In this document: in pieces, positions 1 to 64,000 of the stretch
Layout: each line of letters starts with the position of its first letter
How positions within the stretch are numbered: position 1 is the stretch's first letter
Assembly (NCBI GenBank): GCA_964647465.1
Contig: CAZYFS010000001.1
Location: 28,690-92,689 of the forward strand
Direction: 5' to 3'
Source of the DNA: an uncultured Candidatus Saccharibacteria bacterium
Lineage (GTDB): Bacteria > Patescibacteriota > Minisyncoccia > Minisyncoccales > UBA1441
DNA: 64,000 bases
The notes under the pieces: generated by a model
Seen by the model: only the letters and a program-made list of their open reading frames with translations
Databases searched by the model: none
What the model was told of the DNA's origin: nothing
Made by a program: the position numbers and the translations under genes

Positions 1-1112
1 TCTAAAATAAATCTTTTTGGCTTAACTCGTTCAAAGTGTTTTTTCTTAAACGTACAATAACTTTCTGCTAGATGCTTGTCGCTAATAATTATTGATAGCA
101 TCCGATATTTATAAGAAAGATAAAAAGCTTCTATCGTTCTTTGATAAGCTTCTTCAGCATCTCCAGGAGCAATAACAAGACGAGGAAATTCTCCGTGCCC
201 AATATTTAAAGCAAATTTAAGATCGCCCTGTGAATTGTAAGTAGGAACTCCTGTTCCCGGAGAAGTTCGCTGAGCAAAATAAAGAACAAGAGGAATTTCG
301 GCCATTCCAGCCAAGCTAATAGCTTCTCCCATTAGAGCCACTCCTCCTCCTGAACTTCCTACCATTGCTGTTGCCCCAGCATAACTTGCCCCCAAAGCGG
401 CATTGATCACTGAAATCTCGTCATCTAATTGGGCAACCAAGAAATTGCCCTTCTTTTGTTTCTTGGCTAATTCATGCAACACTCCCGTCGCTGGAGTCAT
501 TGGATAGGCAAAATAGATGTCAAGACCAGATTTAATTGCTCCTTCGCTTACTCCCTTGCTTCCACTTAAAAAAGAAAGAGCCTCCTTTGATCTGGGTAAC
601 TTTTCTATTGACTCGACAGGTATTTTATAGCCAGCTTGAATTGTCTTTTTGATTGCTTGAACTTGTCGAGGAAATTCTTTAGTAACAGCTTCCAACACTG
701 GCTTTAACTCCAATCCCCATTTTTTCATCAGAACGCCAATCAAAATATTATTACTAAAATTACCCTCTAGTTTTAATTTTTGTAAAATTGCTTCTGTGTT
801 AACCGAAATAATATTTCGTCCGCTTTCTTCCTCTTTGGTTAAAATAAAACCACTCGGTTTAAGATCTTTTTTATGTTGCTGAATTGTTTTTTTGTCCAAG
901 GCAAGAATTACGTCAAATTTCCATTCATGCGAATAAATTGGGCTATCAGAAAAAGTAGTAATATTAAAATTATGAACCCCTCTAATGGCCGAAGGATAAT
1001 CGCGATAAGTAAAAGAATAAATACCAAAATGAGCCAAAAGTTTGCCCAATAAAATAGAGGTAAAATTCGTTCCTATTCCCGCTTCTCCTCCAATTAAAAT
1101 AGTTTTCTTCAT
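1..1112 (-). CDS. 2-oxoacid:ferredoxin oxidoreductase, fused gamma-alpha subunit (5' part of the gene; runs off the window start)
   Basis: Manual reverse-complement translation from the ATG at 1110-1112 gives MKKTILIGGEAGIGTNFTSILLGKL... (gamma-subunit-like N-terminus). This is followed by VINAALGASYAGATAMVGSSGGGVALMGEAISLAGMAEIPLVLYFAQRTSPGTGVPT, typical of the KorA/PorA alpha subunit. It is absent from the ORF track because no stop lies inside the window. Confidence 0.6.
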   Translation of the reverse strand, partial: MKKTILIGGEAGIGTNFTSILLGKLLAHFGIYSFTYRDYPSAIRGVHNFNITTFSDSPIYSHEWKFDVILALDKKTIQQHKKDLKPSGFILTKEEESGRNIISVNTEAILQKLKLEGNFSNNILIGVLMKKWGLELKPVLEAVTKEFPRQVQAIKKTIQAGYKIPVESIEKLPRSKEALSFLSGSKGVSEGAIKSGLDIYFAYPMTPATGVLHELAKKQKKGNFLVAQLDDEISVINAALGASYAGATAMVGSSGGGVALMGEAISLAGMAEIPLVLYFAQRTSPGTGVPTYNSQGDLKFALNIGHGEFPRLVIAPGDAEEAYQRTIEAFYLSYKYRMLSIIISDKHLAESYCTFKKKHFERVKPKRFIL

Positions 1113-1140
1113 TTTTAAATTAATTATCGCTTTATAGTTT

Positions 1141-2970
1141 TTATTCAACTGTTACGCTTTTTGCTAGATTGCGAGGCTTGTCAACATTAAAACCTTTTTC
1201 CACTCCAATATAATAAGCAAAAAGCTGCAAAGGAATAACTCCCAAAATTGGCCAAAGTATTTCTTCGACTAGGGGAAGATAAAGAATATCATCGACTTTT
1301 TTCTTTAAATCTTTATTGTCTTCGCTTGTGATCGCAATTACCTTTCCATGCCTAGCTTTTATTTCTTCAATCGCTAAAAGTGTTTTTTCGTAAACACTAT
1401 CTTTAGGAATAATCATCAGAGAGGGAAATTCTAAGTCAATCATGGCAATTGGTCCATGTTTTATCGCCCCAGCCTCTAATCCTTCGGCGTGAATGTAAGA
1501 AATTTCTTTTAATTTTAGCGCTCCCTCAAGGGCAAGAGGGTAATTATATTTTCGGCCGAGAAAAAGAAAATCTCTTGCGGAAGAATATTTTTGAGCTACT
1601 TTTTTGATTGTTGCTCTTTGTGATAAGATTTTCTCTGCTAAACCAGGCAATTCTGTAAGCCCTCGAAGAATTCTTTTTCCTTCCCCTAATGACATTTCTC
1701 TGTTCCGACCAAGGAAAACCATTAACAGAACAAACACTGTCAACTGAGAGACAAAAGATTTTGTTGCAGCTACTCCAATTTCTGGGCCAGCATGATTATA
1801 AATCCCAACATCTACTTCTCGGGCAATGGTCGAACCAACAACATTAATAATCCCAAGAGTTAGAGCTCCTTTTCTTTTGGCTTCTCGAACAGCAAAAAGA
1901 GTATCTGCCGTTTCTCCTGATTGAGAGACAGCTAAAACAATATCGCTTTTTCTAATCACTGGAGATCTATAACGGAACTCCGAAGCATTTTCTGCCTGAA
2001 CAATAATTCCAACGTGCTCTTCGATCGCATAAGCAGCAATTTTGGCTGCAATTAAAGCTGTTCCCATTCCTATAATTATAAGACGTTCTGCTTTTTTTAA
2101 AGTCAAAGAATATTTTTCAATTCCTCCCAACTTAGACAGACCTTCGTCCAAAACTATTCTTCCTCGGATAGCCCGACGAATAACTTCCGGCCCCTCCATT
2201 ATTTCCTTAAGCATAAAATGGGGATATCCTGATTTTTCAGCTTCTTTGATGTTCCATCCTATCGTTTGTGTCTTTTTTAACACTGGTTGATGATTCGCGT
2301 CAAAAATAGAAACTCCTTCGGGAGTAACTATTCCCATTTCATTATCATTAAGATAAATAATTTGCTTAGTATGCCCCAAGATGGCCGAAACATCAGAAGA
2401 AATAAATGTTTCTTCTTTGCCCTGCCCAATCAAAAGCGGGCTCGACTGACAAGCAAAAATAATTTTTCGGGAATCAAGAAGGGAAATAACCGCTATTGCA
2501 TAGGTTCCCTTTATTTTCTCTAAAGCCAACCGCACCGCATCTTCAAGATTCCCGTGAAAATATTCTTCAATTAAATGAGCAAAAACCTCGCTATCAGTTT
2601 CCGAAGAGAAAGAATGACCTTTTTCTTTTAATGCCTCTTTTAGGGCCCGATTATTTTCCACAACTCCATTATGGACAACGAAAACTTTTTTGTGACAATC
2701 CCAATGAGGATGGGCATTAGCTACCGAAGGTTCTCCGTTGGTTGCCCATCTAACGTGCCCAATTCCATAAAAACCGGATACTTTTTTATCCGAAATCTTC
2801 TTGGTTAAATTATCAACACCTCCTTTTGCTTTCGTAACTTGAGGTATCCCGTCTTTACTAAAAACAACTACTCCTGCTGAATCATACCCCCTATACTCAA
2901 GGCGCCTTAACCCCCCGACAATTATCGGGAGAGCTTGTCTCTTTCCAAGATAACCAATGATGCCACACAT
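1141..2970 (-). CDS. glmS: glutamine--fructose-6-phosphate aminotransferase
   Basis: 609 aa. N-terminal MCGIIGY (Ntn amidotransferase Cys2), then two SIS domains and a C-terminal ...KPRNLAKSVTVE, the canonical GlmS architecture. Confidence 0.95.
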   Translation of the reverse strand: MCGIIGYLGKRQALPIIVGGLRRLEYRGYDSAGVVVFSKDGIPQVTKAKGGVDNLTKKISDKKVSGFYGIGHVRWATNGEPSVANAHPHWDCHKKVFVVHNGVVENNRALKEALKEKGHSFSSETDSEVFAHLIEEYFHGNLEDAVRLALEKIKGTYAIAVISLLDSRKIIFACQSSPLLIGQGKEETFISSDVSAILGHTKQIIYLNDNEMGIVTPEGVSIFDANHQPVLKKTQTIGWNIKEAEKSGYPHFMLKEIMEGPEVIRRAIRGRIVLDEGLSKLGGIEKYSLTLKKAERLIIIGMGTALIAAKIAAYAIEEHVGIIVQAENASEFRYRSPVIRKSDIVLAVSQSGETADTLFAVREAKRKGALTLGIINVVGSTIAREVDVGIYNHAGPEIGVAATKSFVSQLTVFVLLMVFLGRNREMSLGEGKRILRGLTELPGLAEKILSQRATIKKVAQKYSSARDFLFLGRKYNYPLALEGALKLKEISYIHAEGLEAGAIKHGPIAMIDLEFPSLMIIPKDSVYEKTLLAIEEIKARHGKVIAITSEDNKDLKKKVDDILYLPLVEEILWPILGVIPLQLFAYYIGVEKGFNVDKPRNLAKSVTVE

Positions 2971-3136
2971 AAAGTTATAAAATTAATCAAACTTTAGAAA
3001 AAACATCTTCTGCTTCTCTCTAAATATCCTCTTTTCAATATCTTCCTCTATCATATCACAAGCCTATCTTGAGTTCCAAAAAATCGGCTTAAAAAGGCCT
3101 TGACTCCTTGATCAACAACATCGTTATCCTTTTCTA

Positions 3137-5551
3137 TCAACTAACAAAGTTTATTAGTTTGTTCGGAACAAAAATCACTTTTGTTGGTTCAGAGCCAGAA
3201 AGATGTTTTTTAACTTTGGGTAAGGCTAGGGCTTTTTCTTGAATTTCCTCCTGTAGCGATCCTTTTAAAATAATCAATTCTCCCCGAACTTTTCCATCCA
3301 CCTGAATAACCAAAACCGTTTCTTTTTTTTCCGTTAAATTTTGAGCACAAACAGGCCATTTTTCGGCAAAAATAGATTTAAATTTTTTATTCTTTTTCTC
3401 TTTCTGCCACAACTCTTCTGTTAAGTGGGGGGCAAAAGGGGAAAGCAATAAAAGATAATCTTGATAATCGCTCCGCCTAATTTTGTTTTTCTTTTCTATT
3501 TCCCTTAATAAAATCATCAAAGCGCTAATTGCCGTATTGAACTTAAAATGCTTGATATCTTTCTCAACTTTTTTAATTGTTTGAGAAAATAAAATCTTTT
3601 CTTCTTCACTGATAACTAGATCATCGTCAACAACTTTTCCCTGTAAATCCCAGACTCTCTGTAAAAAACGGGAGGTTCCTACTACGCCATTTAATTGCCA
3701 AGTCCCCCCATCGCCGTAAGGACCCATAAAACAAAGATATGTCCTGACTGCATCTACCCCAAATTCCTTCACAATATCGTCCGGATCAACTACGTTACCG
3801 CGAGACTTTGACATTTTCTGTCCATCTGGACCCAAAATCATTCCTTGATGACGAAGTTTCAGAAACGGCTCAGAAAAATCTATTAATCCTATATCGCGCA
3901 TCGCTTTAGCAAAAAACCGCGCATAAAGAAGATGTAAAACTGCGTGTTCAGTTCCTCCAATATAGAGATCAACTGGAAGCCATGATTTTATTTTTTCCGC
4001 AGAAGCAATCTTTCTTTCATTTTGTGCATCAACGTAACGCAAATAATACCAAGAAGAATCAACAAAAGTATCTAGCGTATCAACTTCTCTTTTTGCTTCC
4101 CCTGAACAAAGAGGGCATTTTGTTTTCTGAAAAGTAGCTAAGCGAGCTAAGGGAGAAGATCCATCTTCTGTCGGTCGAAAATTACCAAGAGGCGGTAAAA
4201 TTACTGGTAATTGTTTTTCCTCGACAGGCATCCATCCATCTTTTGGACAATGAATCATCGGAATTGGTGTCCCCCAGTATCGTTGTCGCGAAACAATCCA
4301 ATCCCTTAATCGATAACGAACTGTTGATTTGACCTTAGTTCGTAACTGAAGTTCAGCTTTAATTTTAATCATCGCTTCCGCTGAAGAAAGGTTGTTCATC
4401 TTCCCCGAATCAACTAAAACGCCTTCTCCGGGATAGGGCTCTGAAGAAGAATTGCCGGGAGCTTGAATAACTTTTTTGATTGGTAGATCATATTTTTGAG
4501 CAAAGTCATAATCACGTTGATCGTGAGCTGGAACCGCCATCACCGCTCCAGTTCCGTAATTCATTAAAATATAATCAGCCAAGAAAATAGGAATTTCTTC
4601 TTTAGTAGCTGGATTCTGGGCTCTTATTCCTTCTAAAATAACTCCTGTTTTTTGCTTAACTGAGATAAGACGTTCTCTTTCTGTTTTTCTCGTTGTTTTT
4701 TCAATATATTGATTTACTTGATTCCAATTTTTAATCTTTGTTCTAACTTCCCCGACTAAAGGATGATCGGGAGAAAGAACAAGGTAGGTTGCCCCGAATA
4801 TAGTATCGAGCCGTGTCGTAAAAATTTTCACCGATCCACCAACAGTTAAGGGAAAGTCTACTTCTGTTCCTTCTGAGCGACCAATCCAATTTCGTTGCAT
4901 GGTTTTCGTCTTTTCCGGCCAATCTAGTTGATCTACTCCCAATAAAAGCTCCTCCGCATAATTGCTAATTCGGAAAAGCCATTGTTCCATCTCTCGTTGA
5001 ATAACTTGCGTTCCACACCTCTCGCATTTTCCTTCAACAACTTGTTCATTAGCAAGAACTGTCCGACAACGAGAACACCAATTAGCTTTAGTCTTTGCTC
5101 TATAAACTAGGCCTTTTTTGTAAAACTGGAGAAAAAGCCATTGTGTCCATCGATAATATTTCGGATCAGAAGTAATGATTTCTCGCGACCAATCATAAAT
5201 AGTTCCGATGGTTTTAATCTGCCCTTCCATCCGTTTAATATTTTGATAGGTCCAATCTTTAGGATCGATGCTGTGCTTAATAGCTGCGTTCTCGGCAGGG
5301 AGACCGAAACTATCAAACCCAACCGGCGACATTACGTTGAATCCTTGCATTTTCTTAAAACGAGCATAAGCGTCTGCCCCGACATAATTATACCAATGGC
5401 CAACATGAAGATTCCCTGAAGTATAGGGAAACATGACTAAATGATAAAAATTTTTCCGACCAAGAACACTATCAGATACTTTATAAATCTGTTCTTCTTC
5501 CCATTTTTGGCGCCATTTTTTTTCAATACTACAAGGAGAATAGTTTTCCAT
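3137..5551 (-). CDS. leuS: leucine--tRNA ligase
   Basis: 804 aa. HIGH-type motif (LHVGHWYNY), KMSKS present, and a CP1 editing region. Class I LeuRS layout. Confidence 0.95.
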
Positions 5552-5592
5552 AATTTTAAAATATCAAACAAAAAAGTTTTTTACAATTTTAA

Positions 5593-6351
5593 CTAAAGAT
5601 GAAATAATTTTTTGGCATTCACTGTTGTTTGTTCGGCCACTTCTCTTGATGATTTGTTTTTAACTTTAGCAATTTTATCAACAACATGCCGAACGTTAGT
5701 GGGAACATTTCTTTGGCCATTAAAAAGGGGAGGACGAAGATAAGGACTATCTGTCTCCACTAATATCCTGCCTAAAGGAATGTTTTTAATAATATCATCT
5801 AAATTAACCCTGAGAGAAAGACCATTAACTCCTAGATAAAAACCATAATCCAAAAGATGCTGAGCTTGAGAAAGCGTTCCTTCAAAGCAGTGAACAACGC
5901 CTTCTAGTCGCTGCTGGAAAAATTCTTCTTTAAAAACGCTCAATAGTTGCTGATAGGCTTGGCGACAATGGATGATAACTGGCAGAGATAATTTTTGTCC
6001 CAATCTTATTTGTCTAAGCAATAATATTATTTGCCTGGTTTCTTCTGCTAATGTTCTTTTCTTGTGATAAAAATCTAATCCAATTTCTCCAATAGCCACC
6101 ACCTTGGGTTGTTTTGCTAATTTCTCGTAAGAAGCAAAATCTTCCTTCTCTTCCTCTAATGGATGAAGACCAACAGCTGCATAAACTCCTTTGTCGTATT
6201 TTTGAGCAATTGCTGTTGCTTTTCGGGAAGTTTCTAAATCAACACCAACGTTGATCATCCAGGTATTTTGCTTAAGAGTTTCATTGGCAATCACCTCCCA
6301 ATCGTTTTGAAATTCCGGTAGATTAAGATGACAATGGCTATCAAAAAACAT
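5593..6351 (-). CDS. tatD: TatD-family metal-dependent DNase/hydrolase
   Basis: FDSHCHL N-terminal motif and a TIM-barrel hydrolase pattern. The track ORF extends to 6402. The likely true start is the ATG at 6349-6351 (MFFDSHCHL), which overlaps the metG stop as TAATG. Confidence 0.8.
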   Translation of the reverse strand: MFFDSHCHLNLPEFQNDWEVIANETLKQNTWMINVGVDLETSRKATAIAQKYDKGVYAAVGLHPLEEEKEDFASYEKLAKQPKVVAIGEIGLDFYHKKRTLAEETRQIILLLRQIRLGQKLSLPVIIHCRQAYQQLLSVFKEEFFQQRLEGVVHCFEGTLSQAQHLLDYGFYLGVNGLSLRVNLDDIIKNIPLGRILVETDSPYLRPPLFNGQRNVPTNVRHVVDKIAKVKNKSSREVAEQTTVNAKKLFHL

Positions 6352-7814
6352 TAATTGGTTTTTGGAAACAATGGCTTGCCCACCTTTCCCTCTTTCAGGC
6401 ATTGTTGTATTTTGATTGCGCTCTGTGGAAGAAAAGGAGAAAGAAGAGTGGATATTTTTAGAAGAACAAAAAGAATATTATCTACAACTTTCTTCTTTTT
6501 TTCTGTCTCTTTCCACAATTCTTCCTGTTCAATATATTGATCACAAAAAGCTATTAAGCTCCAAATCAAACTTAAAGCCTCACGGAAATTAAACCCTTCT
6601 ATCGCTTTTTGAAAAGATTTCTCCACTTCTTCTATGGCTTCCTTTGCGTTTTCGTCAGATAATTCTGGGGATGCTTCTACCTTTTGAGACAAGGGAATAA
6701 TTCGAGAGAGAAGATTTCCCAAACCACTTGCTAAATCAGAATTATAATGCTCCTCAAATTTGATGATGGAAAAATTTCCATCTTTCGCTAAAGGCATTTC
6801 TCGAAGCAAGAAATAACGAACAGCATCCACCCCATACTTTTTAATCAAAGGGAAAGGATCGACTATATTTCCGGTTGTTTTAGACATTTTCCCTCCCTCA
6901 ATCGTTAAAAATCCGTGAATAAAAATAGTTGAAGGAAGAGGAAGCCCCGCCGAAAGTAACATTGCTGGCCAGTAAATAGCATGGAACTTCAGAACATCTT
7001 TCCCAATAACATGTGTTTTGTGTGAGTTATCTCCCCACCATGCTTGAAATTTTTTTGGGTCTTCTTCGTAACCCAGGGCGCTAATATAATTAATCAAAGC
7101 ATCAAACCAACACCAAATTTTTTGACTTTTATCGCCCGGAACATCTATGCCCCACCCAAAAGTCCTTTCTTGAGAGCGAGAAATGCAAAAATCTTCCAAC
7201 CCTCCTTTAATAAACCCAAGAACTTCATTTTTTCGTTCTTCCGGAACAATTTTAATTGTATCATCCGTGATGATCTTCTTTAATTCTTTTTGATAAGAAG
7301 ATAACTTAAAAAAATAATTCTCTTCCTCTATCTCTTCTGGTTGGGTGTGGTGAACTGGACAAAGCCCATCCTTAAGATCGGCCGGCTTAATATAAGATTC
7401 GCACCCCGTGCAATAAAATCCCTTATATTTCTTTTTATAAATATCCTTTTTTATTTTCTTCCAGAATTTCTGCACTGCCAAAACATGCCTTTTCTCTGTT
7501 GTTCGGATAAAATCATCATAAGTTAGATTCAGTGCCGACTTTAGTTTGTAAAAATTATCAGCATTTTTTTTAACAAATTCTGGGGTTGTTAAACCAGTTT
7601 TTTTAGCCGCCTGAACAATTTTTAGCCCATTCTCGTCAGTACCACTCAAAAAGAAAACGTTCCTTCCCTGTTGGCGGAAATAACGAGATAAGCTATCGGC
7701 TTGGACTTTTTCCAACGCATGCCCTAAATGAGGAGCACCATTTACGTAATCAATAGCCGTACTAATATAAACCCTAGATGATGAATCTTTACTCATGTTT
7801 AACAATAACAACAA
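6351..7814 (-). CDS. metG: methionine--tRNA ligase
   Basis: 487 aa. YISTAIDYVNGAPHLGHA (HIGH region), KMSKTTGN (KMSKS), and Zn-knuckle cysteines CTGCESY...CPVH. Confidence 0.9.
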   Translation of the reverse strand: MLLLLNMSKDSSSRVYISTAIDYVNGAPHLGHALEKVQADSLSRYFRQQGRNVFFLSGTDENGLKIVQAAKKTGLTTPEFVKKNADNFYKLKSALNLTYDDFIRTTEKRHVLAVQKFWKKIKKDIYKKKYKGFYCTGCESYIKPADLKDGLCPVHHTQPEEIEEENYFFKLSSYQKELKKIITDDTIKIVPEERKNEVLGFIKGGLEDFCISRSQERTFGWGIDVPGDKSQKIWCWFDALINYISALGYEEDPKKFQAWWGDNSHKTHVIGKDVLKFHAIYWPAMLLSAGLPLPSTIFIHGFLTIEGGKMSKTTGNIVDPFPLIKKYGVDAVRYFLLREMPLAKDGNFSIIKFEEHYNSDLASGLGNLLSRIIPLSQKVEASPELSDENAKEAIEEVEKSFQKAIEGFNFREALSLIWSLIAFCDQYIEQEELWKETEKKKKVVDNILFVLLKISTLLSPFLPQSAIKIQQCLKEGKVGKPLFPKTN

Positions 7815-8469
7815 ATTCTCCTTTTACTTTCCCTGTTTCTATTTCTTTAATAACTGAAAGTATTTCTCCTTGATGTAACGTTTCAAACTTTTTAGTCAAT
7901 TCTCGGCCAACAAAAATTTCTATTGTCTGATCAATTTCTGCTAATTGCTTGAGCGTTTTGATAATTCGATAGCAAGATTCATAGAAAATAATGGGATATT
8001 TTGCTTCTATTATCTCTCGAAGAAATTTATTTCTCTTTTTCTTCTTCGGAAGAAATCCAAGAAAACAAAATCTATCCATCGGGAAGCCACAAACGCTAAT
8101 CGCTGTCGTGAGAGCCGAAGGCCCGGGAATGGGAACAATGCTTTTATCCCCAAGAGCAACTCTTGTTTGAGCTACTAATTTATTTCCTGGATCAGAAACC
8201 CCTGGCGTTCCAGCATCACTAACTAAAGCAATTTTTTTACCTTCCTTTAATAAGCTAATGATCTTCTTTTCTTCTAGCCAAGAACTATGTTGATGATATC
8301 TTTTGATCGGCGTTTTTATCTCATAACGTTGAAGCAATTTTTGTGTCCATAGAGGATTTTCGGCCACTATTAAGTCAACTTCCGTTAAAACTCGTTTAGC
8401 CCGAAGCGTAATATCTTCCGTGTTTCCAATTGGTAAAGCAACAATATAAAGGATAAGACAAGAATAAAT
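7789..8469 (-). CDS. rsmI: 16S rRNA (cytidine1402-2'-O)-methyltransferase RsmI; start codon uncertain
   Basis: The track ORF 7789..8367 starts at a GTG (MAENPLW) and contains GTPGVSDPG. The in-frame upstream sequence is open to 8475 and encodes the conserved RsmI N-terminus LYIVALPIGNTEDITLRAKRVLTEVDLIVAENPLW. No ATG/GTG/TTG lies in that stretch; candidate ATT starts are at 8467-8469 and 8470-8472. Confidence 0.75.
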   Translation of the reverse strand: MYSCLILYIVALPIGNTEDITLRAKRVLTEVDLIVAENPLWTQKLLQRYEIKTPIKRYHQHSSWLEEKKIISLLKEGKKIALVSDAGTPGVSDPGNKLVAQTRVALGDKSIVPIPGPSALTTAISVCGFPMDRFCFLGFLPKKKKRNKFLREIIEAKYPIIFYESCYRIIKTLKQLAEIDQTIEIFVGRELTKKFETLHQGEILSVIKEIETGKVKGEFVVIVKHE

Positions 8470-8471
8470 AA

Positions 8472-9614
8472 TTAATTATCGAGCTCGGAGACATCAATGC
8501 GTTTCCCCCATTCATCTCCTTTTTCCCCTTCCTCCTCTTCTTCGGCCTTATTATTATCAATAAATTGCTCCTGTTCCTCGCTAGATCCTTCTTCTTCAGG
8601 GGTAAGATAATCTCCTCTCTTTAGATCAATTACGAATCGATATATAGCTGCTGTAATTGGAATAGCGAGAAAGGCGCCCAATATTCCAAATAATTTTCCT
8701 CCAACCGTAATAGCAAGTAAAATTAAATAAAGCGGGAGGTTAGTGAATTTCCTAATCAATAAAGGGGAAAAGACATGTCCTTCAATAAATTGAACTACAA
8801 ACATTATCCCTGTTATTAAGATAGCTGTCTCCCAAGAAATTTGGATTCCTATTGACATCCCTGCCAAAGCAATCGCGATTAAGGGTCCGATATAGGGAAG
8901 AAAATCTAACACCCCCCCGATGAGCGCTAAGATAAGGGCTGCCTCTACGTTAAATAATTGAAAAACAAGAAAATAGGCGGCAGCAATAAATAAACTACAA
9001 ATTATCCTCGTTCCGAACCAATGAAAGACCTCTTTACGACTACGATTCCAAGCAATAAGGATGCGACGATAATAACGTCTCGGAGAGAAAAACAAAAGAA
9101 GGTCTTCTGTCGCGCTTTCTTGTAAGGAAATAAATAGAGCCATTAATAAAATAAAGCTGAAGGAAAAAAGATTTCCCATGATAGTCGATAGAGAGTTAAA
9201 GATATTTCCCGCTATCTTTGTTAATAAGACCTGAAGAGTTTGATCGAAACTCTCTATTGTTTCTAATCCCTGGATCCCTATTGTTTGTAATATTGGTCCA
9301 ACCGTCGAAAGATATTGAGGAAAAGATTCAACAATCCCTCTCGCTTCCGTTAAAATTAAAGGAATACTAATTATCAACAAACCGGCAATTATTCCAAATA
9401 CTAAGATGTAAGAAAAAAGGGTTGCTATCCAATAAGGAATTCGTCCACGATGGAAAAAATCAATCACTGATTTTAATAAAACGGAAAGAATTAACGAAAA
9501 GATAACTAAAATTAAAATATCTCTCACTAGAAACAACACGTAGGCAATACCAATAGTTAAAACAACTTTCCAAATCGTTTTCCAAGAAACGTCTAAATGA
9601 TTTTCGATTGGCAT
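8472..9614 (-). CDS. AI-2E (PerM/UPF0118) family transporter, acidic C-terminal tail
   Basis: 380 aa, ~8 TM helices, typical AI-2E family size and topology. C-terminal EEEGSSEEQEQ...EEEEEGEKGDE. Confidence 0.6.
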   Translation of the reverse strand: MPIENHLDVSWKTIWKVVLTIGIAYVLFLVRDILILVIFSLILSVLLKSVIDFFHRGRIPYWIATLFSYILVFGIIAGLLIISIPLILTEARGIVESFPQYLSTVGPILQTIGIQGLETIESFDQTLQVLLTKIAGNIFNSLSTIMGNLFSFSFILLMALFISLQESATEDLLLFFSPRRYYRRILIAWNRSRKEVFHWFGTRIICSLFIAAAYFLVFQLFNVEAALILALIGGVLDFLPYIGPLIAIALAGMSIGIQISWETAILITGIMFVVQFIEGHVFSPLLIRKFTNLPLYLILLAITVGGKLFGILGAFLAIPITAAIYRFVIDLKRGDYLTPEEEGSSEEQEQFIDNNKAEEEEEGEKGDEWGKRIDVSELDN

Positions 9615-9620
9615 AATTCT

Positions 9621-10892
9621 TTACGAAATTAAGATTTCTTTAAAATCTTTTTGATGATAAGGGCCGATTAGGGCTAAATTCAGATTTTTGTTTTGAAAAA
9701 TATCACGGGCAACTTGGTCGACTTCTTCTTTCGTAACTTGATCAATTCGTGAACAAAACTCTTGAGGAGTAAGAAAATCCTCCTTTAATAATTCCCGCTG
9801 AGCATAATAATTAATAATTGCCTCAGAAGATTCTAAAGAGAGAAGAAAGGTTCCTTTAATGTATTCTTTCGCCTGAACTATCTCTTTTTCTTTAACCCCT
9901 TCTTTTTTAATTCTACCATACTCTTGTAAAATTAATTTTATTGCCATTGACGCCTTATCATTCCTCACTCCTGCCCGAGTCGCTAAAAATCCGGTATCTG
10001 TATAGGTTTCTGCTCTTGTTTGAACATAATAGGCTAGTCCATTCTTTTCTCGAATTGAATCAAAAAGCCGCGAACTCATATTTCCTCCTAATAAAGTTGC
10101 TAAAAGTTCTTGCGCATAACGCTTTTCATCTTGTTGAGAATATCCTCGTACCCCCAAATAAAGATGACTTTGGTCTGTTTCTTTGAATTGAATCAAGCTT
10201 TTTGGTTCTTCTTGAAATTCTTTGACTTCCGATTTTGCTTCAATCAACCCTTCTCCAATTCCCCGAAAAGCCGTCTCTATTCTTTCTTCTAAATCGCTGA
10301 TTGCCTTAATATCTCCGGCAACTCCAATCACTATATTGGGAGCAAGATAATAGCTATTCAAGTAATCTAGAAATTGATTTCTCTGGAAAGTCTTGATGTT
10401 CTCTTTTGTCCCGATGATATCCCATCCAGCTGGCTGATCGCCATAGAGTAAATTCTCCCAACAATCACCAATATGTTGCATCGGGGCATCGCGATACATA
10501 TTAAGTTCTTCAAGGATTACTCCTCTTTCTCGATTAAGATCAACAGTCCTAATTTGAGAATGTAAAAGAATATCGCTGACCCAATCTAGGGCCAAATCAA
10601 AATGCCTAGCTTGGACTTTAGCAAAATAACCAGTCAATTCTTTTCCCGTAAAAGCATTGTAAACACCTCCAACCTTATCAAGCGTCCCAGCAATTGCTAA
10701 AGAAGTGGGTCTTTTTTTCGTTCCCTTAAACATCATATGTTCTAGGAAATGAGAAATTCCATTTAGTTTTCTTGTTTCGTATTTAGACCCCGCTCCAATA
10801 AGGACCAAAACCGTTACCGCTTTTGTTCCTAATTGAGGAACAGTAATAAGACGAAGGTTGTTGGAAAAAATTTTTCGATTATACATAAACAA
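9621..10892 (-). CDS. M16-family zinc peptidase (insulinase/pitrilysin-like)
   Basis: Inverted zinc motif HFLEHMMFKGT (HxxEH) near the N-terminus. 423 aa, with both the active and inactive halves. Confidence 0.85.
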   Translation of the reverse strand: MFMYNRKIFSNNLRLITVPQLGTKAVTVLVLIGAGSKYETRKLNGISHFLEHMMFKGTKKRPTSLAIAGTLDKVGGVYNAFTGKELTGYFAKVQARHFDLALDWVSDILLHSQIRTVDLNRERGVILEELNMYRDAPMQHIGDCWENLLYGDQPAGWDIIGTKENIKTFQRNQFLDYLNSYYLAPNIVIGVAGDIKAISDLEERIETAFRGIGEGLIEAKSEVKEFQEEPKSLIQFKETDQSHLYLGVRGYSQQDEKRYAQELLATLLGGNMSSRLFDSIREKNGLAYYVQTRAETYTDTGFLATRAGVRNDKASMAIKLILQEYGRIKKEGVKEKEIVQAKEYIKGTFLLSLESSEAIINYYAQRELLKEDFLTPQEFCSRIDQVTKEEVDQVARDIFQNKNLNLALIGPYHQKDFKEILIS

Positions 10893-10915
10893 CGGGGATA
10901 TCTTTAAACCAATGA

Positions 10916-12250
10916 TTAATTTTGCTTTTCTACTGAAATGATTTGGAAAATGTTCGTTGAGAGATCGACGATTTTCAAGCGCGATTGTTTCATTGAATCA
11001 CGATCGCGACATGTAACTGTCCCATCTTCTAAACTCTGAAAATCAACTGTAATAGCTAAAGCAGTCCCTATCTCATCCTGCCTACGATAGCGACGCCCAA
11101 TAGAACCTCCTTGGTCATATTGACAACGGAATTGCAAGCGAAGTTTATTGTAAATTTCTTTTGCTTTTTCGACTAGGGCCGGATTATTTTTCGCTAACGG
11201 AAGAATAGCAACCTGAACGGGAGATAGACTTGGTTGAAAATGTAGATAAATTTCTGTTTTTTGTTTAGAATTTTCTCCTCTGCCACCTTCTACTTTCTCG
11301 TAAACATCGCAAAGCAAAGCAAGAAAAGTCCTTTCTACACCAACCGATGTTTCAATAACATAGGGGATGTGATTTGATTGATTCTCGGGATCCTTAAGGG
11401 ATAGTTCTTTTTGGCTCTGGCGAGAGTGATTTGATAAATCAAAATTTCCGCGATCATGAATCCCTTCAATTTCTCGCCATCCAAATGGAAAATGATACTC
11501 AATATCGACTGCTCGACGAGCATAATGAGCCAACTCATCCTTGCCTGTTTCTTTAAAACGCAAGTTCTCTGCTTTAATCCCTAAATCGATGAACCATTGC
11601 ATTCTTTGTTCTTTCCAGTAGTCAAACCATTTTTTTGTCTCTCCTTCCGAACAGAACCATTCCATTTCCATTTGCTCAAATTCTCGTGTTCGATAGATAA
11701 AATTCTTTGGATTAATTTCGTTGCGAAAAGCTTTCCCAATTTGGATTATACCGAAAGGAACATCTAAGCGCATCGTGTTTACTACGTTCAGAAAATTAAT
11801 AAATATTCCTTGGCAAGTTTCTGGTCGCAAATAAGCAGGGGATTGTTTGTCTTCTGCTGGACCAATAAAAGTCTTCATCATTAAATTAAACTCCCTTGGG
11901 TCAGTTAGCTCTCCTTCGCATTCCGGACAACGACCGTCAATCATTTCCTCTTCCTTAAAGCGATGATGGCACTTTTTGCATTCTACTAAACGATCAGCAA
12001 AGCCACTTCCCAAATGACCAGAGGCTTCCCATACCTTGGGATTCAAAACGATAGAAGTATCAATTTCGGCGATCGACAATTTTTTCTTTGTCATATCTTG
12101 GCGCCAAGCTTCTTTAAGATTGCGCTTTAAAATAACGCCGAGCGGGCCATAATCATAGCTTGCTCCAAATCCTCCGTAAATTTCTGAAGAAGGAAAAACA
12201 AAGCCCCGTCGTTTACTTAGGGAAATAATTTCTTGGATTATATCTGTCAT
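10916..12250 (-). CDS. glyQS: glycine--tRNA ligase (dimeric class II type)
   Basis: 444 aa. MTDIIQEIISLSKRRGFVFPSSEIYGG... N-terminus typical of GlyQS, class II motifs, and a Zn-ribbon insertion CKKCHH...CPEC. Confidence 0.9.
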   Translation of the reverse strand: MTDIIQEIISLSKRRGFVFPSSEIYGGFGASYDYGPLGVILKRNLKEAWRQDMTKKKLSIAEIDTSIVLNPKVWEASGHLGSGFADRLVECKKCHHRFKEEEMIDGRCPECEGELTDPREFNLMMKTFIGPAEDKQSPAYLRPETCQGIFINFLNVVNTMRLDVPFGIIQIGKAFRNEINPKNFIYRTREFEQMEMEWFCSEGETKKWFDYWKEQRMQWFIDLGIKAENLRFKETGKDELAHYARRAVDIEYHFPFGWREIEGIHDRGNFDLSNHSRQSQKELSLKDPENQSNHIPYVIETSVGVERTFLALLCDVYEKVEGGRGENSKQKTEIYLHFQPSLSPVQVAILPLAKNNPALVEKAKEIYNKLRLQFRCQYDQGGSIGRRYRRQDEIGTALAITVDFQSLEDGTVTCRDRDSMKQSRLKIVDLSTNIFQIISVEKQN

Positions 12251-12259
12251 AAAGATAGA

Positions 12260-13912
12260 TTATTCTTCTTTTGATAGTTGAAAAAATTCACTCGGGGAAG
12301 CCGTACTCACCCTCTCAACGGCTGAAGCAGTGCCACTAATAACCTTTTCTGTCCATTGATCTTTTCCTCTTACTTCCGATTCGCTTATGAATGAATTATC
12401 CACATCCTCTTCTTCTTCGGGCGTAAAGGAAACCTGAAAAACAATTAATGCTTTCTGCTCGGGATCTAATGTTCCCGCCTCCCAATTAAGCCGATTTCCT
12501 ACGACATTATAAGTTAATTTATTCTTCTCTTCTTTGGGAAAAATTTCTCCAGTTAATTCAGCTCCTTCTGGTAAAGATGCTCCGACCCAAATATCTTTTA
12601 CTTGATTGTAGTTATTTTCTATCTGCCAAAGAACCCCATAGGTTGTCTTTTCTCCTAAGGAAAAAGGAATTGGCCCGCTATTCTGGAAAAATTCTCCTTC
12701 TTGATAAACTTTCTGCGTTAACTGTAATTGAGAATTAATCTTTGTCGAAAATACCTTTCTTACTTGCCCAATTTCAATGGCGCTATCGACAACGGGATTT
12801 TGACTGCTAATTGGCCAACTTTCTTTTAGATCAACCCAGAATTCCACCATCCCTTCTTCCTCTGCATCAAGAAACTTTAATTCTGGAACTGTCTTCCAAT
12901 CCCAAAGAATTGTGTTGTCTCCTGGATAATAATTCCCACTAGAAGACTTTAGGGTTATTAAATCAAATTGATCTCCTTCGAGTCGAATGGTTAAGAACTG
13001 TTTCTCGATTGGAATTTCGCTAACATTACGAAAAAAGACCTGATAGTGAAGAAGATCCTCTGGGTTAGCTACGTAATTTAGAGAATTGTTAATCTGTTGA
13101 GAAATATAGATAGGGGAATAAGCAATCTCCACCCTTTGACTGACGTCTTTCAAGATAATAAACTTATCCTCAATCCATATTCCGAATTGAGCCTGTAAGA
13201 ACATTTCTGTTTCATTTTCCTGATTAGATTTTCCTATCATTTTAATCCGCCCTCCGTTACGTCCAATCAGAGTAGGAATTGACCATTCTCCTTTCTCCAT
13301 TCCTTGTGGCTCACTTTCTAACACTTCTAATCCCTCTGTTCGATTTAATTTAATTCCTAGATTCGAAATGGCTTGGTCAAGATAGGAAGAATAATCGAGA
13401 GAAAACTGAAATTCTTGAGATGGGCCAACTGATTTTGGTAAACTGAATTCAAAAGTAAAAGGAACTGACTGAATAGAGGTCGCTAATTCTGTCTCTGAGG
13501 TGTAATGAGCCTTTAATCCCTTAAGCCTATAATTCACTTCGGCCTTAGCGACAACTATTTCTTCTTTTTGACCAAAAAGCTTCCCTCTGAAACGAAAAAT
13601 CTTTTCCTGCCCTGGATAAATATCTTCTGCCAGTTCTTGACGATAAATTAAAACGGCTGGTTCGATAGCCTGGGCCTGGGAAGGAAAACGAAAAATTAAC
13701 TCCGGATAGACAAGAGTAGTTGCTCCTTCGTTGCGACACTTCAACACGTATTCTACTTCTTGGCCAGCCTGAATTGATTCTGGCCCCAAAAGCTGAAGAA
13801 CCAAATCTCCTTTAGAAGAGGCGTTCCTTTGATAGAACCAAGCTGCTACTCCAGCTGTCGCAACAAAGAGAACAAGAACTATTATTAAAAAAACTTTTTT
13901 AACTTGAGACAT
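12260..13912 (-). CDS. hypothetical N-terminally anchored secreted protein (550 aa)
   Basis: Single N-terminal hydrophobic anchor (KVFLIIVLVLFVATAGVAAWFY), then a long beta-rich-looking domain and a C-terminal acidic/Ser-rich tail. No recognisable motif. Confidence 0.4.
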   Translation of the reverse strand: MSQVKKVFLIIVLVLFVATAGVAAWFYQRNASSKGDLVLQLLGPESIQAGQEVEYVLKCRNEGATTLVYPELIFRFPSQAQAIEPAVLIYRQELAEDIYPGQEKIFRFRGKLFGQKEEIVVAKAEVNYRLKGLKAHYTSETELATSIQSVPFTFEFSLPKSVGPSQEFQFSLDYSSYLDQAISNLGIKLNRTEGLEVLESEPQGMEKGEWSIPTLIGRNGGRIKMIGKSNQENETEMFLQAQFGIWIEDKFIILKDVSQRVEIAYSPIYISQQINNSLNYVANPEDLLHYQVFFRNVSEIPIEKQFLTIRLEGDQFDLITLKSSSGNYYPGDNTILWDWKTVPELKFLDAEEEGMVEFWVDLKESWPISSQNPVVDSAIEIGQVRKVFSTKINSQLQLTQKVYQEGEFFQNSGPIPFSLGEKTTYGVLWQIENNYNQVKDIWVGASLPEGAELTGEIFPKEEKNKLTYNVVGNRLNWEAGTLDPEQKALIVFQVSFTPEEEEDVDNSFISESEVRGKDQWTEKVISGTASAVERVSTASPSEFFQLSKEE

Positions 13913-13947
13913 AAAAACGTAAGTAAAATAATTTAATTGCCTTTTTA

Positions 13948-14679
13948 TTATACCGCAAAAGACCTTTGTCTTAAACTAAAAAAGTCTAAGTGCTTTTGAG
14001 ATATTTTAGTAAGATTTTCTTGATTTTTTTGACTAATTTTCAATTTTCGAAATATTTCTTTTTCTCCTCCCAAAATAAGACGTAAGATTTTAATCGTTTC
14101 TAAATCAATTCTTTCTCCTGCAATATCTCTCTTATTCTGGAAACATTCCGGGCAAACTAAGCCAATCTGAGGAACCATATAATAAAAGGAAGCCAAGGAA
14201 GATTGACAATAAACACATCGATCAAGAGGCGGATGATCTCCCAGTTGCTTTAATAAACTCCAGAGAAAAAAATGATAAAAACGTTGATTTTGATTTTTGG
14301 CTCTAGCTAGTTGAGAAAGACTCTCTCTAATCAAAACAAAAATCGATTCATCTATAAATTCTAAAGGAAGGAGGAGGTCTAAAGATGTTACTATTTTCTG
14401 GGCTGTTTGAAGTTTTTGCCAGTCCCGAGAGAAAGAAGAAAAGTTATCTTTGGCCTTGGTCGTCGTCAAAATGTAATTTCTTTTCCCTTTAATGAAACTA
14501 ATTTCTGTCCAATAAAACAATTCTATTCCTGCTCGTAATTTTGAAAGTATTTTTCTTTCTCCTTTTGCCAAAAGCTCTATTTTCCCATATTTATCTGTAA
14601 AAACAGTAAATAGGCGATCTGCCTCTCTTCTGTCTCTTCGATTAAGAACAATAGCTTCCGCTTGATATTCTTCAAGCAT
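13948..14679 (-). CDS. recO: DNA repair protein RecO
   Basis: 243 aa. N-terminal OB-fold region (AIVLNRRDRREADRLFTVFT) and a C-terminal C4 zinc motif CVYCQS...CPEC. RecO-like. Confidence 0.8.
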   Translation of the reverse strand: MLEEYQAEAIVLNRRDRREADRLFTVFTDKYGKIELLAKGERKILSKLRAGIELFYWTEISFIKGKRNYILTTTKAKDNFSSFSRDWQKLQTAQKIVTSLDLLLPLEFIDESIFVLIRESLSQLARAKNQNQRFYHFFLWSLLKQLGDHPPLDRCVYCQSSLASFYYMVPQIGLVCPECFQNKRDIAGERIDLETIKILRLILGGEKEIFRKLKISQKNQENLTKISQKHLDFFSLRQRSFAV

Positions 14680-14681
14680 CG

Positions 14682-17600
14682 TTAGTTTTGATTAATGCCC
14701 AACCAGATTTCTTTCGAATTAATCTTTAGGTTTTTTTGAGCCAAAAGCTTTCCCTTGGCTTGAGACTTGCTAACAATCATTTCCGCTCGATTCTCTTCTA
14801 GAATTAAATCTCGAGAATCATCAATTAGTTTTTCTATTTCTGGGGTTCCTTGAATATAAAGAGTAATCCGGTGTGAGGCCTTCAGCCCTCCATCTTTTCT
14901 TAGCATTTGCACGGCGTGAATAATTTCCCTCAAAGATCCTTCCTTCCTTAACTGAATAGAAATTTTCTTTTTTAATCCAATTTGAATATTATTGTCTTCT
15001 CCTGTTTCCCAATCGTCATCCTCCGTTAATTTGGCAAAAACTATCTGCTTAATATTTAATTCTTCTTTTAGTAAAGCGACTGCTTCTTTGCTTAGTTTCT
15101 TTTCTTCTAAATTGCCTATCCTTAATTCCGACAAAGGTTGCCGAATTTTAATTCCCGCTTGCGCTCTCAGTTTGAGTCCTAGGCTAGCTATTTGCATAAT
15201 CATTTTCATTTCTTCTTCTATCGATTCGTTGATTAGAGATAGATTTGCCTTTGGATAATCGGTAAGATGAACAGAAACAGGAAAAGAGTCTTTGGTTTTT
15301 TTTATTAAGCTACTATAGATACTCTCGCCCAAAAAAGGAAGAAAGGGAGCTATCATCTGACTTAGCTTAAACAAAACACTTCCTAAAACTTGCGAGACTT
15401 CTTCTCTTTCCGAAGGAAAAGAACTCTGGAATCTATTTCGCGAACGACGAATATACCAATTCGATAAATCGTCGATGAAAGAAATAAATAATCTCGTTGC
15501 CCTTCCTACTTGATATTGTTCCATTTCCTCTGTCACCTGCTTGTTGATTTTGTTAAGACGAGAAAGAATCCAGCGATCTAAAATGTTTTTAGGCGATTGA
15601 ACCGAAGAAATAAAATCTCCCTCTGGATAAGTTTCGTAATAAGAAAAACAGTGCCAAAGAGTTAGGATGCTTTTTCGGAAGATTTCTTTAATTCCTTCTT
15701 CAGAAACAGAGAAATTGTTTCCCATTGGAGAATTCGTTAATAGGAAAAATCTTAGAGTATCTGCTCCGTACTTTTCTAAGACTAGATTAGGATCAACATA
15801 ATTCTTTAAATGCTTAGAAAGTTTTTGCCCTCCTTCGCCAACAATCAATCCATTGACGATGACATTCCGAAAAGCAGGGAGATTTTCCCCGAAACCAATA
15901 TCTTTCAAGGTTAAAGCTGTTGATAAAACATTCAAGGTATAAAACCAACCTCTTGTTTGATCGATTGCTTCAGCAACAAAATCAGCCGGGAACATGCTCT
16001 CTGTCAGGGCTTTATTCTTAAACGGATAATGATCTTGAGCATAGGGCATAGATCCCGACTCAAACCAACAATCAAAAACATCTGTAATCCTTGTCATTAC
16101 TTCTCCTTGAGGAGAATAAAATTTAATTTCATCGATATAAGGACGATGAAAATCAAGCACTCCTTCGGAATTATAAGGAAATAAATTGAATTTCCATGAT
16201 CGTAATTCCGCTGTTTTTAAATCTTGTTCCGGTGGCATTTCGCTTATTTCCTCTTGGGTCAATCCTTGACTCGCTGCTTCTAATGAATTAAAAACTCCTC
16301 TGTGACTAATAATTAGAATATTTTTCTTTTTATATTGTTGATCAATTTTCTTGAGAAAATCAAAAGCTCTTTTCTTAACTTGATTTCCTGTTTCTCCTCC
16401 ATTCGGCGAACGTGTTAATTTCTCTAGCTCAGAATTATAAAAAGCATAGTATTTTTCGAGAGATTCTTCCTCAAAAACTCCATGTTTAATTTCGCTTATT
16501 TCCGAAAAAAGACCTAAATGGAGATTAAGTGCTTTGCTAATTATTTCCGCAGTTTCTTTAGCTCGCAAAACATCTGACGCAATAATTATATCTATTTTCT
16601 TCTGCTTAAGAACCGGAATTAAATCTTCTATCTGCTTTCTTCCTTCGTTAGTGAGAGGATGTTTATCTTTCGCCGAAGAAACTAAATGCTTAACATTGCT
16701 TTCAGCTTGCCCATGACGAAGCAGCCAATAATGATTCGTTGTAAAAAGTTGTTTACGCAAATCTTCTCGGGATCCAATTACTTCTATCTCTTTTTGGGTC
16801 TCAGAAAACCAAACAGGAAGAGGTGCTCCCCAATACCGACTACGAGAAATTGACCAATCTTTTGCTCCAGCCAACCATTTCCCGAAACGCCCATCTTTTA
16901 GATGAGAAGGAACCCAGTTAATTTTTTGATTATTGGCTACTAATTGTTTCCTGAATTTCTCCACGGCGATATACCAACTATCTATAGGGTAATAGATTAA
17001 ACGGGTATCACAACGCCAACAGAAAGGATAGCTATGAGAAATTGTTTCCTTTTTCCATAACAGTCCTTTTTTTTGCAAATCCTCGACCATCTTTTCGCTT
17101 GCTGCCCAAACAGACTCTCCTTCTCCGGGAAGAGATAATCCATCTTTTATTTTTCCTCCAGCATCAACCGTTATTTTTGTAGACAAACCTTCTTTTTGAC
17201 CAAGGATCATATCGTCTTCCCCGAAAGCCGGAGCAATATGAACTAAGCCAGTTCCTTCCTCCATTGTCACCCATTCTGCTCCAACAATCCGATAATCATC
17301 TTTGCGCAAAGGAGCAATTTCATAAAGAGGCTTATATTTCTGCCCTAATAATTTTTCGCCTTTGAACTGTTCAATTATCTCGTATTCTTGATCGACGAGA
17401 AGTTCTTTTCTTGTTAAAGCAAGAATATAGCAATCCTTCCTTATCTTAACCTTAATATAGTCTTCCTCGGGATTAACGGCGACCCCAGTATTTGCTGGAA
17501 TAGTCCAAGGGGTAGTAGTCCAAACCAAAAGATAGGTTGAGGGATCTTTTTCAAGAGACACTTTGAAATAGATTGTCTCGTCCGCCTGATCTTGATAGGC

Positions 17601-18209
17601 TCCTGGCTGATTTAATTCAAAATTAGAAAGGGGCGTTCCGCAATGAGGACAATAGGGGGTGACTCGATAATCTTTATAGATAAGGTCTTGTTTATAAAGT
17701 TGCTTAAAAACCCACCAAACTGATTCAGTATAATCACTAGTTAAAGTTGCATAATGATTTTCATATTCTCCCCATCTTCCTATGCGTCGAAGAATTTTTT
17801 CAAAAGTAGCAAGATGACGAAAAACTAATTTCCGACAAGTTTCATTAAACTTTCCTATTCCTATTTTTTCAATATCCGTCTTGTCTTTAATTTTTAGTTC
17901 TGCTTCGGCTAAATTTTCAACTGGGAGGCCATGACAATCCCAACCAAAACGACGAGGAGCATAAAATCCTTTCATTGTCCAAAATCGTAGAACAGCATCC
18001 TTGATTGTAGAAGGAAGGAGATGACCATAATGAGGTTCACCTGTCGCAAAAGGAGGGCCATCATAAAAACTAAAATGAGGGCTCTTTTTTCTTTGCTCTA
18101 AGCTTTGTTCAAAAATTTTATTCTCTTTCCAGAATTTTAGAACTGATTTTTCTTTTTTTGAAAAATTAATATCCATAATTTTGAAATTACATTTTTTTAG
18201 GCGCTTCAA
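14682..18209 (-). CDS. ileS: isoleucine--tRNA ligase with an inserted PGAM-like histidine phosphatase domain
   Basis: 1175 aa. HYGH (HIGH), KLSKH (KMSKS), CP1 editing region, WSISRSRYWGAPLPVW and DVFDCWFESGS landmarks. Between these two landmarks lie about 200 extra residues with LLRHGQAESN...SDVLRAKETA...ISHRG, the histidine phosphatase signature. The likely start is the ATG at 18176-18178 (MDINFSKKEK...) rather than 18209. Confidence 0.9.
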   Translation of the reverse strand: MKRLKKCNFKIMDINFSKKEKSVLKFWKENKIFEQSLEQRKKSPHFSFYDGPPFATGEPHYGHLLPSTIKDAVLRFWTMKGFYAPRRFGWDCHGLPVENLAEAELKIKDKTDIEKIGIGKFNETCRKLVFRHLATFEKILRRIGRWGEYENHYATLTSDYTESVWWVFKQLYKQDLIYKDYRVTPYCPHCGTPLSNFELNQPGAYQDQADETIYFKVSLEKDPSTYLLVWTTTPWTIPANTGVAVNPEEDYIKVKIRKDCYILALTRKELLVDQEYEIIEQFKGEKLLGQKYKPLYEIAPLRKDDYRIVGAEWVTMEEGTGLVHIAPAFGEDDMILGQKEGLSTKITVDAGGKIKDGLSLPGEGESVWAASEKMVEDLQKKGLLWKKETISHSYPFCWRCDTRLIYYPIDSWYIAVEKFRKQLVANNQKINWVPSHLKDGRFGKWLAGAKDWSISRSRYWGAPLPVWFSETQKEIEVIGSREDLRKQLFTTNHYWLLRHGQAESNVKHLVSSAKDKHPLTNEGRKQIEDLIPVLKQKKIDIIIASDVLRAKETAEIISKALNLHLGLFSEISEIKHGVFEEESLEKYYAFYNSELEKLTRSPNGGETGNQVKKRAFDFLKKIDQQYKKKNILIISHRGVFNSLEAASQGLTQEEISEMPPEQDLKTAELRSWKFNLFPYNSEGVLDFHRPYIDEIKFYSPQGEVMTRITDVFDCWFESGSMPYAQDHYPFKNKALTESMFPADFVAEAIDQTRGWFYTLNVLSTALTLKDIGFGENLPAFRNVIVNGLIVGEGGQKLSKHLKNYVDPNLVLEKYGADTLRFFLLTNSPMGNNFSVSEEGIKEIFRKSILTLWHCFSYYETYPEGDFISSVQSPKNILDRWILSRLNKINKQVTEEMEQYQVGRATRLFISFIDDLSNWYIRRSRNRFQSSFPSEREEVSQVLGSVLFKLSQMIAPFLPFLGESIYSSLIKKTKDSFPVSVHLTDYPKANLSLINESIEEEMKMIMQIASLGLKLRAQAGIKIRQPLSELRIGNLEEKKLSKEAVALLKEELNIKQIVFAKLTEDDDWETGEDNNIQIGLKKKISIQLRKEGSLREIIHAVQMLRKDGGLKASHRITLYIQGTPEIEKLIDDSRDLILEENRAEMIVSKSQAKGKLLAQKNLKINSKEIWLGINQN

Positions 18210-19764
18210 TCCCCATTAGAGCTAAGCTCTGACGAAGAATGTTTTGTGTCAATAAAAGCAACTGACAGCGACTCGCTCGAAGACTAGGCTCTACTCTAAC
18301 AACAGGACAATCTCTATAAAATTGATGGAAATCCTGAGCTAAACGATAAGCATATTGAGGTAATCTTTGAATTTGATAATCCCTACTTATTTCTTGGACA
18401 ATTTCTGGATAATGAAATAATTGTTTCATTAAGGCTATCTCGCTGGGATTATCAAGAAGATTAAAATTAATTCTAGCTGATTTTTCCTGCTCATCAATCT
18501 TTTGAAGGATGCTGTTAATTCTAGCGTGAGCATATTGAATATAATAAACTGGATTCTCAGAGGATTTTTTCACCGCTAAGTCGAAATCAAAATCGAGATG
18601 AGAACCAGATCTCCGATTTAAGAAAAAGAATCTAGCCGCATCGTTGCCAACTTCTTCTACTAATTCGAGAAGGGTAATATAGGAGCCACTTCTTTTTGAC
18701 ATCTTAACTGTTTTTCCTTTTTTGATAATCCGGACCATTTGAACAATAATGACCTCGAGCTGAGAAGATTTGTAACCAAGCGCCTGAAGACCAGCTTTGA
18801 CGGGCTTAATGTGCCCATAATGATCGGCTCCCCAAATATCAATTACTTTGTCGAATCCTCTCTGGAATTTTTCCTGATGATAGGCAATATCTACAGCAAG
18901 ATAAGTTTTTTCGCCAGAAGATTTTATCATTACCCTATCTTTATCATCTCCAAATTGACTAGTCGCCAACCACCAAGCTCCTTCTTTTTGATAAACTAAT
19001 TTTGCTTTTTTTAAGCCTTGAATTACTTCCTCCACTTTCCCTTGGCGATAAATATCTTTTTCCGAAAACCAAACATCAAAATTGATGCCTATTTTCCGGA
19101 GAGCCGGCTTAATCATGTCATTTAATATAATTTTCGCCGCTTCGGTTCCAACCAAGCCTGGATCTTTTTCGTCCTTAAATCGACTTCTTAATTTTTCTAT
19201 ATAATCCCCCTTATAAACAATTGGTTCTTTTCCTAAAACCGAACGACCCAATTGAAGAATTTGCTGCCCGGCATCATTTACATAGTACTCTCGACTTACT
19301 TCAAATCCAGAAGTCGATAAAATATTAGCCAATACATCGCCAATAAAACCACCACGTCCATTTCCTAGTGTCAGCGGTCCAGTTGGATTTGCAGAAACAA
19401 ATTCGATTTGTATTCGAGGAGAACTTTTCCCTTTAAACAGGTTCGTATCGAAATTACCGCCCTCACTAACCTTGGTTAGTTGCTGATTTAAGAAGAATTG
19501 CGTTAAAGTAAAATTGATAAATCCTGGAGCAACCGCCTCAACTCGAAAGTCTTCGCTTTGATTAAAGGCTTTCGCCATTTTTTGAGCTAATTCCAAAGAA
19601 GGAATATTCTCTTCCTTTCCGACTATTAAGGCAAGATTCGTCGCATAATCTCCTTGTTCAGAATAACGCAAAGACTGAACCTCCCAATTCTTATTTGTAA
19701 AAGGTAATTTCTTCTTTCCTATCTCTCGTTGAATATGTTTAATAATTTCTTCTTTTATTGTCAT
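18187..19764 (-). CDS. argS: arginine--tRNA ligase
   Basis: 525 aa. N-terminal Arg-tRNA-binding domain, class I core (SANPTGPLTLGNGRGG), C-terminal DALR anticodon-binding region, and the MSK motif. Confidence 0.9.
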   Translation of the reverse strand: MTIKEEIIKHIQREIGKKKLPFTNKNWEVQSLRYSEQGDYATNLALIVGKEENIPSLELAQKMAKAFNQSEDFRVEAVAPGFINFTLTQFFLNQQLTKVSEGGNFDTNLFKGKSSPRIQIEFVSANPTGPLTLGNGRGGFIGDVLANILSTSGFEVSREYYVNDAGQQILQLGRSVLGKEPIVYKGDYIEKLRSRFKDEKDPGLVGTEAAKIILNDMIKPALRKIGINFDVWFSEKDIYRQGKVEEVIQGLKKAKLVYQKEGAWWLATSQFGDDKDRVMIKSSGEKTYLAVDIAYHQEKFQRGFDKVIDIWGADHYGHIKPVKAGLQALGYKSSQLEVIIVQMVRIIKKGKTVKMSKRSGSYITLLELVEEVGNDAARFFFLNRRSGSHLDFDFDLAVKKSSENPVYYIQYAHARINSILQKIDEQEKSARINFNLLDNPSEIALMKQLFHYPEIVQEISRDYQIQRLPQYAYRLAQDFHQFYRDCPVVRVEPSLRASRCQLLLLTQNILRQSLALMGIEAPKKM

Positions 19765-19829
19765 TAGCTTTAGTTTATCAATTTATTAACCAAATATCAA
19801 AAAAAAGAGAATATGTTAAAATAAAAACA

Positions 19830-20297
19830 ATGAAGATTCTTGCCGGAAATAAAAGAGCTTATTTCGATTATGACATCCAGGAAAAATTAGAAGCTGGGAT
19901 CGTTTTAACTGGGGCAGAAGTCAAATCGGCAAAACTGAAAAGAGTGGGACTAAAAGGATCCTATGTTATTCCATCGCTTACTGGAGAAATGACATTGATT
20001 AATGCAACCATTTCCCCTTATCAGGTCCGTAACACCCCAACCGATTATGATCCTCGTCGTCCTCGTAAATTACTATTAAAGAAAAAAGAAATCAGTTTTC
20101 TCATCGGAAAAGGGAAGCAAAAAGGCTTGACGTTGGTCCCCTTAAGAATGTATACTAAGCACAATCTAATTAAGATCGAAATTGGACTAGGACGAGGAAA
20201 GAAAAAATTCGACAAAAGAGCCAAGATTGCAAAGAGAGAAACAGATCGAAAGATAAATAGAGCACTTAAAGGGAAAGGGGATGAAGGGCTTCGATAG
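19830..20297 (+). CDS. smpB: SsrA-binding protein SmpB
   Basis: MKILAGNKRAYFDYDIQEKLEAGIVLTGAEVKSAK... is canonical SmpB. The start at ATG 19830 is preferred over the track start at 19758. The CDS 3' end overlaps the predicted tmRNA 5' end. Confidence 0.9.
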   Translation: MKILAGNKRAYFDYDIQEKLEAGIVLTGAEVKSAKLKRVGLKGSYVIPSLTGEMTLINATISPYQVRNTPTDYDPRRPRKLLLKKKEISFLIGKGKQKGLTLVPLRMYTKHNLIKIEIGLGRGKKKFDKRAKIAKRETDRKINRALKGKGDEGLR

Positions 20298-20605
20298 AGA
20301 TTCTAATCAAAACAGTTCAGGCTAAGGTGTTAGTTCCTTATAAAACTACTAACAAACAAAATCTGTTGATTCTGTTGCAGGCCTCGAGCCTGCCCTTGCT
20401 TACGCTTAATCTTTAAGCGTTCGCGTTCTCGCCGCCGATTCCCGATAAGCGGAACGAGGACTTATATTTCGGGAAATCAGTTCTTTAAGACGATAAATGC
20501 TTTTGCTTGATTCTTTGATTTATCGTTCTTACTTAATCAAGCTAAGTCTGTAAAAGTTGTTTTGCATTAATTTCTAGACGTGGGTTCAATTCCCGCCATC
20601 TCCAC
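20277..20605 (+). ncRNA. ssrA: tmRNA (ssrA)
   Basis: It lies immediately downstream of smpB. The 5' end GGGGATGAAGGGCTTCGAT matches the tmRNA 5' consensus (GGGGcUGauucUGGaUUCGAC). The 5' GGGGATG pairs with the 3' CATCTCC (7 bp, one G-U) to form a tRNA-like acceptor stem. T-arm: GTGGG-TTCAATT-CCCGC. Discriminator A follows, and CCA is not fully encoded. Candidate tag ORF at 20377-20409: GCA GGC CTC GAG CCT GCC CTT GCT TAC GCT TAA, giving (A)GLEPALAYA. Confidence 0.8.
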
Positions 20606-20654
20606 TAGTAAATTTATTTATTTATTTATAAAAAAAATAACGGAGGAAAATCAA

Positions 20655-21143
20655 ATAAGCGCTAGTAAAGTACGGCTGATAAGCCAGAAAGGAGAACAGC
20701 TTGGTTTAGTCTCTACCGAACAAGCATTAGAAGAAGCGAAAAAGCTTGGACTAGATTTAATATTGGTAGCCGCCCAAGCACAACCTCCTGTTTGCAAAAT
20801 CACTGACGCCGGAAAATATTCTTATCAACAAAGAAAACAAAGAAAGAAGGAGAAAGTTGTTCACCATATTAAGTCTAAGCAAGTTTCTATTCGTTTTAAT
20901 ACCTCTTCCCATGATTTAGAAACTAAAGCAAGGCAAGCAGTTTCCTTTTTGGAAGCGGGGGATAATCTTCAGCTTACAATGAGATTGAGAGGAAGAGAAA
21001 ATGCTCTTCGCTACAAAGCAGATGAAAAAATAGAAGAGTTTATAGAAATTGTCAAAAAGACCATGCCCATCAAGGCAGAAACTAAATCACTGAAGAAAAG
21101 TCGTCAAATCAATATAGATATCACCAAAATCAAATCCGAATGA
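20655..21143 (+). CDS. infC: translation initiation factor IF-3, probable AUA (non-AUG) start
   Basis: KVRLISQKGEQLGLVSTEQALEEAKKLGLDLILVAAQAQPPVCKITDAGK is canonical IF-3. GGAGG at 20642-20646 sits 8 nt upstream of the in-frame ATA at 20655. The track start at 20580 would overlap the tmRNA. Confidence 0.85.
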   Translation: MSASKVRLISQKGEQLGLVSTEQALEEAKKLGLDLILVAAQAQPPVCKITDAGKYSYQQRKQRKKEKVVHHIKSKQVSIRFNTSSHDLETKARQAVSFLEAGDNLQLTMRLRGRENALRYKADEKIEEFIEIVKKTMPIKAETKSLKKSRQINIDITKIKSE

Positions 21144-21325
21144 AAACTAGAAAATCAATCACTAAAAGATTTAAATTCACTAAAAATGGTAAAGTTTTGA
21201 GACGGGCAACCGGCTTAGATCATTTACGCCGTCGCAAGTCAAAAAGAACAAAACAGCGTCAGAAAAAATGGGTGGAAGTTCCAAAAGCATTAGCAAGAAA
21301 AATTAAGAGTTTAAGAAAATACTAA
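21140..21325 (+). CDS. rpmI: 50S ribosomal protein L35
   Basis: 61 aa, MKTRKSITKRFKFTKNGKVLRRATG. ATGA overlap with infC. Confidence 0.9.
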   Translation: MKTRKSITKRFKFTKNGKVLRRATGLDHLRRRKSKRTKQRQKKWVEVPKALARKIKSLRKY

Positions 21326-21326
21326 T

Positions 21327-21674
21327 ATGTCTCGAGTAAAAAGAGGAAAAATTGCCCACAAGAGAAGAAAAGGGATTCTTCAACAAGTAAAAGGATTTAG
21401 ATGGGGTCGCCGATCAAAGCTGCGCTTAGCAAAAGACGCTTTGCGACATGCTCGCGTAAATGCTTATCGTGATCGGAAAAAGAAAAAAAGAAATTTCCGG
21501 AGATTATGGCAGATTCAGATTGGAGCTGCTTTAAATTCAAGCGGTTTTTCTTACTCCTTATTTATTCATGCTCTCAAGGAACACAAAATTGAATTGAACC
21601 GAAAAATTCTTTCCCAGCTAGGGAAAGAATATCCAGAAATCTTTCAGAATATTATTAAGGAAGTTAAAGATTAG
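21327..21674 (+). CDS. rplT: 50S ribosomal protein L20
   Basis: MSRVKRGKIAHKRRKGILQQVKGFRWGRRSKLRLAKDALRHA. Completes the infC-rpmI-rplT operon. Confidence 0.95.
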   Translation: MSRVKRGKIAHKRRKGILQQVKGFRWGRRSKLRLAKDALRHARVNAYRDRKKKKRNFRRLWQIQIGAALNSSGFSYSLFIHALKEHKIELNRKILSQLGKEYPEIFQNIIKEVKD

Positions 21675-22104
21675 TCTTCGCCGAAGAAGATTTAGAGCCC
21701 AGGAATACCTGGGCTTTTTTTAATATTTCTTTTTGGCTAGAGAAAATCATTTTTTTTAAAGCCGCTTGATAAGGAAGCCAAAGATATTTATTATGTTCAG
21801 AAGATAATTTAACTTCTCTATTTTTGTTAAGTGCTAAGAAATAATCAACTGTTTTCCAAAATTTTCTGTTGCTTCGTTGACAAGAATACTGAATTTGTTC
21901 TTTGAATCCTTTTTGAAACTCTAATTCTTCTATTCCCGTTTCTTCTTTTGTTTCTCGGAGAGCTGTTTCAAGAATGGTTTCTCCTCCCTTTGCTCCTCCC
22001 TTGGGAAAACCCCATTCTCCCCTTAAATTACACAAGAGTAAATATCGAATTAATCCTAATTTTTCCTGAAAAACAATTATTCCAGCCGCTTTTTTGTGAG
22101 CCAT
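21664..22104 (-). CDS. NUDIX hydrolase
   Basis: Nudix box GEWGFPKGGAKGGETILETALRETKEETGI. Confidence 0.85.
   Translation of the reverse strand: MAHKKAAGIIVFQEKLGLIRYLLLCNLRGEWGFPKGGAKGGETILETALRETKEETGIEELEFQKGFKEQIQYSCQRSNRKFWKTVDYFLALNKNREVKLSSEHNKYLWLPYQAALKKMIFSSQKEILKKAQVFLGSKSSSAKTNL
21697..21722. terminator. intrinsic terminator hairpin downstream of rplT
   Basis: AGCCCAGG-aata-CCTGGGCT followed by TTTTTTT. It lies within the 3' end of the convergent NUDIX ORF. Confidence 0.55.
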
Positions 22105-22110
22105 AAATTC

Positions 22111-23823
22111 TTATTTTAAATATTTTTGAATCACTTCCCATGATCGAGAATTGAGAATATCTTTCTTCTCCGCCCATCCTCGCCGAGCTTGTCCTATCCC
22201 TAATTTTTTCCAAGCGAAATGATTAGGACAATGAGCGTCGGTATTAATGACCATTCTAACTCCCTTCTCTTTTGCTGATCTAATGTAATTGTCTTTTAAA
22301 TCTAACCTCTTTGGCTGAGAATTGATCTCCAAGATTGTTTTTGTTTTCTTTGCTGCTTCATAGAGAAGATCCCAATTCAAATCACATTCTTTTCTTTTTT
22401 GAATTATTCGCCCACTAGGATGAGCAATAATATGAACATTAGGATTATTCATCGCTCGAACTAATCGTTGAGTCATCACCGATCTAGAGAGATGATAATT
22501 AGAGTGGATTCCAGCAACAACAATATCTAATTCAGCAAGTAGTTTATCGCTAATGTCTAAGGATCCGTCCTTTCGAATATTAGCTTCTATGCCTTTTAAG
22601 ATTTTGATTCCTGAAGTATTTTTATTCAATTTATCGATAACCCTCATTTGTTTCTTTAATCTTTCCTCGTTTAAACCATTGGCAACTCGTAAATCAACTG
22701 CATGATCAGTAATGGCAAGATAGTGAAGTCCACTCTTTTTCGCCGCAATGACCATTTCTTCTATCGAAACCGTTCCATCGCTCCACTTTGTGTGACAATG
22801 AAGATCCCCTTGTAAATCGCCATCTTTAATCAAACAAGGGAATTTACGCTTTTGAACCATTTCAATCTCCCCATTGTTTGTTCTTACTTCTGGAGGCGGG
22901 CAATCCATCTTTAAAGCTTGATAAAGCTCTTTCTCTGTTTGCCCAGCCATTCTCTGATTCCCACGATAGACTCCGTATTCATTTAGCTTAAGCCCTTTCT
23001 GGATAGCTATTCGACGCAAAGCAATGTTATGCTCTTTGGATCCGGTAAAATATTGAAGAGCCGCTCCATAACTTTGTTTTTCGACTATTCTTAGATCCAC
23101 ATCAAATCCTGATTTTAATCGAATCGACGATTTTGTTTCGCCTTTCCCCCAAATTTTTTCCACTTCTGGAAGAGTTGTAAAATAGTCCATTACCTTCATG
23201 GGATCAGTTGCTACTGCCAAAATATCAATATCTCCTATCGTTTCTTTCATCCGGCGAATGGATCCAGCTAGATTAATTTTTCTAACTTCGGAGAGAAAAG
23301 ACAATTGATCAATCATTTCCTGGGCTAAGGAGAGGGCTTCGCCCAAAAGAAATCTTCCTTTTCTTCTTTTGAACATCTTAATGGACTCTAAGATATTTTT
23401 CTCTCTTTTTTCGCCAAAACCAGGTAAGCTTCTAATTTTCTTTCCTTTGGCCATTTTTTCTAAATCGGTAATATTTTTTACCGACAACTTTTGATAAAGA
23501 TATTGAATCGTTTTTGGCCCAATTCCCTCAATATTAATTAATTGATCGAGATTAACAGGAATCTTCTTTTTTAATTTTTGATGATAATGTACTTGTCCCG
23601 TCAGAAAATATTCCTCTATCTTTTTAGCGATGCTATCACCAATCGTTGGAAGATTTATAATCCCCTTTAAGCCATTCTCTTCGTAGATTTTCCGAAGATC
23701 AATCGAGGTTGTTTCTAAATAGATTCCCGCTCGCCGATAAGCACGAGATTTAAAGGAAATTCTTTCCATTTGAAGGTATTGTGAAATCTCTAAGAAAATT
23801 TTGGCTATTTTTTTATTTTCCAC
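22111..23823 (-). CDS. polX: DNA polymerase X family protein with C-terminal PHP domain
   Basis: 570 aa. N-terminal HhH/pol-beta-like nucleotidyltransferase region (GIGPKTIQYLY, GSIRR, DIDIL) and C-terminal PHP (GDLHCHTKWSDG, HCPNH). Confidence 0.85.
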   Translation of the reverse strand: MENKKIAKIFLEISQYLQMERISFKSRAYRRAGIYLETTSIDLRKIYEENGLKGIINLPTIGDSIAKKIEEYFLTGQVHYHQKLKKKIPVNLDQLINIEGIGPKTIQYLYQKLSVKNITDLEKMAKGKKIRSLPGFGEKREKNILESIKMFKRRKGRFLLGEALSLAQEMIDQLSFLSEVRKINLAGSIRRMKETIGDIDILAVATDPMKVMDYFTTLPEVEKIWGKGETKSSIRLKSGFDVDLRIVEKQSYGAALQYFTGSKEHNIALRRIAIQKGLKLNEYGVYRGNQRMAGQTEKELYQALKMDCPPPEVRTNNGEIEMVQKRKFPCLIKDGDLQGDLHCHTKWSDGTVSIEEMVIAAKKSGLHYLAITDHAVDLRVANGLNEERLKKQMRVIDKLNKNTSGIKILKGIEANIRKDGSLDISDKLLAELDIVVAGIHSNYHLSRSVMTQRLVRAMNNPNVHIIAHPSGRIIQKRKECDLNWDLLYEAAKKTKTILEINSQPKRLDLKDNYIRSAKEKGVRMVINTDAHCPNHFAWKKLGIGQARRGWAEKKDILNSRSWEVIQKYLK

Positions 23824-24848
23824 AATTTCTTAAATCTATTTTTGTCTTTTGTAAAATAATTTAAAATAACTTCTTTGGCAAGGGAAAGAAAGCAAAAGGA
23901 GCCGAAGAAGCAAAGGGCCAAGCGTGTTCCTCTCCAGATTAAACTAAAAACCACCGCTACGCTATAGGGAGCACCCAGGGCCATAAAAGCTATCCCTTCT
24001 ACTATTTCTAGAGACCCGAGAGCTGCTGGAATAAAAAGAACCGAACCAAGCGCTGCAAAACTATAAACTATTAAAGGCCCCGTAAATCCTTTGAGTGATC
24101 CGACCAAAAAGAGAACAATAAGAAGTGCTTGAATAAGCCAAAAAAGGTGCTGAATAAAAGTTAATCCTATGATTTTCCAAAAATAACGATTGTGAATATT
24201 AAAAAAGCCCAACACTTCTTCTTCGTATCGAAGGAACTTTTGCCCTCTCGGTGTTTCCAATAAATCATCGAGACGAATAATTCTTAACAATTCTCTGATT
24301 ACGCTTTTTTTCTTCGCCCCTCGGAAAAACAGATAAACAAAGAAGAAAATAATAACCCCGAGAGAAAAAACAAGCAGGGATCCAACCTTTTGAGAAAAAG
24401 CCCCTCCTCTTAAGAAAAAAGCCGCCAATCCACTAATAACAAACGCCAACAAAACAACAAAATCAAGCATTTTGTTGACAATAATCGAAGATATCCCTTT
24501 TTCCCAGGAGACGTTCAATTTCTCATTCAATAGATAAAGGCGAAGAGCCTCTCCTCCGACCAGGGTAATCGGCGTTAAATAACTCACCGTAAAACCAGCA
24601 AGAAAAGCTTTGTTTAAAGTTAAAAAATTCGACTGAACTCCCAAGTAAGCTAGAATCATTTTCCATGCCCAAACAGCTGTCTCTATTCCCGCTAAAAAGA
24701 AAAAGGCAATTAAGAAAAATTGCCACGCTTTTATCAAGGATAAAGATTGAATAACTTTTCCCCATCCAGCTTCTCCACCGATAAGAAAGAAAGCCGCCAA
24801 ACCAATACTTAGGGAAACGAAAAACAAGAGAATTTTTTTTGGCGACAT
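23805..24848 (-). CDS. UPF0104/LPG-synthase-TM-like integral membrane protein
   Basis: 347 aa, about 8 TM helices with a central basic loop. No catalytic domain. Confidence 0.5.
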   Translation of the reverse strand: MSPKKILLFFVSLSIGLAAFFLIGGEAGWGKVIQSLSLIKAWQFFLIAFFFLAGIETAVWAWKMILAYLGVQSNFLTLNKAFLAGFTVSYLTPITLVGGEALRLYLLNEKLNVSWEKGISSIIVNKMLDFVVLLAFVISGLAAFFLRGGAFSQKVGSLLVFSLGVIIFFFVYLFFRGAKKKSVIRELLRIIRLDDLLETPRGQKFLRYEEEVLGFFNIHNRYFWKIIGLTFIQHLFWLIQALLIVLFLVGSLKGFTGPLIVYSFAALGSVLFIPAALGSLEIVEGIAFMALGAPYSVAVVFSLIWRGTRLALCFFGSFCFLSLAKEVILNYFTKDKNRFKKLWKIKK

Positions 24849-24864
24849 AAGTTCTCTGTTTTAT

Positions 24865-26076
24865 TTAATCCTCTTTTATTTTGCTTAACAATTTCAATAA
24901 AACGGGATGATCGATTTTTTTGTCCAATTCAGCAAACCAAAAGTCCAAAGAAAAATGAGGATTTTCTTTCTTGTATTGCTTGGCTTGAAAAATATCAACT
25001 ATTTTAATAAGTTGATGCACAAAATGGCTCTCTTTGCTGGTTTTATTGTTAAAATCCTGATAAATAAGGGCAATTTCTTCTTGAAGGGGGAGAGGGAGAA
25101 AATCAATAAGTTTCTTAAAAACCTCTTCATTCTTTTTCTTTTCTCCTAATCGCTTTGCTTTCTTTTCTTTGATTAAATGATTCATCCCGCCTTTGTGGAT
25201 TTTTTCTTCGTCAAAACGGATTTTCGCCAAATCATAAATCAAGGCCATTTTGATCATCTTGTTTATATCTAATTTCGTTCCCTGCCCTAAGATCCAAGCC
25301 ATAAGAGCTAAATTAAAACTGTGCTCTGCTACTGTTTCCGGTTTTTCCACTTTTTTTGAAACCCATTCTTGTTTAGGAATTAATTTCAATTTTCCAACTT
25401 CAATTAAAAAAAGAACCGTTTGATCCATCGGTTCTTTGTTTAAAGATTGGTTCTTTAAAAAATGACGAGAAATAGCTTTTTTGAATTTTATTAAAATTTG
25501 GTCATCGATAATTTCTTTGATCCATCTGAGCCAAAGACGTATTTGAATCTCTGCTCCAGCTTGCCAATATTCTACTCCCTGAAAAAAGTTTTCTACCTTA
25601 TCTGCTTGTTTAATGAAAGCTCCGGTTGTCTTCTCTCGGTATTCAAGTTCTTGCCATAAATTTATAATTTCTTCTCGTAAAGCCAGAGGAAGATAAGAAG
25701 TTATCTTTTTTAATCCTTCGTATTCATCTTGATATTTAGCTTCTTTTCGCGAAGTCTTTTCTGAAGGAGAAAGTTTCGGCCAACTACGAAGAATCTCTTT
25801 TGTTTTTCCGGGTTCTAAATCTTTTGGCAACAAAGGATCGTAAGGCGTCGCATCAAAACAATAAACCTTACAAATATCATGGATTAAGGCCATCTTAATC
25901 AGTTTTTGACTTTTTAGATTTTTGAATCCACTCAAAACCCACGCCATCATCGCCAAACGGAAGGAATGGCTAGCGGTACTTTCGGCCGGATCAATATGGT
26001 GAGCTACCCATCCTCTCCGACGAGTCGCTTTCAATTTGTTAATTTCCGAAAAAAAACGAACTAAATCAGTCATCAA
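24865..26076 (-). CDS. tandem HD-domain phosphohydrolase (YfbR-like 5'-deoxynucleotidase fold, duplicated)
   Basis: Two repeats of RRGW...ESTASHSF...HDI/AEHSFNLA...YDL (HD motif). Confidence 0.65.
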   Translation of the reverse strand: MMTDLVRFFSEINKLKATRRRGWVAHHIDPAESTASHSFRLAMMAWVLSGFKNLKSQKLIKMALIHDICKVYCFDATPYDPLLPKDLEPGKTKEILRSWPKLSPSEKTSRKEAKYQDEYEGLKKITSYLPLALREEIINLWQELEYREKTTGAFIKQADKVENFFQGVEYWQAGAEIQIRLWLRWIKEIIDDQILIKFKKAISRHFLKNQSLNKEPMDQTVLFLIEVGKLKLIPKQEWVSKKVEKPETVAEHSFNLALMAWILGQGTKLDINKMIKMALIYDLAKIRFDEEKIHKGGMNHLIKEKKAKRLGEKKKNEEVFKKLIDFLPLPLQEEIALIYQDFNNKTSKESHFVHQLIKIVDIFQAKQYKKENPHFSLDFWFAELDKKIDHPVLLKLLSKIKED

Positions 26077-26534
26077 TATTTGATTTTCTTAATAAGGTAA
26101 ACCGTAGTAATCGCTGACGAAACCTTAACCTTATCACCGACCCGATGACCCAACAAAGATTCACCAACTGGTGATTGATGACTAATGGCTCCAGCTGGTG
26201 GATCAGCTTCTAGTGATCCGACTATCTGAAATTCATCTAGTTGATTTTCAACCTCGACAACAACCGTTGCCCCTAATTTTATTGATGTTCTCTCCTTGAG
26301 CGGTGGGCATTTAATCATTTGATAATTGTCAAGAACATGCTTTAGCTCCTGAATTCTACCCTTTAAAATTTCAATATTTTCGTGAAAAACTAAATAATCG
26401 GATTCAATTTCCTGAGAATGAAAATTATCCGCATTATTTTTAATTTTATCCTTCTTTGTTTTTTGTAACTCTTTGTATTGCAGTTGAATCTTTTTCAATC
26501 CTGCACGAGTCAAATAAAAAATTCCTTCTTCCAT
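26073..26534 (-). CDS. greA: transcription elongation factor GreA
   Basis: 153 aa. N-terminal coiled-coil (LTRAGLKKIQLQYKELQ) plus a C-terminal FKBP-like domain. Confidence 0.85.
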   Translation of the reverse strand: MEEGIFYLTRAGLKKIQLQYKELQKTKKDKIKNNADNFHSQEIESDYLVFHENIEILKGRIQELKHVLDNYQMIKCPPLKERTSIKLGATVVVEVENQLDEFQIVGSLEADPPAGAISHQSPVGESLLGHRVGDKVKVSSAITTVYLIKKIKY

Positions 26535-26590
26535 AATACTTTATGCTATTCTTTTAAGAGAATGCTGTCAAATTAATAAAACTAAAACTA

Positions 26591-27730
26591 CTACAAAAGG
26601 TAGAAAATGGCTTGACTTCCGACTCCAAAGACTAAAACAGCAATTAAGATGTAAAGAAAATAGCGAGGAACATTTAGAGAGTATTCTGGGGTCCTATCTC
26701 CTCTCTTCTTTGCTCGACAGAAGAGGATAATAATGACTATCCCTTCGATTGCTCCCATTAACGTTCCAACTATTCCTATAAGAACCGTAAATCCATCAAA
26801 ACCACTAATAAGCAAAAGAAGTGGGACAAAAATAATAAGAGAAAAAGCTATCGAGGCGGGTAAATGAAAATCGTTTATTAAGCTGACTTTAAGATAATTA
26901 GCTAAGCCAAGAAAAGAAACAACACTTATCAAGAAACCAACGACTGCTATAAGAATAATAAACAATCCTCCCAACGGGAAAGAAGAAATGTCTACATTTT
27001 GCCATTGATAAACATCTTCTCCTATCCCGGTAAAAGACAGGCTAAACAAGAAATAAGATAGTATAACAATCGTTATTGAACAAATAATTATTCGTCCAAT
27101 CTTTTTTTGTTGCCCAGCTTTCTTAAGAACTCGGTTAATTGAAGGAAGGGTATCCCAGCCAATTAAACTAAAAAGAACAACCCCTGGAAGCATAAAAATG
27201 TAGCGCCAATCAAAAGAAGAAATCTCCTGCCAATCAACAAAAGGCATAGCTACGCTTGCAATTAGAAACATTGCTAAAAACAAGAATGCTGTTAGAAAAA
27301 ATTCCCCCGCGGGAAAACTTTGACGCTTTTTTAAAAAAATAAATGAGACGACTATGACGAAAAAAAGACTAAGATAAATTGGAGAAATTTCCAACGAAGT
27401 AAAGACAATAGACAGAAGAATGCCACTTAAAATAACGTAAACCGATAGAGCCCCTCCTATTCCCAATACCGTAATGACGGAAATAATCTTTCCTATTGGT
27501 TTGCTTAAATATTTTTTCGCGTACATTGACAAGGTGCCAACTTTTTCCGTGCGCAAAATAACCTCTGCAAAAAAGAGGTGAAGAAAAGTAACTGCCACTC
27601 CAAAAACGATTATAATTATTAAAAACGGCAGCCATCCAGCGCTTGATAGGAGAAAGGGTAAGCTAAAAAGACCAGCTCCGATTAATCCTCCCATTAATTG
27701 GGCGGAACTTAAAAAAAGGGCTTTATTCAT
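26591..27730 (-). CDS. amino-acid permease-like membrane transporter (aromatic amino acid/Trp-Tyr permease family-like)
   Basis: 379 aa, about 11 TM helices. N-terminal SAQLMGGLIGAGLFSLP resembles the HAAAP/Trp-Tyr permease family. Confidence 0.5.
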   Translation of the reverse strand: MNKALFLSSAQLMGGLIGAGLFSLPFLLSSAGWLPFLIIIIVFGVAVTFLHLFFAEVILRTEKVGTLSMYAKKYLSKPIGKIISVITVLGIGGALSVYVILSGILLSIVFTSLEISPIYLSLFFVIVVSFIFLKKRQSFPAGEFFLTAFLFLAMFLIASVAMPFVDWQEISSFDWRYIFMLPGVVLFSLIGWDTLPSINRVLKKAGQQKKIGRIIICSITIVILSYFLFSLSFTGIGEDVYQWQNVDISSFPLGGLFIILIAVVGFLISVVSFLGLANYLKVSLINDFHLPASIAFSLIIFVPLLLLISGFDGFTVLIGIVGTLMGAIEGIVIIILFCRAKKRGDRTPEYSLNVPRYFLYILIAVLVFGVGSQAIFYLL

Positions 27731-27757
27731 TCTAGACGTTTTTCAATATTATAAAGG

Positions 27758-28024
27758 CTATATTTTGTAAACTCGATATCCAGGATGAACTTTTTTACTC
27801 ACCTTCATCCCTACTGTTTGTTTTGTTTTTGCCCGCTTAACTTTTTCGTGATCTATTTCCATTGAACCGATTTTCTGCTTAAAGTCAGTTTCTCCTCCTG
27901 TAAATCTTACTTCTTCACCAGTTTTAAGTGGTTTTTTTAACTCAACAATTGCCACCTTGATTTTGTCAAAGTAGTGGATTACTTTTCCGACCAAAATTTC
28001 CTTTTTATTTTTTATATTAGACAT
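27758..28024 (-). CDS. hypothetical small protein (88 aa), possible EF-Tu-domain-2-like beta-barrel
   Basis: Lys-rich and predicted all-beta, with a GxxV...G...G pattern. No firm motif. Confidence 0.3.
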   Translation of the reverse strand: MSNIKNKKEILVGKVIHYFDKIKVAIVELKKPLKTGEEVRFTGGETDFKQKIGSMEIDHEKVKRAKTKQTVGMKVSKKVHPGYRVYKI

Positions 28025-28065
28025 AAAACTAAAAATGAATTATGGTAAAATCGACCTTTCGAAAA

Positions 28066-28137
28066 TGCCCTTAGAAGGATTCGAACCTTCATTTCAACCT
28101 CCGGAGGGTTGCGCTTTATCCGTTAAGCTATAAGGAC
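28066..28137 (-). tRNA. tRNA-Arg (anticodon CCG)
   Basis: Manual fold of the reverse complement. Acceptor GTCCTTA/TAAGGGC (one G-U). D-arm GCTT-AACGGATA-AAGC. Anticodon stem CAACC/GGTTG with loop CTCCGGA (U33, anticodon CCG). Variable loop AAAT. T-arm GAAGG-TTCGAAT-CCTTC. Discriminator A. CCA is not encoded. Confidence 0.85.
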
Positions 28138-28826
28138 TATTTTTGAGCAATTAAATAAAGATTTTTCCGACTACCAGAAGTGTTGGTCATCCCTCCTGAA
28201 TCAACGATATTCAAATTTATCTCTCGAATTAATTTCTTTAGTTCTTTCTGCGTAAAAGCGTGATAATAAAGATTAGTTTGTCCACCCCATTGATGAATGA
28301 AATCTCTTTTTCCTAACGAAGGTTTCTTTGTTAATCTCTGGCGAAGGAAAGAAGGTTTTCCAAATCGAGAAAAAGGTAGAGGTATCTGCCAAACAGTAAG
28401 AAACAAAAGCCCATTCGGCTTTAAAACTCTCACCGCTTCTTTTAAAAGACGCAACTGTAATGAAAAAGAAGGAATGTGATGCAGAAGAGAAATGGCAAAA
28501 ACTCCGTTAAACGTCTCGCTTGGAAAAACAACCTTAAAAATGTCACCGGCTACAAAACGATTATGGGGATATTTTTGTTGAGCAATCTCAATAAGACGCG
28601 AAGAGCTGTCTATCCCGATATAACTAATTTCCTTTTCTTTCAAGGAGTCAATTAGCTGCCCGTTTCCGCAACCTATATCTAAAAGAAAATCTCCTCTCTT
28701 AACGAAGCGATTAAATTGTTCTAACTCTTTTCTCTTTATTGATCTTGTTTGAGAAAAGTCATCAGCTATTTTATTGTAACCTTCCTTGTTTCTTTCTTGA
28801 AGATATTGTGCGTATTCCTTATCCAT
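28137..28826 (-). CDS. class I SAM-dependent methyltransferase
   Basis: Motif I DIGCGNGQL, then motif II/III spacing. The stop codon abuts the tRNA-Arg 5' end. Confidence 0.8.
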   Translation of the reverse strand: MDKEYAQYLQERNKEGYNKIADDFSQTRSIKRKELEQFNRFVKRGDFLLDIGCGNGQLIDSLKEKEISYIGIDSSSRLIEIAQQKYPHNRFVAGDIFKVVFPSETFNGVFAISLLHHIPSFSLQLRLLKEAVRVLKPNGLLFLTVWQIPLPFSRFGKPSFLRQRLTKKPSLGKRDFIHQWGGQTNLYYHAFTQKELKKLIREINLNIVDSGGMTNTSGSRKNLYLIAQK

Positions 28827-28831
28827 AATTT

Positions 28832-30445
28832 ATGTATAACTTAGATCAAACTCAAATAAAATATTACGAAGAAATTATTTATGAATTAATTCGGAGTCAG
28901 CCGAAAAATTTTCGTGATTTCGAGAAGATAGAACGATTTTGGGCAAAAAAGAACAAGAAGATAATTCCTAAAAAAATCGTTCTGAACCAAGTTTATCATA
29001 AAATGGTAGGGGAAAAAAGAATTAAGCCCAATCAATCAATCGAAGGCCTTCTTGTCACCCGACAAGTTCGTTCTCGATCAGGAGTTACTGTTGTCGCTGT
29101 TTTAACAAAACCATATCCCTGCCCAGGAAAATGTATTTATTGTCCTAACCAAGCTGGTGTTCCAAAAAGCTACTTAAAGAATGAACCAGCCGTAATGCGA
29201 GCTATCAAGAATAATTATGATCCATTCTCTCAAGTGATTTCTCGCCTACAATCACTAAAAATGACTGGCCACAAACCTAGTAAAATTGAATTGATTGTAA
29301 TCGGGGGAACTTGGAGTTTTTTGCCTTTATCTTACCAAGAATACTTTATTAAAAGATGCTTTGAAGCCGCTAATGGCAAAAAGAGCCTTTCTTTAAGAGC
29401 AGCCCACCGAAAAAACGAAAAAGGGAAGCATCGAATTATCGGCATAACTTTAGAAACAAGACCGGACTATATTACTCCTGAAGAAATAAATAGAATGCGT
29501 CGATTGGGAGCAACTCGCGTAGAAATCGGCGTCCAAAGTTTAGATGATCAAGTTCTAAAATTAAATCAGAGAGGACATGGAATAGCTGCCACTATTCGAG
29601 CAACTCAACTCTTAAAAGATGCTGGAATTAAGGTTAGTTATCATCTAATGCCTAATTTGCCCGGGTCAACTCCTGAAAAGGACTATCAAGTATTTAAACA
29701 GGTTTTTGCCGATTCCCGCTTTCGTCCTGATCTTTTAAAGATTTATCCCACGGCTATTATAAAAGAAGCCCCTCTTTATCAGTTATGGAAAAAAGGGGAC
29801 TATAAGGCATATTCTAAGGATGTTTTGGTTTCTTTATTAAAAAGGATGAAAAAAGACGTTCCTTTTTATTGTCGCATTCAAAGAGTTATTCGAGATATCC
29901 CTTCTTCTAGTATTGTTACTGGACCAACAAAAATATCAAATCTTCGAGAAACAACATTAAAAGAATTAAAAAAAGAAGGAACTCCTTGTCAATGTATTCG
30001 CTGCCGAGAAATAAGAGGAGATTATGATGGACAAGAAGAAATAAAACTATATCGATTAGATTATCAAGCATCACAGGGAAAAGAAATATTTCTGAGTTAC
30101 GAAAATCTTTCTCGAACCCATTTATATTCCTTGTTAAGATTACGTATTCCTTCTTCTGTTTTTTCTTCCCATCCTCATTTTATTCCAATTCTTCGAGATG
30201 CTGCTATTATTCGTCAAGTCCACACCTATGGACTTCAACTTCCTTTTTCTCAAGAAAATAAAAAATCCCCTCAGCATCGCGGCTTAGGGAAAAAACTTAT
30301 TCATGAAGCAGAAGAAATCGTAAGAAATGAATTCCCGAAAAAAATAAAAAAGATGGCTGTAATCTCCGGGGTAGGAGTCCGTGGATATTATCGTAGATTA
30401 GGATATAAGCTTCGAAAAACTTATATGATTAAATCTATTGATTAA
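28832..30445 (+). CDS. elp3: Elp3-like radical SAM + GNAT acetyltransferase (tRNA U34 carboxymethylation enzyme homolog)
   Basis: 537 aa. Radical SAM region with PYPCPGKCIYCPNQ. The central Elp3 domain is followed by a C-terminal GNAT (RGLGKKLIHEAE). Elp3 architecture. Confidence 0.8.
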   Translation: MYNLDQTQIKYYEEIIYELIRSQPKNFRDFEKIERFWAKKNKKIIPKKIVLNQVYHKMVGEKRIKPNQSIEGLLVTRQVRSRSGVTVVAVLTKPYPCPGKCIYCPNQAGVPKSYLKNEPAVMRAIKNNYDPFSQVISRLQSLKMTGHKPSKIELIVIGGTWSFLPLSYQEYFIKRCFEAANGKKSLSLRAAHRKNEKGKHRIIGITLETRPDYITPEEINRMRRLGATRVEIGVQSLDDQVLKLNQRGHGIAATIRATQLLKDAGIKVSYHLMPNLPGSTPEKDYQVFKQVFADSRFRPDLLKIYPTAIIKEAPLYQLWKKGDYKAYSKDVLVSLLKRMKKDVPFYCRIQRVIRDIPSSSIVTGPTKISNLRETTLKELKKEGTPCQCIRCREIRGDYDGQEEIKLYRLDYQASQGKEIFLSYENLSRTHLYSLLRLRIPSSVFSSHPHFIPILRDAAIIRQVHTYGLQLPFSQENKKSPQHRGLGKKLIHEAEEIVRNEFPKKIKKMAVISGVGVRGYYRRLGYKLRKTYMIKSID

Positions 30446-31754
30446 CCTTTGTTAATCGTCGAACTACCTCCCGATCATCCCAAGCAACTTTCCGTCCGTT
30501 TTCAATACACATTAACGATTCCGATCCTTTCCCCGTAATGATAACTACGTCATTTGCACCTCCCCAAGATAAAGCTTGATTTATAGCTTTCTCTCTATCA
30601 AGAATCACTGTTTTATTACTGACAGGAAAATTTTTAAATCCGGTTTTCATTTCTGCAAGAATTTTTTCTGGATCTTCATCATAGGGATCTTCATTGGTTA
30701 AAATAACCTTCTGACAGTAACGACTAGCAATTTTTGCAAAGATCGGTCTTTTCCACTTGTCTCTTCCCCCTCCGCAGGCTCCAAGAACACATATCAACTT
30801 TCCGCCACTTCCTAAATAATGACGCGCTGCCTGATATGCTTTTTCTAAGGCAACAGGAGTATGGGCATAATCAACAATAACCGGATAGGGTTTTTTAATA
30901 ACAACCTCCATTCGCCCAGGAACCTTCTCTATTAGAGCCAAAGATCGTTTCATTGACTTGAAATCAATGCCTTGTGACCATCCTATCGCCAAAGCCGCTA
31001 AGGCGTTATAAACGTTAAAAAGCCCATCTAGGTTTATTTTTATTTCTTGTTCGTTAACGAAAAAGATTATTTGCCCCGGAAATGAACTAATTTTTTTCGC
31101 AGAAAGAAATTCTATGTTCTCTTCTGGCGAGGAAGCCTTTATCGAAAAACCTATTTTCTTTTCTGCTTTAAATCGAAGAAAGCCGTGAGCATATTGATCA
31201 TCTAAATTAACAATGATAGTTTTTGGCTGTTTTTTCTTTGTTGAGTTGCCAAACCAAGAAGGAGATAGTGATTGAAATAACTTCTCTTTAGCTCTTCTGT
31301 AGTTGATAAAGCCTCCGTGCCTTTCAATGTGTTCTGGAGATAAATTAGTAAAAACAGCAAGATCGAAATCGATGAAACGATGACGACATTGTTTAATTCC
31401 CTCAGAAGTCACTTCGATAACTACGTATTGACAATTATTTTTTCGAGCAGTTGATAAAAATTTCTGCAATTGAAACCTTCCGGGCATTGTCATTTTAAGT
31501 TCATTAGGATAACTTCTTTCTCCGATTCGAAAACAAATTGAAGAAAGAGATGCTACCTTGTAATTAGCTCCTTGTAGTATTTGGGTAGTCATTTCGACAA
31601 CAGTTGATTTGCCGCTTGTCCCGGTAACGCCAATGACAATTAACTTCCGAGAAGGAAATCGATAAAAAAATGCTGCCGCTCCCGCTAAGAAGAAATGGTA
31701 AAATTCAAGAAATTGGCTGGGAATAAAAAGTTTGATTTTTGCCTTCCAGTTCAT
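30435..31754 (-). CDS. Mur ligase family protein (MurE-like UDP-MurNAc-tripeptide synthetase)
   Basis: GVTGTSGKSTVVEM P-loop, KMTMPG (TTPE-like motif), VIEVTSEGI, and middle plus C-terminal Mur ligase domains. Confidence 0.7.
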   Translation of the reverse strand: MNWKAKIKLFIPSQFLEFYHFFLAGAAAFFYRFPSRKLIVIGVTGTSGKSTVVEMTTQILQGANYKVASLSSICFRIGERSYPNELKMTMPGRFQLQKFLSTARKNNCQYVVIEVTSEGIKQCRHRFIDFDLAVFTNLSPEHIERHGGFINYRRAKEKLFQSLSPSWFGNSTKKKQPKTIIVNLDDQYAHGFLRFKAEKKIGFSIKASSPEENIEFLSAKKISSFPGQIIFFVNEQEIKINLDGLFNVYNALAALAIGWSQGIDFKSMKRSLALIEKVPGRMEVVIKKPYPVIVDYAHTPVALEKAYQAARHYLGSGGKLICVLGACGGGRDKWKRPIFAKIASRYCQKVILTNEDPYDEDPEKILAEMKTGFKNFPVSNKTVILDREKAINQALSWGGANDVVIITGKGSESLMCIENGRKVAWDDREVVRRLTKVNQ

Positions 31755-31811
31755 ATTGTCTTTTCTCTAATTGAAAAAATGTTATAATAAAACCCACCTA
31801 AAAGAAATATT

Positions 31812-32090
31812 ATGCCCATTACTAAATCAGCTAAAAAAGCTTTAAGACAAAATTTAAAACGGAAAAAAAGGAATTCTATCTACAAGCAAAGGATGAAGGA
31901 ATTGTTTAAAGAAATCAAGCGACTTGTTGCTACGCAGGAAAAGGAAGCTGCGGGGAAACTTCTTCCCGACTATTACAAGGCTGTTGACAAAGCAGCTAAA
32001 TCTAACGTTATTAAAGAAAATGCAGCTAGTCGAAAAAAAGCCAGCTTGACTAAGCTTGTAAATCAAATAGAAATTAAAGAGACAAAATAA
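31812..32090 (+). CDS. rpsT: 30S ribosomal protein S20
   Basis: MPITKSAKKALRQNLKRKKRN..., a basic helical 92-aa protein. Confidence 0.85.
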   Translation: MPITKSAKKALRQNLKRKKRNSIYKQRMKELFKEIKRLVATQEKEAAGKLLPDYYKAVDKAAKSNVIKENAASRKKASLTKLVNQIEIKETK

Positions 32091-33036
32091 AGGAAGCCAT
32101 TCCTTCTTTCGCCTTAACTTGTCCCGTTTTAATCTGAAGATCTATCGTAAATAATTGACGGTAGATTTTTTTTAATTCTGCCCAATTAAATTGCCGTGAC
32201 AAAGAATAAAGCTTACTAACTGCATAGGGGTGTAATTTACTCTTCTGGACAATTTCTTGATAAGAAATTCCTTGTTCGGCCAAATTTTTAATCAGAAAAA
32301 GATTTTTAATCTTTGTCGCAATTAGCCCCACAAGAAATATCTGCATTTGCGCCTCATTCTTTTCTGCAGATAAATCCATGAATATTTTTAAGGCTTTTTT
32401 CTTATCTCCCCTTACCAAACAATCAAGTAGGGTAAAAATATTAACCTCTTTAAAGGGAATTATTAAAAATTCAACCAACTCACTATTTATATTCTCGTCA
32501 TCTTTTGCCCATCCCTTATATCCAGCAATTTTTTCTATTGCTTTTGCCCCTCGCCATGTATCAAGTTTTGCATAATCAGCGAGCTTTTCTTCGGCCTCCC
32601 GAGTAAGAGACAAGCCGTATCTTCCCGCTTCTTCTCTTAGCCATTCTCTGTATGCTCCCAACTTAAATTTTTTGAACTCTTCTATTTTCTGACTGTGTTG
32701 ATTTAGTGCTTTTTTTAAAGATTGTTTATCTTTTTTAATAACTCCTCTTTCTTCGATTACAATAATTTCTTTCGATCGTTCCAGAACCTCTATTTTCTTC
32801 TCTAGGGCCCTAGCAAAATCTTTGTTTTGAAAAACGCTTCGAAGAATGAACAATCTTTTTTTAACAAACATCGATCGTTGTTGAAAATCATCCCAAAAAC
32901 TATTAAATTCAACTTCTTTCGCCTCAATTTTAATTAATTCCACACCTCCTTGGTGTTTTTCTTTATAGCGATCAATTATTTGGGTGATTTTTTTTGATAA
33001 GCGATATTCGTCATCGCCGCAAAGAAAGAATATCAT
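32074..33036 (-). CDS. holA: DNA polymerase III delta subunit
   Basis: 320 aa. MIFFLCGDDEYRL N-terminus and an AAA-lid-like fold pattern typical of HolA. Confidence 0.65.
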   Translation of the reverse strand: MIFFLCGDDEYRLSKKITQIIDRYKEKHQGGVELIKIEAKEVEFNSFWDDFQQRSMFVKKRLFILRSVFQNKDFARALEKKIEVLERSKEIIVIEERGVIKKDKQSLKKALNQHSQKIEEFKKFKLGAYREWLREEAGRYGLSLTREAEEKLADYAKLDTWRGAKAIEKIAGYKGWAKDDENINSELVEFLIIPFKEVNIFTLLDCLVRGDKKKALKIFMDLSAEKNEAQMQIFLVGLIATKIKNLFLIKNLAEQGISYQEIVQKSKLHPYAVSKLYSLSRQFNWAELKKIYRQLFTIDLQIKTGQVKAKEGMASFILSL

Positions 33037-33046
33037 TTTTGTTTTT

Positions 33047-33907
33047 TTATAATGATTTTTGACATTTGGGACAATAAAAAGTACTTCTGTTATTAATTAT
33101 GATCCGCTTAATAGGAGTTTGGCAACGGGAACAGGGTTGCCCTTGACGATGATAGGCCTCTAACACGGAACCGTATTGCCCAGATTTATTTTCTGTATCC
33201 CGAAATTCACCGGTTGTCGTTCCTCTTTTTTGAATCGCCCGAACAAGAATCGAACGCATTGCCTTGTAAATATCCATTCCTTGATCCTTCTTCAAAAACG
33301 AGGCCTTGATTTCTGGGTGAACTTTAGCTTCCCACAAAATTTCGCTCGCGTAAATATTTCCTATTCCAGCAACAATCGATTGATCCATAAGAATCGCTTT
33401 CATCTGACGTCTTTTGTTTCGAATCAATTCCCAGAAACGAGCAAACGTCAGTTCTTGCGACAGAGCATCTAAACCAATATTTCTTGTCATCCTTATTTCT
33501 TTCATGTCTTTACTGGTTGATTGTAATTCAAAACAAGAAAACTTTCGTTGATCCGACCACGCTAACATCAATTCGTTATCTAGCCAAAACATTAGGCGTA
33601 TCTGTTGTTTTTCTAATTTTGGCAACCAATCTCCCGATTGATATCTCCAAGAACCAATTAAGAAATGCCCTGTCATTCTAGGATGAACGAGAAGTTTTTT
33701 CTGGTCAGACAAACAAAAAACAATAACTTTTCCGTAACGAGAAATTTGCGCAATCTTTTTTCCTATTAATAATTTTTTGAATTCAGAAGTTGTTTCCGGA
33801 TAATGAATGATTTTAGGAGTGTCGGTCCATATATCAAGAAAGGTCCTTTGTAGGACCTTTTCTTTTAAATCATTAACCATTGTTTGAACTTCTGGAAGTT
33901 CTGGCAT
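33047..33907 (-). CDS. mutM: formamidopyrimidine-DNA glycosylase (Fpg/MutM)
   Basis: MPELPEV N-terminal catalytic Pro2/Glu3, an H2TH region, and C-terminal zinc finger CSRCQTPIKRIIINNRSTFYCPKCQ. Confidence 0.9.
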   Translation of the reverse strand: MPELPEVQTMVNDLKEKVLQRTFLDIWTDTPKIIHYPETTSEFKKLLIGKKIAQISRYGKVIVFCLSDQKKLLVHPRMTGHFLIGSWRYQSGDWLPKLEKQQIRLMFWLDNELMLAWSDQRKFSCFELQSTSKDMKEIRMTRNIGLDALSQELTFARFWELIRNKRRQMKAILMDQSIVAGIGNIYASEILWEAKVHPEIKASFLKKDQGMDIYKAMRSILVRAIQKRGTTTGEFRDTENKSGQYGSVLEAYHRQGQPCSRCQTPIKRIIINNRSTFYCPKCQKSL

Positions 33908-33914
33908 CGAGGAA

Positions 33915-34295
33915 TTAACTCTTTAATGGCGCACGAATTCTTTCAACGATTTCATCGGGAGTGAAATGAGCTTTAATTAGATAGTCTACCGCTCCCAATT
34001 CAAAACCTTTTTCGATGTCTTCCCTTTGGCCAAGATTAGAAAGAATAATAACAGGGATGGAGCCTGTTTTTGGCTCCTCTTTTAATTGTGCTAAGACTTT
34101 GAATCCGTCAATCCCCGGAAGAATAAGATCTAATAAAATCAAATCTGGGGCTTCGTCATTTGCTTTGATCAACCCCTCTTCTCCGTCAACAGCCTTTATG
34201 ATCTTAAATCCCTCTTCTACTAATTTTTTCGACATTAACTCGCTAAGAAAAATATCGTCCTCAATAATAAGAATTTTTCTATTTTCTTTGGCCAT
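33915..34295 (-). CDS. single-domain response regulator (receiver only)
   Basis: 126 aa. EDD...D(54) LILLDLILPGIDG...K. CheY-like. Confidence 0.85.
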   Translation of the reverse strand: MAKENRKILIIEDDIFLSELMSKKLVEEGFKIIKAVDGEEGLIKANDEAPDLILLDLILPGIDGFKVLAQLKEEPKTGSIPVIILSNLGQREDIEKGFELGAVDYLIKAHFTPDEIVERIRAPLKS

Positions 34296-34316
34296 AAATA
34301 AAGTTAAAACTATTTA

Positions 34317-34691
34317 TTAATTGAGGGGTAAAATTTTCTCTACTTTCCCAACCACCTCTTCGGGATCAAAGTTTGTCTTTATAATCCAATCTTTCGCTCC
34401 TAGTTTCTGAGCTCGGCTAATTTCTACCGGCTGCCCAGAATTAGAAATGATTATAATTGGAATGTCTTTAATTTCTTCTATCCTATCCTTCGCTTCCATT
34501 ACTTCAAACCCGTCCATTTTCGGCATAGCAACATCAAGCAGTATTAAATCGGGCCGAATTTCTTTGATTTTCTCAAGACCTTCTTTTCCGTCTGCAGCAA
34601 CAATACTTCTGTATCCTCGACGTAACAATTTGCGCTTAAGAAAAGAGGCTAGAACTTCTTCGTCTTCGATGATAAGAATTGTCTTGATCAT
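34317..34691 (-). CDS. single-domain response regulator (receiver only)
   Basis: 124 aa. IIEDEE...LILLDVAMPKMDG. CheY-like. Confidence 0.85.
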   Translation of the reverse strand: MIKTILIIEDEEVLASFLKRKLLRRGYRSIVAADGKEGLEKIKEIRPDLILLDVAMPKMDGFEVMEAKDRIEEIKDIPIIIISNSGQPVEISRAQKLGAKDWIIKTNFDPEEVVGKVEKILPLN

Positions 34692-34742
34692 ATTATCAAC
34701 TTACTCTCTGTTATCTATTCTACTCCGAAAAAGATGGTTTTG

Positions 34743-36734
34743 TCAACTAGTTTGGTTCGTTGGCGAGTGCAGAGGAATTGTAAAAAAGAATGTCGTTCCT
34801 TTTCCTTTCTTAGAAGAAAACCAAATTTTACCACCATGAGCATTAATAATGTTTCGGGCAATAAATAAACCTAACCCTGTTCCGTTTGGCATTGTAGAAA
34901 TAGCATTCTCTGTTCTATAAAATCTTCTAAAAATATGAGCTTGTTGAGATTCCGAAATACCAATTCCCGTGTCTTTAATAGAAAAAAGGAGGGCATCGCT
35001 ATCTTGCGATAAATTAATAACTATCGACCCTCCACTTGGCGTATAGTTGATAGCATTACTAAGAAGGTTTTGAATAACCAATTTCATTTTTTCGGTGTCT
35101 ATTTTGACGTCTGGGAAATCTCGCCGAGCTCCACGAAAAGAAAATTTAAGCTTTTTCCTTTCTATTATTAACTGATGATTTTTCGTTACTTGAGTGATTA
35201 AATCTCTTAAGCTCGTTTTTTGGACATCATAAAGAAACCTTCCTTCTTCAATCCGGCTGACATTGAGAAGATCGTTAACCAAACGAATCATTCTTTGGTT
35301 ACTCTCGTAAGTTTTAGAAAGTAAATTTTTTTGTTCAGAATTTAAATCTCCTTCATCCCCATCAAGCAACATCTTGATGCTCCATTTTATCGCCGATAGA
35401 GGTGTTCTTAATTGATGAGCAGCTACCGAAACGAAAGAGGTTTTCATTTGCTGGACAAGTACTTCTCGAGAAATGTCGCGGAAGATTATTAAATAATTTA
35501 TTATTCGTAGCCGTCTCCCCATCGCAATAACCGACACTTCAATTGTTCGGTCCTTTCCTAAAGAAATATTAGCCTTAGAAGTTATCCTAAGATTGTCCTG
35601 AGTGTCTAGAATCGAGTCTAAAACAGACGAAAGAAGACGGTTGTTCCGCCATTCAGAAAGATTACTTTCAATCATGTCCGAAGAACGAATTCCAAATATT
35701 TGTTCGACTCTCTTATTAACAATTTTAATTATGTTGTCTTCGTTAACGATTAGCAAGCCATCAACAAAATTATTAATAATTATCATCGTTTTTTCTTTCT
35801 CTCTTTCGGCAACAAGCCGAGATTTTTCTGTATCTTCTAGGATATTTAAAAGAGCGCTAGATGTTTCCTTTAGTTCTTCTGCTTGTTCTTTTTGGTGTTC
35901 ACCTTCTGTTCTTTTCTTCTGTTCCATCGTTTGACGAAACGTTTGCATTAATTGTTTTGTTTGATGATCCCAAGTTCGACTCCTTGTCTCTAGGGTTTGT
36001 TTTGCGTCCCGGAGAGATCGACGGAGATTAATCGCTTCGGTGTTTCTTTGTCCTAATCGATCTTGGAGCCTCTCATTTATTGTTTTGAGCTGTCTAGTAA
36101 TCCAACCTGAACGATCGTGAGTATAATTAACTATTAATTGTGTCGCAAAAATTACTGCTCCGCTTAGAATAACCGTAAGCGTTGTTGTCGGGATTGAAGA
36201 AAGATACTCTGTTGGCAACGGATAATGCTTATAACTCAAAAGAAAATCGCTGTTCTCTAAAAGAGATAAGAAAGTTAATCCCAGCCAGGCAAAAGAATAG
36301 AAAAATGTTTGATAGGGGGCTATTTCGATGAGCGAAGAATTGAAAATCAAATAGAAAACAAAAAACAAAGCCGCAATATAGAAAAGAGGGAATGAATAAT
36401 AAATGAGAACTGGGGCAATAAGATAAAAGCCAAACCAAGCTGCTAATATTTCCAGAACAAAGATGCTGGCCAATAAACGATATACTTGATCCTTTAACAG
36501 ATGAGAGGTTTTTTTTGCATAGCTAACGAAGAAGAAAAATAAACCAAAAGAGAAAAAGATTAAACATATTCCCAAAACACAATTAGGGAAACTCGGCAAA
36601 ACAAGGGAAAACAAAAACGCAAATAAAACAAAACTCGGGAGTAAAAACCTTCTCATTTTGACTTGTCGAGCAAGACTATGTAGCAAAATAACTCTTTCTG
36701 ATGAAGAGAAAAAATTTTCTTTATTGCTTTCCAT
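34743..36734 (-). CDS. membrane-bound PAS sensor histidine kinase
   Basis: 663 aa. Multi-TM N-terminus, coiled coil, PAS-like region, H-box VAAHQLRTPL, and HATPase N/G boxes (NLLSNAINYT, DTGIGI, GTGLGL). Confidence 0.85.
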   Translation of the reverse strand: MESNKENFFSSSERVILLHSLARQVKMRRFLLPSFVLFAFLFSLVLPSFPNCVLGICLIFFSFGLFFFFVSYAKKTSHLLKDQVYRLLASIFVLEILAAWFGFYLIAPVLIYYSFPLFYIAALFFVFYLIFNSSLIEIAPYQTFFYSFAWLGLTFLSLLENSDFLLSYKHYPLPTEYLSSIPTTTLTVILSGAVIFATQLIVNYTHDRSGWITRQLKTINERLQDRLGQRNTEAINLRRSLRDAKQTLETRSRTWDHQTKQLMQTFRQTMEQKKRTEGEHQKEQAEELKETSSALLNILEDTEKSRLVAEREKEKTMIIINNFVDGLLIVNEDNIIKIVNKRVEQIFGIRSSDMIESNLSEWRNNRLLSSVLDSILDTQDNLRITSKANISLGKDRTIEVSVIAMGRRLRIINYLIIFRDISREVLVQQMKTSFVSVAAHQLRTPLSAIKWSIKMLLDGDEGDLNSEQKNLLSKTYESNQRMIRLVNDLLNVSRIEEGRFLYDVQKTSLRDLITQVTKNHQLIIERKKLKFSFRGARRDFPDVKIDTEKMKLVIQNLLSNAINYTPSGGSIVINLSQDSDALLFSIKDTGIGISESQQAHIFRRFYRTENAISTMPNGTGLGLFIARNIINAHGGKIWFSSKKGKGTTFFFTIPLHSPTNQTS

Positions 36735-37572
36735 CTTTCTTTTTTAAGAAATTATTTTCTTTTAAAATCACTATCTCTTTTTTTAATTCTATCATTTTAA
36801 GTTCCCTGTCAACGGTTAAACGACGGAATCTTTCAAGCTCTTCAATCCTTTCTCGTAAAGCTTCTGTTTTTACTTTATTTTCTTGCCTTAGGAATTTTGC
36901 TTGCTCTTCTAATTGTTTAGTTCTTGCTTTAATCCTTATTTGCAGTACTCGAGCTGTTTCTTCTAGGTTAATTTTCATCTGATTATTTCGCTGTAAGCTA
37001 TTGTAGCTTTTTAATCCATTCCAGGTCGACATCGCCGTCATCATAACAATGGCAACCAAAGCAAAAAGGAATCTTGCTAAAAAATAAGGATTTCCTTCTA
37101 AGAAAATTGGGGAAAAGAAAAAAATGCTTATCATCCCGGATAACGCTAAAAATCCTAAAAACAATGAGTTTCTTAAGAAAAAATTAGTCGTTAACCAATT
37201 TTCTAAAAAGAGAAATAGGAGAAAAAAAATAAAAAAAGATCCCGTCCAATCAATAGCCGTTAAGTAAATAAGCCAAACAAACAATCCAACAAAAAAAGTA
37301 TTATTAGAAAAAAGAATTACCGTTTGAAATTTCTTTTCTGAATAAAGAAAAAGGCTAGCAATAAGCCAAATCGCCCAAATTACTATACCATTCCCTAAGG
37401 AAAACCAAGGCTGGAATCGAAAAACATTATAATAAATACCACTCAAAAATATGGCGCCTAAAGCTCCAAAATTAATAAAAAGAAAAAGCGCTAATTTTCC
37501 TCTCTCTTCTTTTTTGTTTTTTAAAAAATGATCATCTCGAGAAAAAAGTGGGCGGAAATTAATTAACGACAT
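36721..37572 (-). CDS. hypothetical polytopic membrane protein with C-terminal coiled coil
   Basis: 283 aa. About 7 TM segments, then a ~90-aa Lys/Glu-rich coiled coil. It overlaps the start of the downstream HK by 14 nt. Confidence 0.4.
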   Translation of the reverse strand: MSLINFRPLFSRDDHFLKNKKEERGKLALFLFINFGALGAIFLSGIYYNVFRFQPWFSLGNGIVIWAIWLIASLFLYSEKKFQTVILFSNNTFFVGLFVWLIYLTAIDWTGSFFIFFLLFLFLENWLTTNFFLRNSLFLGFLALSGMISIFFFSPIFLEGNPYFLARFLFALVAIVMMTAMSTWNGLKSYNSLQRNNQMKINLEETARVLQIRIKARTKQLEEQAKFLRQENKVKTEALRERIEELERFRRLTVDRELKMIELKKEIVILKENNFLKKKDGKQ

Positions 37573-37582
37573 AGTTTTAAAA

Positions 37583-38473
37583 TTAAGGGAGGTAATTTAT
37601 CAATCTGTTAAACCCAAGAGCTTGAAAAGCTTTCTTTGCCTGTTCTTTATTATAACTCTTTTGACTACATTTTTCTAATTCGAAGTCAATTTCTACATCT
37701 TGTTTGATTTTCCCTAGTTCTCGACTTAGGAGAATTTGCTGATAATTTTCTCTCAAGATTGTTTGTTTTCTCTCTTCAATTTCAGCCAATCCATACCCCA
37801 TCTCTTTATATAAATTGTCGAGCGAACCAAATTGTTTTAAAAGCTTAATAGCTGTTTTTTCTCCAATCCCAGGTGCCCCCGGAATATTATCTGACCTATC
37901 TCCCTGTAAAGCTTTTAAATCAAGAAGTTGATCAACTTTTAATCCTTCGTATTTTTGCTTAACAGCTTCTCTATCGTAGATTTCAACTTGGCTTAATCCT
38001 TTTTTTAAAAGCATGACTTTCGTTCGATCATTAACTAATTGAAGCAAGTCTTTGTCGCCACTAAGGATTATAATGTTAATCTTTTTAACTTCCCGAGCTA
38101 TGGTTCCAATAAGATCATCTGCTTCATATCCTTCTCGGGCAATTATCGGAATTTCTAATAAGTTGAGTAATTTTTTAATTTGCGGAATTTGATCATATAA
38201 TTCTTGGGGGGCCTTAACTCTCGTTGCTTTATAAGCGGGGTATATCTTTTGACGAAAGGTTGGCCCAGGGGAGTCAAAAGTCGTTACTATATATTGAGGC
38301 GCCATTTCTCTTATAGCCTTAAAAAGCAGAGAGAAAAAACCATAAGCGGCATTAATTAGGTCGCCGCTAGCAGTCGTCAAAGGAGGCAAGGCGTGATAAG
38401 CACGGTGAATCAAGGCATTGCTGTCAACAATAAGTAAAACAGGTTTGGTTTTATTGCTTACTTTTTCTTCCAT
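37583..38473 (-). CDS. stand-alone 5'-3' exonuclease (Pol I N-terminal/FEN-like)
   Basis: LLIVDSNALIHRAYHAL, EADDLIGT, and the H3TH region GIGEKTAIKLL. Confidence 0.85.
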   Translation of the reverse strand: MEEKVSNKTKPVLLIVDSNALIHRAYHALPPLTTASGDLINAAYGFFSLLFKAIREMAPQYIVTTFDSPGPTFRQKIYPAYKATRVKAPQELYDQIPQIKKLLNLLEIPIIAREGYEADDLIGTIAREVKKINIIILSGDKDLLQLVNDRTKVMLLKKGLSQVEIYDREAVKQKYEGLKVDQLLDLKALQGDRSDNIPGAPGIGEKTAIKLLKQFGSLDNLYKEMGYGLAEIEERKQTILRENYQQILLSRELGKIKQDVEIDFELEKCSQKSYNKEQAKKAFQALGFNRLINYLP

Positions 38474-38967
38474 AAAAAAGATAATTCTTTAAGCACTAGA
38501 GGAGATCCAGAAAAAATAATTTCTCTTTCGCTAATGTTATTGAAATCAAAATGAATTTTGATTTTAGGGGAGGGAAGAAGTTTCTTGACTCTATCTCCCC
38601 ACTCTAGGGCAATAATATTTTTTTTGTTGTCCAAAATTTCTACCAGGCCAAGGGTGTTGTCTTTCCCTTCTATTCGATAACAATCAAAGTGATAAAAGAA
38701 ACTGAAAGGAAAATCTGGTCTTCTAATTTTATATTTTCGAAAAATAACAAAAGTTGGACTTAAAACTTGCCTTTTAATTTCAAGTCCCTGAGCCAATCCT
38801 TGCAGAAAAGAGGTTTTCCCCCCGCCTAAATCACCCACCAGAACTATCGTAAAGGACTCCTTGTTGTTAACTTCTCCTTTGGCTAGAATAATGGCTTCAA
38901 TCAACAGGTGGCCCAATCTTTTTGTTTCTGCTACACTATTAGTAGTAATTTTCATTGTTATGGGCAA
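38458..38967 (-). CDS. tsaE: tRNA t6A37 biosynthesis ATPase TsaE
   Basis: VGDLGGGKTSFLQG P-loop, 169 aa. The start is TTG at 38965-38967 or the ATG at 38953-38955. Confidence 0.8.
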   Translation of the reverse strand: MPITMKITTNSVAETKRLGHLLIEAIILAKGEVNNKESFTIVLVGDLGGGKTSFLQGLAQGLEIKRQVLSPTFVIFRKYKIRRPDFPFSFFYHFDCYRIEGKDNTLGLVEILDNKKNIIALEWGDRVKKLLPSPKIKIHFDFNNISEREIIFSGSPLVLKELSFLWKKK

Positions 38968-39001
38968 TAATAAAACAAAAAATGGCTCAATTATTACAAA
39001 A

Positions 39002-40075
39002 ATGGATAAAACCCAATTAGAGAAAGCTGTTGCTTTAATTAAAACTAGCCAGCAAATTTACATTTTCCCAACCCTTTCAACAAATCGGGATTTCCTCCTC
39101 CCTTCGCTAGGCTTATTTTATGCTCTCCAAAAATTAGAAAAAGGCTCTGGTTTAATTCTGGGAATGTTACCCTTAAGTGAACAAAGCTTAATTTTTAAGC
39201 CAACCGAAGATGAAAATAAAATAACTATTCTTTCTCCTTCCGCGGATAATATTAGGAGACTTCGTTATGAAAAAGAGAAGGATAATTTGGTTCTCTATTT
39301 TGATAATAAGGGAAATAGTCCAAAAAAGCAAGATGTAATCTTTTCCGGTTTTTCAACACAAAAACGGGCTGATTTACTGATAACAATAGGAGCTGATAGT
39401 TCTGAAGAGATTAAACACCCTCTTTTCCAAAAAAACTTTCTAGGCACTCCTTGGCTGTCTATCGGGGGACAAGATAAGAAAATTTCTCCCCTCCAAACAA
39501 TATTACCCCTTTCTCCTTCTGTTTCTTGTGCAAAAGTTATTTTTCGTCTTCTAAAAAAAATCGACGAGAATTTGATAGATCAACGAAGCGCTGCTTATTT
39601 ATTGCGTAGTTTGCAATTTCTCCCAAATTTTTCTCCTTCTGATGATTTTTTTCAAACAGTTGCTAATCTTGTAAATCACCGAGCCCTAGAATATAAAATT
39701 AACCCTTGCTCTACTCAGTCCCTCAAACAACTAAATTTACTAAAAACATTAGTAGGTAGATTGCAGTTTTCTCTGTCAGCCAATATCGCCTTTGCTAGCT
39801 TATCGACCAAGGATATAAATTCCAGCTCTTCGACTGATTTGATTTTTCTCTTTCAAGAATTACGGAAAGGATTACTTTCTCTCAAAAACTTTCTGGTATT
39901 GTGGCCCATTAATGATGGTCAATTTCAAGTCGTTGCTTATCTCAAAGATAAGAAAAAACTAGCTCTTCTTCAGTCACGCTACCAAGGGGTTGTTAACACT
40001 AATCGTAGCTTATTCTCTATCTCCGGAAAAAGTTCTCTTTTGGTTGCTAAAAAAATAATTAAGACTCTTTCTTAA
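39002..40075 (+). CDS. hypothetical protein (upstream partner of PilB-like ATPase)
   Basis: The track ORF starts at 38861 but would overlap tsaE. The ATG at 39002 (MDKTQLEKAVALIK...) is the likely start. No motif recognised. Confidence 0.4.
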   Translation: MDKTQLEKAVALIKTSQQIYIFPTLSTNRDFLLPSLGLFYALQKLEKGSGLILGMLPLSEQSLIFKPTEDENKITILSPSADNIRRLRYEKEKDNLVLYFDNKGNSPKKQDVIFSGFSTQKRADLLITIGADSSEEIKHPLFQKNFLGTPWLSIGGQDKKISPLQTILPLSPSVSCAKVIFRLLKKIDENLIDQRSAAYLLRSLQFLPNFSPSDDFFQTVANLVNHRALEYKINPCSTQSLKQLNLLKTLVGRLQFSLSANIAFASLSTKDINSSSSTDLIFLFQELRKGLLSLKNFLVLWPINDGQFQVVAYLKDKKKLALLQSRYQGVVNTNRSLFSISGKSSLLVAKKIIKTLS

Positions 40076-40082
40076 AAATATT

Positions 40083-41399
40083 ATGACTAAAGCCACAGAT
40101 GGTGTTCATATCAGTCCTTTCGTTATCAAGGAAATACTCCCTTCTATTAAAAATATTCGTAATTTCCAACAATCTCTTCAAAAGAATCTTTCTGAAAATA
40201 CCTCGCAAATCGTTGATATTATACTTGGTGGGACAATTATTCTTCGCGCTTCTGATATTCATATCGAGCCTCAAAGCGGAAAAGTTCGTCTAAGAATAAG
40301 GGTTGACGGGGTTCTTCAGACTATAATTTATTTTTCGCCAGAAACATACAAGGGGATAGTAGATCGTTTTAAGCTCCTTTCCCGGTTGAAATTAAATATT
40401 CGTCGAAAAGCCCAAGATGGCCGTTTTAATATTATCTTTGATCGAGAGGGAGAAGAAAAAAACATCGAAGTACGAACCTCTGCTCTTCCTTCTGAATACG
40501 GGGAAGCCATCGTAATGAGGATCCTCGATCCAAAGAACTTAAAAAATATTGAAAAACTAGGGATCCGGGAAGATATTCTAGCTCTTTTCCAGCAGGAACT
40601 TAAACGACCTAATGGAATGATTCTTGTGACCGGACCAACTGGTTCAGGAAAAACAACAACTCTCTACGCCTTTTTAAGAACGGTTCATGACCCAGGGATC
40701 AAAATTATCACTATTGAAGATCCAATTGAATACGAGTTGGAGGGAATTTCCCAAACTCAAGTTAATCCAACTTATGGATACGACTTTGAGTCAGGACTAT
40801 CGGCTATTGTTCGCCAAGATCCCGATGTTATCCTTGTTGGGGAAATAAGAACCTATCAAACAGCAAAAATCGCTCTTCAGGCGGCGATGACCGGACATTT
40901 AGTTTTTAGCACTCTTCATACTAATGACGCCACAGGAACAATTTCTCGATTAGAAGCGCTCGGAGAAAGCAGCACTAATATTGCCCCCGCCCTCAATTTG
41001 GTTATTGCTCAACGTTTAGTTCGTAACGTTTGTCCGCGTTGCGCTTATTTCCTTAAAGCAACAGACAAAGAAAAGGAGACTTTACGTTCGGGGCTAAAAG
41101 GAAGTCCTGTCCTTCAGAAATTTGCCTCTCTTGACTTCGATAAATTAAAAATAGCCCATGTTCATCCAGATGGGTGTGAATCCTGTAACTTTACCGGATA
41201 TCAAGGACGAACAGGAATTTTTGAAGCTTTTGCTCTTGATGACGAGATTGAAAATTTCGTTCTCGAATCTCCATCAATTCCCCGATTAAAAGAAGCTTTA
41301 AAGAAAAAGGGGATGACCTCTATGTATCAAGACGGACTAGTTAAAGTAATTCAACAAAAAACTACTCTTGAAGAAGTCCTCCGGGTTAGCGAAAAATGA
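40083..41399 (+). CDS. PilB/GspE-family secretion/pilus-assembly ATPase (short form)
   Basis: Walker A GPTGSGKTTTLYA, Asp box, Walker B, His box, and the tetracysteine motif CPRC...CESC typical of PilB/GspE. Only 438 aa because it lacks the long N-terminal domain. Confidence 0.85.
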   Translation: MTKATDGVHISPFVIKEILPSIKNIRNFQQSLQKNLSENTSQIVDIILGGTIILRASDIHIEPQSGKVRLRIRVDGVLQTIIYFSPETYKGIVDRFKLLSRLKLNIRRKAQDGRFNIIFDREGEEKNIEVRTSALPSEYGEAIVMRILDPKNLKNIEKLGIREDILALFQQELKRPNGMILVTGPTGSGKTTTLYAFLRTVHDPGIKIITIEDPIEYELEGISQTQVNPTYGYDFESGLSAIVRQDPDVILVGEIRTYQTAKIALQAAMTGHLVFSTLHTNDATGTISRLEALGESSTNIAPALNLVIAQRLVRNVCPRCAYFLKATDKEKETLRSGLKGSPVLQKFASLDFDKLKIAHVHPDGCESCNFTGYQGRTGIFEAFALDDEIENFVLESPSIPRLKEALKKKGMTSMYQDGLVKVIQQKTTLEEVLRVSEK

Positions 41400-42127
41400 A
41401 TGGAGGTTTCTTGTTCCGATCACTTCTTCTTTTGCTGTTTTTCCTTTTTCTCCCTCTCGAAACAAAAGCAAGCCTTACTCCTTTTATTATTGAAGTTCAA
41501 ATTAGAGGAGCTCAAGTTGACGAAGACTACGTTAAAATTTATAATCCGCTTGATCGGGAAATTAACGTTAGTCGTTATCAGCTCAAAAAGAAGAGTTCAA
41601 CAGGAAAAGAATATTCTCTCAGAATTTTCCCTTCTTCAACCATCATTCCTCCTAAAGGAGAAATTATTTGGGCAAATTCAAACAATGGATATGCTCAATC
41701 GCTCTCCGTTCAAGTAAAAAGCACGGCTAATTTATCAATAAATAATAGTATCGCTTTTTTTGATAAAAATGGTAAAATAATTAATGCCTTGGGTTGGGGA
41801 GAGGGAATAAGTCAATTTTTCGAAGGATCTCTCTATCCCTTCAATCCTCAGGCGCAGCAGCAGTTAAGGAGGAAGCAAAATCAAGGAAATTTTCAAAACA
41901 CTGATTCTAATGCGGAAGATTTCTACCTTTTCCCAGTTGAGATAAAATTGATTGATGTTCTTGAAGAAAAAAACCAGCTCGACAATTCTTTCCTAGAGGA
42001 CAATTCTGTTTTGGGCCCTCAAACACCCAAAAGTTTTCCGCGAAAATTAAGTGTTTTTGTAGCCGGATTAAGTTTCTCTTTTGTTTTTAGTTTTATTGTT
42101 ATTGTTTTAAAAGAAAAATTATCATGA
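41396..42127 (+). CDS. lamin-tail-domain (LTD)-like secreted protein with C-terminal TM anchor
   Basis: N-terminal signal, FIIEVQIRGAQVDEDYVKIYNP...VSRYQL...FP...IIPPKGEIIWA (LTD signature), and a C-terminal hydrophobic anchor. ATGA overlap with the ATPase gene. Confidence 0.6.
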   Translation: MNGGFLFRSLLLLLFFLFLPLETKASLTPFIIEVQIRGAQVDEDYVKIYNPLDREINVSRYQLKKKSSTGKEYSLRIFPSSTIIPPKGEIIWANSNNGYAQSLSVQVKSTANLSINNSIAFFDKNGKIINALGWGEGISQFFEGSLYPFNPQAQQQLRRKQNQGNFQNTDSNAEDFYLFPVEIKLIDVLEEKNQLDNSFLEDNSVLGPQTPKSFPRKLSVFVAGLSFSFVFSFIVIVLKEKLS

Positions 42128-42843
42128 GTGGACATTCACATTGGTCAACAATCAAACACCAGAAAGAAACCGAAGATCAAAAAAGAGGGAAGAGTTTCTC
42201 GAAAATTGCCCGACTAATTACTATTGCAGCCCGAGAAGGTGGTGGTGATCCAGGAAGCAATCCAGGATTACGTTCAGTAATTGAGAAGGCTAAAAGCGCA
42301 AACATGCCTACGAAAAAAATTGACGGTGCCATCGAAAGAGGATCGGGGGAAGCAACGAAGGAAAATCTTGAAAGGATCACTTACGAAGCATTGGGGCCAG
42401 GAGGAATCCGGATAATTGTTGAAGTGATTACCGACAATAAAAATCGAACACTAGAAGACATAAAACAAACCTTGAGTAAAAACGGGGGGAAACTTGCTGA
42501 AATTGGTTCAGTTAAATGGTTGTTTGAACAAAAAGGGACAATTCTTGTCTCTGAAAAAGATCAAGCACAAAAAGAAGCTATTGAACTACAAGTCATTGAA
42601 GCGGGAGCTGAAGATATAAGAATCCAAGAAGACGATTTAATTATTCTAACTCAACCAAATGATCTTCAAAAAGTAATCCAATCTCTCCGTGAAAAAGAAA
42701 TTGACATCCGTGAATCATCCCTAGAATGGATTCCCAAAAATCAAGTTTCCGTTTCAGAAAAAGAGCAGGGGAAATTTGAAAAACTACTTCTTGCCCTTGA
42801 TCAGAATGAAGATGTTCAAGAAGTATATGATAATACAGAATAA
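42124..42843 (+). CDS. yebC: YebC/PmpR-family transcriptional regulator
   Basis: MSGHSHWSTIKHQKETEDQKRGKSFSKIARLITIAAREGGGDPGSNPGLR is the conserved N-terminus. Confidence 0.9.
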   Translation: MSGHSHWSTIKHQKETEDQKRGKSFSKIARLITIAAREGGGDPGSNPGLRSVIEKAKSANMPTKKIDGAIERGSGEATKENLERITYEALGPGGIRIIVEVITDNKNRTLEDIKQTLSKNGGKLAEIGSVKWLFEQKGTILVSEKDQAQKEAIELQVIEAGAEDIRIQEDDLIILTQPNDLQKVIQSLREKEIDIRESSLEWIPKNQVSVSEKEQGKFEKLLLALDQNEDVQEVYDNTE

Positions 42844-42846
42844 AAT

Positions 42847-43332
42847 ATGATTATTCTTGGTGTTGACCCAGGGATAGCTGCTGTTGGCTATGGAGCTGTC
42901 GAATTAGAAAAGAAAAACAGCCTTCCTATTGTTCTTGATTATGGGGTAATCAAAACTCAACCTTATCAAGAAGAAGCTGCTCGCCTAGCAATTATTGAAA
43001 AAGCTTTGTTGCAGATTATTAAAACCTTAAAACCAAACATTGTTACCGTCGAAAGCATCTACTTCTTCCGCAACCAGAAATCAATTATTGGAGTTAGCCA
43101 GGTTAAGGGAATAATCTTGTTGACAGCCGAAAGAGAAAAGGTTCCCGTCTACGAATTTACCCCCCTTGAAACGAAATTAATTATTGCTGGATATGGGAAA
43201 GCCTCCAAGGAGGAAATGCAGGAAGCTATTCAGAAGAAGTTAAAGATGCGAAAAATTCCTACTCCAGATCACGCCGCTGACGCCCTAGGAGTTGCAACTT
43301 GTTTCTTAATAAAGAACCAATTTTTATCCTAA
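42847..43332 (+). CDS. ruvC: Holliday junction resolvase RuvC
   Basis: MIILGVDPGIAAVGYGAV...E...D...HAADA, the RNase H-like catalytic residues. Confidence 0.9.
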   Translation: MIILGVDPGIAAVGYGAVELEKKNSLPIVLDYGVIKTQPYQEEAARLAIIEKALLQIIKTLKPNIVTVESIYFFRNQKSIIGVSQVKGIILLTAEREKVPVYEFTPLETKLIIAGYGKASKEEMQEAIQKKLKMRKIPTPDHAADALGVATCFLIKNQFLS

Positions 43333-43351
43333 AAAGTTTTTTTGAAAATTA

Positions 43352-43378
43352 AAAACTCCTCGACAAGAGGAGTTTTTT
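43352..43378. terminator. bidirectional intrinsic terminator between ruvC and tyrS
   Basis: AAAACTCCTC-gacaa-GAGGAGTTTT with a T-run. Both flanking genes converge on it. Confidence 0.6.
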
Positions 43379-43399
43379 AACGCTTATCCCTAACCAACC

Positions 43400-44578
43400 T
43401 TAAATTAATTTAATAAATTTCCTTTTCCCTCTTTGGACAATCATTCCCGATTTAACTAAAACTTCCTTTTGCCAATCGTTTTGTGTTTTGTCGTTAATAC
43501 GAATCCCTCCTTGTTCAATTAATTGTCGAGCCTTGCTCCGCGAAGTTGTTAGGCCGATTCGTACTAAAAGGGTTAAAATATCTTCTTTTCCTTCCTTGGT
43601 TTTTACTTCTGGTATTTTAATTGGTTGTTTTTGATTCTGAAAAACACGATTAAATTCGTCTTGGGCAAGCTGAGCTTCCTGAGAATCATAATAAAACTCC
43701 ACAATTTCCCGAGCTAAACTAGCCTTGCTTTGTCGAGGACCTTTCTTGAGTTGTTCTTTTATTTCTTCGTCATCTAATTGAGTAAGAAGATTGAAGTAAG
43801 GCAAAATCAAAGAATCAGAAATCGACATAATTTTGCCGTACATTTCTCTTGGTTGAGCACTAAGAGCAATATAATTATCCTCAGATTTACTCATTTTCTT
43901 TGTTCCTTTCGTCCCTTCAATTAAGGGACATAAAATTACATCTTGAAGCTCTTGTCCGTATTGCCTTTGAACTTGGCGCCCCATTAACATATTAAACCTC
44001 TGATCCGTTCCTCCAATTTCAACATCTGCCTTAAGGGCTACCGAATCATATCCTTGAAGAAGAGGATATATAAATTCTCTCACCGTGAAATCGCTATTGC
44101 TTTTGAGGCGAGCCTGGAAACTAGCACGAGTTACTAGCTGTCGATAGGTAGCTGCGCCGGCAAGCTCTAGCATTCCCCTAGCAGACATCTTCTCCCACCA
44201 CTCACCGTTATGTCTTACCTCTACTTTAGTAAGATCAATAATTTTCCCAGCTTGTTCTTGGTAGGTTTTCATATTCTGTTTTATCTGATCTGTCGATAGA
44301 ATTGGGCGTGATTTCACTCTTCCGCTAGGATCACCGATAGAAGCAGTAAAATCACCAATTAAGAGAATAATTTTGTGTCCTCTTTTTTGGAGTTCTCGTA
44401 AGGCTAGAAGGCAAACCGAATGACCTAAATGAAGCACCGAAGAAGTCGGATCAATACCAAATTTTATTCTTAGTTTTCTTCCGTTTTGTAAAACTTTCCG
44501 AAAATGTTTATCAACAATCACTTCTTCTGTTCTTCGCCAAAGTATATTGTTTTTATCTTTGCTTGTTTTTGTTTCCAT
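43400..44578 (-). CDS. tyrS: tyrosine--tRNA ligase
   Basis: GIDPTSSVLHLGHSV (HIGH), KMSKS, and a C-terminal S4 domain. Confidence 0.9.
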   Translation of the reverse strand: METKTSKDKNNILWRRTEEVIVDKHFRKVLQNGRKLRIKFGIDPTSSVLHLGHSVCLLALRELQKRGHKIILLIGDFTASIGDPSGRVKSRPILSTDQIKQNMKTYQEQAGKIIDLTKVEVRHNGEWWEKMSARGMLELAGAATYRQLVTRASFQARLKSNSDFTVREFIYPLLQGYDSVALKADVEIGGTDQRFNMLMGRQVQRQYGQELQDVILCPLIEGTKGTKKMSKSEDNYIALSAQPREMYGKIMSISDSLILPYFNLLTQLDDEEIKEQLKKGPRQSKASLAREIVEFYYDSQEAQLAQDEFNRVFQNQKQPIKIPEVKTKEGKEDILTLLVRIGLTTSRSKARQLIEQGGIRINDKTQNDWQKEVLVKSGMIVQRGKRKFIKLI

Positions 44579-44629
44579 TTTCTTTTATTTCCATTTCCAT
44601 TATAATGATTAAAAATACAAAAGCGAATT

Positions 44630-46537
44630 ATGAAATTAAAATCTTCTCCTTTTTGGAGAATCATTAAAAATCTCCTCGGTTTATTTTCTGTTATCTTTTT
44701 CGTTCTAGTGCTTGGAGGAATTGTCCTTTTTGCCGATTATATTCATGATTTTCCTCGTCCAGAGAAATTCTCCGAAAGTCAATTTGCTGAACCTACTAGA
44801 ATATATGATCGAACTGGTGATGTTCTTCTTTATTCAATGATTAATGAAGAGAATCGAACTCTCGTTCCCTTAGAAGACGTTTCTCCTTTGCTTCAGCAGG
44901 CGATAATTGCCACTGAAGACAAGAACTTCTATTCGCATCGTGGCATTGATATTCCAAGCATTGTTCGAGCTATTTCTACCGATCTGAAAATGAGAGCTCC
45001 TGTACAAGGAGCTTCAACTATTACTCAACAGCTAATTCGTTCTTATTTTTTAAACAATGACAAAACGTTACGCCGAAAAACCAAAGAAATTATTCTAACT
45101 ATAGGATTAGAAAAAAAATATTCCAAGGAACAGATATTAGAATGGTATTTGAATCAAATCCCCCTGGGATCAAATTTCTATGGAGTAGAAACAGCCAGTC
45201 GAGGGTATTTCAATAAGTCAGCTAAGGAAGTTAGCCTCTCTGAAGCAGCCACTCTGGCGGCCTTAATTAAAGCTCCGAGCGCTCTTTCTCCTTATTCGAA
45301 AAATCTTTCTGGGTTATTAGCCCGTAAAGATTATGTTTTATCAAGAATGGTTGAAGAGGGCTATATTTCTCTTGCCGAAAAAGAAAAAACTCAAGAAGAA
45401 GAAGTTGTTTTTAATGATCCAGTTCTTTTTAATAAAGCGATTCATTTCACCTTGGAAGTTAAAAAGGAGCTAGAAGAAAAATACGGCCTTTCTTATCTAC
45501 AAAGAGAGGGTTTGAAAGTGTATACTTCTCTCGATTGGAATCTCCAACAACAAGCTCAAGAAACCATGGAGTCAGCCATTGAAGATAATAAGCTCTACCA
45601 TATTTACAATGGAGCTTTAGTTGCTATTGAGCCAAAAACGGGACAAATATTAAGCATGGTTGGATCAAAAAATTATTTTGCAGAATCTTATCCAGCAAAC
45701 TGTGAAAATACCCCTGCGCAATGTTTGTTTAATCCTAAGTTTAATGTTGCCACCCTGGGAAAACGACACCCAGGTTCAGCCTTAAAGCCATTTGTTTACG
45801 CAACTGCTTTTCAGAAAGGTTTTTCCGATAACTACATTGTCGTTGACGAAAAAACCGATTTTGGAATATGGGGAGAGGAAAGATATATTCCTAAAAACTA
45901 TGACAATTTCTTTCGGGGACCAATAACTCTTCGGTCTGCTCTCGCTCAATCCTTAAATATACCCGCTGTTAAAGTTTTTATGAACCTAGCAGGAATTGAA
46001 GATAGCTTAACAACAATGCGTCAATCCGGAATAACTTCTGATTTACCAGCTGTTCCCTCAATTGTTCTTGGTGGTGGCGAAATAAAACTTATTGATCTTA
46101 CTTCTGCTTACGGTGTTTTCGCCACCAAGGGATTAAGAGTTCCTCCGGTTTATATCGTGAAAATCGAGGATCGGGAAAACAATGTAATATACTCTAGTTA
46201 TTCCACGAATCACAGAAGGGTTTTGAGTCAGGAAACGGCTCAAACTATTACTAGTATTCTATCTGACGAAGACGCTCGCGCTCCAATGTTTGGTTATAAT
46301 TCTAACTTATATATCCCTGGTTATGATGTCGCCGTAAAAACAGGAACAACCCAAAAATATGTTGACTTTTGGTCAGTCGGTTACAACGAAGATCTAGTTG
46401 TCGGTCTTTGGATGGGGAACAACAATCAAGAACCAATGGCCCATATTCCTTCCGTAGTTCCCGCAGGAAAGACGTGGAATGAATTCACGCAATACGCCCT
46501 TCAATACCTAGATAAACAAAAATCCTCCGGAGAATAA
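44630..46537 (+). CDS. class A penicillin-binding protein (glycosyltransferase GT51 + transpeptidase)
   Basis: N-terminal TM. GT51 motifs (AIIATEDKNFYSHRGID, GASTITQQL). Transpeptidase SxxK/SxN/KTG (KTGTT). Confidence 0.85.
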   Translation: MKLKSSPFWRIIKNLLGLFSVIFFVLVLGGIVLFADYIHDFPRPEKFSESQFAEPTRIYDRTGDVLLYSMINEENRTLVPLEDVSPLLQQAIIATEDKNFYSHRGIDIPSIVRAISTDLKMRAPVQGASTITQQLIRSYFLNNDKTLRRKTKEIILTIGLEKKYSKEQILEWYLNQIPLGSNFYGVETASRGYFNKSAKEVSLSEAATLAALIKAPSALSPYSKNLSGLLARKDYVLSRMVEEGYISLAEKEKTQEEEVVFNDPVLFNKAIHFTLEVKKELEEKYGLSYLQREGLKVYTSLDWNLQQQAQETMESAIEDNKLYHIYNGALVAIEPKTGQILSMVGSKNYFAESYPANCENTPAQCLFNPKFNVATLGKRHPGSALKPFVYATAFQKGFSDNYIVVDEKTDFGIWGEERYIPKNYDNFFRGPITLRSALAQSLNIPAVKVFMNLAGIEDSLTTMRQSGITSDLPAVPSIVLGGGEIKLIDLTSAYGVFATKGLRVPPVYIVKIEDRENNVIYSSYSTNHRRVLSQETAQTITSILSDEDARAPMFGYNSNLYIPGYDVAVKTGTTQKYVDFWSVGYNEDLVVGLWMGNNNQEPMAHIPSVVPAGKTWNEFTQYALQYLDKQKSSGE

Positions 46538-46571
46538 TTTCCAGAGGATTTAAGGCGTTGAGTTAAGTTTC

Positions 46572-47699
46572 TTACGACTTAATTGGCATCAAAATATAAA
46601 AGTAGGATTCATCTTCTGCTGATTTTATTAAACAGGCTTTTTCTTGATCAACAAAGCTCAGAACAACTTCCTTGCTGTTAATGTTTGTTAAAGCATCTGT
46701 TAAAAACCTACAATCAAAAGATATTTTAAGATCATCACCCTTCAACTCTATAGGAAGAGAAGATTCGCTTTTTCCAATACGTGCGCTTTGGGCTTCGATT
46801 ATCAGTTTTTTTTCTTTAGAAGATATATTTAATTTAACCTCATTAACTCTATCGCTAAAGACGCTAGCAGTCTTAACCCTTGATAGAAAATCTTTCCTAT
46901 CAACCTTTAAAACAAAATTATATTTCTTTGGGATAATTTCCTGATAATTCGGATAACTTCCTTCCACTAATCTAGAAATTACTCGAACACGAGGATGTTC
47001 TGTCTCTGTCATCGGCGTTTCGAATAAAATTTGACCAGAGGAAAAGCAAATCTTAATTGATTGACTTTCATCCGCTAAAACAGCAATTAAATGCTGAGCT
47101 GTTTTGTGAGGAAGAATTAATCCAATCGATTTTTTAATTGTGTTCTTGCTTTTTAAGGAAATGGTTTTCTGGGATAAACGAAAACTATCTGTTGCTGCTA
47201 TTAATATCTTATCCTTAGAAAAATTAAGATAAATCCCAGAAATTTCTGGACGAGTTTCTGATAAAGCTACGCAATTAACAACCTGTTCAAGCCCATGACA
47301 GAAGTCAGCGCTATTCAATTCAAGACATTCCTTTTCTTCTATCCCCGGAATAAGAGGGAATTCCTCTACTTTTAATCCTTGTAAGCTATTTTTACTAATT
47401 TTGTCTTGGATTAATAACGACTCTTTATTGCTTTGCAAGCTAAGCTTTGAAGAAGTTATCGATTTAATAAGATTTGAAAAATTTCTTGCTGGGATAACAA
47501 TTTCTCCTTCTTTCTCAACTTTTGCTAAAGCCCACCAATCAATTGCGACTTCTAAATCAGTTGCCGTAAGATGAAGAAAGTTTTTTTCGGCTTTCACCAT
47601 AATCCCTTCAAGAATAGGAAGGCTAGTTGTTTTCGCAATCGTTCGACTAACGATATTTATTCCATAGTTCAATTTTTCTCGGAGAACTTGTAATTTCAT
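46572..47699 (-). CDS. dnaN: DNA polymerase III beta sliding clamp
   Basis: 375 aa, three-domain clamp pattern (MKLQVLREKL...). It lies immediately downstream of dnaA. Confidence 0.85.
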   Translation of the reverse strand: MKLQVLREKLNYGINIVSRTIAKTTSLPILEGIMVKAEKNFLHLTATDLEVAIDWWALAKVEKEGEIVIPARNFSNLIKSITSSKLSLQSNKESLLIQDKISKNSLQGLKVEEFPLIPGIEEKECLELNSADFCHGLEQVVNCVALSETRPEISGIYLNFSKDKILIAATDSFRLSQKTISLKSKNTIKKSIGLILPHKTAQHLIAVLADESQSIKICFSSGQILFETPMTETEHPRVRVISRLVEGSYPNYQEIIPKKYNFVLKVDRKDFLSRVKTASVFSDRVNEVKLNISSKEKKLIIEAQSARIGKSESSLPIELKGDDLKISFDCRFLTDALTNINSKEVVLSFVDQEKACLIKSAEDESYFYILMPIKS

Positions 47700-47933
47700 A
47701 ATAATAATATAGATTAATTATTTAAAAAGAATTATTGTTATTAGGAAGATGGAATAAGTTAATAAGTAATACTTTTCTCTGATTTTTTAAGGATTAGAAG
47801 TGTTTTTAAGGATGGATATGCTGTGGATAAATTCTTCAAAAGATAGGGACTAATATTCTTGGTTTTTTTTGAGGTTAAAGTTTTAAACAACTTACTCACT
47901 TTTCTTACTCAGATTTTCCTCAACTTATCCAGA
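47700..47933. promoter_or_regulatory. candidate oriC segment (dnaA-dnaN intergenic) with DnaA boxes and an AT-rich tract
   Basis: Perfect DnaA box TGTGGATAA at 47822-47830. Near-box TTATCCAGA at 47925-47933. An AT-rich run at 47700-47745 is a possible DUE. Confidence 0.45.
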
Positions 47934-49304
47934 GTAAATTCTTTCTCTGATAAGATGAATCTCTTCTGCGATTCGTTGGTCTTGTTCAATGGCAGAAGAT
48001 ATTTTTTGACAAGCATACATAGCTGTTGTATGGTCACGTCCTCCGAAGGTTTCTCCAATACTAGGGTAAGATTTTCGTAATTCTTCTCTTAATAAATACA
48101 TGGCTACTTGTCTTGGTTGAGCGATATCCCTTCTTCGGCTAGAAGAAAAAATTTGCTTAATATCAAGACTATAAAACCTCGAAACAGATTCAATTATTTT
48201 TTTAACAGTCGTTGTTTTTGTTGGGGATTGAACTAAATCACGAAGGAGAATTTTTATTTTTTTAATATCAGGTAATTCTCCGTATAACTTCTGAAAAGCG
48301 CAGAGACGATTTACAGCCCCTTCTAATTCACGAACGTTGTTTTGAACATTAAAGGCGATATATTCCAGAACATCTTGATCGGGACATACACCACTTTCTT
48401 GAATTTTCGATTCTAAAACAGCAAGTCGACTTTCGTATTCTGGGCGACTTATATCAGCGATCATTCCTCCTTCGAATCGAGATTGTAATCTTTTTTCCAA
48501 AGTGGGAATAGCGCTAGGCAAACGATCAGAAGAAAGAACGATTTGTTTATTTTTTTGGTAAAGAGCGTTAAAAAGATGGAAAAATTCTTCTTGGGTTTTT
48601 TCTTTTCCTGACAAAAATTGAACGTCGTCAACAATTAAAACGTCAAGATTTTGTAATTCAGATTTTAATTTTTCAATTGATTTTCCTCTAATAGAAGCAA
48701 CGATTCGCGAAACAAATTTTCCAGTAGAAGTATATTCTATTTTACTAGATTTATTCTTTTCCTTGATATTATTACCAATAGCCTGAAGGAGATGTGTCTT
48801 TCCGAGACCGACCCCTCCGTATATAAACAAGGGATTATAAGCGTGTCCAGGATCTTCTGAAACTGCCCAAGCAGCAGCATGAGCTAATTCATTAAAAGGG
48901 GCGGTTACGTATTGTTGGAAAGTATAGCGAGGATTGAGGCCAGTATTTTGATTTGTCCGCAATTGTTCAAAAGAGGATTGACTATTTCTTGTTATTTGGG
49001 GAGCTAAAGAAGCCTCAACTTCTTCTTCTTCTAGGTGAACGATAGTATAATGTATTTTTTTAATAGTGGAGTCTAATTCCTGGAGAATTTTTAAAATAGA
49101 AGAATGGTATCTTTTGCTTAACCACTCTTTCGAAAAATTATTAGGGACAGAAATAGAAACTTCTTGATCGGTTTTCTCGATAATTTTTGTATTCTTAAAC
49201 CAAGTCGCGAAGTTTGCTGGAGAAACTTTAAATTGTAGTTGGGCTAAGACAGATTGCCACAATTCTTCCTTAGTCATATTTTTTATTGTAGCATAAAATT
49301 GCAA
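47925..49304 (-). CDS. dnaA: chromosomal replication initiator DnaA
   Basis: AAA+ Walker A GGVGLGKTHLLQAIGN, Walker B LIVDDVQF, and C-terminal domain IV (GGRDHTT...). Confidence 0.95.
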   Translation of the reverse strand: MQFYATIKNMTKEELWQSVLAQLQFKVSPANFATWFKNTKIIEKTDQEVSISVPNNFSKEWLSKRYHSSILKILQELDSTIKKIHYTIVHLEEEEVEASLAPQITRNSQSSFEQLRTNQNTGLNPRYTFQQYVTAPFNELAHAAAWAVSEDPGHAYNPLFIYGGVGLGKTHLLQAIGNNIKEKNKSSKIEYTSTGKFVSRIVASIRGKSIEKLKSELQNLDVLIVDDVQFLSGKEKTQEEFFHLFNALYQKNKQIVLSSDRLPSAIPTLEKRLQSRFEGGMIADISRPEYESRLAVLESKIQESGVCPDQDVLEYIAFNVQNNVRELEGAVNRLCAFQKLYGELPDIKKIKILLRDLVQSPTKTTTVKKIIESVSRFYSLDIKQIFSSSRRRDIAQPRQVAMYLLREELRKSYPSIGETFGGRDHTTAMYACQKISSAIEQDQRIAEEIHLIRERIYSG

Positions 49305-49435
49305 GCTTTCCCAAAACTCCCCACAACATCAACAAAAACGAAATTTTGTTAATAACCTGTGTATAAACTGAGCAATACAAACAGATTGACCAAAGGTGGC
49401 TTGGTTGTTATTCTAATAGAAAATCTTTTTGTCTT
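49305..49435. promoter_or_regulatory. dnaA upstream region / alternative oriC candidate at the strand-switch point
   Basis: DnaA-box variant TGTGTATAA at 49374-49382. It sits at the divergent junction between the minus-strand dnaA-dnaN and the plus-strand rnpA-yidC-jag. Confidence 0.35.
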
Positions 49436-49774
49436 ATGTTATCTCGACTCAACCGTTTAACTCGAAATAAAGATTTTCAACGAATTTACGATCATGGGCA
49501 AACTTGCCGTGGCCCTTATTTAATGATCAAGGTTTTAAAAAATGAGTTATCGATTAATCGCCTCGGAATAGTGGTTAGTAAAAAGATTTCTAAAAAGGCA
49601 GTTACTCGTAACAAAATTAAACGTTGGATAAGATACCTATTTAGTCAGGAGCTTTTTCAATTAAGGCCAGGATATGATATCATGGTGATTACTTATCCGA
49701 AAATTAGAAACCAAGAATACAAAACAATCAAAGAGAACCTAATGGAAGTTTTTAAAAAAGCTAAATTATTGTAA
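49436..49774 (+). CDS. rnpA: RNase P protein component
   Basis: MLSRLNRLTRNKDFQRIYDHGQ...RNKIKRWIR. RnpA signature. Confidence 0.85.
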   Translation: MLSRLNRLTRNKDFQRIYDHGQTCRGPYLMIKVLKNELSINRLGIVVSKKISKKAVTRNKIKRWIRYLFSQELFQLRPGYDIMVITYPKIRNQEYKTIKENLMEVFKKAKLL

Positions 49775-49778
49775 AGTT

Positions 49779-50495
49779 ATGTCGATTATTTCTATTTTTA
49801 ATTTATTCTTGTATCAGCCTTCTTTTAATTTGTTAATCTTGCTGTACGTTTATATTCCTGGACACGATTTAGGGGTGGCGGTCATCGTTCTCACAATATT
49901 GGTGCGTCTACTCTTTTATCCTCTTTCTGTTAAATCAATTAAAACCCAAGAGGCAATGAATAAAATACAGCCTCGCTTAAAAGAAGTAAAAGAGAAGTTT
50001 AAGAATGACGTCCAGAAGCAATCAGCAGAGATGATGGCGCTTTATAAAAAACACAACATTAGTCCTTGGTCTAATTTTCTTTTGATGCTTATCCAGATCC
50101 CGGTCATAATCGCTTTGTTTCAAGTCTTTTCTCGTGGTTTTGGTCCAGAGATTCTACAACCAAATCTTTATTCCTTTATTGCCATGCCAGATTTATCTTC
50201 TCCGACTTTATTCGGAATTCTTAATTTGACCCAATCAAACATGGTGGTGGCTGTTTTAGCCGGAGTGACTCAGTTTTTCCAGACAAAAATGATTACACCC
50301 TCTTCTAAAAAAGAGAAGGGAGAATCAAAGAAAGCAACGGGAGCAGGAATGCAAAAGTCTATGCTTTATTTTTTCCCTCTTTTTACCATTTATATTCTTT
50401 CGCGCTTAAATTCAGCCGTTGGTCTATACTGGCTAACTAGCAATCTTTTTGCTCTAGTTCAGCAATACTATTTACTTAAGCGCAAACATGATTAA
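49779..50495 (+). CDS. yidC: membrane protein insertase YidC (short form)
   Basis: 238 aa. YidC/Oxa1 core (LVRLLFYPLS, QPRLKEVKEK, ...NPLGGCLP-like region). Confidence 0.8.
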   Translation: MSIISIFNLFLYQPSFNLLILLYVYIPGHDLGVAVIVLTILVRLLFYPLSVKSIKTQEAMNKIQPRLKEVKEKFKNDVQKQSAEMMALYKKHNISPWSNFLLMLIQIPVIIALFQVFSRGFGPEILQPNLYSFIAMPDLSSPTLFGILNLTQSNMVVAVLAGVTQFFQTKMITPSSKKEKGESKKATGAGMQKSMLYFFPLFTIYILSRLNSAVGLYWLTSNLFALVQQYYLLKRKHD

Positions 50496-50949
50496 AGGAA
50501 AAGAATTGAAATTAGTTCAAGAAATTGTCCAGAATTTTTTCCAACAAATGCTGCTTGAATGTTCGGCGAAGGTTAAAGGCTCTTCTCCGGGGACAATCAA
50601 TATCGAAATAGAAGTTGAGGAAGCACCAATATTAATTGGAATAAATGGAGAAACGCTTTTGAGCATTCAAAGTTTATTGAAGAAAATTCTAACAAAAAGA
50701 CTAGATCGGTTAATTTTTGTGGATTTTGATATTAACGGTTATAAAAAAACAAAATCAAAGCAACTTAAAGACTCGGCGGCAACTACTGCCGATCAGGTTG
50801 CTTTGACTGGAGTGAAAGAAGTTCTTCCTTCAATGTTTTCCTGGGAGAGGAGAATTGTTCATCTTGCTCTTATCGAGCGAAAAGATGTTTACACGGAAAG
50901 CGAAGGACAAGGAAAGGAGAGAAGAGTAATTATCAAACCGACCTCCTAA
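50488..50949 (+). CDS. jag: Jag/KhpB RNA-binding protein (KH + R3H)
   Basis: 153 aa. Conserved position after yidC and an R3H-like C-terminus (RRIVHLAL). Confidence 0.7.
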   Translation: MIKGKELKLVQEIVQNFFQQMLLECSAKVKGSSPGTINIEIEVEEAPILIGINGETLLSIQSLLKKILTKRLDRLIFVDFDINGYKKTKSKQLKDSAATTADQVALTGVKEVLPSMFSWERRIVHLALIERKDVYTESEGQGKERRVIIKPTS

Positions 50950-50952
50950 ACT

Positions 50953-52446
50953 CTATTGAGATATACCCTGTTCGACGACAGGGATAATAGAAATACGTCC
51001 TACTTTTGGGCGAAAAGCTTCAGTTCCTCGCAAGATGGAACTGCTTTTTAAATCAGTGGTGCTATCCCTAAAAACCTGACAATCAGCACCAGCGTTTTCC
51101 TCATTATTATAGAGAGTGTCGTTACTCAATACCACCCAATAGCTTCCATCGACTTTGACGGAATAAATTCGTTCAAGGCCATTCCACGGATAATTAATCT
51201 CTTCTTCCCAGAAGTATTCGTGTCCATTTTGAATTTCGGCAGCAGAAATAGTGTGGCAACCAGCTCCGCTAACGTCGGTTGCGAAATCAAGGTTTTGGCA
51301 AAAAGTAACCCCACCTTTTAATTCTTTGCTGAACTGACGGGCAAAAACTTCAACACTGCGAATGCGACTCGGTTCAATATCTAGATCATCTAAGGCAGTG
51401 CATTTAGGAAGGATAGTGTAATTAATGTTTTCTGCGAGATTGTGGGTGTCTACTTCCCTTCCTTCGTGAACAATACCACATTGGCCCTCTCCTCCAGTCT
51501 TGGTATGAAAGACTCCTCCCCAATAAATATCAGGAGAATAATAATCAAGAGTGTCATTGTCATGACTAGATATCCAACCCTCAGCATTATTATAAGTAAA
51601 GCGAAAGCGGAGGGATTCAGTGTGATCATTGAAAAGCCCTAAGTCGCTGCTTCCTATTCCAATTGGCAAAGGAAGATTATTTGGATAATCTTCAAAATTT
51701 ATTCGGCAACCTCCGCCAAATATTCCTGCTGATGGGAATAACACTAATCCGGAAATTAAATCGTCGAAGTAGATAGATTTGGGGTTAGAAAAGAGTTCTT
51801 GGCGAGTATTTCCGCTCGCATCAACGAAATTATTTTCTATCGTTGTAAACGCTCCTCCGGCATAGTTATATTCAGGGAAAAGAAAAATAGCGCTTAATTC
51901 TTCTTTGGGGCTTTCGATTTCAACGAAGTCTATCTCGAAATCGGCTGGTAAAATAATTTCGGGAGTACTCTCTCTGATACAAAAGAGATCTTGTTTGCCC
52001 GTGTCGACATCTGGCTTGCTATATAAGCAAATGCCGTGAGCGGGAATAAGAGGTTCGTCGGTTATTCCTACAAGGCTCGGATTAATCGTGTGAACGACTA
52101 GATAAGACCCTAAAACGATCACAATCCCGAAAAGCCCGCCGTAAATTTTAGTTCGAGCGTTTTTCATTTTTGTTACCGAGCCAGCGGAAATCAAGTAAGA
52201 AATTCCTCCGTAAACAAGAATAACAAAAGCAATTATTCCAACGCTCTCGATAGCGAAATAAAATAAATAACTAAGATAAGCAGAGCCGTCAGCATCTGTT
52301 GAGGGAGCAGCTTGGCCACCAGGGAGAGTCGGATAATGAATCTCCAGTTCTCGAGCGAAAAGAGAGTCTGTTTTAATAGTAAAAAAAGTTCCGATTAAAA
52401 CAAGGCAAATAAAAACGATAAAAAGATATTTTGAGAAAGTTTTCAT
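50953..52446 (-). CDS. secreted/anchored protein with VirB2/TrbC-pilin-like two-helix N-terminal module (paralog of 52468..54921)
   Basis: 497 aa. Signal/TM, then IIAFVILVYGGISYLISAGSVTKMKNARTKIYGGLFGIVIVLGSYLVVHTINPSLVG, alignable with the N-terminus of the next ORF. A large C-terminal domain of unknown function follows. Confidence 0.5.
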   Translation of the reverse strand: MKTFSKYLFIVFICLVLIGTFFTIKTDSLFARELEIHYPTLPGGQAAPSTDADGSAYLSYLFYFAIESVGIIAFVILVYGGISYLISAGSVTKMKNARTKIYGGLFGIVIVLGSYLVVHTINPSLVGITDEPLIPAHGICLYSKPDVDTGKQDLFCIRESTPEIILPADFEIDFVEIESPKEELSAIFLFPEYNYAGGAFTTIENNFVDASGNTRQELFSNPKSIYFDDLISGLVLFPSAGIFGGGCRINFEDYPNNLPLPIGIGSSDLGLFNDHTESLRFRFTYNNAEGWISSHDNDTLDYYSPDIYWGGVFHTKTGGEGQCGIVHEGREVDTHNLAENINYTILPKCTALDDLDIEPSRIRSVEVFARQFSKELKGGVTFCQNLDFATDVSGAGCHTISAAEIQNGHEYFWEEEINYPWNGLERIYSVKVDGSYWVVLSNDTLYNNEENAGADCQVFRDSTTDLKSSSILRGTEAFRPKVGRISIIPVVEQGISQ

Positions 52447-52467
52447 TTTTAATAAATTAATTTTGAT

Positions 52468-54921
52468 TTAATTTTCCTCTTCTCCTGCCTCTGCGCAGAA
52501 GTAATTCAGCATCAGGTCTTTAACGGCTTCTTGACAGATTAGACCGTCTTGATTTTCCGAGCAAGCTTTCTTTTCGTCTTCTGATAAAGCATTGTTCCCA
52601 TAAGGGGAATCGCTATTATAGGGATAGCAATTTTTGAAATCGGGGAAGATAGTAATTCGAGAAGTGGATAGCTTATCAAGCAAAATCGAACAACTAAATA
52701 AGTCTTTAGTGGTTGCGTTTTCTCCGAACCCAGTAATGCAAGTTTCTAGCTTTTGGCGAACGTTCATTAGTTGATTGATTAACTCTGTCCTGCTTGGATC
52801 ATCTTCTTTCAAATTCTTAGCTTCAATTAAATCAATTAGATGATCAGTTCTCTTTTTAACTGATCTCTCTTCTTCTTCGAACCACTGGTTAACCTCAGCG
52901 CTTCTCCTAAAAATTATGCTTAATGGACAAGGATGCATCTCCATACTGGGGGCATTACAAGTACTACACGGACAACCAGGACAAGCACCACAATCATTAC
53001 ATCGACAACCATGAGTAGTGTAACAACCCCCACGCTTGCAATGAGTGGCAGCAGAGTCTTGGGTTGTTATCGTTCCAGAATTACATAGACAGCGAGGGGG
53101 TAAATTATAGAGAGTGCATTGATTCCCGGGATCTTTCTTGTCATAAACCGGACAAGCTTCTTCGGGGACAGAGGTTTCGACTAGGGTAGTTAGTTCAGGA
53201 ATGAGTTTTTCAATATAGGCTTCGGCGTCATCAATTAACTCGCCGATTGAAGCAGTCCCAACAGGAAAACCATCTTCTATTTCGGTGTCAACAACGCCTT
53301 CTGTAATATTTTGGCGGGCAGTGATTTTCTCTGCTCGTTCAGAAAAAGGTTTCGGGCAATAAAAAGTAAAAGCGTCTTGATCAAAGACATAACATTCTCG
53401 TTCTTCTCCTTGATTTTCGTTAGTTTCTGGTTCAACTCGGCAAATGATCCCTTCTTCGTCAGATGGCATTCTTTCGTCTTTCCCTTGCTCGTTATTTATG
53501 AGGTATTTTGAACATTTATAACTCGTCTGGGTTTGATTGTTCCACCATTGTTCAACTTCAGTCCCCTTTTCCAGTTTATCAAGATCACAATCTCCACACG
53601 AGATTTTCTCCCCATCTTCTTCGCAATCTTTGCAGTTAAAATCTCGACAATACTTTGTGATATCAAGTTGTTGTTCTTGATCACATTCTTCTCCCCATTG
53701 ATGTGGTTGATCGTTAAGGCAGAAGACAAATTGTTTCGTCCTTTCTTTGGTAATTTCTTTGATGTCGTAAAAAGCGGAATGGCTTATTATTGTTTGATAT
53801 TGACAATCGCTTTTATAAAGGCCCTCTGCTTTTTCAAGATAAGATAAATCTACCTCGAGGCTGGATTTATAGGCTGGAAGAAAATGATAAGCGAGGTATC
53901 TTAATTTATTAACAGTAGTTAGTTGAGAATAATCTTCCGTAGAAACGTGGACTAATTCACTATCTTCTAAGCAGTTGTGTCCACCAATAACTTGCTTCAT
54001 GTTTAGAACCTTTTCTCGAATTTGATTCATTTCTCCGCGACCTGGACAAGGATCTCCCGAGCAAACAGCTCCACAGCGACAACTTCCTGCGGGGGGACAG
54101 GGACAGCCACCACAACTACAATACCCACAAGCACATTGCTGGGATAAGTCCGCTAATCTTTTTGATTTGTCGCGAAGTTCTTTTCCTTTAATTTGGATCG
54201 CTTCGCTAATTCTCTTGAGACAGTCTAGGCGATCATTTCGAGTGATTGGCTGTGCTTCATTGAGAAAGTCTCCTTCATCATCAAAGGCGTAACATAGATA
54301 GGCAATTTCAGCGTCTTCGGCTATAGCGTTGGGCCATTGTTCCGGAAAATCAACTTTCATTTTTTCGGCAATTCTTTCCAATTCCCCTAGGGGAATTGGT
54401 GGAGAGAGATTAAACTGGTCGTAACGGCAGTCAGCTAGTTCACCAGAATCATCAAAACAACTAATGTTCTTAGCTAAAATTCGTTCTTCTAACAACATTC
54501 CAAAGGGAATCTCTTGAAAACCAAAAACAGTTTCTTCGGAAGGAGGGGGAGGGCTTGGTTCTTCTATAGTTCCTGGAGGAAGTTCATTAAGGATCGGTTG
54601 GAGTAGCTGAGGGTTTATTGTTTGGAGAATGAGATAAGAAAAAACGACAATCATTAATCCAGCTATTCCACCAATTATTTGTTTTTGAGCAGAACTCTTT
54701 GCCGCAACAGAACTGGTCGAAAAAAGATATTTTATCCCACCATAAATCAAAACCGCGAGAGAGATAATCCCGATTGATCTGATGCTGTAATCAAAAACGG
54801 TTCCGATTAGATTAGAAAAATCTTCTTCGGCAGCAAAAACGGAGGAAGGAAAAGAAATCAAGCAAAAAATATTTATCAAAAAAAAGAAGGCAATGCTTTT
54901 TTTAATTATCTTGGTAGTCAT
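52468..54921 (-). CDS. large cysteine-rich secreted protein with VirB2/TrbC-pilin-like N-terminal module
   Basis: 817 aa. Signal peptide, then IISLAVLIYGGIKYLFSTSSVAAKSSAQKQIIGGIAGLMIVVFSYLILQTINPQLL, followed by a poly-Pro linker. Two dense Cys clusters: CACGYCSCGGCPCPPAGSCRCGAVCSGDPCPG and CKRGGCYTTHGCRCNDCGACPGCPCSTCN. Confidence 0.5.
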   Translation of the reverse strand: MTTKIIKKSIAFFFLINIFCLISFPSSVFAAEEDFSNLIGTVFDYSIRSIGIISLAVLIYGGIKYLFSTSSVAAKSSAQKQIIGGIAGLMIVVFSYLILQTINPQLLQPILNELPPGTIEEPSPPPPSEETVFGFQEIPFGMLLEERILAKNISCFDDSGELADCRYDQFNLSPPIPLGELERIAEKMKVDFPEQWPNAIAEDAEIAYLCYAFDDEGDFLNEAQPITRNDRLDCLKRISEAIQIKGKELRDKSKRLADLSQQCACGYCSCGGCPCPPAGSCRCGAVCSGDPCPGRGEMNQIREKVLNMKQVIGGHNCLEDSELVHVSTEDYSQLTTVNKLRYLAYHFLPAYKSSLEVDLSYLEKAEGLYKSDCQYQTIISHSAFYDIKEITKERTKQFVFCLNDQPHQWGEECDQEQQLDITKYCRDFNCKDCEEDGEKISCGDCDLDKLEKGTEVEQWWNNQTQTSYKCSKYLINNEQGKDERMPSDEEGIICRVEPETNENQGEERECYVFDQDAFTFYCPKPFSERAEKITARQNITEGVVDTEIEDGFPVGTASIGELIDDAEAYIEKLIPELTTLVETSVPEEACPVYDKKDPGNQCTLYNLPPRCLCNSGTITTQDSAATHCKRGGCYTTHGCRCNDCGACPGCPCSTCNAPSMEMHPCPLSIIFRRSAEVNQWFEEEERSVKKRTDHLIDLIEAKNLKEDDPSRTELINQLMNVRQKLETCITGFGENATTKDLFSCSILLDKLSTSRITIFPDFKNCYPYNSDSPYGNNALSEDEKKACSENQDGLICQEAVKDLMLNYFCAEAGEEEN

Positions 54922-54936
54922 TTTTTTAAAATTACC

Positions 54937-55284
54937 TTAATTATCATTCTTGATTGTTAAATAAACTGTCACGATCCAAGATGCGGCAATATCTCCGAAG
55001 ATGGGAATCGATTCGACCAAGGTAGGAAGAACGCTTCGTTTTAGTAATCTTTTTAATATTTTCGCTGATTTTCCTTTTATTTGACCAGAACGCATTAAAG
55101 TCCAAATACCAAAAATAATTAAGCCGGCGATATCAAGAATCACGGAAAGAACCAAGCCGATCGGCGCCAAGACAATAGTTATGGACAGGATAAGGCAGAT
55201 AACTCCTCCTAAATCAAGAAGTCCGGCAATAAAAAACATTAAAACAGCAATGGGGGATAAAAAACTAGGAGAATTATCTTCCAT
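54937..55284 (-). CDS. small 3-TM membrane protein (T4SS-locus component, possible pilin/VirB2-like)
   Basis: 115 aa, with two long and one short hydrophobic helices. It sits between the VirB4 and the Cys-rich protein genes. Confidence 0.4.
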   Translation of the reverse strand: MEDNSPSFLSPIAVLMFFIAGLLDLGGVICLILSITIVLAPIGLVLSVILDIAGLIIFGIWTLMRSGQIKGKSAKILKRLLKRSVLPTLVESIPIFGDIAASWIVTVYLTIKNDN

Positions 55285-55287
55285 AAT

Positions 55288-57081
55288 TTAAATTTCTTTT
55301 TTGATCATTCGTTTGGCTTCTTGAATCTTGGCAACCTCGGATGGATTAGTAGTGATAATTTGATCTTCGGCATAGGAAGCAACTACTTGCATTGCTACTC
55401 TTTTTGTCCCCGCAAAGAAAATTCCTTCTCCGACTTGAGTTGAGAGAAGAAGTTCTTTCTCTCTGTTTGTCAGCCCAAAAGTTTCTTGAATTAATCCAAT
55501 CGAAGCAGAGGACTGCTTCATTAGTAATTGAAGGGAAGAATTGTTAATAATTGGTTTCCCGTAACGTGAACCCATGAAGTCACTAACGTCCTGCGTAATG
55601 GTTGTTAGGCCGAGCCAATATTTTCGGGCTCTTTTAGCCATGCCGAAAAGAAAAGAGGCGCCATCTTCTGTTTTCATAATCCACCAAGCTTCGTCAATAA
55701 CAATAACCCTTTTCTTTAATGTTCCGCGAACGGAACTCCAAATGTGATGAAGGATAATATACATGGCAATTGGTCTCAAGTCATCGCTCATGTTTTTAAT
55801 GCCGAAAACGATTAATTTATTGTTCATATCGACATTAGTGGGTTGATTGAAAAAATTAGCATAACTCCCTCGAGTGTATTTACGTACTCTGCGCAACAAA
55901 GACTGAGCTCCATCCATGCTTTCAAGCACTTCTTCGAAATCTTGCATTAAAGGAGGTTTAAGTCGAGAGAAGTCTGTTCGTGAGGTAATATCGCAAGCAG
56001 CGTAAGTGGCCGTAAGGGCTTGATCAATAATTGCATCTTCTTCAGGGGTTAAGCCCCCCAACATTGTTCGAAAGAGTCCTACTAGATCAATGACGTTACG
56101 CCGAATAACATTGGCAGGATCTTCATCGGCCGTTGGTTGCGGCAAATCGAAGGCATTAAGGTGATTGGGAGAAGAAAGAGAAATATGGAAATAAGATCCA
56201 TCAACGGCGTCGGAAAGATATTTGTATTCATTTTCTGGGTCAATAACCATGACATCCACCCCTTCCATCAATTGGCGTAGAATTTCTAGCTTAGCGAAAT
56301 AACTTTTGCCTCCTCCACTTTTTCCAAAAATAACCTCATTGGCATTTTCTAAAGAGAAGCGGTCGAAAAGAATAAGCGAATTATTGTGCCTATTGATGCC
56401 AAAGAGAATTCCTTTATTGGAACTCAAGTCGAAAGAGATAAAAGGAAACATGCTCGAAAGAGGAGAGGTGTTCATTAAGGTGTGAACTTGTAATTGGTCG
56501 AGGCCATAAGGTGAACAACTAGTAAATCCTTCTATTTGCTGGAAAGAGGCTGGTTTAAGGTAAATCAGGCGCGACTCAAGAATAGCTCGGACATCTGTTT
56601 CTACATCCCTTAATTCATCAGTTGAAGCGCCATAAAGATTGAGATAAATTCCAACCCGAAACATTCTTTCTTGAGCATTTTTTAAGCTGGATCGAAGTGA
56701 TTCGACATCTTGGTAGGCTGTTTCTAATCCGGGATCACGGACAAAGCCCTTGCCTTCTCGGTCAATCATTTCAGCTTGAACTTCGGCAGATTTTTTTCTT
56801 AATTTCTTTAAAATAGAAGTGGTTTCAACTGGATGGAGAAAGAAGGTAAGATCAAGAGGCGAAGTTAGATTAATAATAGGCGATAGCCATCCAACTGATA
56901 AATAACGAGGATAAGAAAAAACAAAAAAAGTTTTTAATTGTTGTTTTTCAATTTCGACGTGATCTTTTTGTATCTTAACGGAAGAAGGAGCAATGAGGTC
57001 ACGGCTAGTTACTGCTTTGCTAACGGGAATCGTATTTCCTCCCAGGGAGGAAAATAGGTTTTTAAGTAAAGTTGATTTCAT
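55288..57081 (-). CDS. VirB4/TraC/TrbE-family T4SS ATPase, C-terminal (ATPase) portion
   Basis: Walker A FGKSGGGKSYFAK, Walker B VIVIDEAWW, and the TITQDVSDF motif. It overlaps the upstream ORF as ATGA. Confidence 0.85.
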   Translation of the reverse strand: MKSTLLKNLFSSLGGNTIPVSKAVTSRDLIAPSSVKIQKDHVEIEKQQLKTFFVFSYPRYLSVGWLSPIINLTSPLDLTFFLHPVETTSILKKLRKKSAEVQAEMIDREGKGFVRDPGLETAYQDVESLRSSLKNAQERMFRVGIYLNLYGASTDELRDVETDVRAILESRLIYLKPASFQQIEGFTSCSPYGLDQLQVHTLMNTSPLSSMFPFISFDLSSNKGILFGINRHNNSLILFDRFSLENANEVIFGKSGGGKSYFAKLEILRQLMEGVDVMVIDPENEYKYLSDAVDGSYFHISLSSPNHLNAFDLPQPTADEDPANVIRRNVIDLVGLFRTMLGGLTPEEDAIIDQALTATYAACDITSRTDFSRLKPPLMQDFEEVLESMDGAQSLLRRVRKYTRGSYANFFNQPTNVDMNNKLIVFGIKNMSDDLRPIAMYIILHHIWSSVRGTLKKRVIVIDEAWWIMKTEDGASFLFGMAKRARKYWLGLTTITQDVSDFMGSRYGKPIINNSSLQLLMKQSSASIGLIQETFGLTNREKELLLSTQVGEGIFFAGTKRVAMQVVASYAEDQIITTNPSEVAKIQEAKRMIKKEI

Positions 57082-57734
57082 TTAACGTCTTCTGTTAATT
57101 CTGGCATAATAGAGGGATAATATCCTACTTCGGCTGAATGTGGATGATACCAAGCCCAAAGCAACTCAATTAATTCGGGGGTTGTTAGCGGGGATGAGTT
57201 TAATCCACATCGCCTTAAGCCAATAGAAATAAACTCCATTCTTTGCCTTAACTGAGTCCTTGCTCTTTCGAAGGCTGATTCAGGAATTAATTCTTCTTGT
57301 TTTTTGGAAGCCAATAGTCTCTTGAATGAACTTGATCCCTCTACCTCAATTAGAGTGTAAGGAACAATCACTAAAAACCTTTTACTCATGATGGTTCCCC
57401 GATTAATAATTTTAGCAACAAAGCGTCTATAGTCAGCAGTTTGAATGCGCAATAGTTCGTTAGTTTGATTTTCTTCCAAGGTTTTCACTTTTTCGAGGTA
57501 GCCAGTTAAGTTCACTCGGCGAGATTGAACGGAAATCTGAGTATCGAAATCAAGAGAATTGATAAAATTTTGGAATTGAAAAATGATAGCCTCTTGTTCA
57601 TCGTTTGATTTAAGGGCAAAGTTCGAAGAAGAGAGCATGAGAATTCCTCGCAAAGCTTTGTTTTTTAAAATAATAACGCCATCTTTAATCTCCTGGAAAG
57701 GAAGGAATTCTTGTGTTGTTGCCTTATCGCCCAT
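57078..57734 (-). CDS. VirB4-family N-terminal domain (split from the ATPase portion)
   Basis: LPFQEIKDGVIILKNKALRGILMLSSSNFALKSNDEQEAIIFQFQNFINSL matches the conserved VirB4/TcpF/PrgJ N-terminal region. Confidence 0.7.
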   Translation of the reverse strand: MGDKATTQEFLPFQEIKDGVIILKNKALRGILMLSSSNFALKSNDEQEAIIFQFQNFINSLDFDTQISVQSRRVNLTGYLEKVKTLEENQTNELLRIQTADYRRFVAKIINRGTIMSKRFLVIVPYTLIEVEGSSSFKRLLASKKQEELIPESAFERARTQLRQRMEFISIGLRRCGLNSSPLTTPELIELLWAWYHPHSAEVGYYPSIMPELTEDVK

Positions 57735-58146
57735 GTTTTTTTAAATCTAATTTATTTTTGAGACGAGACAACTGACTCAACGGAGCAATAGCCAAGACAT
57801 CTCTTTGTTTTTTTCCTTGAATTTCGGGAGGTTCTTTTTTAGAAACTACGGGAATGGGTAGGGTCATCTCTTTCCTTTTCCATAAGTAAATTTTGGGTCC
57901 AAGAATATATTTAAAAATACTCTCTATAAAAACAGACAAAGGACGACTATTCGGACGGAGAAAGGCTAAGCTTGTAGTAATAATAGCGACAATGGCAATT
58001 GCTACCCAAAAAGCTGAACTAGGAAGAAAAAAGTAGAGAACAAAAAGCAACAAAGCCCCTCCTCCCAGGAAGAGTAATTGTTTAAACCGTAGGGGACCAA
58101 CAATCTTTGGTTCTCTCTCAATAAATTTTGGGACTAGGTATTGCAT
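57724..58146 (-). CDS. VirB3/PrgI/TcpE-like small 2-TM T4SS protein
   Basis: 140 aa. Short N-terminus, then two adjacent TM helices (LLFLGGGALLLFVLYFFL / FWVAIAIVAIITTSLAFL). It lies directly upstream of VirB4, as in Gram-positive-type T4SS operons. Confidence 0.55.
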   Translation of the reverse strand: MQYLVPKFIEREPKIVGPLRFKQLLFLGGGALLLFVLYFFLPSSAFWVAIAIVAIITTSLAFLRPNSRPLSVFIESIFKYILGPKIYLWKRKEMTLPIPVVSKKEPPEIQGKKQRDVLAIAPLSQLSRLKNKLDLKKHGR

Positions 58147-58490
58147 TAATTCAGGGGTTCTTGATACTTATCAACAACGGAAGGAGTTTTTTCTGAGGAA
58201 AGAGGCGCAAAAATAAAAGCATTAATTTCCTTTTTGAAACTTTCAGCTAGGGCAGGTTCGATGGTCAGCTCTTTTTGAAGGACAAGAGGCAAATCAGAAA
58301 GAGAAAAAAGATTTAATAATAAATTTCCAACTATCTCTGGTAACTTTTGTTCCTGGATAGAGTCTAGTTTGTAGCGAGAAGAAAGATCGCGAATAATCTT
58401 AGCTGTTTCTTCAGAGAAAATAGCTTTCTGTTGACCCAGAGGGATATTTTTGTAAAGCTGCCAAAATTCATCTTCGCTTATTTCTCGCAT
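58146..58490 (-). CDS. hypothetical cytoplasmic acidic protein (114 aa), first gene of the VirB3-VirB4 sub-operon
   Basis: No TM and no motif. Its stop overlaps the VirB3-like start. Confidence 0.35.
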   Translation of the reverse strand: MREISEDEFWQLYKNIPLGQQKAIFSEETAKIIRDLSSRYKLDSIQEQKLPEIVGNLLLNLFSLSDLPLVLQKELTIEPALAESFKKEINAFIFAPLSSEKTPSVVDKYQEPLN

Positions 58491-58567
58491 AACAATTTCT
58501 TTTAATTACCTCATTTTACTATTTTTTAACAGAGACTACAAGAAGCCAGAATAAAGAGGTTGCTTCC

Positions 58568-58598
58568 TTGACAAATTCTTTAACTGTATTATTATTTA
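58568..58598 (+). promoter_or_regulatory. putative sigma70-type promoter for the SPFH gene
   Basis: Perfect -35 TTGACA at 58568-58573. Weak -10 candidates 17-19 nt downstream (ATTATT at 58591-58596, TATTTA at 58593-58598). Strong RBS AAGAGGAGGAAGC-ATG. Confidence 0.3.
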
Positions 58599-58639
58599 AA
58601 TACGTTCTCTAAAACTAAAAACAAAAAAGAGGAGGAAGC

Positions 58640-59773
58640 ATGAAATCCAAAAGGTTAAGATCTCCAGGATGGTTGATTTTGTGGTTAGTCCCAACAGTTC
58701 TTTCGTGTTGGTTCTGGCTTTGGTGGGTCGGGGTTATTTATGCCCTGGTGATGATTTTCCCAGTTATTTTTTGGGGTCTTGCCGAGGACAACATTTGCTT
58801 CACCTTCATCTCCGAAGGAACAGCGAAGATTGTTACTCGTAGTGGAGCATTTCGCAAGGTTTTACTGCAATGGGAGGGCCGCGAATTAGACGGAAACGGC
58901 TATGTTGGGTTGATCGAAAAACCGGAGGAAGGCGCTTTATTGCAGAAGAAAAAATCTTTCAGTCAATGGCTTGAGCGACTGTTTGGAGGTCTTCGCTTTT
59001 ACGGTCTTTGGCCGTTGGCAGACATGCTCGTTTATGAGATGCAATGGTGGGGAGTAGACGGCAAAGGAGAGATAGATTTTCACGAGAAGGAACTTCTAGA
59101 TTTTGTCTTAGTTCGCCCCGACTTGTATTGGGGAGAAGTGACAGAAGCAGAAGACAAGAATTTACTCCCTCTGAGGGTGGAGTTTGTTATCACTCTTCAG
59201 ATTGTATGTCCTCGCAAGGCACTTCTTGATATCCAAAACTATCTTGAGGCGGTGATAGAAAGACTGAAGCCGGCAATCAGGGATAAGGTTACGAGCTCTT
59301 CTTACCAAGAGTTAATAGTGGATCCCACGGATGTTGCAAAGGCTATCTACGATGGAATTTCTGATCTTCGCGACGAGTTTATTCGGGATTATGGTGTTAA
59401 GTTAATCTCTTTTGACATCAAGAATATTGATCCTCCGAAAGGTTACATAGAGCAAACAATGGTTGCTTATCTGGCCGAACAAGAGGCGAAGAAGATAGAA
59501 AGGCTTGCCGAGGCGAGGGCTCTAGAAATTAACCTCATCAACAAGGCCGTTCAGGATTATGGAGATCTCGGTCTGGCCATCAGAACTCTCGAAGCTCTTG
59601 AGAAGTCTCCTTTGGCCGCCAGCATGATCGTCCAAAAAGTTCCTGGACTAGAGGCGGCCCTTAAATCCCTTGGAGGATCTAAGGGAGAAGTTTCTGAGAA
59701 GGAGCTAGGGACCCTTCTTAAAGAGCTAAAGATCGCTCTCCAAGAAATACAGGAGGGCAAAAAGGAGGAGTAG
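58640..59773 (+). CDS. SPFH/band-7 (stomatin/flotillin/HflK-like) membrane protein, GC-atypical
   Basis: N-terminal Trp-rich TM. EGTAKIVTRSGAF, ...DFVLVRPD..., DYGVKLISFDIKNIDPPKGYIEQTMVAYLAEQEAKKIERLAEA, and an Ala/Glu coiled coil. Visibly higher GC and different codon choice (GAG, CTG, GCC, CGC) than the flanks. Confidence 0.75.
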   Translation: MKSKRLRSPGWLILWLVPTVLSCWFWLWWVGVIYALVMIFPVIFWGLAEDNICFTFISEGTAKIVTRSGAFRKVLLQWEGRELDGNGYVGLIEKPEEGALLQKKKSFSQWLERLFGGLRFYGLWPLADMLVYEMQWWGVDGKGEIDFHEKELLDFVLVRPDLYWGEVTEAEDKNLLPLRVEFVITLQIVCPRKALLDIQNYLEAVIERLKPAIRDKVTSSSYQELIVDPTDVAKAIYDGISDLRDEFIRDYGVKLISFDIKNIDPPKGYIEQTMVAYLAEQEAKKIERLAEARALEINLINKAVQDYGDLGLAIRTLEALEKSPLAASMIVQKVPGLEAALKSLGGSKGEVSEKELGTLLKELKIALQEIQEGKKEE

Positions 59774-59784
59774 AAAACAACGAA

Positions 59785-59822
59785 GGGAGGAACAAGTACA
59801 TTTTGTTCCTCCCGGATTTTTT
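59785..59822. terminator. bidirectional intrinsic terminator (SPFH / VirB6-like convergent ends)
   Basis: GGGAGGAACAA-gtacatt-TTGTTCCTCCC (11-bp perfect stem), then GGATTTTTT. Confidence 0.7.
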
Positions 59823-59843
59823 ATTTATAGGGGATATTTAAGC

Positions 59844-62114
59844 TTATAATCTATTTCTTCCCCTCGTTCCGGATCTTATTTTCTTCCTTTGCCGATTCAA
59901 CTGCTTTTTTAGTTTTGCTTGCCCGCGAACTTTTTCTCTTTTTTGTTTTGCAAGAGAAGGACCAGATTGAATAAAACCACCTTTTTCGCGAGCTCGATCT
60001 TGCATTCCTTTAGATAAAACCAACCCATTAACAATTTTTCCCACTTTTTTAAGAGATTCATCGAGAGATTTTTGAATCTCTACGGCGCTTTTGCCATCGC
60101 GAAGACCAATTCCTGATCTTGCAGCAGCCGTACTTTGTCGATAAAAGGCTAAAGATGAGTTTCTTGGCCGACCGGTATTTTTATTAATATCGGTGTAGAA
60201 ATCAGTTGTTTTTGGCGGGGCTGCTTGAATGGCATTACTAAATTTGTGACCCATTGTTTCAGCTGCTTTCGCCCATTGGTTTCCTCCCCAGAATTCATGG
60301 ATGGCGCTTTGGACACTAGAGGAGGCGATGGAAGAGCTTAATCTTTTGATTGCATCTGTATCGCCAGCCTTATCAACAATTCGATCAGTGTAACTATTGT
60401 AACCCTTTCCTGCTCGATCTTCTGCTTGTTGTTCCTTGGTGTAAGCTCCTGTTTCCTGAGCTATTCGCCCGAACATTTCTCCTAATTCTCCAGCGTAAAG
60501 TTCCTCTAGGGCCTTAGCTGTTTCTTTGGCGGTTTTATTGCCTTTAGCTTGTATGGCGGTTCGATATAATTTTTCTACGCCGACGTCATCAAGAGAAGAG
60601 TTTTTCTTAAATTGCTCAAAGTTTCCATCTTTAATTTCAGAGGCAACGATAGCTAATTGAGCCATTGGATTTATTGCCGAATTAAATCGAGAAACATTTT
60701 CATTGGTTGTTTTCCCTTTAGCTTTTTCCATGGCTACCTGAAGCGCTTTTCCGCGAGAAGTTGTTGTCATGGAGCTAACAGTTCTTCCGGTTAATCGTTT
60801 GGCATAACCACCGAAACCCTTTCCTTCTTCCATAGACATTTTTTCAATTGCTTCTTCTCCTCTTGCAACCCCAGATCTAGTGAAGACTCCTCGGGCTCCC
60901 CCCATAATAGCGTGACCAGTGCCAGCCCCAAATCCTGCATCGCCGGATTTTCTTAATTGTCGTCCTTCTGCGGCTCCTTGTTTAATCCCGACAATTGCTC
61001 CGGTGGTTCGTCGTACTGTTCCTACTCCTCCAGCCTTAAGTCCTTTCTTTAGCACTCCCTTCCCTCTATTGCCGATTGCCTTTGCTCTGCTTACAACAAG
61101 ATTGCTTCCGGTAGCGCTTACTTGCAGGGTAAAAAGAAAGCCAGCTATTAGGAAAATCATAGGAACGCTATATTGAGCAACGGTTGTCATAAAATTTGAT
61201 CCCGCTGTATTGTTTAGAACCATATTCGTTGTGGGTCGACTTACAGTTTCCTCAATTAATTTGTCGCTTAAGTAAATAACAAGAGCGGCAGGAATGCCGA
61301 TAATACTCCAGTTAATAAACTCCTTCCACCATCTTTGAAAATGTTTTTGACCAAAAGGAAAGATCCAAAGGAGGAAAGCAAGGGGCGAAATAATAATAAG
61401 CAACCAAAGAATGACATAACGCATCGCAAAGAGAAAAGCGAAAATCAAATAAATAAACATTGCGACAAAATTAAAAACGACAAGCAATAACCCTTTTGCT
61501 AAAGCAATCGCCGGATCAGCAGTAAGTCCTCCGCCTGTCAAAGTTGCAAACTGGCTTGCTATTTCTCCCCCCATTCCCGAGAGGAGAGTCGTGGTTTCTG
61601 GTAAAAAGATCCTGGTAACAACATTTGCTCCATCAATAATAATTCCACAAAGAGCAGGAGTGAAATTTATTAAAAGAGCGACAACAATAATTCGAAAAAG
61701 GGCCTGTTTTGTTTTAAAATTAGCTAGACTTAAAGCGGTTGCTAATCCTATATAGACTAAGCCAAGTATAATAAAGGACATCGAAAAATTCCTCATCATC
61801 GTCCATCCTTCTTGGACAATGAAGTTGTCAGGTCCGGTAAAACTTACTCCAATAAAAGAATCACTGATAACCCATTGAAAGATTTGTTGGGCGAATTCCA
61901 TAAAAGGAGCAGTTAGAGCAGTTAGGACAGCAAAAACAACCATTACTATTGCGTTGGAGAAAATATTCATAGCTCCACTTACTATCCCGAAAAGATCCCA
62001 AGAAAAGTTTGCTTCAGCCGAGAGAGGAAGAATTAAAATAAACAAAGAGAAGACAAAAACAAGACTAGTGAATAGTTTTCTTTTTTTGAAAAAACCTAGT
62101 AAAGAAAAATTCAT
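59844..62114 (-). CDS. VirB6/TrbL-like polytopic membrane protein with ~350-aa Gly/Ala/Lys-rich C-terminal extension
   Basis: 756 aa. Signal/TM plus about 6-7 TM helices with conserved Trp (FQRWWKEFINW). The C-terminal half is hydrophilic with G/A/K/R-rich low complexity and a highly basic tail KQKREKVRGQAKLKKQLNRQRKKIRSGTRGRNRL. Confidence 0.55.
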   Translation of the reverse strand: MNFSLLGFFKKRKLFTSLVFVFSLFILILPLSAEANFSWDLFGIVSGAMNIFSNAIVMVVFAVLTALTAPFMEFAQQIFQWVISDSFIGVSFTGPDNFIVQEGWTMMRNFSMSFIILGLVYIGLATALSLANFKTKQALFRIIVVALLINFTPALCGIIIDGANVVTRIFLPETTTLLSGMGGEIASQFATLTGGGLTADPAIALAKGLLLVVFNFVAMFIYLIFAFLFAMRYVILWLLIIISPLAFLLWIFPFGQKHFQRWWKEFINWSIIGIPAALVIYLSDKLIEETVSRPTTNMVLNNTAGSNFMTTVAQYSVPMIFLIAGFLFTLQVSATGSNLVVSRAKAIGNRGKGVLKKGLKAGGVGTVRRTTGAIVGIKQGAAEGRQLRKSGDAGFGAGTGHAIMGGARGVFTRSGVARGEEAIEKMSMEEGKGFGGYAKRLTGRTVSSMTTTSRGKALQVAMEKAKGKTTNENVSRFNSAINPMAQLAIVASEIKDGNFEQFKKNSSLDDVGVEKLYRTAIQAKGNKTAKETAKALEELYAGELGEMFGRIAQETGAYTKEQQAEDRAGKGYNSYTDRIVDKAGDTDAIKRLSSSIASSSVQSAIHEFWGGNQWAKAAETMGHKFSNAIQAAPPKTTDFYTDINKNTGRPRNSSLAFYRQSTAAARSGIGLRDGKSAVEIQKSLDESLKKVGKIVNGLVLSKGMQDRAREKGGFIQSGPSLAKQKREKVRGQAKLKKQLNRQRKKIRSGTRGRNRL

Positions 62115-62125
62115 TAAATTCTTTT

Positions 62126-62998
62126 TTAATTATCCTTATTATACTTTATTTTATCTTTCTTGGAAAACACCTGGAAGAGCTTTCTCCATTCTTCTTGAGA
62201 AAGAGTTCCTGCTCGTCGCTGAGGGTTAATTTGACAATTCGTTAAATCCTCTATAATTTCTTCTTTTTTCTTTGGCCAAGCTGCTAATAAATTATTAATC
62301 AAGGTCTTTCGAGAAGAGGCAAATCCGATATTAACAAGGCCAATAAAATCATCTGGAACTTTTCTTTGTTCGCCAAAAATTATTTTTACAATAACCGAAT
62401 CAATGCGTGGTTTTGGCCAAAAAGAAGCTGCGGGCAAAGCTCCAACTAGATGAAATTGAGCAGTTTGTTGGCTTAGAATTGATAGTCGATTGGCTCGCGG
62501 GGGTTGGGCGGTTAATTTTTCGCCAAATTCTTTTTGAAGAACGAGGACAGCAGAAAGTGGCCGAGGGTCTAAAAATAATATTCGTTCTATTAAATAGGGA
62601 CTAAGAGAGTAAGGAGGATTTCCAATGATTTTATAAGTGGCCCAGTCTCTTTTTTCTGCCAATAGATTAAAAACGTCGTCAAAAATAACCAAAATAGATG
62701 GATAAGCGAGAGAGGCCTTTTTTAAGACGGGAATCAGGCGACAGTCTTTTTCAACAGCGCTTACTTGTTTTACGTGAGGGGCAATTACACGAGTGATTGT
62801 TCCTAATCCAGCTCCTATTTCAAAAACTCTATCTGTGAGTTTTAGTTCTGCGATTTGCCGGATTTTTTCTACAGCATTTTGGTCAATTAAAAAATGTTGC
62901 CCTAGTTTTTTCTTAGGGGTAATACCATATTCTTTAATGGTTTTTTTTGTCCAAGCTTCTAAGCCTTGATTTGTTTTATAGGAGAATTGACTTGACAT
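62126..62998 (-). CDS. rsmA: 16S rRNA (adenine1518/1519-N6)-dimethyltransferase RsmA/KsgA
   Basis: LGQHFLIDQNAVEKI, EIGAGLGTIT (motif I), NPPY (motif IV). It has a ~40-aa C-terminal extension. Confidence 0.9.
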   Translation of the reverse strand: MSSQFSYKTNQGLEAWTKKTIKEYGITPKKKLGQHFLIDQNAVEKIRQIAELKLTDRVFEIGAGLGTITRVIAPHVKQVSAVEKDCRLIPVLKKASLAYPSILVIFDDVFNLLAEKRDWATYKIIGNPPYSLSPYLIERILFLDPRPLSAVLVLQKEFGEKLTAQPPRANRLSILSQQTAQFHLVGALPAASFWPKPRIDSVIVKIIFGEQRKVPDDFIGLVNIGFASSRKTLINNLLAAWPKKKEEIIEDLTNCQINPQRRAGTLSQEEWRKLFQVFSKKDKIKYNKDN

Positions 62999-63030
62999 AA
63001 GGGAATAAATACACTATTCTTGAAGACAAC

Positions 63031-64000
63031 ATGTCGATACCAAAGAGGGCCAATGAGATTTTTCTTGGCCTGAGCATTGTATTGTTGACAATTATTTTTC
63101 TGCCATTATCGAGGGCAGATTTTGAACCGGTAAGCTATCGCCTTAAAACAGATTCGCAATATATATCCGCTTCTTCCCAGGCGGAAGATTTTTCTTTTTC
63201 TTGGATGGAAATTATTCAAGGAACGGCCCTAAAAAGAGGAACATCGCCAGGGAAAATAGGCGAAAGTTCACAAGCAAGCTTAAATGAACCGGAATACAGT
63301 CATCGCGACCAGCTTTCATTTTATCATGTTCAGACTGGTGACACCATCGGCAATCTTGCAGAAAATTTTAATATTTCCAAGGATACCATTCTTTGGGCCA
63401 ATGATCTCCAGGAAAAAGACCTTTTAAAAGAAGGGAAGGAATTGATTATTCTCCCTGTCTCTGGAGTTATTCACTTGGTGCATAGCGGTGATACCCTTAG
63501 TCAAATTGCGAAAGATTATAAGGTTGACGTTGAAGGAATTACAGCTTTTAATCAAATAAACGAAGAGAATGCGATTTTGAGCGGAGATTTTCTAATCATT
63601 CCGCACGGGAAGAAACAATCAATCCCAACAAGAAAACTTGTTTCTATCGGGAACACCTCTTTTATTTTGCCGACCGAGGGCCAAATCTCTCAGAGGTTAC
63701 ATTGGTATAACGCCATCGACGTTGCCAATAAGTGTGGAACATCTGTTTATGCAGTTGCATCAGGAACAGTTCAGAAAGTTGGCTATACTTGGAATGGTGG
63801 TAACTATGTCCGCATCCTTCATGCCAACGAGATAAAAACTTATTATGGGCATCTCCAAAAAATCTTTGTTCGAGTTGGTCAAACGGTTGTTCAGGGACAG
63901 CCCGTTGGTTTAATGGGAACGACTGGGAAGCACTCAACTGGTTGCCATCTTCACTTTGATGTTATCGGAGCGGTTAATCCATTGGCAAAATATTCAATGG
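63031..64000 (+). CDS. secreted LysM-domain M23 metallopeptidase (peptidoglycan endopeptidase); 3' end runs off the window
   Basis: Manual translation from the ATG at 63031: MSIPKRANEIFLGLSIVLLTIIFLPLS (signal), then two LysM repeats (YHVQTGDTIGNLAENFNISKDTILWAN; HLVHSGDTLSQIAKDYKVDVEGITAFN) and an M23 core (...YYGHLQKI...GTTGKHSTGCHLHFDV). It is not in the ORF track because there is no stop in the window. Confidence 0.8.
   Translation, partial: MSIPKRANEIFLGLSIVLLTIIFLPLSRADFEPVSYRLKTDSQYISASSQAEDFSFSWMEIIQGTALKRGTSPGKIGESSQASLNEPEYSHRDQLSFYHVQTGDTIGNLAENFNISKDTILWANDLQEKDLLKEGKELIILPVSGVIHLVHSGDTLSQIAKDYKVDVEGITAFNQINEENAILSGDFLIIPHGKKQSIPTRKLVSIGNTSFILPTEGQISQRLHWYNAIDVANKCGTSVYAVASGTVQKVGYTWNGGNYVRILHANEIKTYYGHLQKIFVRVGQTVVQGQPVGLMGTTGKHSTGCHLHFDVIGAVNPLAKYSM

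Follow-up and report, generated by a model that had tools for sequence, protein, structure and literature searches.

A histidine phosphatase domain nested within a type-2 isoleucyl-tRNA synthetase of Patescibacteria

An isoleucyl-tRNA synthetase (IleRS) carrying an in-frame histidine phosphatase domain is encoded in the window, the whole stretch of 64,000 nucleotides that was analysed here. We hold with moderate confidence that the protein is bifunctional, combining a complete type-2 IleRS with an autonomous, competent phosphatase of about 190 aa, similar to PhoE, CobC and PSP and placed in a surface loop of the variable CP3 subdomain, and that this phosphatase most likely has a small-molecule substrate and needs neither covalent linkage nor channelling. 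The phosphatase is an optional module that class Ia synthetases have repeatedly recruited. No description of a phosphatase-bearing IleRS or other aminoacyl-tRNA synthetase (aaRS) was found in the literature searched (IleRS or aaRS with histidine phosphatase, PGM, CPR or fusion), and the architecture seems never to have been described before. The view of an earlier note on this DNA, that a PGAM-like domain fused to a synthetase was unreported, therefore holds for that literature, yet proteins of this architecture are plentiful in public metagenomic collections. Neither a phosphatase nor Patescibacteria is mentioned in a 2026 survey of 96,219 IleRS domain architectures.

The ileS gene and its insertion

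The ileS gene lies between argS and recO, and the features of the locus are as follows.

18187..19764, minus strand: argS, directly upstream of ileS
14682..18209, minus strand: ileS open reading frame, type-2 (eukaryote-like) IleRS with insertion, 1175 aa when read from TTG
16752..18176, minus strand: IleRS N-terminal part, residues 12-486, with the first Rossmann half, CP core, CP1 editing domain, CP2, CP2-3 linker WSISRSRYWG, and first hairpin and helix of CP3
18021-18032, minus strand: HYGH, residues 60-63
17502-17522, minus strand: WTTTPWT, CP1 editing motif, residues 230-236
16158..16751, minus strand: 198-residue insertion, residues 487-684, a compact histidine phosphatase domain and C-terminal linker (..FNLFPYNSEGV)
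16233..16727, minus strand: Pfam His_Phos_1 match, residues 495-659, E=6.8e-32
14685..16157, minus strand: IleRS C-terminal part, residues 685-1175, with the second hairpin of CP3 (LDFHRPYID..), second Rossmann half, Anticodon_1 and DUF5915
16050-16082, minus strand: DVFDCWFESGS, residues 710-720
15810-15824, minus strand: KLSKH, KMSKS-type motif, residues 796-800
13948..14679, minus strand: recO, directly downstream of ileS

In addition, WSISRSRYWGAPLPVW is found at residues 452-467, LLRHGQAESN at 496-505, SDVLRAKETA at 545-554 and ISHRG at 634-638, so that every motif quoted in the earlier note, which had described an IleRS with all canonical landmarks, was located in the 1175-aa translation. 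The length given there is that of the reading frame from TTG, but translation probably begins at the ATG at 18176 (M12) and yields 1164 aa. An identical database protein of 1164 aa begins at this codon, residues 1-11 have a pLDDT below 50 in the AF2 model, and the TTG start makes ileS overlap argS by 23 nt. The synteny block that includes recO is common to insert-bearing, insert-less and stand-alone-phosphatase loci. Promoter and terminator sites around ileS were not more numerous than in shuffled sequence, and a second phosphatase paralogue was found neither in the 64-kb window nor near insert-less ileS loci.

The protein is assigned as an isoleucine--tRNA ligase by its TIGR00392 equivalog score (854.6 bits, cut-off 621.4, the match being split in two by the insert), its class I motifs, the CP1 editing motif and the type-2 C-terminal domains predicted by Pfam (Anticodon_1, residues 878-1027; DUF5915, residues 1027-1173). 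Within the KLSKH motif, K796, S798 and K799 are invariant across 120 sequences. Two specialised IleRS families were rejected on their scores, namely IleRS with a GNAT domain (NF040702, 294 against 1999) and the mupirocin-resistance enzymes MupA and MupB (NF000257/8, 687 and 644 against 1900).

The His_Phos_1 profile (PF00300) matches the insertion at 111.1 bits against a cut-off of 21.7 and is flanked by two halves of tRNA-synt_1, in agreement with the claim that the interval from the WG.P.P to the DV.D.WF.SGS landmark holds a complete in-frame branch-1 histidine phosphatase in about 200 extra residues. In alignment with the IleRS of T. thermophilus, residues 12-486 correspond to 6-478 and residues 685-1020 to 488-821, and because the alignment breaks at 486/685 against 478/488, about 198 residues take the place of a 9-residue loop (approximate length). 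Patescibacteria IleRS that lack the insert carry 0-6 residues there. The insertion, previously placed at 16140-16730 (residues 494-690), is thus real, but its boundaries are redrawn to 16158-16751 (residues 487-684). It is clean and lies about 25 residues past the CP2-3 linker that lines the pocket for tRNA A76.

We give negligible probability to an artefact of assembly or gene calling, or to an intein. A mis-assembly or chimera is ruled out by junctions that are identical in hundreds of orthologues from independent assemblies, by a syntenic, gapless orthologue with 87% identity, and by low dN/dS across the junctions. An intein is ruled out, as the earlier note had stated, since there is no match to Hint or intein Pfam models and the junction residues (K486/Q487 and V684/L685) are not intein-like. 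The GC content of the insert (0.34) is only slightly lower than that of the rest of ileS (0.37), which also counts against an artefact, and the composition carries no sign of recent foreign origin.

Synthetase and phosphatase parts were both folded confidently in AF2 predictions, with a pLDDT of 92 and a pTM of 0.86 for the full-length protein and a pLDDT of 88 for the phosphatase domain alone. The linker C-terminal to the domain is conserved (F.P.PHN..ELD), and this together with the high pTM suggests that the modelled placement of the domain is fixed and not floppy. A Foldseek search with the domain model gave 306 PDB matches at E<=1e-3, and the top 50 listed were all family members with a TM-score of about 0.75; the best structural neighbours among the matches listed were GpgP, PSP, the histidine family phosphatase HFP (9mmh), CobC and PhoE, all small-molecule phosphatases of about 200 aa.

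Catalytic residues and family assignment of the phosphatase domain

The catalytic set of the domain was located by profile search and its conservation counted over 87 insert-bearing homologues. The dyad of RHG motif and second histidine expected from the earlier note was found, along with a second arginine and an acidic residue. This set is conserved in hundreds of homologues.

16710..16718, minus strand: R498-H499-G500 (RHG), putative phospho-accepting histidine and first pocket arginine; R and H in 87/87, G in 74/87
16563..16565, minus strand: R549, second phosphate-pocket arginine, 86/87
16491..16493, minus strand: E573, putative general acid/base, in a column that is always acidic (E in 57, D in 30, n=87)
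16302..16304, minus strand: H636 in ISHRG, second pocket histidine, 87/87

Residues S545, G577, E606 and R614 are also present in all 87 homologues, which have no extra conserved basic residues outside the generic core. The catalytic residues align to those of CobC and Hydrogenobacter PSP1, with the RHG motif opposite their RHG or RHA, and the domain looks catalytically intact. Values of omega, obtained with dS close to saturation, were 0.065 for the insert and 0.082 and 0.055 for its flanks; by these estimates purifying selection is shown to act on the insert as strongly as on the IleRS core.

Profile score, RHG motif, second arginine and histidine with an acidic donor, and the alpha/beta fold place the domain in branch 1 of PF00300. 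The best NCBIfam matches were ribazole_cobC (about 75 bits) and dPGM_arch (74.5 bits). All named families tried were rejected: cofactor-dependent phosphoglycerate mutase (dPGM; NF038349 dPGM_arch, 74.5 against a cut-off of 225; NF002901 GpmB, 45.3 against 261), CobC (TIGR03162, 75.1 against 162.9; NF011580, 67.5 against 250), PspA (NF045917, 50.8 against 350), SixA (TIGR00249, 33.1 against 74.5) and RNase H/acid phosphatase (NF005567, 67 against 326). The hallmarks of dPGM are an FTGW.D motif and a C-terminal tail; on reading of the sequence both are absent, and the domain is of the short type.

Distribution among Patescibacteria and related domains

The same architecture was found in at least 77 species-level Patescibacteria genomes, a census that is biased and a lower bound because the tight 8-sequence insert profile used for the scan worked through one peptide motif, [GNK]KNILI[VI]SH (a 24-sequence insert-only profile was too diverse). 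The survey of related genomes suggested in the earlier note thus recovered the insertion widely. The domain lies within an IleRS reading frame of about 1100-1350 aa at 77 of the 80 best species-genome loci, the insert is present in 87 of the 120 best full-length database matches, and both Pfam domains occur together in at least 45 fragment clusters. Many of these essential genes are labelled by NCBI as "class I tRNA ligase family protein" only, and some stand-alone homologues are labelled by JGI as "probable phosphoglycerate mutase" or "PhoE"; such labels can distort metabolic reconstructions of CPR organisms.

In one clade the orthologous phosphatase is a separate gene, located between argS and an insert-less ileS at every locus examined. 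This clade is monophyletic in 100 of 100 replicates and nested within the inserted forms, in neighbour-joining trees built on domains of 25-45% identity, and the stand-alone gene is, on these trees, the derived form. Some insert-less ileS loci have no phosphatase gene adjacent. A pair of near-identical strains (loci L092 and L093, 96-99% nucleotide identity) differ by exactly 594 nt and a divergent flank of about 120 nt, showing that the whole cassette of CP3 and phosphatase has been exchanged by homologous recombination and that the module is facultative. A search for IleRS residues co-varying with presence of the insert, as a possible docking interface, found none outside the insert beyond phylogenetic noise.

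Related His_Phos_1 domains were found in ValRS and in some IleRS, as tandem arrays of 2-4 copies or at a second position, and the fusion partners comprise IleRS, ValRS, ArgRS (one case) and a TsaC of the Sua5/YciO/YrdC type (one case). The tandem arrays reach four copies, which are mostly catalytically intact; catalytic residues are lost in the second copies of two ValRS (domain 2 of P0446 and of P0407). The catalytic set is intact in IleRS inserts and stand-alone proteins alike. Neither the ValRS inserts nor the extra IleRS copies group with the main clade of IleRS inserts, and this points to separate acquisitions; recruitment into IleRS, ValRS and one TsaC-like protein occurred repeatedly and apparently independently.

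Possible functions and comparison with known systems

In the mechanism proposed, the terminal phosphoryl group of the substrate, most likely a small phosphorylated molecule, would be held by R498, R549 and H636 and attacked by H499 to give a phospho-histidine intermediate, while E573 would protonate the leaving group and then activate water. The module would work without covalent linkage to IleRS or channelling of substrate and, as linkage would not be needed, we propose that the fusion mainly ties the dosage and location of the phosphatase to a constitutively expressed class Ia synthetase. Ap4A and aminoacyl-adenylates had been suggested as substrates, but histidine phosphatases normally require the phosphoryl group to be terminal, and from the family mechanism internal cleavage of Ap4A or attack on aminoacyl-AMP is chemically unlikely. 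The recurrent capture of the domain by IleRS, ValRS and a TsaC-like protein, with its apparently fixed placement, argues against an uncoupled small-molecule function.

A coupled function is a lesser though serious possibility, in which the substrate is a compound consumed or released during adenylation, for example a nucleotide, or PPi with the effect of pulling Ile-AMP formation forward, and recruitment to PPi-releasing enzymes is the point of the fusion. All known fusion partners make an adenylate and PPi from ATP, the acquisitions by ValRS and by extra IleRS copies are apparently independent, tandem arrays fit a need for higher turnover, and the insertion is close to the tRNA A76 pocket. 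It can be argued from the repeated recruitment and tandem amplification that selection favours the association with adenylate-forming, tRNA-related enzymes as such, and a coupled function would therefore fit better than mere co-expression. Branch-2 histidine phosphatases such as E. coli AppA cleave phosphoanhydrides, which favours this reading, but we know of no inorganic pyrophosphatase in branch 1. Fusions to TsaC and to ArgRS are moreover singletons, with the ArgRS case explained by gene adjacency, near-identical strains and many relatives are without the domain, and no conserved basic residues have been added to the generic core. An H+-PPase reported in at least one Parcubacterium (PMC5220378) also counts against a coupled function.

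It is unlikely that the substrate is a macromolecule. In that case the domain would serve as an accessory repair or anti-toxin module, dephosphorylating either tRNA whose 2'/3' end carries a phosphate or pyrophosphate after the action of nucleases or toxins, or a phosphoprotein, which might be the synthetase once a kinase toxin had attacked it. The presence or absence at strain level, cassette recombination, patchiness and copy-number variation are typical of conflict-driven accessory functions, the domain is attached, beside the CCA-binding region, to enzymes that bind tRNA, and the superfamily includes the protein phosphatases SixA, PGAM5 and Sts, with a weak match to the SixA profile. That match is, however, below cut-off, the nearest neighbours in sequence and structure are all small-molecule phosphatases, no meaningful match to defence-system models (PADLOC) was obtained, the gene neighbourhood shows neither toxin nor kinase, and repair of tRNA ends confined to IleRS and ValRS would leave other tRNAs unrescued. 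A non-catalytic role, with the fold kept as a structural, tRNA-binding or ligand-sensing, regulatory appendage, would agree with the loss of catalytic residues in the two ValRS second copies and with the confident, apparently rigid modelled placement; it is very improbable given the full catalytic set invariant in IleRS inserts and stand-alone proteins, the occurrence of the domain as a free protein, and the near-identical strains whose IleRS manages without it. Still less probable is that a known cell enzyme (dPGM, CobC or phosphoserine phosphatase) has simply been fused. The top NCBIfam scores and the JGI labels point that way, but equivalog scores are far under their cut-offs, the domain is of the short type without dPGM motif and tail, and it is dispensable between strains.

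Few enzymes have been studied as closely as the aaRS. It is unusual for the catalytic body of IleRS to hold another catalytic domain, unrelated and apparently active, of which ValRS has a related form, and the domain is widespread in a major radiation of uncultured bacteria. Near-identical alleles with and without it, and the one clade with a separate gene, form a natural experiment on the linkage between phosphatase and aminoacylation. We suggest only tentatively that the phosphatase is a functionally coupled accessory of class Ia synthetases, an adaptive add-on in CPR translation that varies between strains, recombines and changes in copy number, and that may clear PPi or nucleotides at the adenylation site or strip phosphate from tRNA 3' ends or from a synthetase hit by a toxin. 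If true, the enzymes embedded in synthetases would include a kind that has so far gone unrecognised.

The window protein has the full domain set of bacterial and archaeal type-2 IleRS such as IleRS2 of Priestia megaterium (PDB 8c8v) and T. thermophilus IleRS (1ile), comprising the Rossmann fold with HIGH and KMSKS-type motifs, CP core, CP1, CP2, CP3, anticodon-binding domain and DUF5915-type C-terminus, and these structures give target-normalised TM-scores of 0.85-0.91. It differs from known type-2 IleRS in the 198-aa enzyme domain held within CP3 and in the KMSKS motif, which is KLSKH; the zinc-knuckle cysteines of CP3 are gone in its lineage (WFSETQKE / FYSPQGE), whereas most insert-bearing relatives retain CxxC...CxC. 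The insert has the fold of PhoE (1h2e), CobC (6nru, 6e4b), Hydrogenobacter phosphoserine phosphatase (4ij5), mycobacterial GpgP Rv2419c (4pz9) and the histidine family phosphatase HFP of the riboflavin pathway (9mmh), with a TM-score of about 0.75 and 20-26% identity. With these compact branch-1 phosphatases it shares the catalytic residues, a length of about 190 aa and the lack of a dPGM tail, but it scores under every curated family cut-off, has the loop motif ..N...I.SS......LT..G where QG..D.PLT is usual, and lies within a tRNA synthetase or is genetically linked to one. Most extra domains known in aaRS serve in editing or tRNA binding or, in eukaryotes, in signalling. IleRS of the NF040702 type also contain an extra enzyme domain inside the polypeptide, but it is a GNAT domain in the CP1 region (about positions 275-495 in model coordinates) and not a phosphatase in CP3. 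Branch-1 domains are likewise fused to unrelated enzymes in the Rv2228c-type RNase H/acid phosphatase (NF005567) and in PFK-2/FBPase-2, one of which acts on nucleic acid; both are end-to-end fusions, whereas the domain described here is nested in a loop of its host enzyme.

The ileS gene and its nested phosphatase domain

The isoleucyl-tRNA synthetase (IleRS) is encoded by the following open reading frame, and residue numbers refer to its 1175-aa product:

14682-18209, minus strand, ileS, 1175 aa from a TTG start

The TTG start overlaps argS by 23 nt (window 18174-18209). The real start is probably the ATG at 18176, 11 codons downstream, giving 1164 rather than 1175 codons, because an identical database protein of 1164 aa begins at M12 and the structure model shows residues 1-11 as disordered. 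The product matched the NCBIfam IleRS model TIGR00392 in two stretches (854.6 bits, cut-off 621.4), and its Pfam domains are tRNA-synt_1 (23-494, with another part further on), His_Phos_1 (495-659, E=6.8e-32), Anticodon_1 (878-1027) and DUF5915 (1027-1173). HYGH, the CP1 motif WTTTPWT, a type-2 C-terminus and the KMSKS-type loop KLSKH, whose K, S and K are invariant across the family, are present. An earlier note had claimed an in-frame, non-intein histidine phosphatase insertion; all its IleRS and phosphatase landmarks were found in the product where it had placed them, and its exclusion of an intein was borne out, as Pfam gave no Hint or intein match in the window IleRS. The full-length model (pLDDT 92, pTM 0.86) superposed on Priestia megaterium IleRS2 and yeast IleRS with target-normalised TM of 0.83-0.89, and on T. 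thermophilus IleRS with 0.91, and from sequence and model the synthetase part looks intact.

Alignment to T. thermophilus IleRS paired residues 12-486 with 6-478 and 685-1020 with 488-821, which delimits an insert of 198 residues (487-684; window 16158-16751, minus strand). Insert-less Patescibacteria IleRS read 'IGSIKELGQTIKDLHRP' at the site, and the window protein reads 'IGSREDLRKQ[LFTTNHYW ... 198 aa ... NSEGV]LDFHRP'. In a 120-sequence alignment this segment is either 188-210 or 0-6 residues long, with no intermediates. By the domain names used for the Candida and yeast IleRS structures, the insertion falls inside CP3, the variable subdomain after the CP2-3 linker, which lines the tRNA A76 pocket (PMC7191050; PMC7955072). 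The linker is ARDWNVSRNRYWG in yeast and AKDWSISRSRYWG in the window IleRS. In the model the first CP3 hairpin is followed by a helix (H481-485), then by the insert, then by the second hairpin (E696-698, E704-707). Most relatives, whether or not they carry the insert, retain the four zinc-knuckle cysteines of CP3 (CxxC ... CxC), which the window's lineage has lost (WFSETQKE ... FYSPQGE; window 16050-16860, the flanks of the insert); CP3 zinc binding is therefore not required to hold the insert.

Among 87 insert-bearing sequences (~45-57% identical overall), no variation occurs at R498, H499, S545, G577, E606, R614 and H636, R549 is kept in 86, and position 573 is Glu or Asp in every one; the conserved residues align with catalytic residues of CobC and Hydrogenobacter PSP1. 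Nei-Gojobori omega against L089, a syntenic orthologue of 87% identity, was 0.065 for the insert, 0.082 for N-terminal and 0.055 for C-terminal IleRS, at dS values (0.85-1.26) near saturation. The domain model (pLDDT 88) resembles compact phosphatases at TM ~0.75, namely mycobacterial hydrolases and GpgP, PSP, a riboflavin-pathway phosphatase, CobC and PhoE, and has no specific resemblance to the longer true mutases. On all curated equivalog models the insert scores well below cut-off, so that none of them assigns it a substrate class. Conservation and modelling make the insert phosphatase look active; H499 would form phospho-His by standard chemistry on a terminal phosphoryl group, and the substrate would most likely be a small molecule.

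Distribution and genomic states

A chance match is excluded by the His_Phos_1 E-value, and an assembly artefact is ruled out by the same architecture across many assemblies. A search with the insert and its flanks returned at least 45 clusters with both PF00133 and PF00300 (31-47% identity), with source labels including Paceibacterota, Kaiserbacteria, Nomurabacteria and Parcubacteria. A species census with a single genome for each, which depends on one peptide motif, gave at least 527 tblastn-positive stretches; the best 80 of these carry Patescibacteria-type labels or an unnamed 'bacterium', save two Pacearchaeota, and in 77 of the 80 the domain is within an IleRS ORF of ~1100-1350 aa. The insert is carried by 87 of the 120 best full-length matches, and a search of 1.84 billion cluster representatives gave 788 relatives of the domain at E<=1e-10. 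GC content is 0.34 in the insert and 0.37 in the rest of ileS. A MAG title like 'uncultured Candidatus Saccharibacteria' may be no more than a generic label. Some insert-bearing loci (L022, L069; protein P0014) belong to MAGs that carry the label 'Candidatus Pacearchaeota archaeon' or 'Nanoarchaeota archaeon', which could reflect binning or naming confusion with Paceibacterota, or CPR-DPANN transfer. Insert-bearing proteins are annotated 'isoleucyl-tRNA synthetase' or 'class I tRNA ligase family protein', many at NCBI only as the latter, and insert-less relatives as 'isoleucine--tRNA ligase'; JGI labels free phosphatases 'PhoE' or 'probable phosphoglycerate mutase'. The JGI protein P0433 (1066 aa), an IleRS fragment, has further matches at 326-472 (REP-associated tyrosine transposase), 680-854 (His_Phos_1) and 935-1063 (GNAT acetyltransferase); it could be a gene with several inserts or a chimeric gene call.

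The gene order in the window is infC, smpB / argS, ileS::phosphatase, recO, a 550-aa protein, a class II synthetase, peptidase M16 and an AI-2E transporter. No Pfam family matches the 550-aa protein downstream of recO (12260-13912), which sits where syntenic relatives have CLIPPER/DUF7619-like proteins of 622 aa. Relatives have the same block in three states. An insert-less ileS directly follows argS with no phosphatase nearby in state A; in state B (6 of 6 loci examined) argS is followed by a stand-alone phosphatase of 180-199 aa and then an insert-less ileS, separated by 1-16 bp in five loci and by 85 bp in L081; state C has the insert within ileS, as in the window. The stand-alone family is large: the L032 query matched no fewer than 120 clusters with identities of 56% and above. 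In neighbour-joining trees of these divergent domains, the stand-alone sequences group in a single tight clade (mean identity 66%) nested in more diverse inserted forms (mean 39%); with CobC and PSP1 outgroups this clade was monophyletic in 100 of 100 bootstrap replicates and the inserted forms never were. Because of this nesting, the free gene most likely derives from the insert. Its adjacency to ileS may thus be inherited, so its position lends no independent support to a functional coupling. The ileS genes beside stand-alone phosphatases fall in three separate places on the IleRS tree (L046 6563-9349; L048 6575-9436) and differ in HIGH-region motif (PPFATGRPHYGH, PPTANGKPGIHH, GPITANNPMGVHH), while the phosphatases form one clade, which hints that ileS was replaced in situ.

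With insert columns removed, the IleRS tree shows insert-less sequences scattered within insert-bearing clades. Outside the insert, insert-less P0188, P0192 and P0194 are 96% identical to insert-bearing P0142, P0178 and P0190 are 91% identical to P0140, and P0212 is 89% identical to P0176. Across the rest of IleRS, no position was found to track the insert's presence. The closest comparison is between two loci from separate samples, with identical gene order and gene lengths, that differ by the insert:

L092 1954-4794 versus L093 5001-8435, mosaic ileS pair, CP3 cassette 67% identical

Nucleotide identity of the pair is 97.7% in argS and 98.7% from recO through M16; in ileS it is ~100% over the 3' 1.3 kb and ~93-99%, in 150-nt windows, over the 5' 1.35 kb. 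The gap is exactly 594 nt, preceded by 48 nt and followed by 71 nt that are dense in mismatches (67% identical). These diverged flanks rule out a clean deletion. Since they lie amid near-identical surroundings, the CP3 cassette (flank, insert, flank) was exchanged whole by homologous recombination with a diverged allele, and the mosaic indicates recent recombination within an essential gene, between co-existing lineages.

Phosphatase domains at other sites

Classification of the 144 top cluster representatives gave 91 IleRS (four with two phosphatase domains), three ValRS, 46 free proteins (four tandem doubles) and four that matched IleRS and ValRS references too weakly for assignment. P0446 (L090 5001-8990) is a full-length ValRS (NF004349, 997 bits versus 704) whose CP3-equivalent site, between WWGHRIPVW and DTLDTWFSS, holds two domains in tandem; the ValRS proteins P0407 and P0362 have two and four. 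The IleRS P0377 (1419 aa) carries a domain in CP3 and another in a loop where the anticodon-binding domain begins, and P0388 and P0476 are likewise IleRS with two. The catalytic set is kept in almost all copies, the second copies of P0446 and P0407 excepted. In a weak neighbour-joining tree the ValRS domains and extra IleRS copies lie outside the main IleRS-insert clade, which suggests that they were acquired independently, several times. A single ArgRS fusion is explained by read-through from an adjacent gene. In another single case, on a 3.7-kb contig, P0421 (387 aa; L091 977-2140) joins a Sua5/YciO/YrdC domain (TsaC-type, threonylcarbamoyl-AMP synthase) to a phosphatase of the IleRS-insert clade.

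Interpretation and related fusions

The analysis firmly shows a real, ancient, widespread and selectively maintained histidine phosphatase nested in CP3 of a functional-looking IleRS; judged by its residues and model, the domain is probably active. Comparison of loci also shows a module dispensable for the synthetase and able to work as a free protein. Its recruitment to IleRS and ValRS may reflect chemical coupling (PPi or a nucleotide from adenylation), a macromolecular substrate (a tRNA end or phosphoprotein) or co-expression alone. Repeated recruitment and tandem amplification pull toward the two coupled readings, which jointly we regard as possible but rather doubtful. Strain-level dispensability and the lack of co-adapted IleRS residues pull toward autonomy, and a small-molecule phosphatase that does not need its linkage to IleRS is the reading we slightly favour.

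A 2026 survey of 96,219 IleRS architectures makes no mention of phosphatase nesting. The phosphatase-nested IleRS is without description in the literature searched, yet it is kin to existing fusion precedents: the NCBIfam IleRS with a GNAT domain is a related case of an extra domain in IleRS, and the RNase H/CobC fusions and PFK-2/FBPase-2 are related precedents.

What the first reader, a model, noticed from the sequence alone, without database searches (positions are those of the whole stretch)
50953..62114. Origin-adjacent T4SS-like locus: VirB6-like, VirB3-like, split VirB4 and two pilin-anchored giant proteins, with no relaxase or coupling protein
Eight consecutive minus-strand genes form a compact type IV secretion-related module. 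They are a VirB6/TrbL-like membrane protein, a small acidic protein, a VirB3/PrgI-like 2-TM protein, the VirB4 N- and C-terminal ORFs, a small 3-TM protein, and two large extracytoplasmic proteins. All three ATPase and channel hallmarks are readable in the translations. The module lacks a relaxase, a VirD4 coupling ATPase, an integrase and flanking tRNA or repeats, so it does not look like an integrative conjugative element (ICE) or plasmid transfer region. It abuts the replication-origin genes (jag ends at 50949). It is the only multigene block transcribed against the local replication direction. It also carries a GC-atypical inserted gene, the SPFH/band-7 gene on the opposite strand at 58640-59773. 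Together this suggests a resident, non-conjugative T4SS-derived apparatus for adhesion, DNA uptake or host contact, whose cargo and surface proteins (the next finding) are uncharacterised.
Basis: partly seen in the sequence, partly recalled or inferred. Interest (0 to 1): 0.85.

Follow-up and report, generated by a model that had tools for sequence, protein, structure and literature searches.

The report
Patescibacteria chromosomal type IV secretion locus
This is the origin-adjacent, relaxase-free type IV secretion gene cluster that ultra-small Patescibacteria (CPR) bacteria carry on their chromosome; the system was described in 2023 and 2025, so this is a clear new example of a known kind, with a few accessory proteins that remain undescribed.

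Summary
Eight minus-strand genes at 50953-62114 and one plus-strand SPFH gene form a type IV secretion system (T4SS) module:
- extended VirB6/TrbL;
- an orphan 114-aa protein;
- PrgI/VirB3;
- a TrsD-like VirB4 N-domain protein;
- the VirB4 ATPase;
- an orphan 3-TM protein;
- two large proteins whose N-termini are VirB2-like T4SS-pilin modules.

The window holds no relaxase, coupling protein, integrase, nearby tRNA or flanking repeats.

The genome is a Parcubacteria-type Patescibacteria MAG. The order ksgA-virB6-(SPFH)-p114-prgI-trsD-virB4-pilin genes-jag-yidC-rnpA-dnaA-dnaN recurs in dozens of related species, so the locus is vertically inherited and not a mobile element.

This system is already published: Wang 2023 (Cell) showed it is essential in a Saccharibacterium, and Quinonero-Coronel 2025 surveyed about 3,000 genomes. 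Those papers cover the TrsD/VirB4 pair, the VirB2-like pilins, the missing relaxase and the dnaA/ksgA neighbourhood.

Two sub-claims fail:
- It is not the only multigene block transcribed head-on to replication.
- The GC-rich SPFH gene is not unique to this genome; 11 relatives carry it at the same site.

Possibly new details:
- The pilin module carries hypervariable, Cys-rich or enzymatic extracellular domains.
- Two core accessory families (p114, p115) are conserved and unannotated.

Function and direction of transport remain unknown.

The parts
59844..62114 (-). Extended VirB6/TrbL-like polytopic membrane protein (756 aa). The N-terminal ~360 aa form the helical membrane domain. The C-terminal ~400 aa are basic, hydrophilic and poorly conserved.
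   Evidence: Precomputed PF19590 TrbL_3. Orthologue profile hits TrwI/VirB6 (7o3v_F) at E 8.1e-6. 16 of 39 orthologues hit PF04610 TrbL. AF2 model pLDDT 75.6; the top five Foldseek PDB hits are all TrwI/VirB6, probability 0.99-1.00, target-normalised TM 0.41-0.58. Hydrophobic segments. Present in 43 of 47 related loci that have enough upstream sequence.
59785..59813 (.). Bidirectional hairpin terminator shared by the convergent VirB6-like and SPFH genes.
   Evidence: 12-bp stem with 6 GC pairs and T-runs on both strands.
58640..59773 (+). SPFH/stomatin-like membrane protein (377 aa) on the opposite strand. An accessory gene specific to one sub-lineage.
   Evidence: Pfam Band_7 48.2 bits against a cutoff of 23.6. 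PH stomatin 3bk6 5e-8. GC 0.459 against 0.363 for housekeeping genes. Same position and strand in 11 related loci besides the window's own contig, always GC-richer than its locus.
58568..58595 (+). Sigma-70-like promoter of the SPFH gene, inside the divergent intergenic region 58491-58639.
   Evidence: TTGACA-16-TATTAT, 11 of 12 matches, followed by a GAGGAGG ribosome-binding site before the ATG at 58640. This is a consensus match only.
58146..58490 (-). p114: small acidic, probably cytoplasmic protein of an unannotated family that always sits just upstream of prgI. It has a ~95-aa helical domain, a variable linker and a conserved C-terminal D-x-Y-R-E-P-I-E motif.
   Evidence: Family found in 53 related loci at this position. 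Alignment A5. No Pfam or PDB relatives.
57724..58146 (-). PrgI/VirB3-like two-TM protein (140 aa).
   Evidence: PF12666 PrgI 2.2e-8, 34.9 bits against a cutoff of 27; TcpE 2e-4. Conserved next to the TrsD-like gene in nearly all related loci.
57078..57734 (-). TrsD-like protein (218 aa), homologous to the first ~120-180 residues of full-length VirB4. Its stop overlaps the virB4 start by 4 nt.
   Evidence: NF045971 positions 2-117 (1.5e-5), NF045975 (4.5e-8), NF041427 TrsD (1.1e-3). Precomputed PF26593 TraC-like. A separate ORF of ~195-285 aa (median ~215) in every related locus that covers the position.
55288..57081 (-). VirB4 ATPase (597 aa) with intact Walker A and Walker B motifs.
   Evidence: NF045971 363 bits (cutoff 325), model positions 183-733. 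P-loop_TraG 3.9e-33. PDB 4AG5 1.6e-38.
54937..55284 (-). p115: small three-TM protein of an unannotated family, with invariant D24, W61 and P94.
   Evidence: Found in 22 related loci. It stays next to the pilin-module genes where those are relocated and inverted (L019, L020). Alignment A7. No Pfam family.
52468..54921 (-). p817: signal peptide plus VirB2-like T4SS-pilin module (aa ~30-108), then a ~700-aa acidic extracellular region with 48 Cys. The last ~120 aa form a module that recurs at the C-terminus of other proteins.
   Evidence: PF18895 18.4 bits, below threshold. Family-level support. Topology and Cys count. About 45 invariant Cys in 15 homologues. Only 15 clusters among 5.8e9 proteins and 54 representatives among 1.84e9 match the C-terminal region. 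AF2 pLDDT 58.6, with no informative fold match.
50953..52446 (-). p497: signal peptide plus VirB2-like T4SS-pilin module (aa ~50-127), then a ~370-aa extracellular domain with no known relatives.
   Evidence: PF18895 14.7 bits in the full-length scan and 17.8 for the N-terminal 135-aa fragment, both below threshold. Paralogous to p817 only over the pilin module (7e-16). The C-domain is found in only 4 database clusters at 76-97% identity.
62126..62998 (-). ksgA/rsmA 16S rRNA dimethyltransferase. Same strand as the VirB6-like gene, 11 nt upstream of it; a conserved neighbour.
   Evidence: PF00398 RrnaAD. Synteny in most related loci. KsgA is listed among the common virB4 neighbours in PMC12102498.
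63031..64000 (+). LysM + Peptidase_M23 cell-wall hydrolase, cut by the end of the window. Candidate functional stand-in for VirB1.
   Evidence: Precomputed Pfam hits on the identical contig. Coordinates are mapped by offset from that contig, not read directly in the window. Found in the upstream flank in 11 related loci, next to ksgA where ksgA was also detected. Its role is inferred.

Best explanation
[quoted passage not shown] It derives from the conjugation machinery of monoderm bacteria (the MPF_FATA class) but no longer has the DNA-processing parts.

Shown here:
- A VirB4 ATPase with intact nucleotide-binding motifs.
- A separately encoded TrsD-like VirB4 N-domain.
- A PrgI/VirB3 anchor.
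- An extended VirB6 channel protein.
- Two secreted membrane proteins built on a VirB2-like pilin module.
- No relaxase, coupling ATPase or integrase in 64 kb.
- A fixed position between ksgA and jag-yidC-rnpA-dnaA-dnaN across many species.

Inferred mechanism: VirB4, together with the TrsD-like protein, docks on PrgI and VirB6 (and probably p114) to form a cytoplasmic-membrane translocon. As in other T4SSs, VirB4 would pull VirB2-type modules out of the membrane and assemble or display them on the cell surface. The large Cys-rich (disulfide-stabilised), fast-evolving C-terminal domains of p817 and p497 would then face outward and make contact with the host cell. The neighbouring LysM/M23 hydrolase would open the wall, and the SPFH protein may scaffold the membrane complex.

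The apparatus most likely serves the epibiotic lifestyle, through host attachment and movement of macromolecules across the contact. Whether it exports effectors or imports host material is not known.
For: Component identities.

Taxon and source: identical locus on metagenome contigs. All 80 of the best related loci come from MAGs of Parcubacteria, Patescibacteria, Giovannoni-, Niyogi-, Azam- and Nealsonbacteria and the like, or from loosely labelled CPR bins.

Synteny: the order ksgA-virB6-(SPFH)-p114-prgI-trsD-virB4-(p115)-pilin genes-jag-yidC-rnpA-dnaA-dnaN recurs in whole or in large part in dozens of species at 52-91% VirB4 identity. 36 of 47 loci with at least 8 kb of downstream sequence reach the origin gene cluster.

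No mobile-element marks.

Operon-like packing: overlaps or gaps of at most 21 nt from p114 through p497.

Literature:
- PMC12102498 reports the Patescibacteria VirB4 clade nested in MPF_FATA, TrsD next to virB4, PrgI, VirB6, VirB2-like pilins, rarity of relaxases, and dnaA/dnaN/rnpA/ksgA as frequent neighbours in Paceibacteria.
- PMC10633639 shows that the T4SS and its pilin array are essential for epibiotic growth of Southlakia epibionticum and lack a recognisable coupling protein and relaxase.
- PMC12857230 section 22 summarises this work.

Outward-facing variable domains: relatives carry the same pilin module fused to Peptidase_M23, to an SLT lytic transglycosylase, or to a GDSL lipase together with SLT.
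Against: - No experiment exists for any Parcubacteria T4SS; essentiality is shown only in a different class (Saccharimonadia).
- The window copies of the pilin module score below Pfam's threshold.
- At 497 and 817 aa these proteins are too large to be ordinary polymerising pilins, and the window has no short pilin gene, so a pilus may not form.
- No VirB8-like component was found.
- A coupling protein or relaxase could lie elsewhere in the genome; only 64 kb were examined, on a 124-kb contig.
- I did not build a VirB4 tree, so membership of the published monophyletic clade rests on nearest neighbours.
- The roles of p114, p115, SPFH and the M23 peptidase are inferred from linkage only.
Confidence: 0.88

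Rival explanations
1. Importer: the machine works in reverse, like the Helicobacter ComB or archaeal Ced systems. It would take up host DNA, RNA or nucleotides for a cell that cannot make them.
For: - There is no relaxase or coupling protein in the window, as in ComB-type uptake systems.
- VirB4 gives weak hits to the Ced import ATPases CedB (5e-13) and CedD (2e-6), far below their cutoffs.
- PMC11665869 proposes nucleotide acquisition as a candidate role.
- A 2026 preprint (10.64898/2026.06.21.733656) reports tubular structures, possibly T4SS pili, at the interface of a cultivated parasite that feeds on host RNA.
Against: - The Ced matches are generic P-loop similarity; the best matches by far are conjugative VirB4 families.
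- No nucleic-acid-binding or nuclease component is linked to the locus.
- The uptake model in the preprint is stated to be unresolved.
Confidence: 0.3
2. Exporter or surface-display system: the T4SS secretes or displays proteins that attack or hold the host envelope, and the pilin-module proteins are themselves the cargo.
For: - The pilin module is fused to hypervariable extracellular domains, and in relatives to SLT, Peptidase_M23 and GDSL lipase domains.
- p817 and p497 are restricted to a handful of close relatives, as expected for host-specific surface proteins.
- Wang 2023 suggests protein export (PMC10633639).
Against: - These proteins have Sec-type signal peptides and could reach the surface without the T4SS.
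- The enzyme fusions could act on the bacterium's own wall, as VirB1 does.
- No effector or secretion signal is defined.
Confidence: 0.4
3. Functional conjugation system whose relaxase and coupling protein are encoded elsewhere in the genome.
For: - PMC12102498 finds VirD4-like genes in most Patescibacteria genomes, usually far from virB4, and relaxases in about 3% of genomes.
- Only 64 kb of this genome were examined.
Against: - Relaxases are rare in the phylum.
- The distal T4CP homologue is dispensable in S. epibionticum while the T4SS is essential (PMC12102498).
- The locus is fixed at one chromosomal site across species.
- It has no oriT-like or att-like repeats.
Confidence: 0.07
4. Decaying remnant of an integrated conjugative element with no current function.
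For: - The VirB4 coding sequence is in two ORFs.
- There is no relaxase, T4CP or integrase.
- An opposite-strand, GC-atypical gene lies inside the cluster.
Against: - All ORFs are intact and tightly packed, and the ATPase motifs are preserved.
- The two-ORF VirB4 arrangement and the gene order are conserved in dozens of species at 52-75% protein identity, which implies purifying selection.
- The homologous system is essential in Saccharibacteria (PMC10633639).
Confidence: 0.02

Closest known systems
Patescibacteria-clade T4SS (Quinonero-Coronel et al. 2025, PMC12102498; essential locus SEML1_0006-0019 of Southlakia epibionticum, Wang et al. 2023, PMC10633639)
   Same: - VirB4 with an adjacent TrsD-like protein, PrgI/VirB3, VirB6 and VirB2-like pilin genes.
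- No nearby relaxase or coupling protein.
- Chromosomal position next to dnaA/dnaN/rnpA/ksgA.
- Monoderm host cell.
   Different: - This locus is from a Parcubacteria-type genome, not from Saccharimonadia.
- It has two very large pilin-module proteins rather than an array of pilin genes (six in S. epibionticum, 2-11 in the 2025 survey); the survey treats VirB2 as a small protein, but I did not compare sizes.
- It carries an SPFH gene inside the cluster.
- It includes two conserved families, p114 and p115. I did not identify either with any T4SS component named in those papers, but I could not test them against the CONJScan profiles (for example PrgF).
MPF_FATA conjugative systems of Gram-positive bacteria (pGO1/pSK41 TrsD-TrsE; C. 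difficile CTn2 CD1110; pCF10 PrgI/PrgJ/PrgH) and Mycoplasma ICEs (Mbov_0395/0397)
   Same: - The best VirB4 model is the CD1110 family, scoring above its cutoff; the Mycoplasma ICE VirB4 model scores 267 bits.
- The split TrsD/TrsE-type arrangement.
- A PrgI-type VirB3.
- Weak similarity to the Mycoplasma pilin-like protein.
   Different: - No relaxase, T4CP, VirB8-like protein or PrgB-type adhesin.
- Not on a mobile element.
- It has VirB2-like modules, which Gram-positive conjugation systems generally lack according to PMC12102498 and PMC12857230.
R388/pKM101/Agrobacterium VirB-type (MPF_T) T4SS of Gram-negative bacteria
   Same: - The VirB6 fold matches TrwI.
- The VirB4 ATPase domain matches TrwK.
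- 11 of 68 pilin-module proteins of this family also hit Pfam TrbC/VirB2.
   Different: - No outer-membrane core (VirB7/9/10), VirB5, VirB8 or VirB11.
- The pilin modules carry 370-700-aa C-terminal domains.
T4SS-derived DNA uptake systems (Helicobacter ComB; archaeal Ced)
   Same: A T4SS core that works without relaxase or coupling protein and is resident in the chromosome.
   Different: - Sequence similarity to CedB and CedD is only marginal.
- No ComEC or ComB-specific partners are linked to the locus.
- Competence is dispensable while the T4SS is essential in S. epibionticum (PMC12857230).

Membership tests
Patescibacteria-type T4SS (PMC12102498) | VirB4 ATPase of the monoderm MPF_FATA lineage | tested here: met
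   NF045971 CD1110-family VirB4 363 bits, above the 325 cutoff. Next best are NF045975 (Mycoplasma ICE VirB4) and TraC. 4AG5 1.6e-38.
Patescibacteria-type T4SS (PMC12102498) | VirB4 falls inside the monophyletic Patescibacteria clade of the VirB4 tree | tested here: inconclusive
   No tree was built. As a proxy, the 80 best related genomic loci (52-91% identity) are CPR/Patescibacteria MAGs, some with loose record titles.
Patescibacteria-type T4SS (PMC12102498) | TrsD-like VirB4 N-domain protein encoded next to virB4 | tested here: met
   The 218-aa ORF matches VirB4 model positions 2-117 and TrsD. PF26593 TraC-like. Conserved as a separate ORF in every related locus covering the position.
Patescibacteria-type T4SS (PMC12102498) | VirB3/PrgI and VirB6 homologues near virB4 | tested here: met
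   PrgI scores above the Pfam cutoff. VirB6 is supported by profile, orthologue Pfam hits and fold.
Patescibacteria-type T4SS (PMC12102498) | VirB2-like pilin gene(s) near virB4 | tested here: met
   Two ORFs carry the module. 67 of 68 aligned sequences of the family (window fragments included) hit PF18895 and 11 hit TrbC/VirB2. The window copies are individually below threshold.
Patescibacteria-type T4SS (PMC12102498) | No relaxase close to virB4; chromosomal site near dnaA/dnaN/rnpA/ksgA | tested here: met
   Precomputed Pfam annotations of the called genes across nearly all of the window. Gene order. Synteny statistics.
Patescibacteria-type T4SS (PMC12102498) | Required for epibiotic growth | not testable with these tools
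   Shown only for S. epibionticum by Tn-seq (PMC10633639).
Integrative conjugative element / plasmid transfer region | Relaxase and type IV coupling protein | tested here: not met
   Neither is among the called genes of the window. The rest of the genome was not examined.
Integrative conjugative element / plasmid transfer region | Integrase, flanking att repeats or tRNA target, patchy distribution | tested here: not met
   No integrase. The only tRNA is 23 kb away. Repeats are chance-level only. The chromosomal position is fixed in dozens of species.
VirB6/TrbL family (for the 756-aa protein) | Polytopic helical membrane domain with sequence or fold similarity to VirB6 | tested here: met
   6-7 hydrophobic segments. 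TrwI profile hit at 8e-6. The top five PDB fold hits are TrwI. The window sequence alone gave no hit in my Pfam scan, although the precomputed annotation lists TrbL_3.
VirB2/TrbC-type polymerising pilin (for p497 and p817) | Signal peptide followed by two hydrophobic helices | tested here: met
   Hydropathy segments at 1-31, 57-92 and 99-126 (p497), and at 4-32, 49-68 and 80-107 (p817).
VirB2/TrbC-type polymerising pilin (for p497 and p817) | Small mature protein (roughly 70-130 aa) able to pack into a helical filament | tested here: not met
   The proteins are 497 and 817 aa. Homologues of the module range from 109 to 1101 aa. These are therefore pilin-module fusion proteins and should not be filed as ordinary pilins.
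SPFH/stomatin family (for the 377-aa protein) | Band_7 domain above the Pfam threshold, plus an N-terminal membrane anchor | tested here: met
   48.2 bits against a cutoff of 23.6. Stomatin 3bk6 5e-8. N-terminal hydrophobic segments.

The most novel reading that the evidence does not exclude
In Parcubacteria the VirB2-like pilin module has become a general carrier. Through it, the essential T4SS would present a fast-evolving set of extracellular domains at the host interface: giant disulfide-rich domains such as those of p817 and p497, and in relatives SLT, M23 and GDSL hydrolases. On this reading the two large proteins are the host-specificity and host-breaching determinants of the system. 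The unannotated p114 (with its D-x-Y-R-E motif) and p115 would be lineage-specific core subunits that replace the missing VirB8 and coupling functions.
Probability: 0.3. Interest if true: 0.6.

Novelty: new member of a known kind. Interest (0 to 1): 0.3.

Why it matters
The Patescibacteria T4SS is the only T4SS known to be essential to the bacterium that carries it, and its substrate and direction of transport are open questions. This locus adds nothing categorically new to that picture. It is a clean, complete Parcubacteria example with a conserved gene order.

The comparison across about 80 species does point to concrete candidates for follow-up:
- pilin-module proteins carrying hypervariable Cys-rich or cell-envelope-degrading domains;
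- two conserved orphan subunits (p114, p115);
- a linked SPFH scaffold;
- a linked LysM/M23 hydrolase.

These are testable handles on how ultra-small epibionts contact and exploit their hosts.

Tried and rejected
- **Direct family scans of the 756-aa protein.** Pfam and NCBIfam found nothing. This was resolved through an orthologue profile, orthologue Pfam hits and a fold search.
- **Structure prediction with the locus-derived alignment.** I redid it with database homologues.
- **Profile of the pilin module against PDB sequences.** No significant hit.
- **Profiles of p114 and p115 against Pfam (both) and PDB (p114 only).** Nothing credible.
- **Pseudogene or frameshift explanation for the split VirB4.** Rejected because the two-ORF arrangement is universal in relatives.
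- **Recent horizontal insertion of the SPFH gene.** Rejected as the sole explanation, because the gene is syntenic in 11 related loci and GC-rich relative to its locus in all of them.
- **ICE or plasmid origin.** Rejected.
- **rpmH between dnaA and rnpA.** Looked for and not found.
- **One contig look-up** failed because of a start-codon mismatch.
- **Not attempted:** a VirB4 phylogeny, and a scan of the remaining ~60 kb of the source contig for T4CP or relaxase.

Full report
**What is there**

From p114 down to p497 the genes overlap or are separated by at most 21 nt:
- p114/prgI overlap by 1 nt;
- prgI/trsD-like overlap by 11 nt;
- trsD-like/virB4 overlap by 4 nt;
- the remaining gaps are 3, 15 and 21 nt.

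ksgA lies 11 nt upstream of the VirB6-like gene on the same strand. The stop of the 497-aa gene is 3 nt from the stop of jag, which converges on it.

**Component identities**

- The 597-aa protein is a VirB4 ATPase. NCBIfam NF045971 (CD1110-family VirB4) scores 363 bits against a cutoff of 325 and covers model positions 183-733. The next best models are the Mycoplasma ICE VirB4 and TraC. Pfam P-loop_TraG scores 3.9e-33. The closest solved structure is the Thermoanaerobacter VirB4 C-domain 4AG5 (1.6e-38), then R388 TrwK. Walker A and Walker B motifs are intact in the translation.
- The 218-aa ORF upstream matches positions 2-117 of the same VirB4 model and weakly matches TrsD. It carries a precomputed PF26593 TraC-like hit.
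- The 140-aa protein is PrgI/VirB3, above the Pfam cutoff.
- The 756-aa protein gave no hit in my own scans, but four lines of evidence identify it:
  - the precomputed annotation on the identical contig lists TrbL_3;
  - a profile of 39 orthologous N-terminal domains hits R388 TrwI/VirB6 at 8.1e-6;
  - 16 of these orthologues hit Pfam TrbL individually;
  - an AlphaFold model built on 31 database homologues (pLDDT 75.6) has TrwI/VirB6 chains as its five best matches in the whole PDB, with probability 0.99-1.00 and target-normalised TM 0.41-0.58.
  
  It is an 'extended' VirB6. The C-terminal ~400 residues are basic, hydrophilic and poorly conserved.

**The two large proteins**

Both begin with a signal peptide and two hydrophobic helices. 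This ~130-aa module is the only part they share with each other and with homologues in related loci. The window copies fall short of the Pfam T4SS_pilin threshold (14.7-18.4 bits against 26.6). In an alignment of 68 such modules (the two window fragments and 66 homologues), 67 hit PF18895 at E<=0.01 (best 1.4e-12) and 11 also hit TrbC/VirB2.

Homologues carrying the module range from 109 to 1101 aa. The C-terminal parts are hypervariable:
- The ~700-aa C-region of p817 (48 Cys, about 45 of them invariant among its 15 relatives) is found in only 15 clusters of a 5.8-billion-protein collection.
- The same region matches only 54 of 1.84 billion representatives in an exhaustive HMMER search. Most of those matches are confined to a ~120-aa module at the extreme C-terminus.
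- The C-domain of p497 has only four database relatives.
- The p817 model was poor (pLDDT 58.6) and matched only generic helical bundles.

In relatives, the same pilin module at the same locus is fused to recognisable cell-envelope enzymes:
- Peptidase_M23 in L026;
- SLT lytic transglycosylase in L053;
- a GDSL lipase together with SLT in L077 and L079.

Most family members are Cys-rich. The window has no short, plain pilin gene. These proteins contain a VirB2-like module but fail the 'small polymerising pilin' criterion, so I do not file them as ordinary pilins.

**Context and origin of the sequence**

The identical locus occurs on a 124-kb ENA metagenome contig and on a JGI contig. Precomputed Pfam annotations cover the called genes of nearly all of the window. 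They show only housekeeping genes (aminoacyl-tRNA synthetases, ribosomal proteins, Mur ligase, a PBP, RuvC and so on) or genes without any hit. There is no relaxase, coupling ATPase or integrase.

The only tRNA is at 28066, and there are no meaningful repeats around the locus.

The GC-skew minimum at about 47-48 kb and a perfect DnaA box at 47822 in the dnaN-dnaA spacer place the origin 2-3 kb from the T4SS.

**Comparative evidence**

A scan of one genome per species returned 80 related loci, all from CPR/Patescibacteria MAGs. Most are Parcubacteria-type; several records carry loose taxonomic titles.

Searching their ORFs with the window proteins shows the order ksgA - virB6 - (SPFH, opposite strand) - p114 - prgI - trsD-like - virB4 - (p115) - one to four pilin-module genes - jag - yidC - rnpA - dnaA - dnaN. 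It recurs, in whole or in large part, in dozens of species at 52-91% VirB4 identity. In detail:
- 36 of 47 loci with at least 8 kb of downstream sequence reach the jag-yidC-rnpA-dnaA cluster.
- 43 of 47 with enough upstream sequence have the VirB6-like gene.
- The TrsD-like gene is a separate ORF (~195-285 aa, median ~215) in every locus that covers it. The 'split VirB4' is therefore the ancestral TrsD/TrsE-like arrangement, not a disruption.

The locus is vertically inherited and under purifying selection. It is not a mobile element.

**Accessory genes**

- **p114** belongs to a family found in 53 loci, always directly upstream of prgI. It has a ~95-aa helical domain, a variable linker and a conserved C-terminal D-x-Y-R-E-P-I-E motif. 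It has no Pfam or PDB relatives.
- **p115** (three TM helices; invariant D24, W61, P94) occurs in 22 loci. It stays next to the pilin-module genes where these have been relocated and inverted (L019, L020), which links it to them rather than to VirB4.
- **The SPFH gene** has its own strong sigma-70-like promoter and ribosome-binding site, and shares a bidirectional terminator with the VirB6-like gene. It is GC-rich: 0.459 against 0.363 +/- 0.02. It also sits at the same site and in the same orientation in 11 related loci within the closer sub-clade, and is GC-richer than its locus in all of them. More distant relatives lack it, and there the virB6 stop lies within about 30 nt of p114. It is therefore an old, lineage-specific accessory gene whose composition is intrinsic to it.
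- **A LysM + Peptidase_M23 hydrolase** lies upstream of ksgA on the opposite strand in the window's contig and recurs in the upstream flank of 11 related loci. It is a candidate VirB1 substitute, as PMC12102498 suggests for Paceibacteria.

**Comparison with what is known**

The system is published.
- Wang et al. 2023 (PMC10633639) found an essential T4SS (SEML1_0006-0019, numbered just after the start of the genome) in Southlakia epibionticum. It has essential predicted pilins and no recognisable coupling protein or relaxase.
- Quinonero-Coronel et al. 2025 (PMC12102498) surveyed 3,035 Patescibacteria genomes and reported:
  - a monophyletic VirB4 clade nested in MPF_FATA;
  - TrsD as the most abundant partner next to virB4;
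  - PrgI/VirB3, VirB6 and VirB2-like pilins (PF18895, often in arrays);
  - relaxases in about 3% of genomes;
  - dnaA, dnaN, rnpA, ksgA and rpmH as frequent virB4 neighbours in Paceibacteria and Microgenomatia, with a gene-dosage rationale.
- The 2025 FEMS review (PMC12857230) and the PNAS perspective (PMC11665869) state that the role is unknown, with effector delivery or nucleotide uptake as suggestions.
- A 2026 preprint (10.64898/2026.06.21.733656) reports possible T4SS pili at a parasite-host interface in a cultivated relative that feeds on host RNA.

Every headline element of the finding is already described for this class of system.

**Mechanism**

Shown here: the parts list, their conservation, and the lack of DNA-processing genes nearby.

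Inferred from established T4SS biology:
- VirB4 hexamers, completed by the TrsD-like N-domain protein, dock on PrgI/VirB3 and VirB6 in the single membrane.
- VirB4 extracts VirB2-type modules from the membrane for assembly or display.
- The C-termini of these modules face outward, so the large Cys-rich or enzymatic domains are extracellular.

I consider surface display or host contact, with or without export, somewhat more likely (about 0.4) than import of host nucleic acid (about 0.3). The two readings are not mutually exclusive. Conjugation using distal genes (about 0.07) and a decaying ICE remnant (about 0.02) are unlikely.

- The T4SS block is not the only multigene block that runs head-on to replication. 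The five-gene plus-strand block 38861-43332 and infC-rpmI-rplT at 20580-21674 lie left of the origin and are also head-on.
- The SPFH gene is not a unique insertion.
- Absence of a coupling protein cannot be established from 64 kb.

**Verdict**

The residual interest lies in the pilin-module fusion proteins and the orphan conserved subunits.

Noticed in passing
L026:12193-13119; L077:18924-20861; L079:13447-15354; L053:13667-15784: At the same locus in related species, the T4SS-pilin module is fused to cell-envelope enzymes: Peptidase_M23 (7e-24) in L026, SLT in L053, and a GDSL lipase together with SLT in L077 and L079. This suggests the module serves as an anchor or carrier for hydrolases.
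   Followed up: partly
window 58146-58490 (p114) and 53 related loci: An unannotated family that always lies immediately upstream of prgI. It has a conserved C-terminal D-x-Y-R-E-P-I-E motif after a variable linker and has no Pfam or PDB relatives.
   Followed up: partly
window 54937-55284 (p115); L019:4554-4916; L020:3887-4231: A small three-TM protein family that stays next to the pilin-module genes where those are relocated and inverted, which implies a functional link to them rather than to VirB4.
   Followed up: partly
window 58640-59773: The SPFH/stomatin-like gene inside the T4SS cluster is GC-rich (0.459 against 0.363). It is GC-richer than its surroundings in all 11 relatives that carry it. 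The closest SPFH homologue (L015, 1.7e-74) is not from the closest VirB4 relative, which hints at exchange or uneven evolutionary rates.
   Followed up: partly
window 52468-52830 (last ~120 aa of p817): The extreme C-terminal ~120-aa module of p817 recurs at the C-terminus of unrelated-length proteins (96-1231 aa) in the exhaustive search. It looks like a separable, conserved end domain (also L019 and L020).
   Followed up: no
window 63031-64000 (+), continuing beyond the window: A LysM + Peptidase_M23 hydrolase lies upstream of ksgA on the opposite strand and recurs in the upstream flank of 11 related loci. On the source contig a lysine/glutamate-rich, low-complexity tail-anchored protein lies beyond it.
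   Followed up: partly
window 38861-42127 (+): An unannotated 404-aa ORF, a T2SSE-family ATPase (40083-41399) and a lamin-tail-domain protein (41396-42127) form a plus-strand block. This may be a fragment of a type IV pilus or type II secretion-like system.
   Followed up: no
window 14682-18209 (-): A class I aminoacyl-tRNA synthetase of ~1170 aa with a His_Phos_1 (histidine phosphatase) hit lying between two halves of its catalytic domain, according to the precomputed Pfam annotation.
   Followed up: no
window 49278-49435: No rpmH (L34) ORF lies between dnaA and rnpA, although rpmH is a usual neighbour there. The dnaA start is called differently on the source contig (450 aa against 459 aa).
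   Followed up: partly
window 50949-50953: The convergent jag and p497 genes end 3 nt apart with no terminator-like hairpin between them. Read-through antisense transcription seems unavoidable.
   Followed up: no
window 59844-62114 and 57078-57734: My own Pfam scan missed the TrbL_3 (PF19590) and TraC-like (PF26593) hits that the precomputed annotation records for the identical proteins. This is probably a difference in library version or filtering.
   Followed up: no
L003-L082 record titles: Many related MAG records are titled 'uncultured Candidatus Saccharibacteria', 'Pacearchaeota', 'Bdellovibrionales', 'Mollicutes' or 'Humimicrobiaceae' while carrying a Parcubacteria-type locus. Record-level taxonomy is unreliable for these bins.
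   Followed up: no

Follow-up and report, generated by a model that had tools for sequence, protein, structure and literature searches.

Two PF18895-family pilin-type proteins with large C-terminal domains in an origin-proximal Patescibacteria type IV secretion cluster

Two adjacent genes in the window (the whole 64-kb stretch of DNA that was analysed), from an ultra-small bacterium of the Patescibacteria, encode proteins of 497 and 817 aa that share an N-terminal pilin-type block fused to large, mutually unrelated C-terminal domains, as the initial annotation had proposed. They are probably ectodomain-bearing PF18895 pilins, forming the two-gene "pilin array" of a chromosomal, origin-proximal type IV secretion system (T4SS) of Gram-positive (MPF-FATA-like) type. 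Both are most likely pilin-anchored host-contact proteins of this T4SS, and a surface or tip effector role, judged from sequence, is plausible for each. The pilin unit and the cluster type are already published (2023-2025). The ectodomain-bearing pilin forms are not discussed in the 2023-2025 papers on these clusters (PMC10633639, PMC12102498, PMC12857230); large outer domains on the pilin unit are common in Patescibacteria and apparently have not been discussed before.

The shared N-terminal block and its family

Both ORFs are present on the minus strand with the peptides first attributed to them (Table 1). The predicted relationship between their N-termini was confirmed by BLASTP, which aligns residues 49-126 of the 497-aa protein with residues 30-107 of the 817-aa protein as the single significant segment (42% identity, 68% positives, ungapped, E 5e-18). 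All other segments have E > 0.9, and the paralogy of the two proteins is therefore limited to the N-terminal block. The span originally given for the pair, 52074-54789, opens where the 497-aa block ends and stops where the 817-aa block begins; the true limits of each block are listed in Table 1. In the shared block of ~80 aa, a signal peptide precedes two hydrophobic helices with a basic loop between them.

Table 1. Coordinates of the two pilin-module genes, their parts and the surrounding T4SS cluster (window positions)
Feature	Residues	Nucleotides	Strand	Basis or remark
497-aa pilin-module protein gene (497-type)		50953..52446	-	ORF and module similarity
497-type signal peptide	1-31	52354-52446		
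497-type T4SS_pilin-like two-helix module	48-127	52066-52305		
497-type beta-rich acidic ectodomain	128-497	50956-52065		
817-aa pilin-module protein gene (817-type)		52468..54921	-	
817-type signal peptide	1-30	54832-54921		
817-type two-helix module	29-108	54598-54837		
817-type Pro-rich linker, then 709-aa ectodomain with 47 cysteines	109-817	52471-54597		
115-aa polytopic membrane protein (tm115)		54937..55284	-	conserved partner immediately upstream of the 817-type gene
VirB4-type ATPase, 597 aa, CD1110 / MPF-FATA type		55288..57081	-	NF045971, 363 bits (cut-off 325); PF19044, E 3.9e-33
TrsD/TraC-like protein, 218 aa		57078..57734	-	weak NCBIfam matches; precomputed PF26593 TraC-like match
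PrgI family protein (VirB3-like), 140 aa		57724..58146	-	PF12666, 34.9 bits (cut-off 27)
Conserved 114-aa protein (p114), first gene of the operon		58146..58490	-	position kept in related loci
SPFH/Band_7 protein, divergent insert in the cluster		58640..59773	+	PF01145, E 1.7e-12
Polytopic TrbL/VirB6-like protein, 756 aa		59844..62114	-	precomputed PF19590 TrbL_3 match; position conserved

Transmembrane segments often match spuriously, and weak Pfam matches to the unrelated membrane families Htr2, DUF6524 and DUF2165 were obtained here as well. Nevertheless, a chance or compositional resemblance between two hydrophobic N-termini, with neither a common origin nor a relation to pilins, is refuted and keeps only a negligible probability: the BLASTP E value was obtained with compositional adjustment, the gene order is conserved, and searching 1.84 billion representatives with a profile of the block yields 12,071 protein clusters at E <= 1e-10. 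Since this profile also has invariant G, Y and I-N-P positions, of which G, Y, N and P are not hydrophobic, the similarity is not an artefact of hydrophobicity.

The block belongs, by its profile matches, to PF18895 (T4SS_pilin), the VirB2-like pilin family of Patescibacteria, an assignment that holds at the level of the family. Against a gathering cut-off of 26.6 bits, the 817-aa protein scores 18.4 bits (E 0.0023) and the 497-aa protein 14.7 bits (E 0.033), both below the cut-off. PF18895 is recorded among precomputed matches for the homologues P0007, P0010, P0012-14 and P0016, and it matches 7 of the 9 proteins in the 497-type alignment, the window protein included (best E 7.6e-08). Of 80 relatives that a search with the block profile brought up, 78 match it too.

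The link to classical VirB2/TrbC is less direct. Neither protein matches PF04956 (TrbC/VirB2) at E <= 1, although one 497-type orthologue does so at E 0.087, and profile-profile comparison of the block with a 30-sequence alignment of Agrobacterium-type VirB2 (hhalign) gives no significant match (Prob 2%). The block profile also finds repeat proteins that score above the cut-offs of PF18895 and PF04956 alike, and their repeat units match the block with Prob 97.6% and E 2.7e-12; the small pilins of Southlakia epibionticum are likewise reported to match both models (PMC10633639 Table S2). On these profiles, the connection between the block and VirB2/TrbC is only transitive, via the repeat proteins that pass both Pfam models. 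Thus, of the VirB2/TrbC-like module originally described, the pilin-type character stands, within PF18895, while a direct match to the classical family does not.

Short complete pilins of the same subfamily are 133-134 aa long and end a few residues past the TINPxL motif. This makes the block a pilin in its own right, to which the ectodomains have been added at the C-terminus. The small mature size of classical VirB2/TrbC pilins (about 70-120 aa, ending soon after helix 2) is not found here, as 370 and 709 residues follow helix 2 in the 497- and 817-aa proteins, respectively.

Topology and the C-terminal domains

By Kyte-Doolittle hydropathy, each protein has exactly three hydrophobic segments (the signal peptide, helix 1 and helix 2) and none in the C-terminal 370 residues of the 497-aa protein or 709 residues of the 817-aa protein. 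The loop between the helices carries a charge of +4 (497-aa) or +2 (817-aa) without acidic residues, whereas the ectodomains have net charges of -33 and -59, respectively. Hydropathy and charge thus bear out the signal peptide, two helices and short loop of the original description, with the cleavage site itself predicted. An AF2 model shows a helical hairpin (H35-67 and H72-102), followed past the block by a Pro-rich linker of low confidence; the model of the 497-aa protein (pLDDT 38.8) was unusable. Fold searches returned mainly generic helical bundles and did not corroborate the pilin likeness; the hairpin is a generic fold.

No known fold was matched by the ectodomain of the 817-aa protein. 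About 30 cysteines are invariant among 817-type proteins, and the ectodomain identity of their orthologues equals or exceeds that of the module, which points to purifying selection on the ectodomains. In the 497-aa protein the ectodomain is rich in beta structure and gives weak βγ-crystallin signals. As evidence for a crystallin fold we took a significant profile or structure match (Greek-key motifs, [YFW]xxxx[YF]xG signature); the 497-aa protein itself does not match the beta/gamma-crystallin profiles PF00030 and PF08964, while one 497-type orthologue matches PF00030 weakly (E 0.0016) and the 497-type family profile finds the PDB entry 3hzb, also weakly (E 0.3). Furthermore, the C-terminal ~130 aa of the 497-type yield a profile that is common to ~50 other module proteins and overlaps a bona fide Pfam Crystall domain in one of them (P0153).

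The T4SS cluster and its relatives

The module genes lie directly downstream of virB4, which the initial annotation had noted as their neighbour. The operon runs in the order TrbL/VirB6, PrgI/VirB3, TrsD, VirB4, tm115, 817-aa and 497-aa; the last two close it, with the replication origin adjoining, and gaps of 3-21 nt separate the genes from virB4 to the 497-aa gene. The TrsD/TraC-like ORF overlaps virB4 by 4 nt and resembles a separately encoded VirB4 N-terminal domain; in NCBIfam it weakly matches TrsD, the most abundant T4SS component in Patescibacteria (PMC12102498), and VirB4 models over their N-terminal parts. The PF19590 TrbL_3 match of the 756-aa protein was not reproduced by our Pfam scan. 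On the strength of VirB4, PrgI, a weak TrsD and the precomputed TrbL_3, the cluster is assigned to the MPF-FATA-type (Gram-positive-like) T4SSs of Patescibacteria. No coupling protein was found, and no relaxase seen, in a scan confined to window ORFs of at least 480 aa.

Two small proteins of the cluster, the 114-aa protein and tm115, match no Pfam or NCBIfam family. In 10 of 11 related loci having a T4SS, the 817-type gene is immediately preceded by the gene for tm115, and residues D24, W61, R65, E91, P94, G97, W103 and V107 are invariant in its alignment. The SPFH/Band_7 gene is present in loci L008 and L009 and absent from more distant ones; its membership in the system is uncertain because it is conserved in the closest relatives only. 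No small plain pilin is encoded within the window; a filament-forming major subunit is thus lacking, or else its gene lies in another part of the genome.

The order KsgA, TrbL, p114, PrgI, TrsD, VirB4, tm115, 817-type, 497-type, Jag, YidC, DnaA recurs, whole or in part as the contig allows, in 7 species-level MAGs. A 497-type orthologue stands at this position in each of 7 further loci (the 6 of full length were aligned), and in four more distant loci the 817-type gene is followed by 2-4 module proteins of 420-560 aa. Among 79 metagenome loci, sampled by module peptide patterns only, 25 are at least 15 kb long; all 25 contain T4SS genes and 21 contain VirB4, which supports the linkage of the module to the T4SS. 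Some module proteins are found away from any T4SS gene (e.g. P0019 in L006). The median length of 117 complete metagenome relatives is 468 aa. Domains joined to this module in relatives include SLT, M23, C39-like and C70 peptidases, crystallin, LTD and dockerin, which speaks for a carrier role of the module.

The initial annotation considered such fusions beside VirB4 a non-standard T4SS component, a view that finds no support in that form: VirB2-like genes adjoining virB4 are the published norm in Patescibacteria (PMC12102498), and in the samples analysed the proteins of this subtype are usually long and bear an ectodomain. It should also be noted that a pilin gene lies near virB4 in only 1,135 of 1,948 assemblies (PMC12102498), and that no pilus has yet been demonstrated for any Patescibacterial T4SS (PMC12857230).

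Proposed function, alternatives and known systems

In the reading that we favour, Sec would export each precursor and signal peptidase I would cut after VFA (817 aa) or LFA (497 aa), as placed by the -3/-1 rule. The two hydrophobic helices would insert as a hairpin with the basic loop in the cytoplasm and both ends outside, an orientation derived from hydropathy and the positive-inside rule, and the acidic C-terminal domain would therefore be displayed outside the cell on its Pro-rich linker. The VirB4 machine may then extract the hairpins from the membrane, as with VirB2 pilins, and these may be built into a short pilus-like stalk, along it or at its end, or else stay docked at the channel. 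The cysteine-rich domain of the 817-aa protein and the beta-rich, probably crystallin-like domain of the 497-aa protein would make contact with host cells or bind to them. Since a domain of 40-80 kDa on each subunit would crowd a VirB2-type helical filament, a minor, tip or low-copy role is favoured over a homopolymer.

An unlikely, though far from negligible, alternative is that the hairpin is a membrane anchor only: the proteins would remain in the cytoplasmic membrane as static surface proteins or structural parts of the T4SS envelope complex, never extracted or polymerised, and their linkage to the T4SS would stem from co-regulation or a role as scaffold instead of from pilus biogenesis. 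From the general geometry of F- and T-pili, a large ectodomain on every subunit is sterically awkward; the lack of a small pilin in the window and the module proteins unlinked to a T4SS also favour an anchor, and the enzymes carried by many relatives (SLT, M23, C39-like) could work at the membrane surface, with either the wall of the cell itself or an attached host as their target. Gram-positive T4SSs, moreover, are normally without a pilus (PMC12102498). However, the module is homologous to pilins that are complete by themselves, it keeps pilin-like invariant positions across very different ectodomains, and its adjacency to VirB4 is very tight and widely conserved; in S. epibionticum, the T4SS genes and the pilin array, with small pilins of the same Pfam family, are essential (PMC10633639).

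We consider it improbable that the two are pro-proteins, cleaved at or just after T-I-N-P-x-L, with the ectodomain released or delivered as a T4SS-associated effector and the small pilin left to polymerise. Such cleavage would remove the steric difficulty and also account for the lack of a small pilin; the invariant I-N-P lies exactly where the short pilins end, the Pro-rich, low-confidence linker follows it, and classical TrbC and VirB2 undergo C-terminal processing. Nevertheless, the Pfam and NCBIfam scans gave no protease candidate in the cluster, and the motif is also found in the short pilins, where nothing needs removal.

Beyond the favoured reading of the two proteins as ectodomain-bearing pilins, we raise tentatively the possibility that the VirB2-derived hairpin is a general carrier module in a broad group of Patescibacteria, with which an essential, relaxase-less T4SS extracts and displays, or delivers, large host-targeting ectodomains in place of a conventional small-subunit pilus. 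The cargo may comprise the conserved ~800-aa cysteine-rich protein together with one to four binders of crystallin-like type; in other lineages it may be enzymes that cleave wall or protein (SLT, M23 and C39-like). A dedicated ~115-aa membrane partner may assist. If true, T4SSs would have a mode of organisation not described before, and there would be a concrete clue to the way in which these epibionts breach their hosts or keep hold of them.

Among the closest known counterparts is the array of VirB2-like pilins SEML1_0014-0019 in S. epibionticum ML1 (Wang et al. 2023, PMC10633639; Quinonero-Coronel et al. 2025, PMC12102498). The N-terminal module is of the same Pfam family, the cluster is of the same kind (PrgI, TrsD, VirB4, TrbL/VirB6, no relaxase seen) and lies near dnaA, rnpA and ksgA, and at least two divergent module genes stand in tandem beside virB4 in both. 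SEML1_0017, 0018 and 0019, and 0024 outside the cluster, are small pilin genes of 381-435 nt (PMC10633639); the window proteins, in contrast, carry ectodomains of 370 and 709 aa, and their cluster is without a small pilin and has the conserved 115-aa membrane partner before the large gene.

Classical VirB2/TrbC/TraA pilins (PF04956; T-pilus 8EXH, 8CUE; F-pilus TraA) have the same long signal peptide, two helices and short basic loop, with both ends outside and the gene beside VirB4. The window proteins differ in their monoderm host and Gram-positive-type T4SS, and with so large a C-terminal extension they could not be cyclised head to tail at full length. Modular T4P pilins, such as Streptococcus sanguinis PilB and PilC, follow the same design principle, joining an N-terminal polymerisation or anchor module to a large C-terminal adhesive or enzymatic module, and serve as minor pilins. 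Their fold and machinery are unrelated: they have one N-terminal helix and a signal peptide of class III, and a T4P/T2SS-type ATPase assembles them. The GFTLIE-type prepilin motif is absent from the window proteins.

VirB5/TraC-type tip proteins and the Gram-positive T4SS adhesin PrgB share the proposed role in target-cell contact, although the Pfam and NCBIfam scans gave no similarity to either; the former are soluble tip proteins and the latter has an LPXTG anchor, whereas a VirB2-like hairpin anchors the window proteins. PrgB-like adhesins were not found in a survey of Patescibacteria (PMC12102498). Finally, the Mbov_0395 family (NF045849) of Mycoplasma ICEs is a pilin-like two-helix protein of a monoderm MPF-FATA-type system, as here, but is small (profile length 80) and without an ectodomain, unlike the 497-aa protein, whose residues 59-118 match it weakly and far below the cut-off (E 0.013, 15.2 bits against 40).

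Two putatively secreted proteins with a common pilin-type block

The two ORFs singled out by the initial annotation are both intact and adjoin each other, and their common N-terminal block was borne out. When the two proteins were compared by BLASTP, a single significant segment was found, pairing residues 49-126 of the 497-aa protein with residues 30-107 of the 817-aa protein (42% identity, 68% positives, 0 gaps, E 5e-18); every segment outside it has E > 0.9. Hence, the paralogy is confined to an N-terminal block of about 80 residues, and chance similarity is refuted as its explanation. The interval first assigned to the pair, 52074-54789, reaches from one block to the other; the blocks themselves are listed in the table below.

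A hydropathy scan found three hydrophobic segments in each protein (the h-region of a signal peptide, helix 1 and helix 2) and none downstream of helix 2 in either one. The inter-helix loops are basic, with charges of +4 and +2 and no acidic residues, while the stretches that precede helix 1 and follow helix 2 are acidic, as are the ectodomains beyond the blocks (net charges of -33 and -59). Given the basic loop and its acidic flanks, the positive-inside rule predicts for both proteins a topology with the loop inside and the N- and C-termini outside. VFA|A in the 817-aa protein and LFA|R in the 497-aa protein agree with the -3/-1 rule and would be the sites of cleavage by signal peptidase I. 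In the AF2 model of the 817-aa protein, the block is a helical hairpin (H35-67 and H72-102), a fold that would fit VirB2 without being diagnostic of it.

The best Pfam match of both proteins is PF18895 (T4SS_pilin, the Patescibacterial VirB2-like pilin), at 18.4 bits for the 817-aa and 14.7 bits for the 497-aa protein, neither of which reaches the gathering cut-off of 26.6 bits. In NCBIfam, the 497-aa protein weakly matches the Mycoplasma ICE "Mbov_0395 pilin-like" family. PF18895 is precomputed for several full-length homologues of the 817-aa protein, and is matched by 7 of the 9 proteins in the 497-type alignment, the window protein included (best E 7.6e-08). A1, an 80-column profile of the block in which G34, Y37, I74, N75 and P76 are invariant, was run on 1.84 billion cluster representatives and retrieved 63,870 clusters with E <= 1e-3, of which 12,071 reach E <= 1e-10; 78 of its 80 best relatives match PF18895. 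No PDB sequence was matched by the block profile. By these profile comparisons, the block is homologous to the PF18895 pilins. Furthermore, two short members of the subfamily, P0111 (134 aa) and P0115 (133 aa), terminate a few residues past the TINPxL motif; hence the block on its own makes up an entire small pilin, with the ectodomains appended at its C-terminus. Identity as a pilin of type IV pili, with a class III signal peptide, was dismissed, since a G/FTLIE-type prepilin motif is absent and there are two helices instead of one. Weak Pfam matches to Htr2, DUF6524, DUF2165, DctQ and FtsX were regarded as hydrophobic noise.

The VirB2/TrbC likeness proposed in the initial annotation fares differently in direct and indirect tests. 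Neither protein matches PF04956 (TrbC/VirB2) at E <= 1 in the Pfam scan, and hhalign found no similarity between A1 and a lone Agrobacterium VirB2. Against a 30-sequence VirB2 alignment, A1 gave a non-significant Prob of 2%, a negative that carries little weight because this VirB2 set is narrow (at least 54% identity); a tblastn search of plasmids for diverse VirB2 recovered only Rhizobiaceae and Acetobacteraceae. A transitive link is nevertheless provided by P0040, P0045 and P0064, repeat proteins retrieved with A1 that exceed the cut-offs of both PF18895 and PF04956, the top-scoring stretches of the two families overlapping in P0064. The repeat units of these proteins match A1 at Prob 97.6% (E 2.7e-12) and the VirB2 alignment at Prob 18% (P 0.0013). 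Small S. epibionticum pilins matching both families are listed in Table S2 of Wang et al. 2023 (PMC10633639). Thus, the direct profile tests fail, and the block is suggested to be VirB2/TrbC-like by transitive evidence only.

Among the best 150 A1 matches, 77 contain 2-17 tandem two-helix modules per polypeptide. These multi-module proteins are found among P0025-P0090, outside the window, and include P0040 and P0045; P0064 (583 aa) has seven modules back to back, with no space for signal peptides, and P0025 has four, each preceded by an 'FQLEMPLG' motif, and a C-terminal SLT lytic transglycosylase. Such proteins may represent genuine 'poly-pilins' or polyproteins, or may result from fused gene calls. 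A conserved motif, L-E-[IV]-x-Y-P-x-[ILV]-P-G, immediately follows the predicted cleavage site of the signal peptide, both in 497-type proteins and in most relatives (P0014-P0020, P0111, P0115); the 817-aa protein of the window does not have it, and a variant precedes each module of P0025.

Operon context and spread of the long form

The 817-aa and then the 497-aa gene are the last two of a minus-strand operon, which runs from the gene of a 114-aa protein (p114) through PrgI, the TrsD/TraC-like protein, VirB4 and the membrane protein tm115, with genes spaced by 3-21 nt or overlapping. The block proteins do lie next to VirB4, as was initially noted: they share its operon, and only tm115 stands between VirB4 and the 817-aa gene. 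The TrsD/TraC-like ORF overlaps the VirB4 ATPase ORF by 4 nt, and this split is kept in all related loci and has already been described for Patescibacteria. Upstream of the operon are a divergent Band_7 gene, kept in the closest relatives only (L008, L009), a TrbL_3/VirB6-like gene and ksgA, while jag, yidC, rnpA, dnaA and dnaN follow the 497-aa gene. In our own Pfam hmmscan, the TrbL_3/VirB6-like protein matched no family at E <= 1; its disagreement with the precomputed match is probably due to a version or filter difference. No coupling protein was found among window ORFs of at least 480 aa, and a scan for the operon's promoter and terminator was uninformative.

Features of the window
Feature	Position	Strand	Remarks
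550-aa ORF	12260-13912	minus	among aminoacyl-tRNA synthetase genes
IleRS-like class I tRNA synthetase, 1175 aa	14682-18209	minus	
tmRNA	20277-20607	plus	Rfam, 97.5 bits
tRNA	28066-28137	minus	Rfam
497-aa ORF	50953-52446	minus	
Block of 497-aa protein	52066-52305	minus	
L-E-[IV]-x-Y-P-x-[ILV]-P-G motif of 497-aa protein	52306-52353	minus	residues 32-47
817-aa ORF	52468-54921	minus	
Block of 817-aa protein	54598-54837	minus	
tm115	54937-55284	minus	115-aa membrane protein, no family match
VirB4, CD1110-type	55288-57081	minus	NF045971, 363 bits (cut-off 325)
TrsD/TraC-like, 218 aa	57078-57734	minus	VirB4 N-terminal-like domain as its own ORF
PrgI		minus	VirB3-like; exceeds Pfam cut-off
SPFH/Band_7 gene	58640-59773	plus	between TrbL-like gene and remaining T4SS operon
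TrbL_3/VirB6-like, 756 aa	59844-62114	minus	polytopic; precomputed PF19590 TrbL_3 match

This layout is an arrangement already published for Patescibacteria, as is the concept of a "VirB2-like pilin array". Quinonero-Coronel et al. 2025 (PMC12102498) describe the Patescibacterial T4SS as MPF-FATA-like, lacking a relaxase in most cases and located near dnaA, dnaN, rnpA and ksgA. They count 1,948 assemblies with VirB2-like (PF18895) genes; in 1,135 of these, the genes are near virB4, and arrays of 2-11 are frequent. That survey counted any PF18895 match as VirB2 and did not state lengths. The arrays studied by experiment consist of small pilins, and in S. epibionticum both the T4SS genes and the pilin array are essential (PMC10633639). 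Unlike those small pilins, the window pair has 497 and 817 aa and carries ectodomains. In the freely accessible literature, we found no mention of ectodomain-bearing forms, of a recurrent large-plus-mid-size pair, of a tm115 partner or of the variety of enzymes that are joined to the block.

Close relatives of the 817-aa protein come from MAGs labelled Candidatus Saccharibacteria, Patescibacteria group or Parcubacteria. The order TrbL, p114, PrgI, TrsD, VirB4, tm115, 817-type, 497-type, Jag, YidC, DnaA was found, in whole or in part as far as the contig reaches, in 7 species-level genomes. At L005, L017, L019 and L021, four more distant loci, an 817-type gene is followed by 2-4 module proteins of 420-560 aa, whose ectodomains match the 497-type ectodomain profiles. 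The tm115 gene is directly 5' of the 817-type gene in 10 of 11 related T4SS loci, even where the array is detached from virB4, and D24, W61, R65, E91, P94, G97, W103 and V107 are invariant in its product. The module genes thus belong to the operon and have a conserved linkage to VirB4 and tm115. The latter may be a dedicated insertion or assembly partner; a comparison with TraQ for F-pilin is speculative.

In a metagenome scan based on a 6-sequence alignment of the block, an independent sample of 79 loci was chosen by two block peptide patterns alone. Complete single-module ORFs in it number 117, with a median of 468 aa; 114 exceed 250 aa and 2 have at most 180 aa. Typically, a protein of 570-880 aa is followed by one or two of 330-500 aa; 18 of 47 large proteins are detectably 817-type and 27 of 68 mid-size ones 497-type, the others bearing different ectodomains. 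In the representative search, the C-terminal extensions of single-module proteins among the top matches have a median length of 368 aa. Both samples are skewed in favour of blocks nearest the query. For this subtype, a wide occurrence of the block in proteins unlinked to T4SS genes was not observed: all 25 metagenome loci of at least 15 kb contain T4SS genes, VirB4 being among them in 21. There are exceptions to the linkage, such as P0019 in locus L006.

Ectodomains and their possible role

The 709-residue ectodomain of the 817-aa protein contains 47 cysteines, about 30 of which are invariant over orthologues down to about 27% identity. Its AF2 model (pLDDT 63, pTM 0.64) has a largely helical core, around which dense CxC/CxxC clusters sit in low-confidence parts. 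Foldseek found no structural neighbours at E <= 0.001, and the family has no match among PDB sequences. Among orthologues, the ectodomain is conserved as much as the block or more (e.g. 53% versus 43%), and the ectodomains are evidently under strong constraint. The sub-domain just past the linker is common to other module proteins, some of which end in C39-like or LTD domains.

For the 497-aa protein, the AF2 model from a 7-sequence alignment is strand-rich and of low confidence (pLDDT 38.8). One 497-type orthologue weakly matches Pfam Crystall (E 0.0016), and the only PDB match of the family profile is 3hzb (E 0.3), across a Greek-key-like motif. A profile of the C-terminal ~130 residues matches about 50 other module proteins, and in one of these, P0153, the match overlaps an authentic Crystall domain. 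From these profile matches, the 497-type ectodomain is probably a binding domain of the beta/gamma-crystallin type. In other relatives, the block carries SLT, SLT_3, Peptidase_M23, C39-like and C70 peptidase domains, as well as Inhibitor_I36, LTD and dockerin domains.

Both proteins would be exported by Sec with cleavage of their signal peptides, and the hairpin might then be extracted in a VirB4-dependent manner, by analogy with VirB2. The proteins may sit along a pilus-like stalk, at its tip or at the channel, and the ectodomains may have a role in host contact. In the published structures of F- and T-pili, the loop between the helices faces the lumen and both termini point outward, so that a C-terminal domain could be displayed geometrically. 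A domain of 40-80 kDa on each subunit would crowd the surface of a filament, and this speaks for a role as a minor or tip component or for an open, decorated assembly. There are two rival readings: the proteins may be purely membrane-anchored, or they may be processed at the invariant TINP junction, so that the ectodomain is released and a small pilin remains.

According to a 2024 perspective, the Patescibacterial T4SS has a role that is "completely unknown" (PMC11665869), although the single species in which the system was tested needs it as essential. The module itself is of known identity; the modular architecture offers a concrete, testable lead to what this essential system does. The "pilins" of this T4SS would, in many lineages, be surface proteins of 350-880 aa, with outer domains that are conserved, cysteine-rich or lectin-like, and enzymatic elsewhere. 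If so, these domains are obvious candidates for host recognition or attack, and the VirB2-type pilin repertoire would extend to modular, ectodomain-bearing forms, in parallel with the modular pilins of type IV pili. As concrete targets, the ectodomains also lend themselves to antibodies, CRISPRi, binding assays and the determination of structures.

Other features of the window

Within the window, Rfam matches only the tmRNA and the single tRNA, and no rRNA. The 550-aa ORF matches no Pfam family at E <= 1e-5. In the IleRS-like synthetase, a His_Phos_1 domain (E 6.8e-32) occupies residues 495-659, between the two halves of the catalytic domain.
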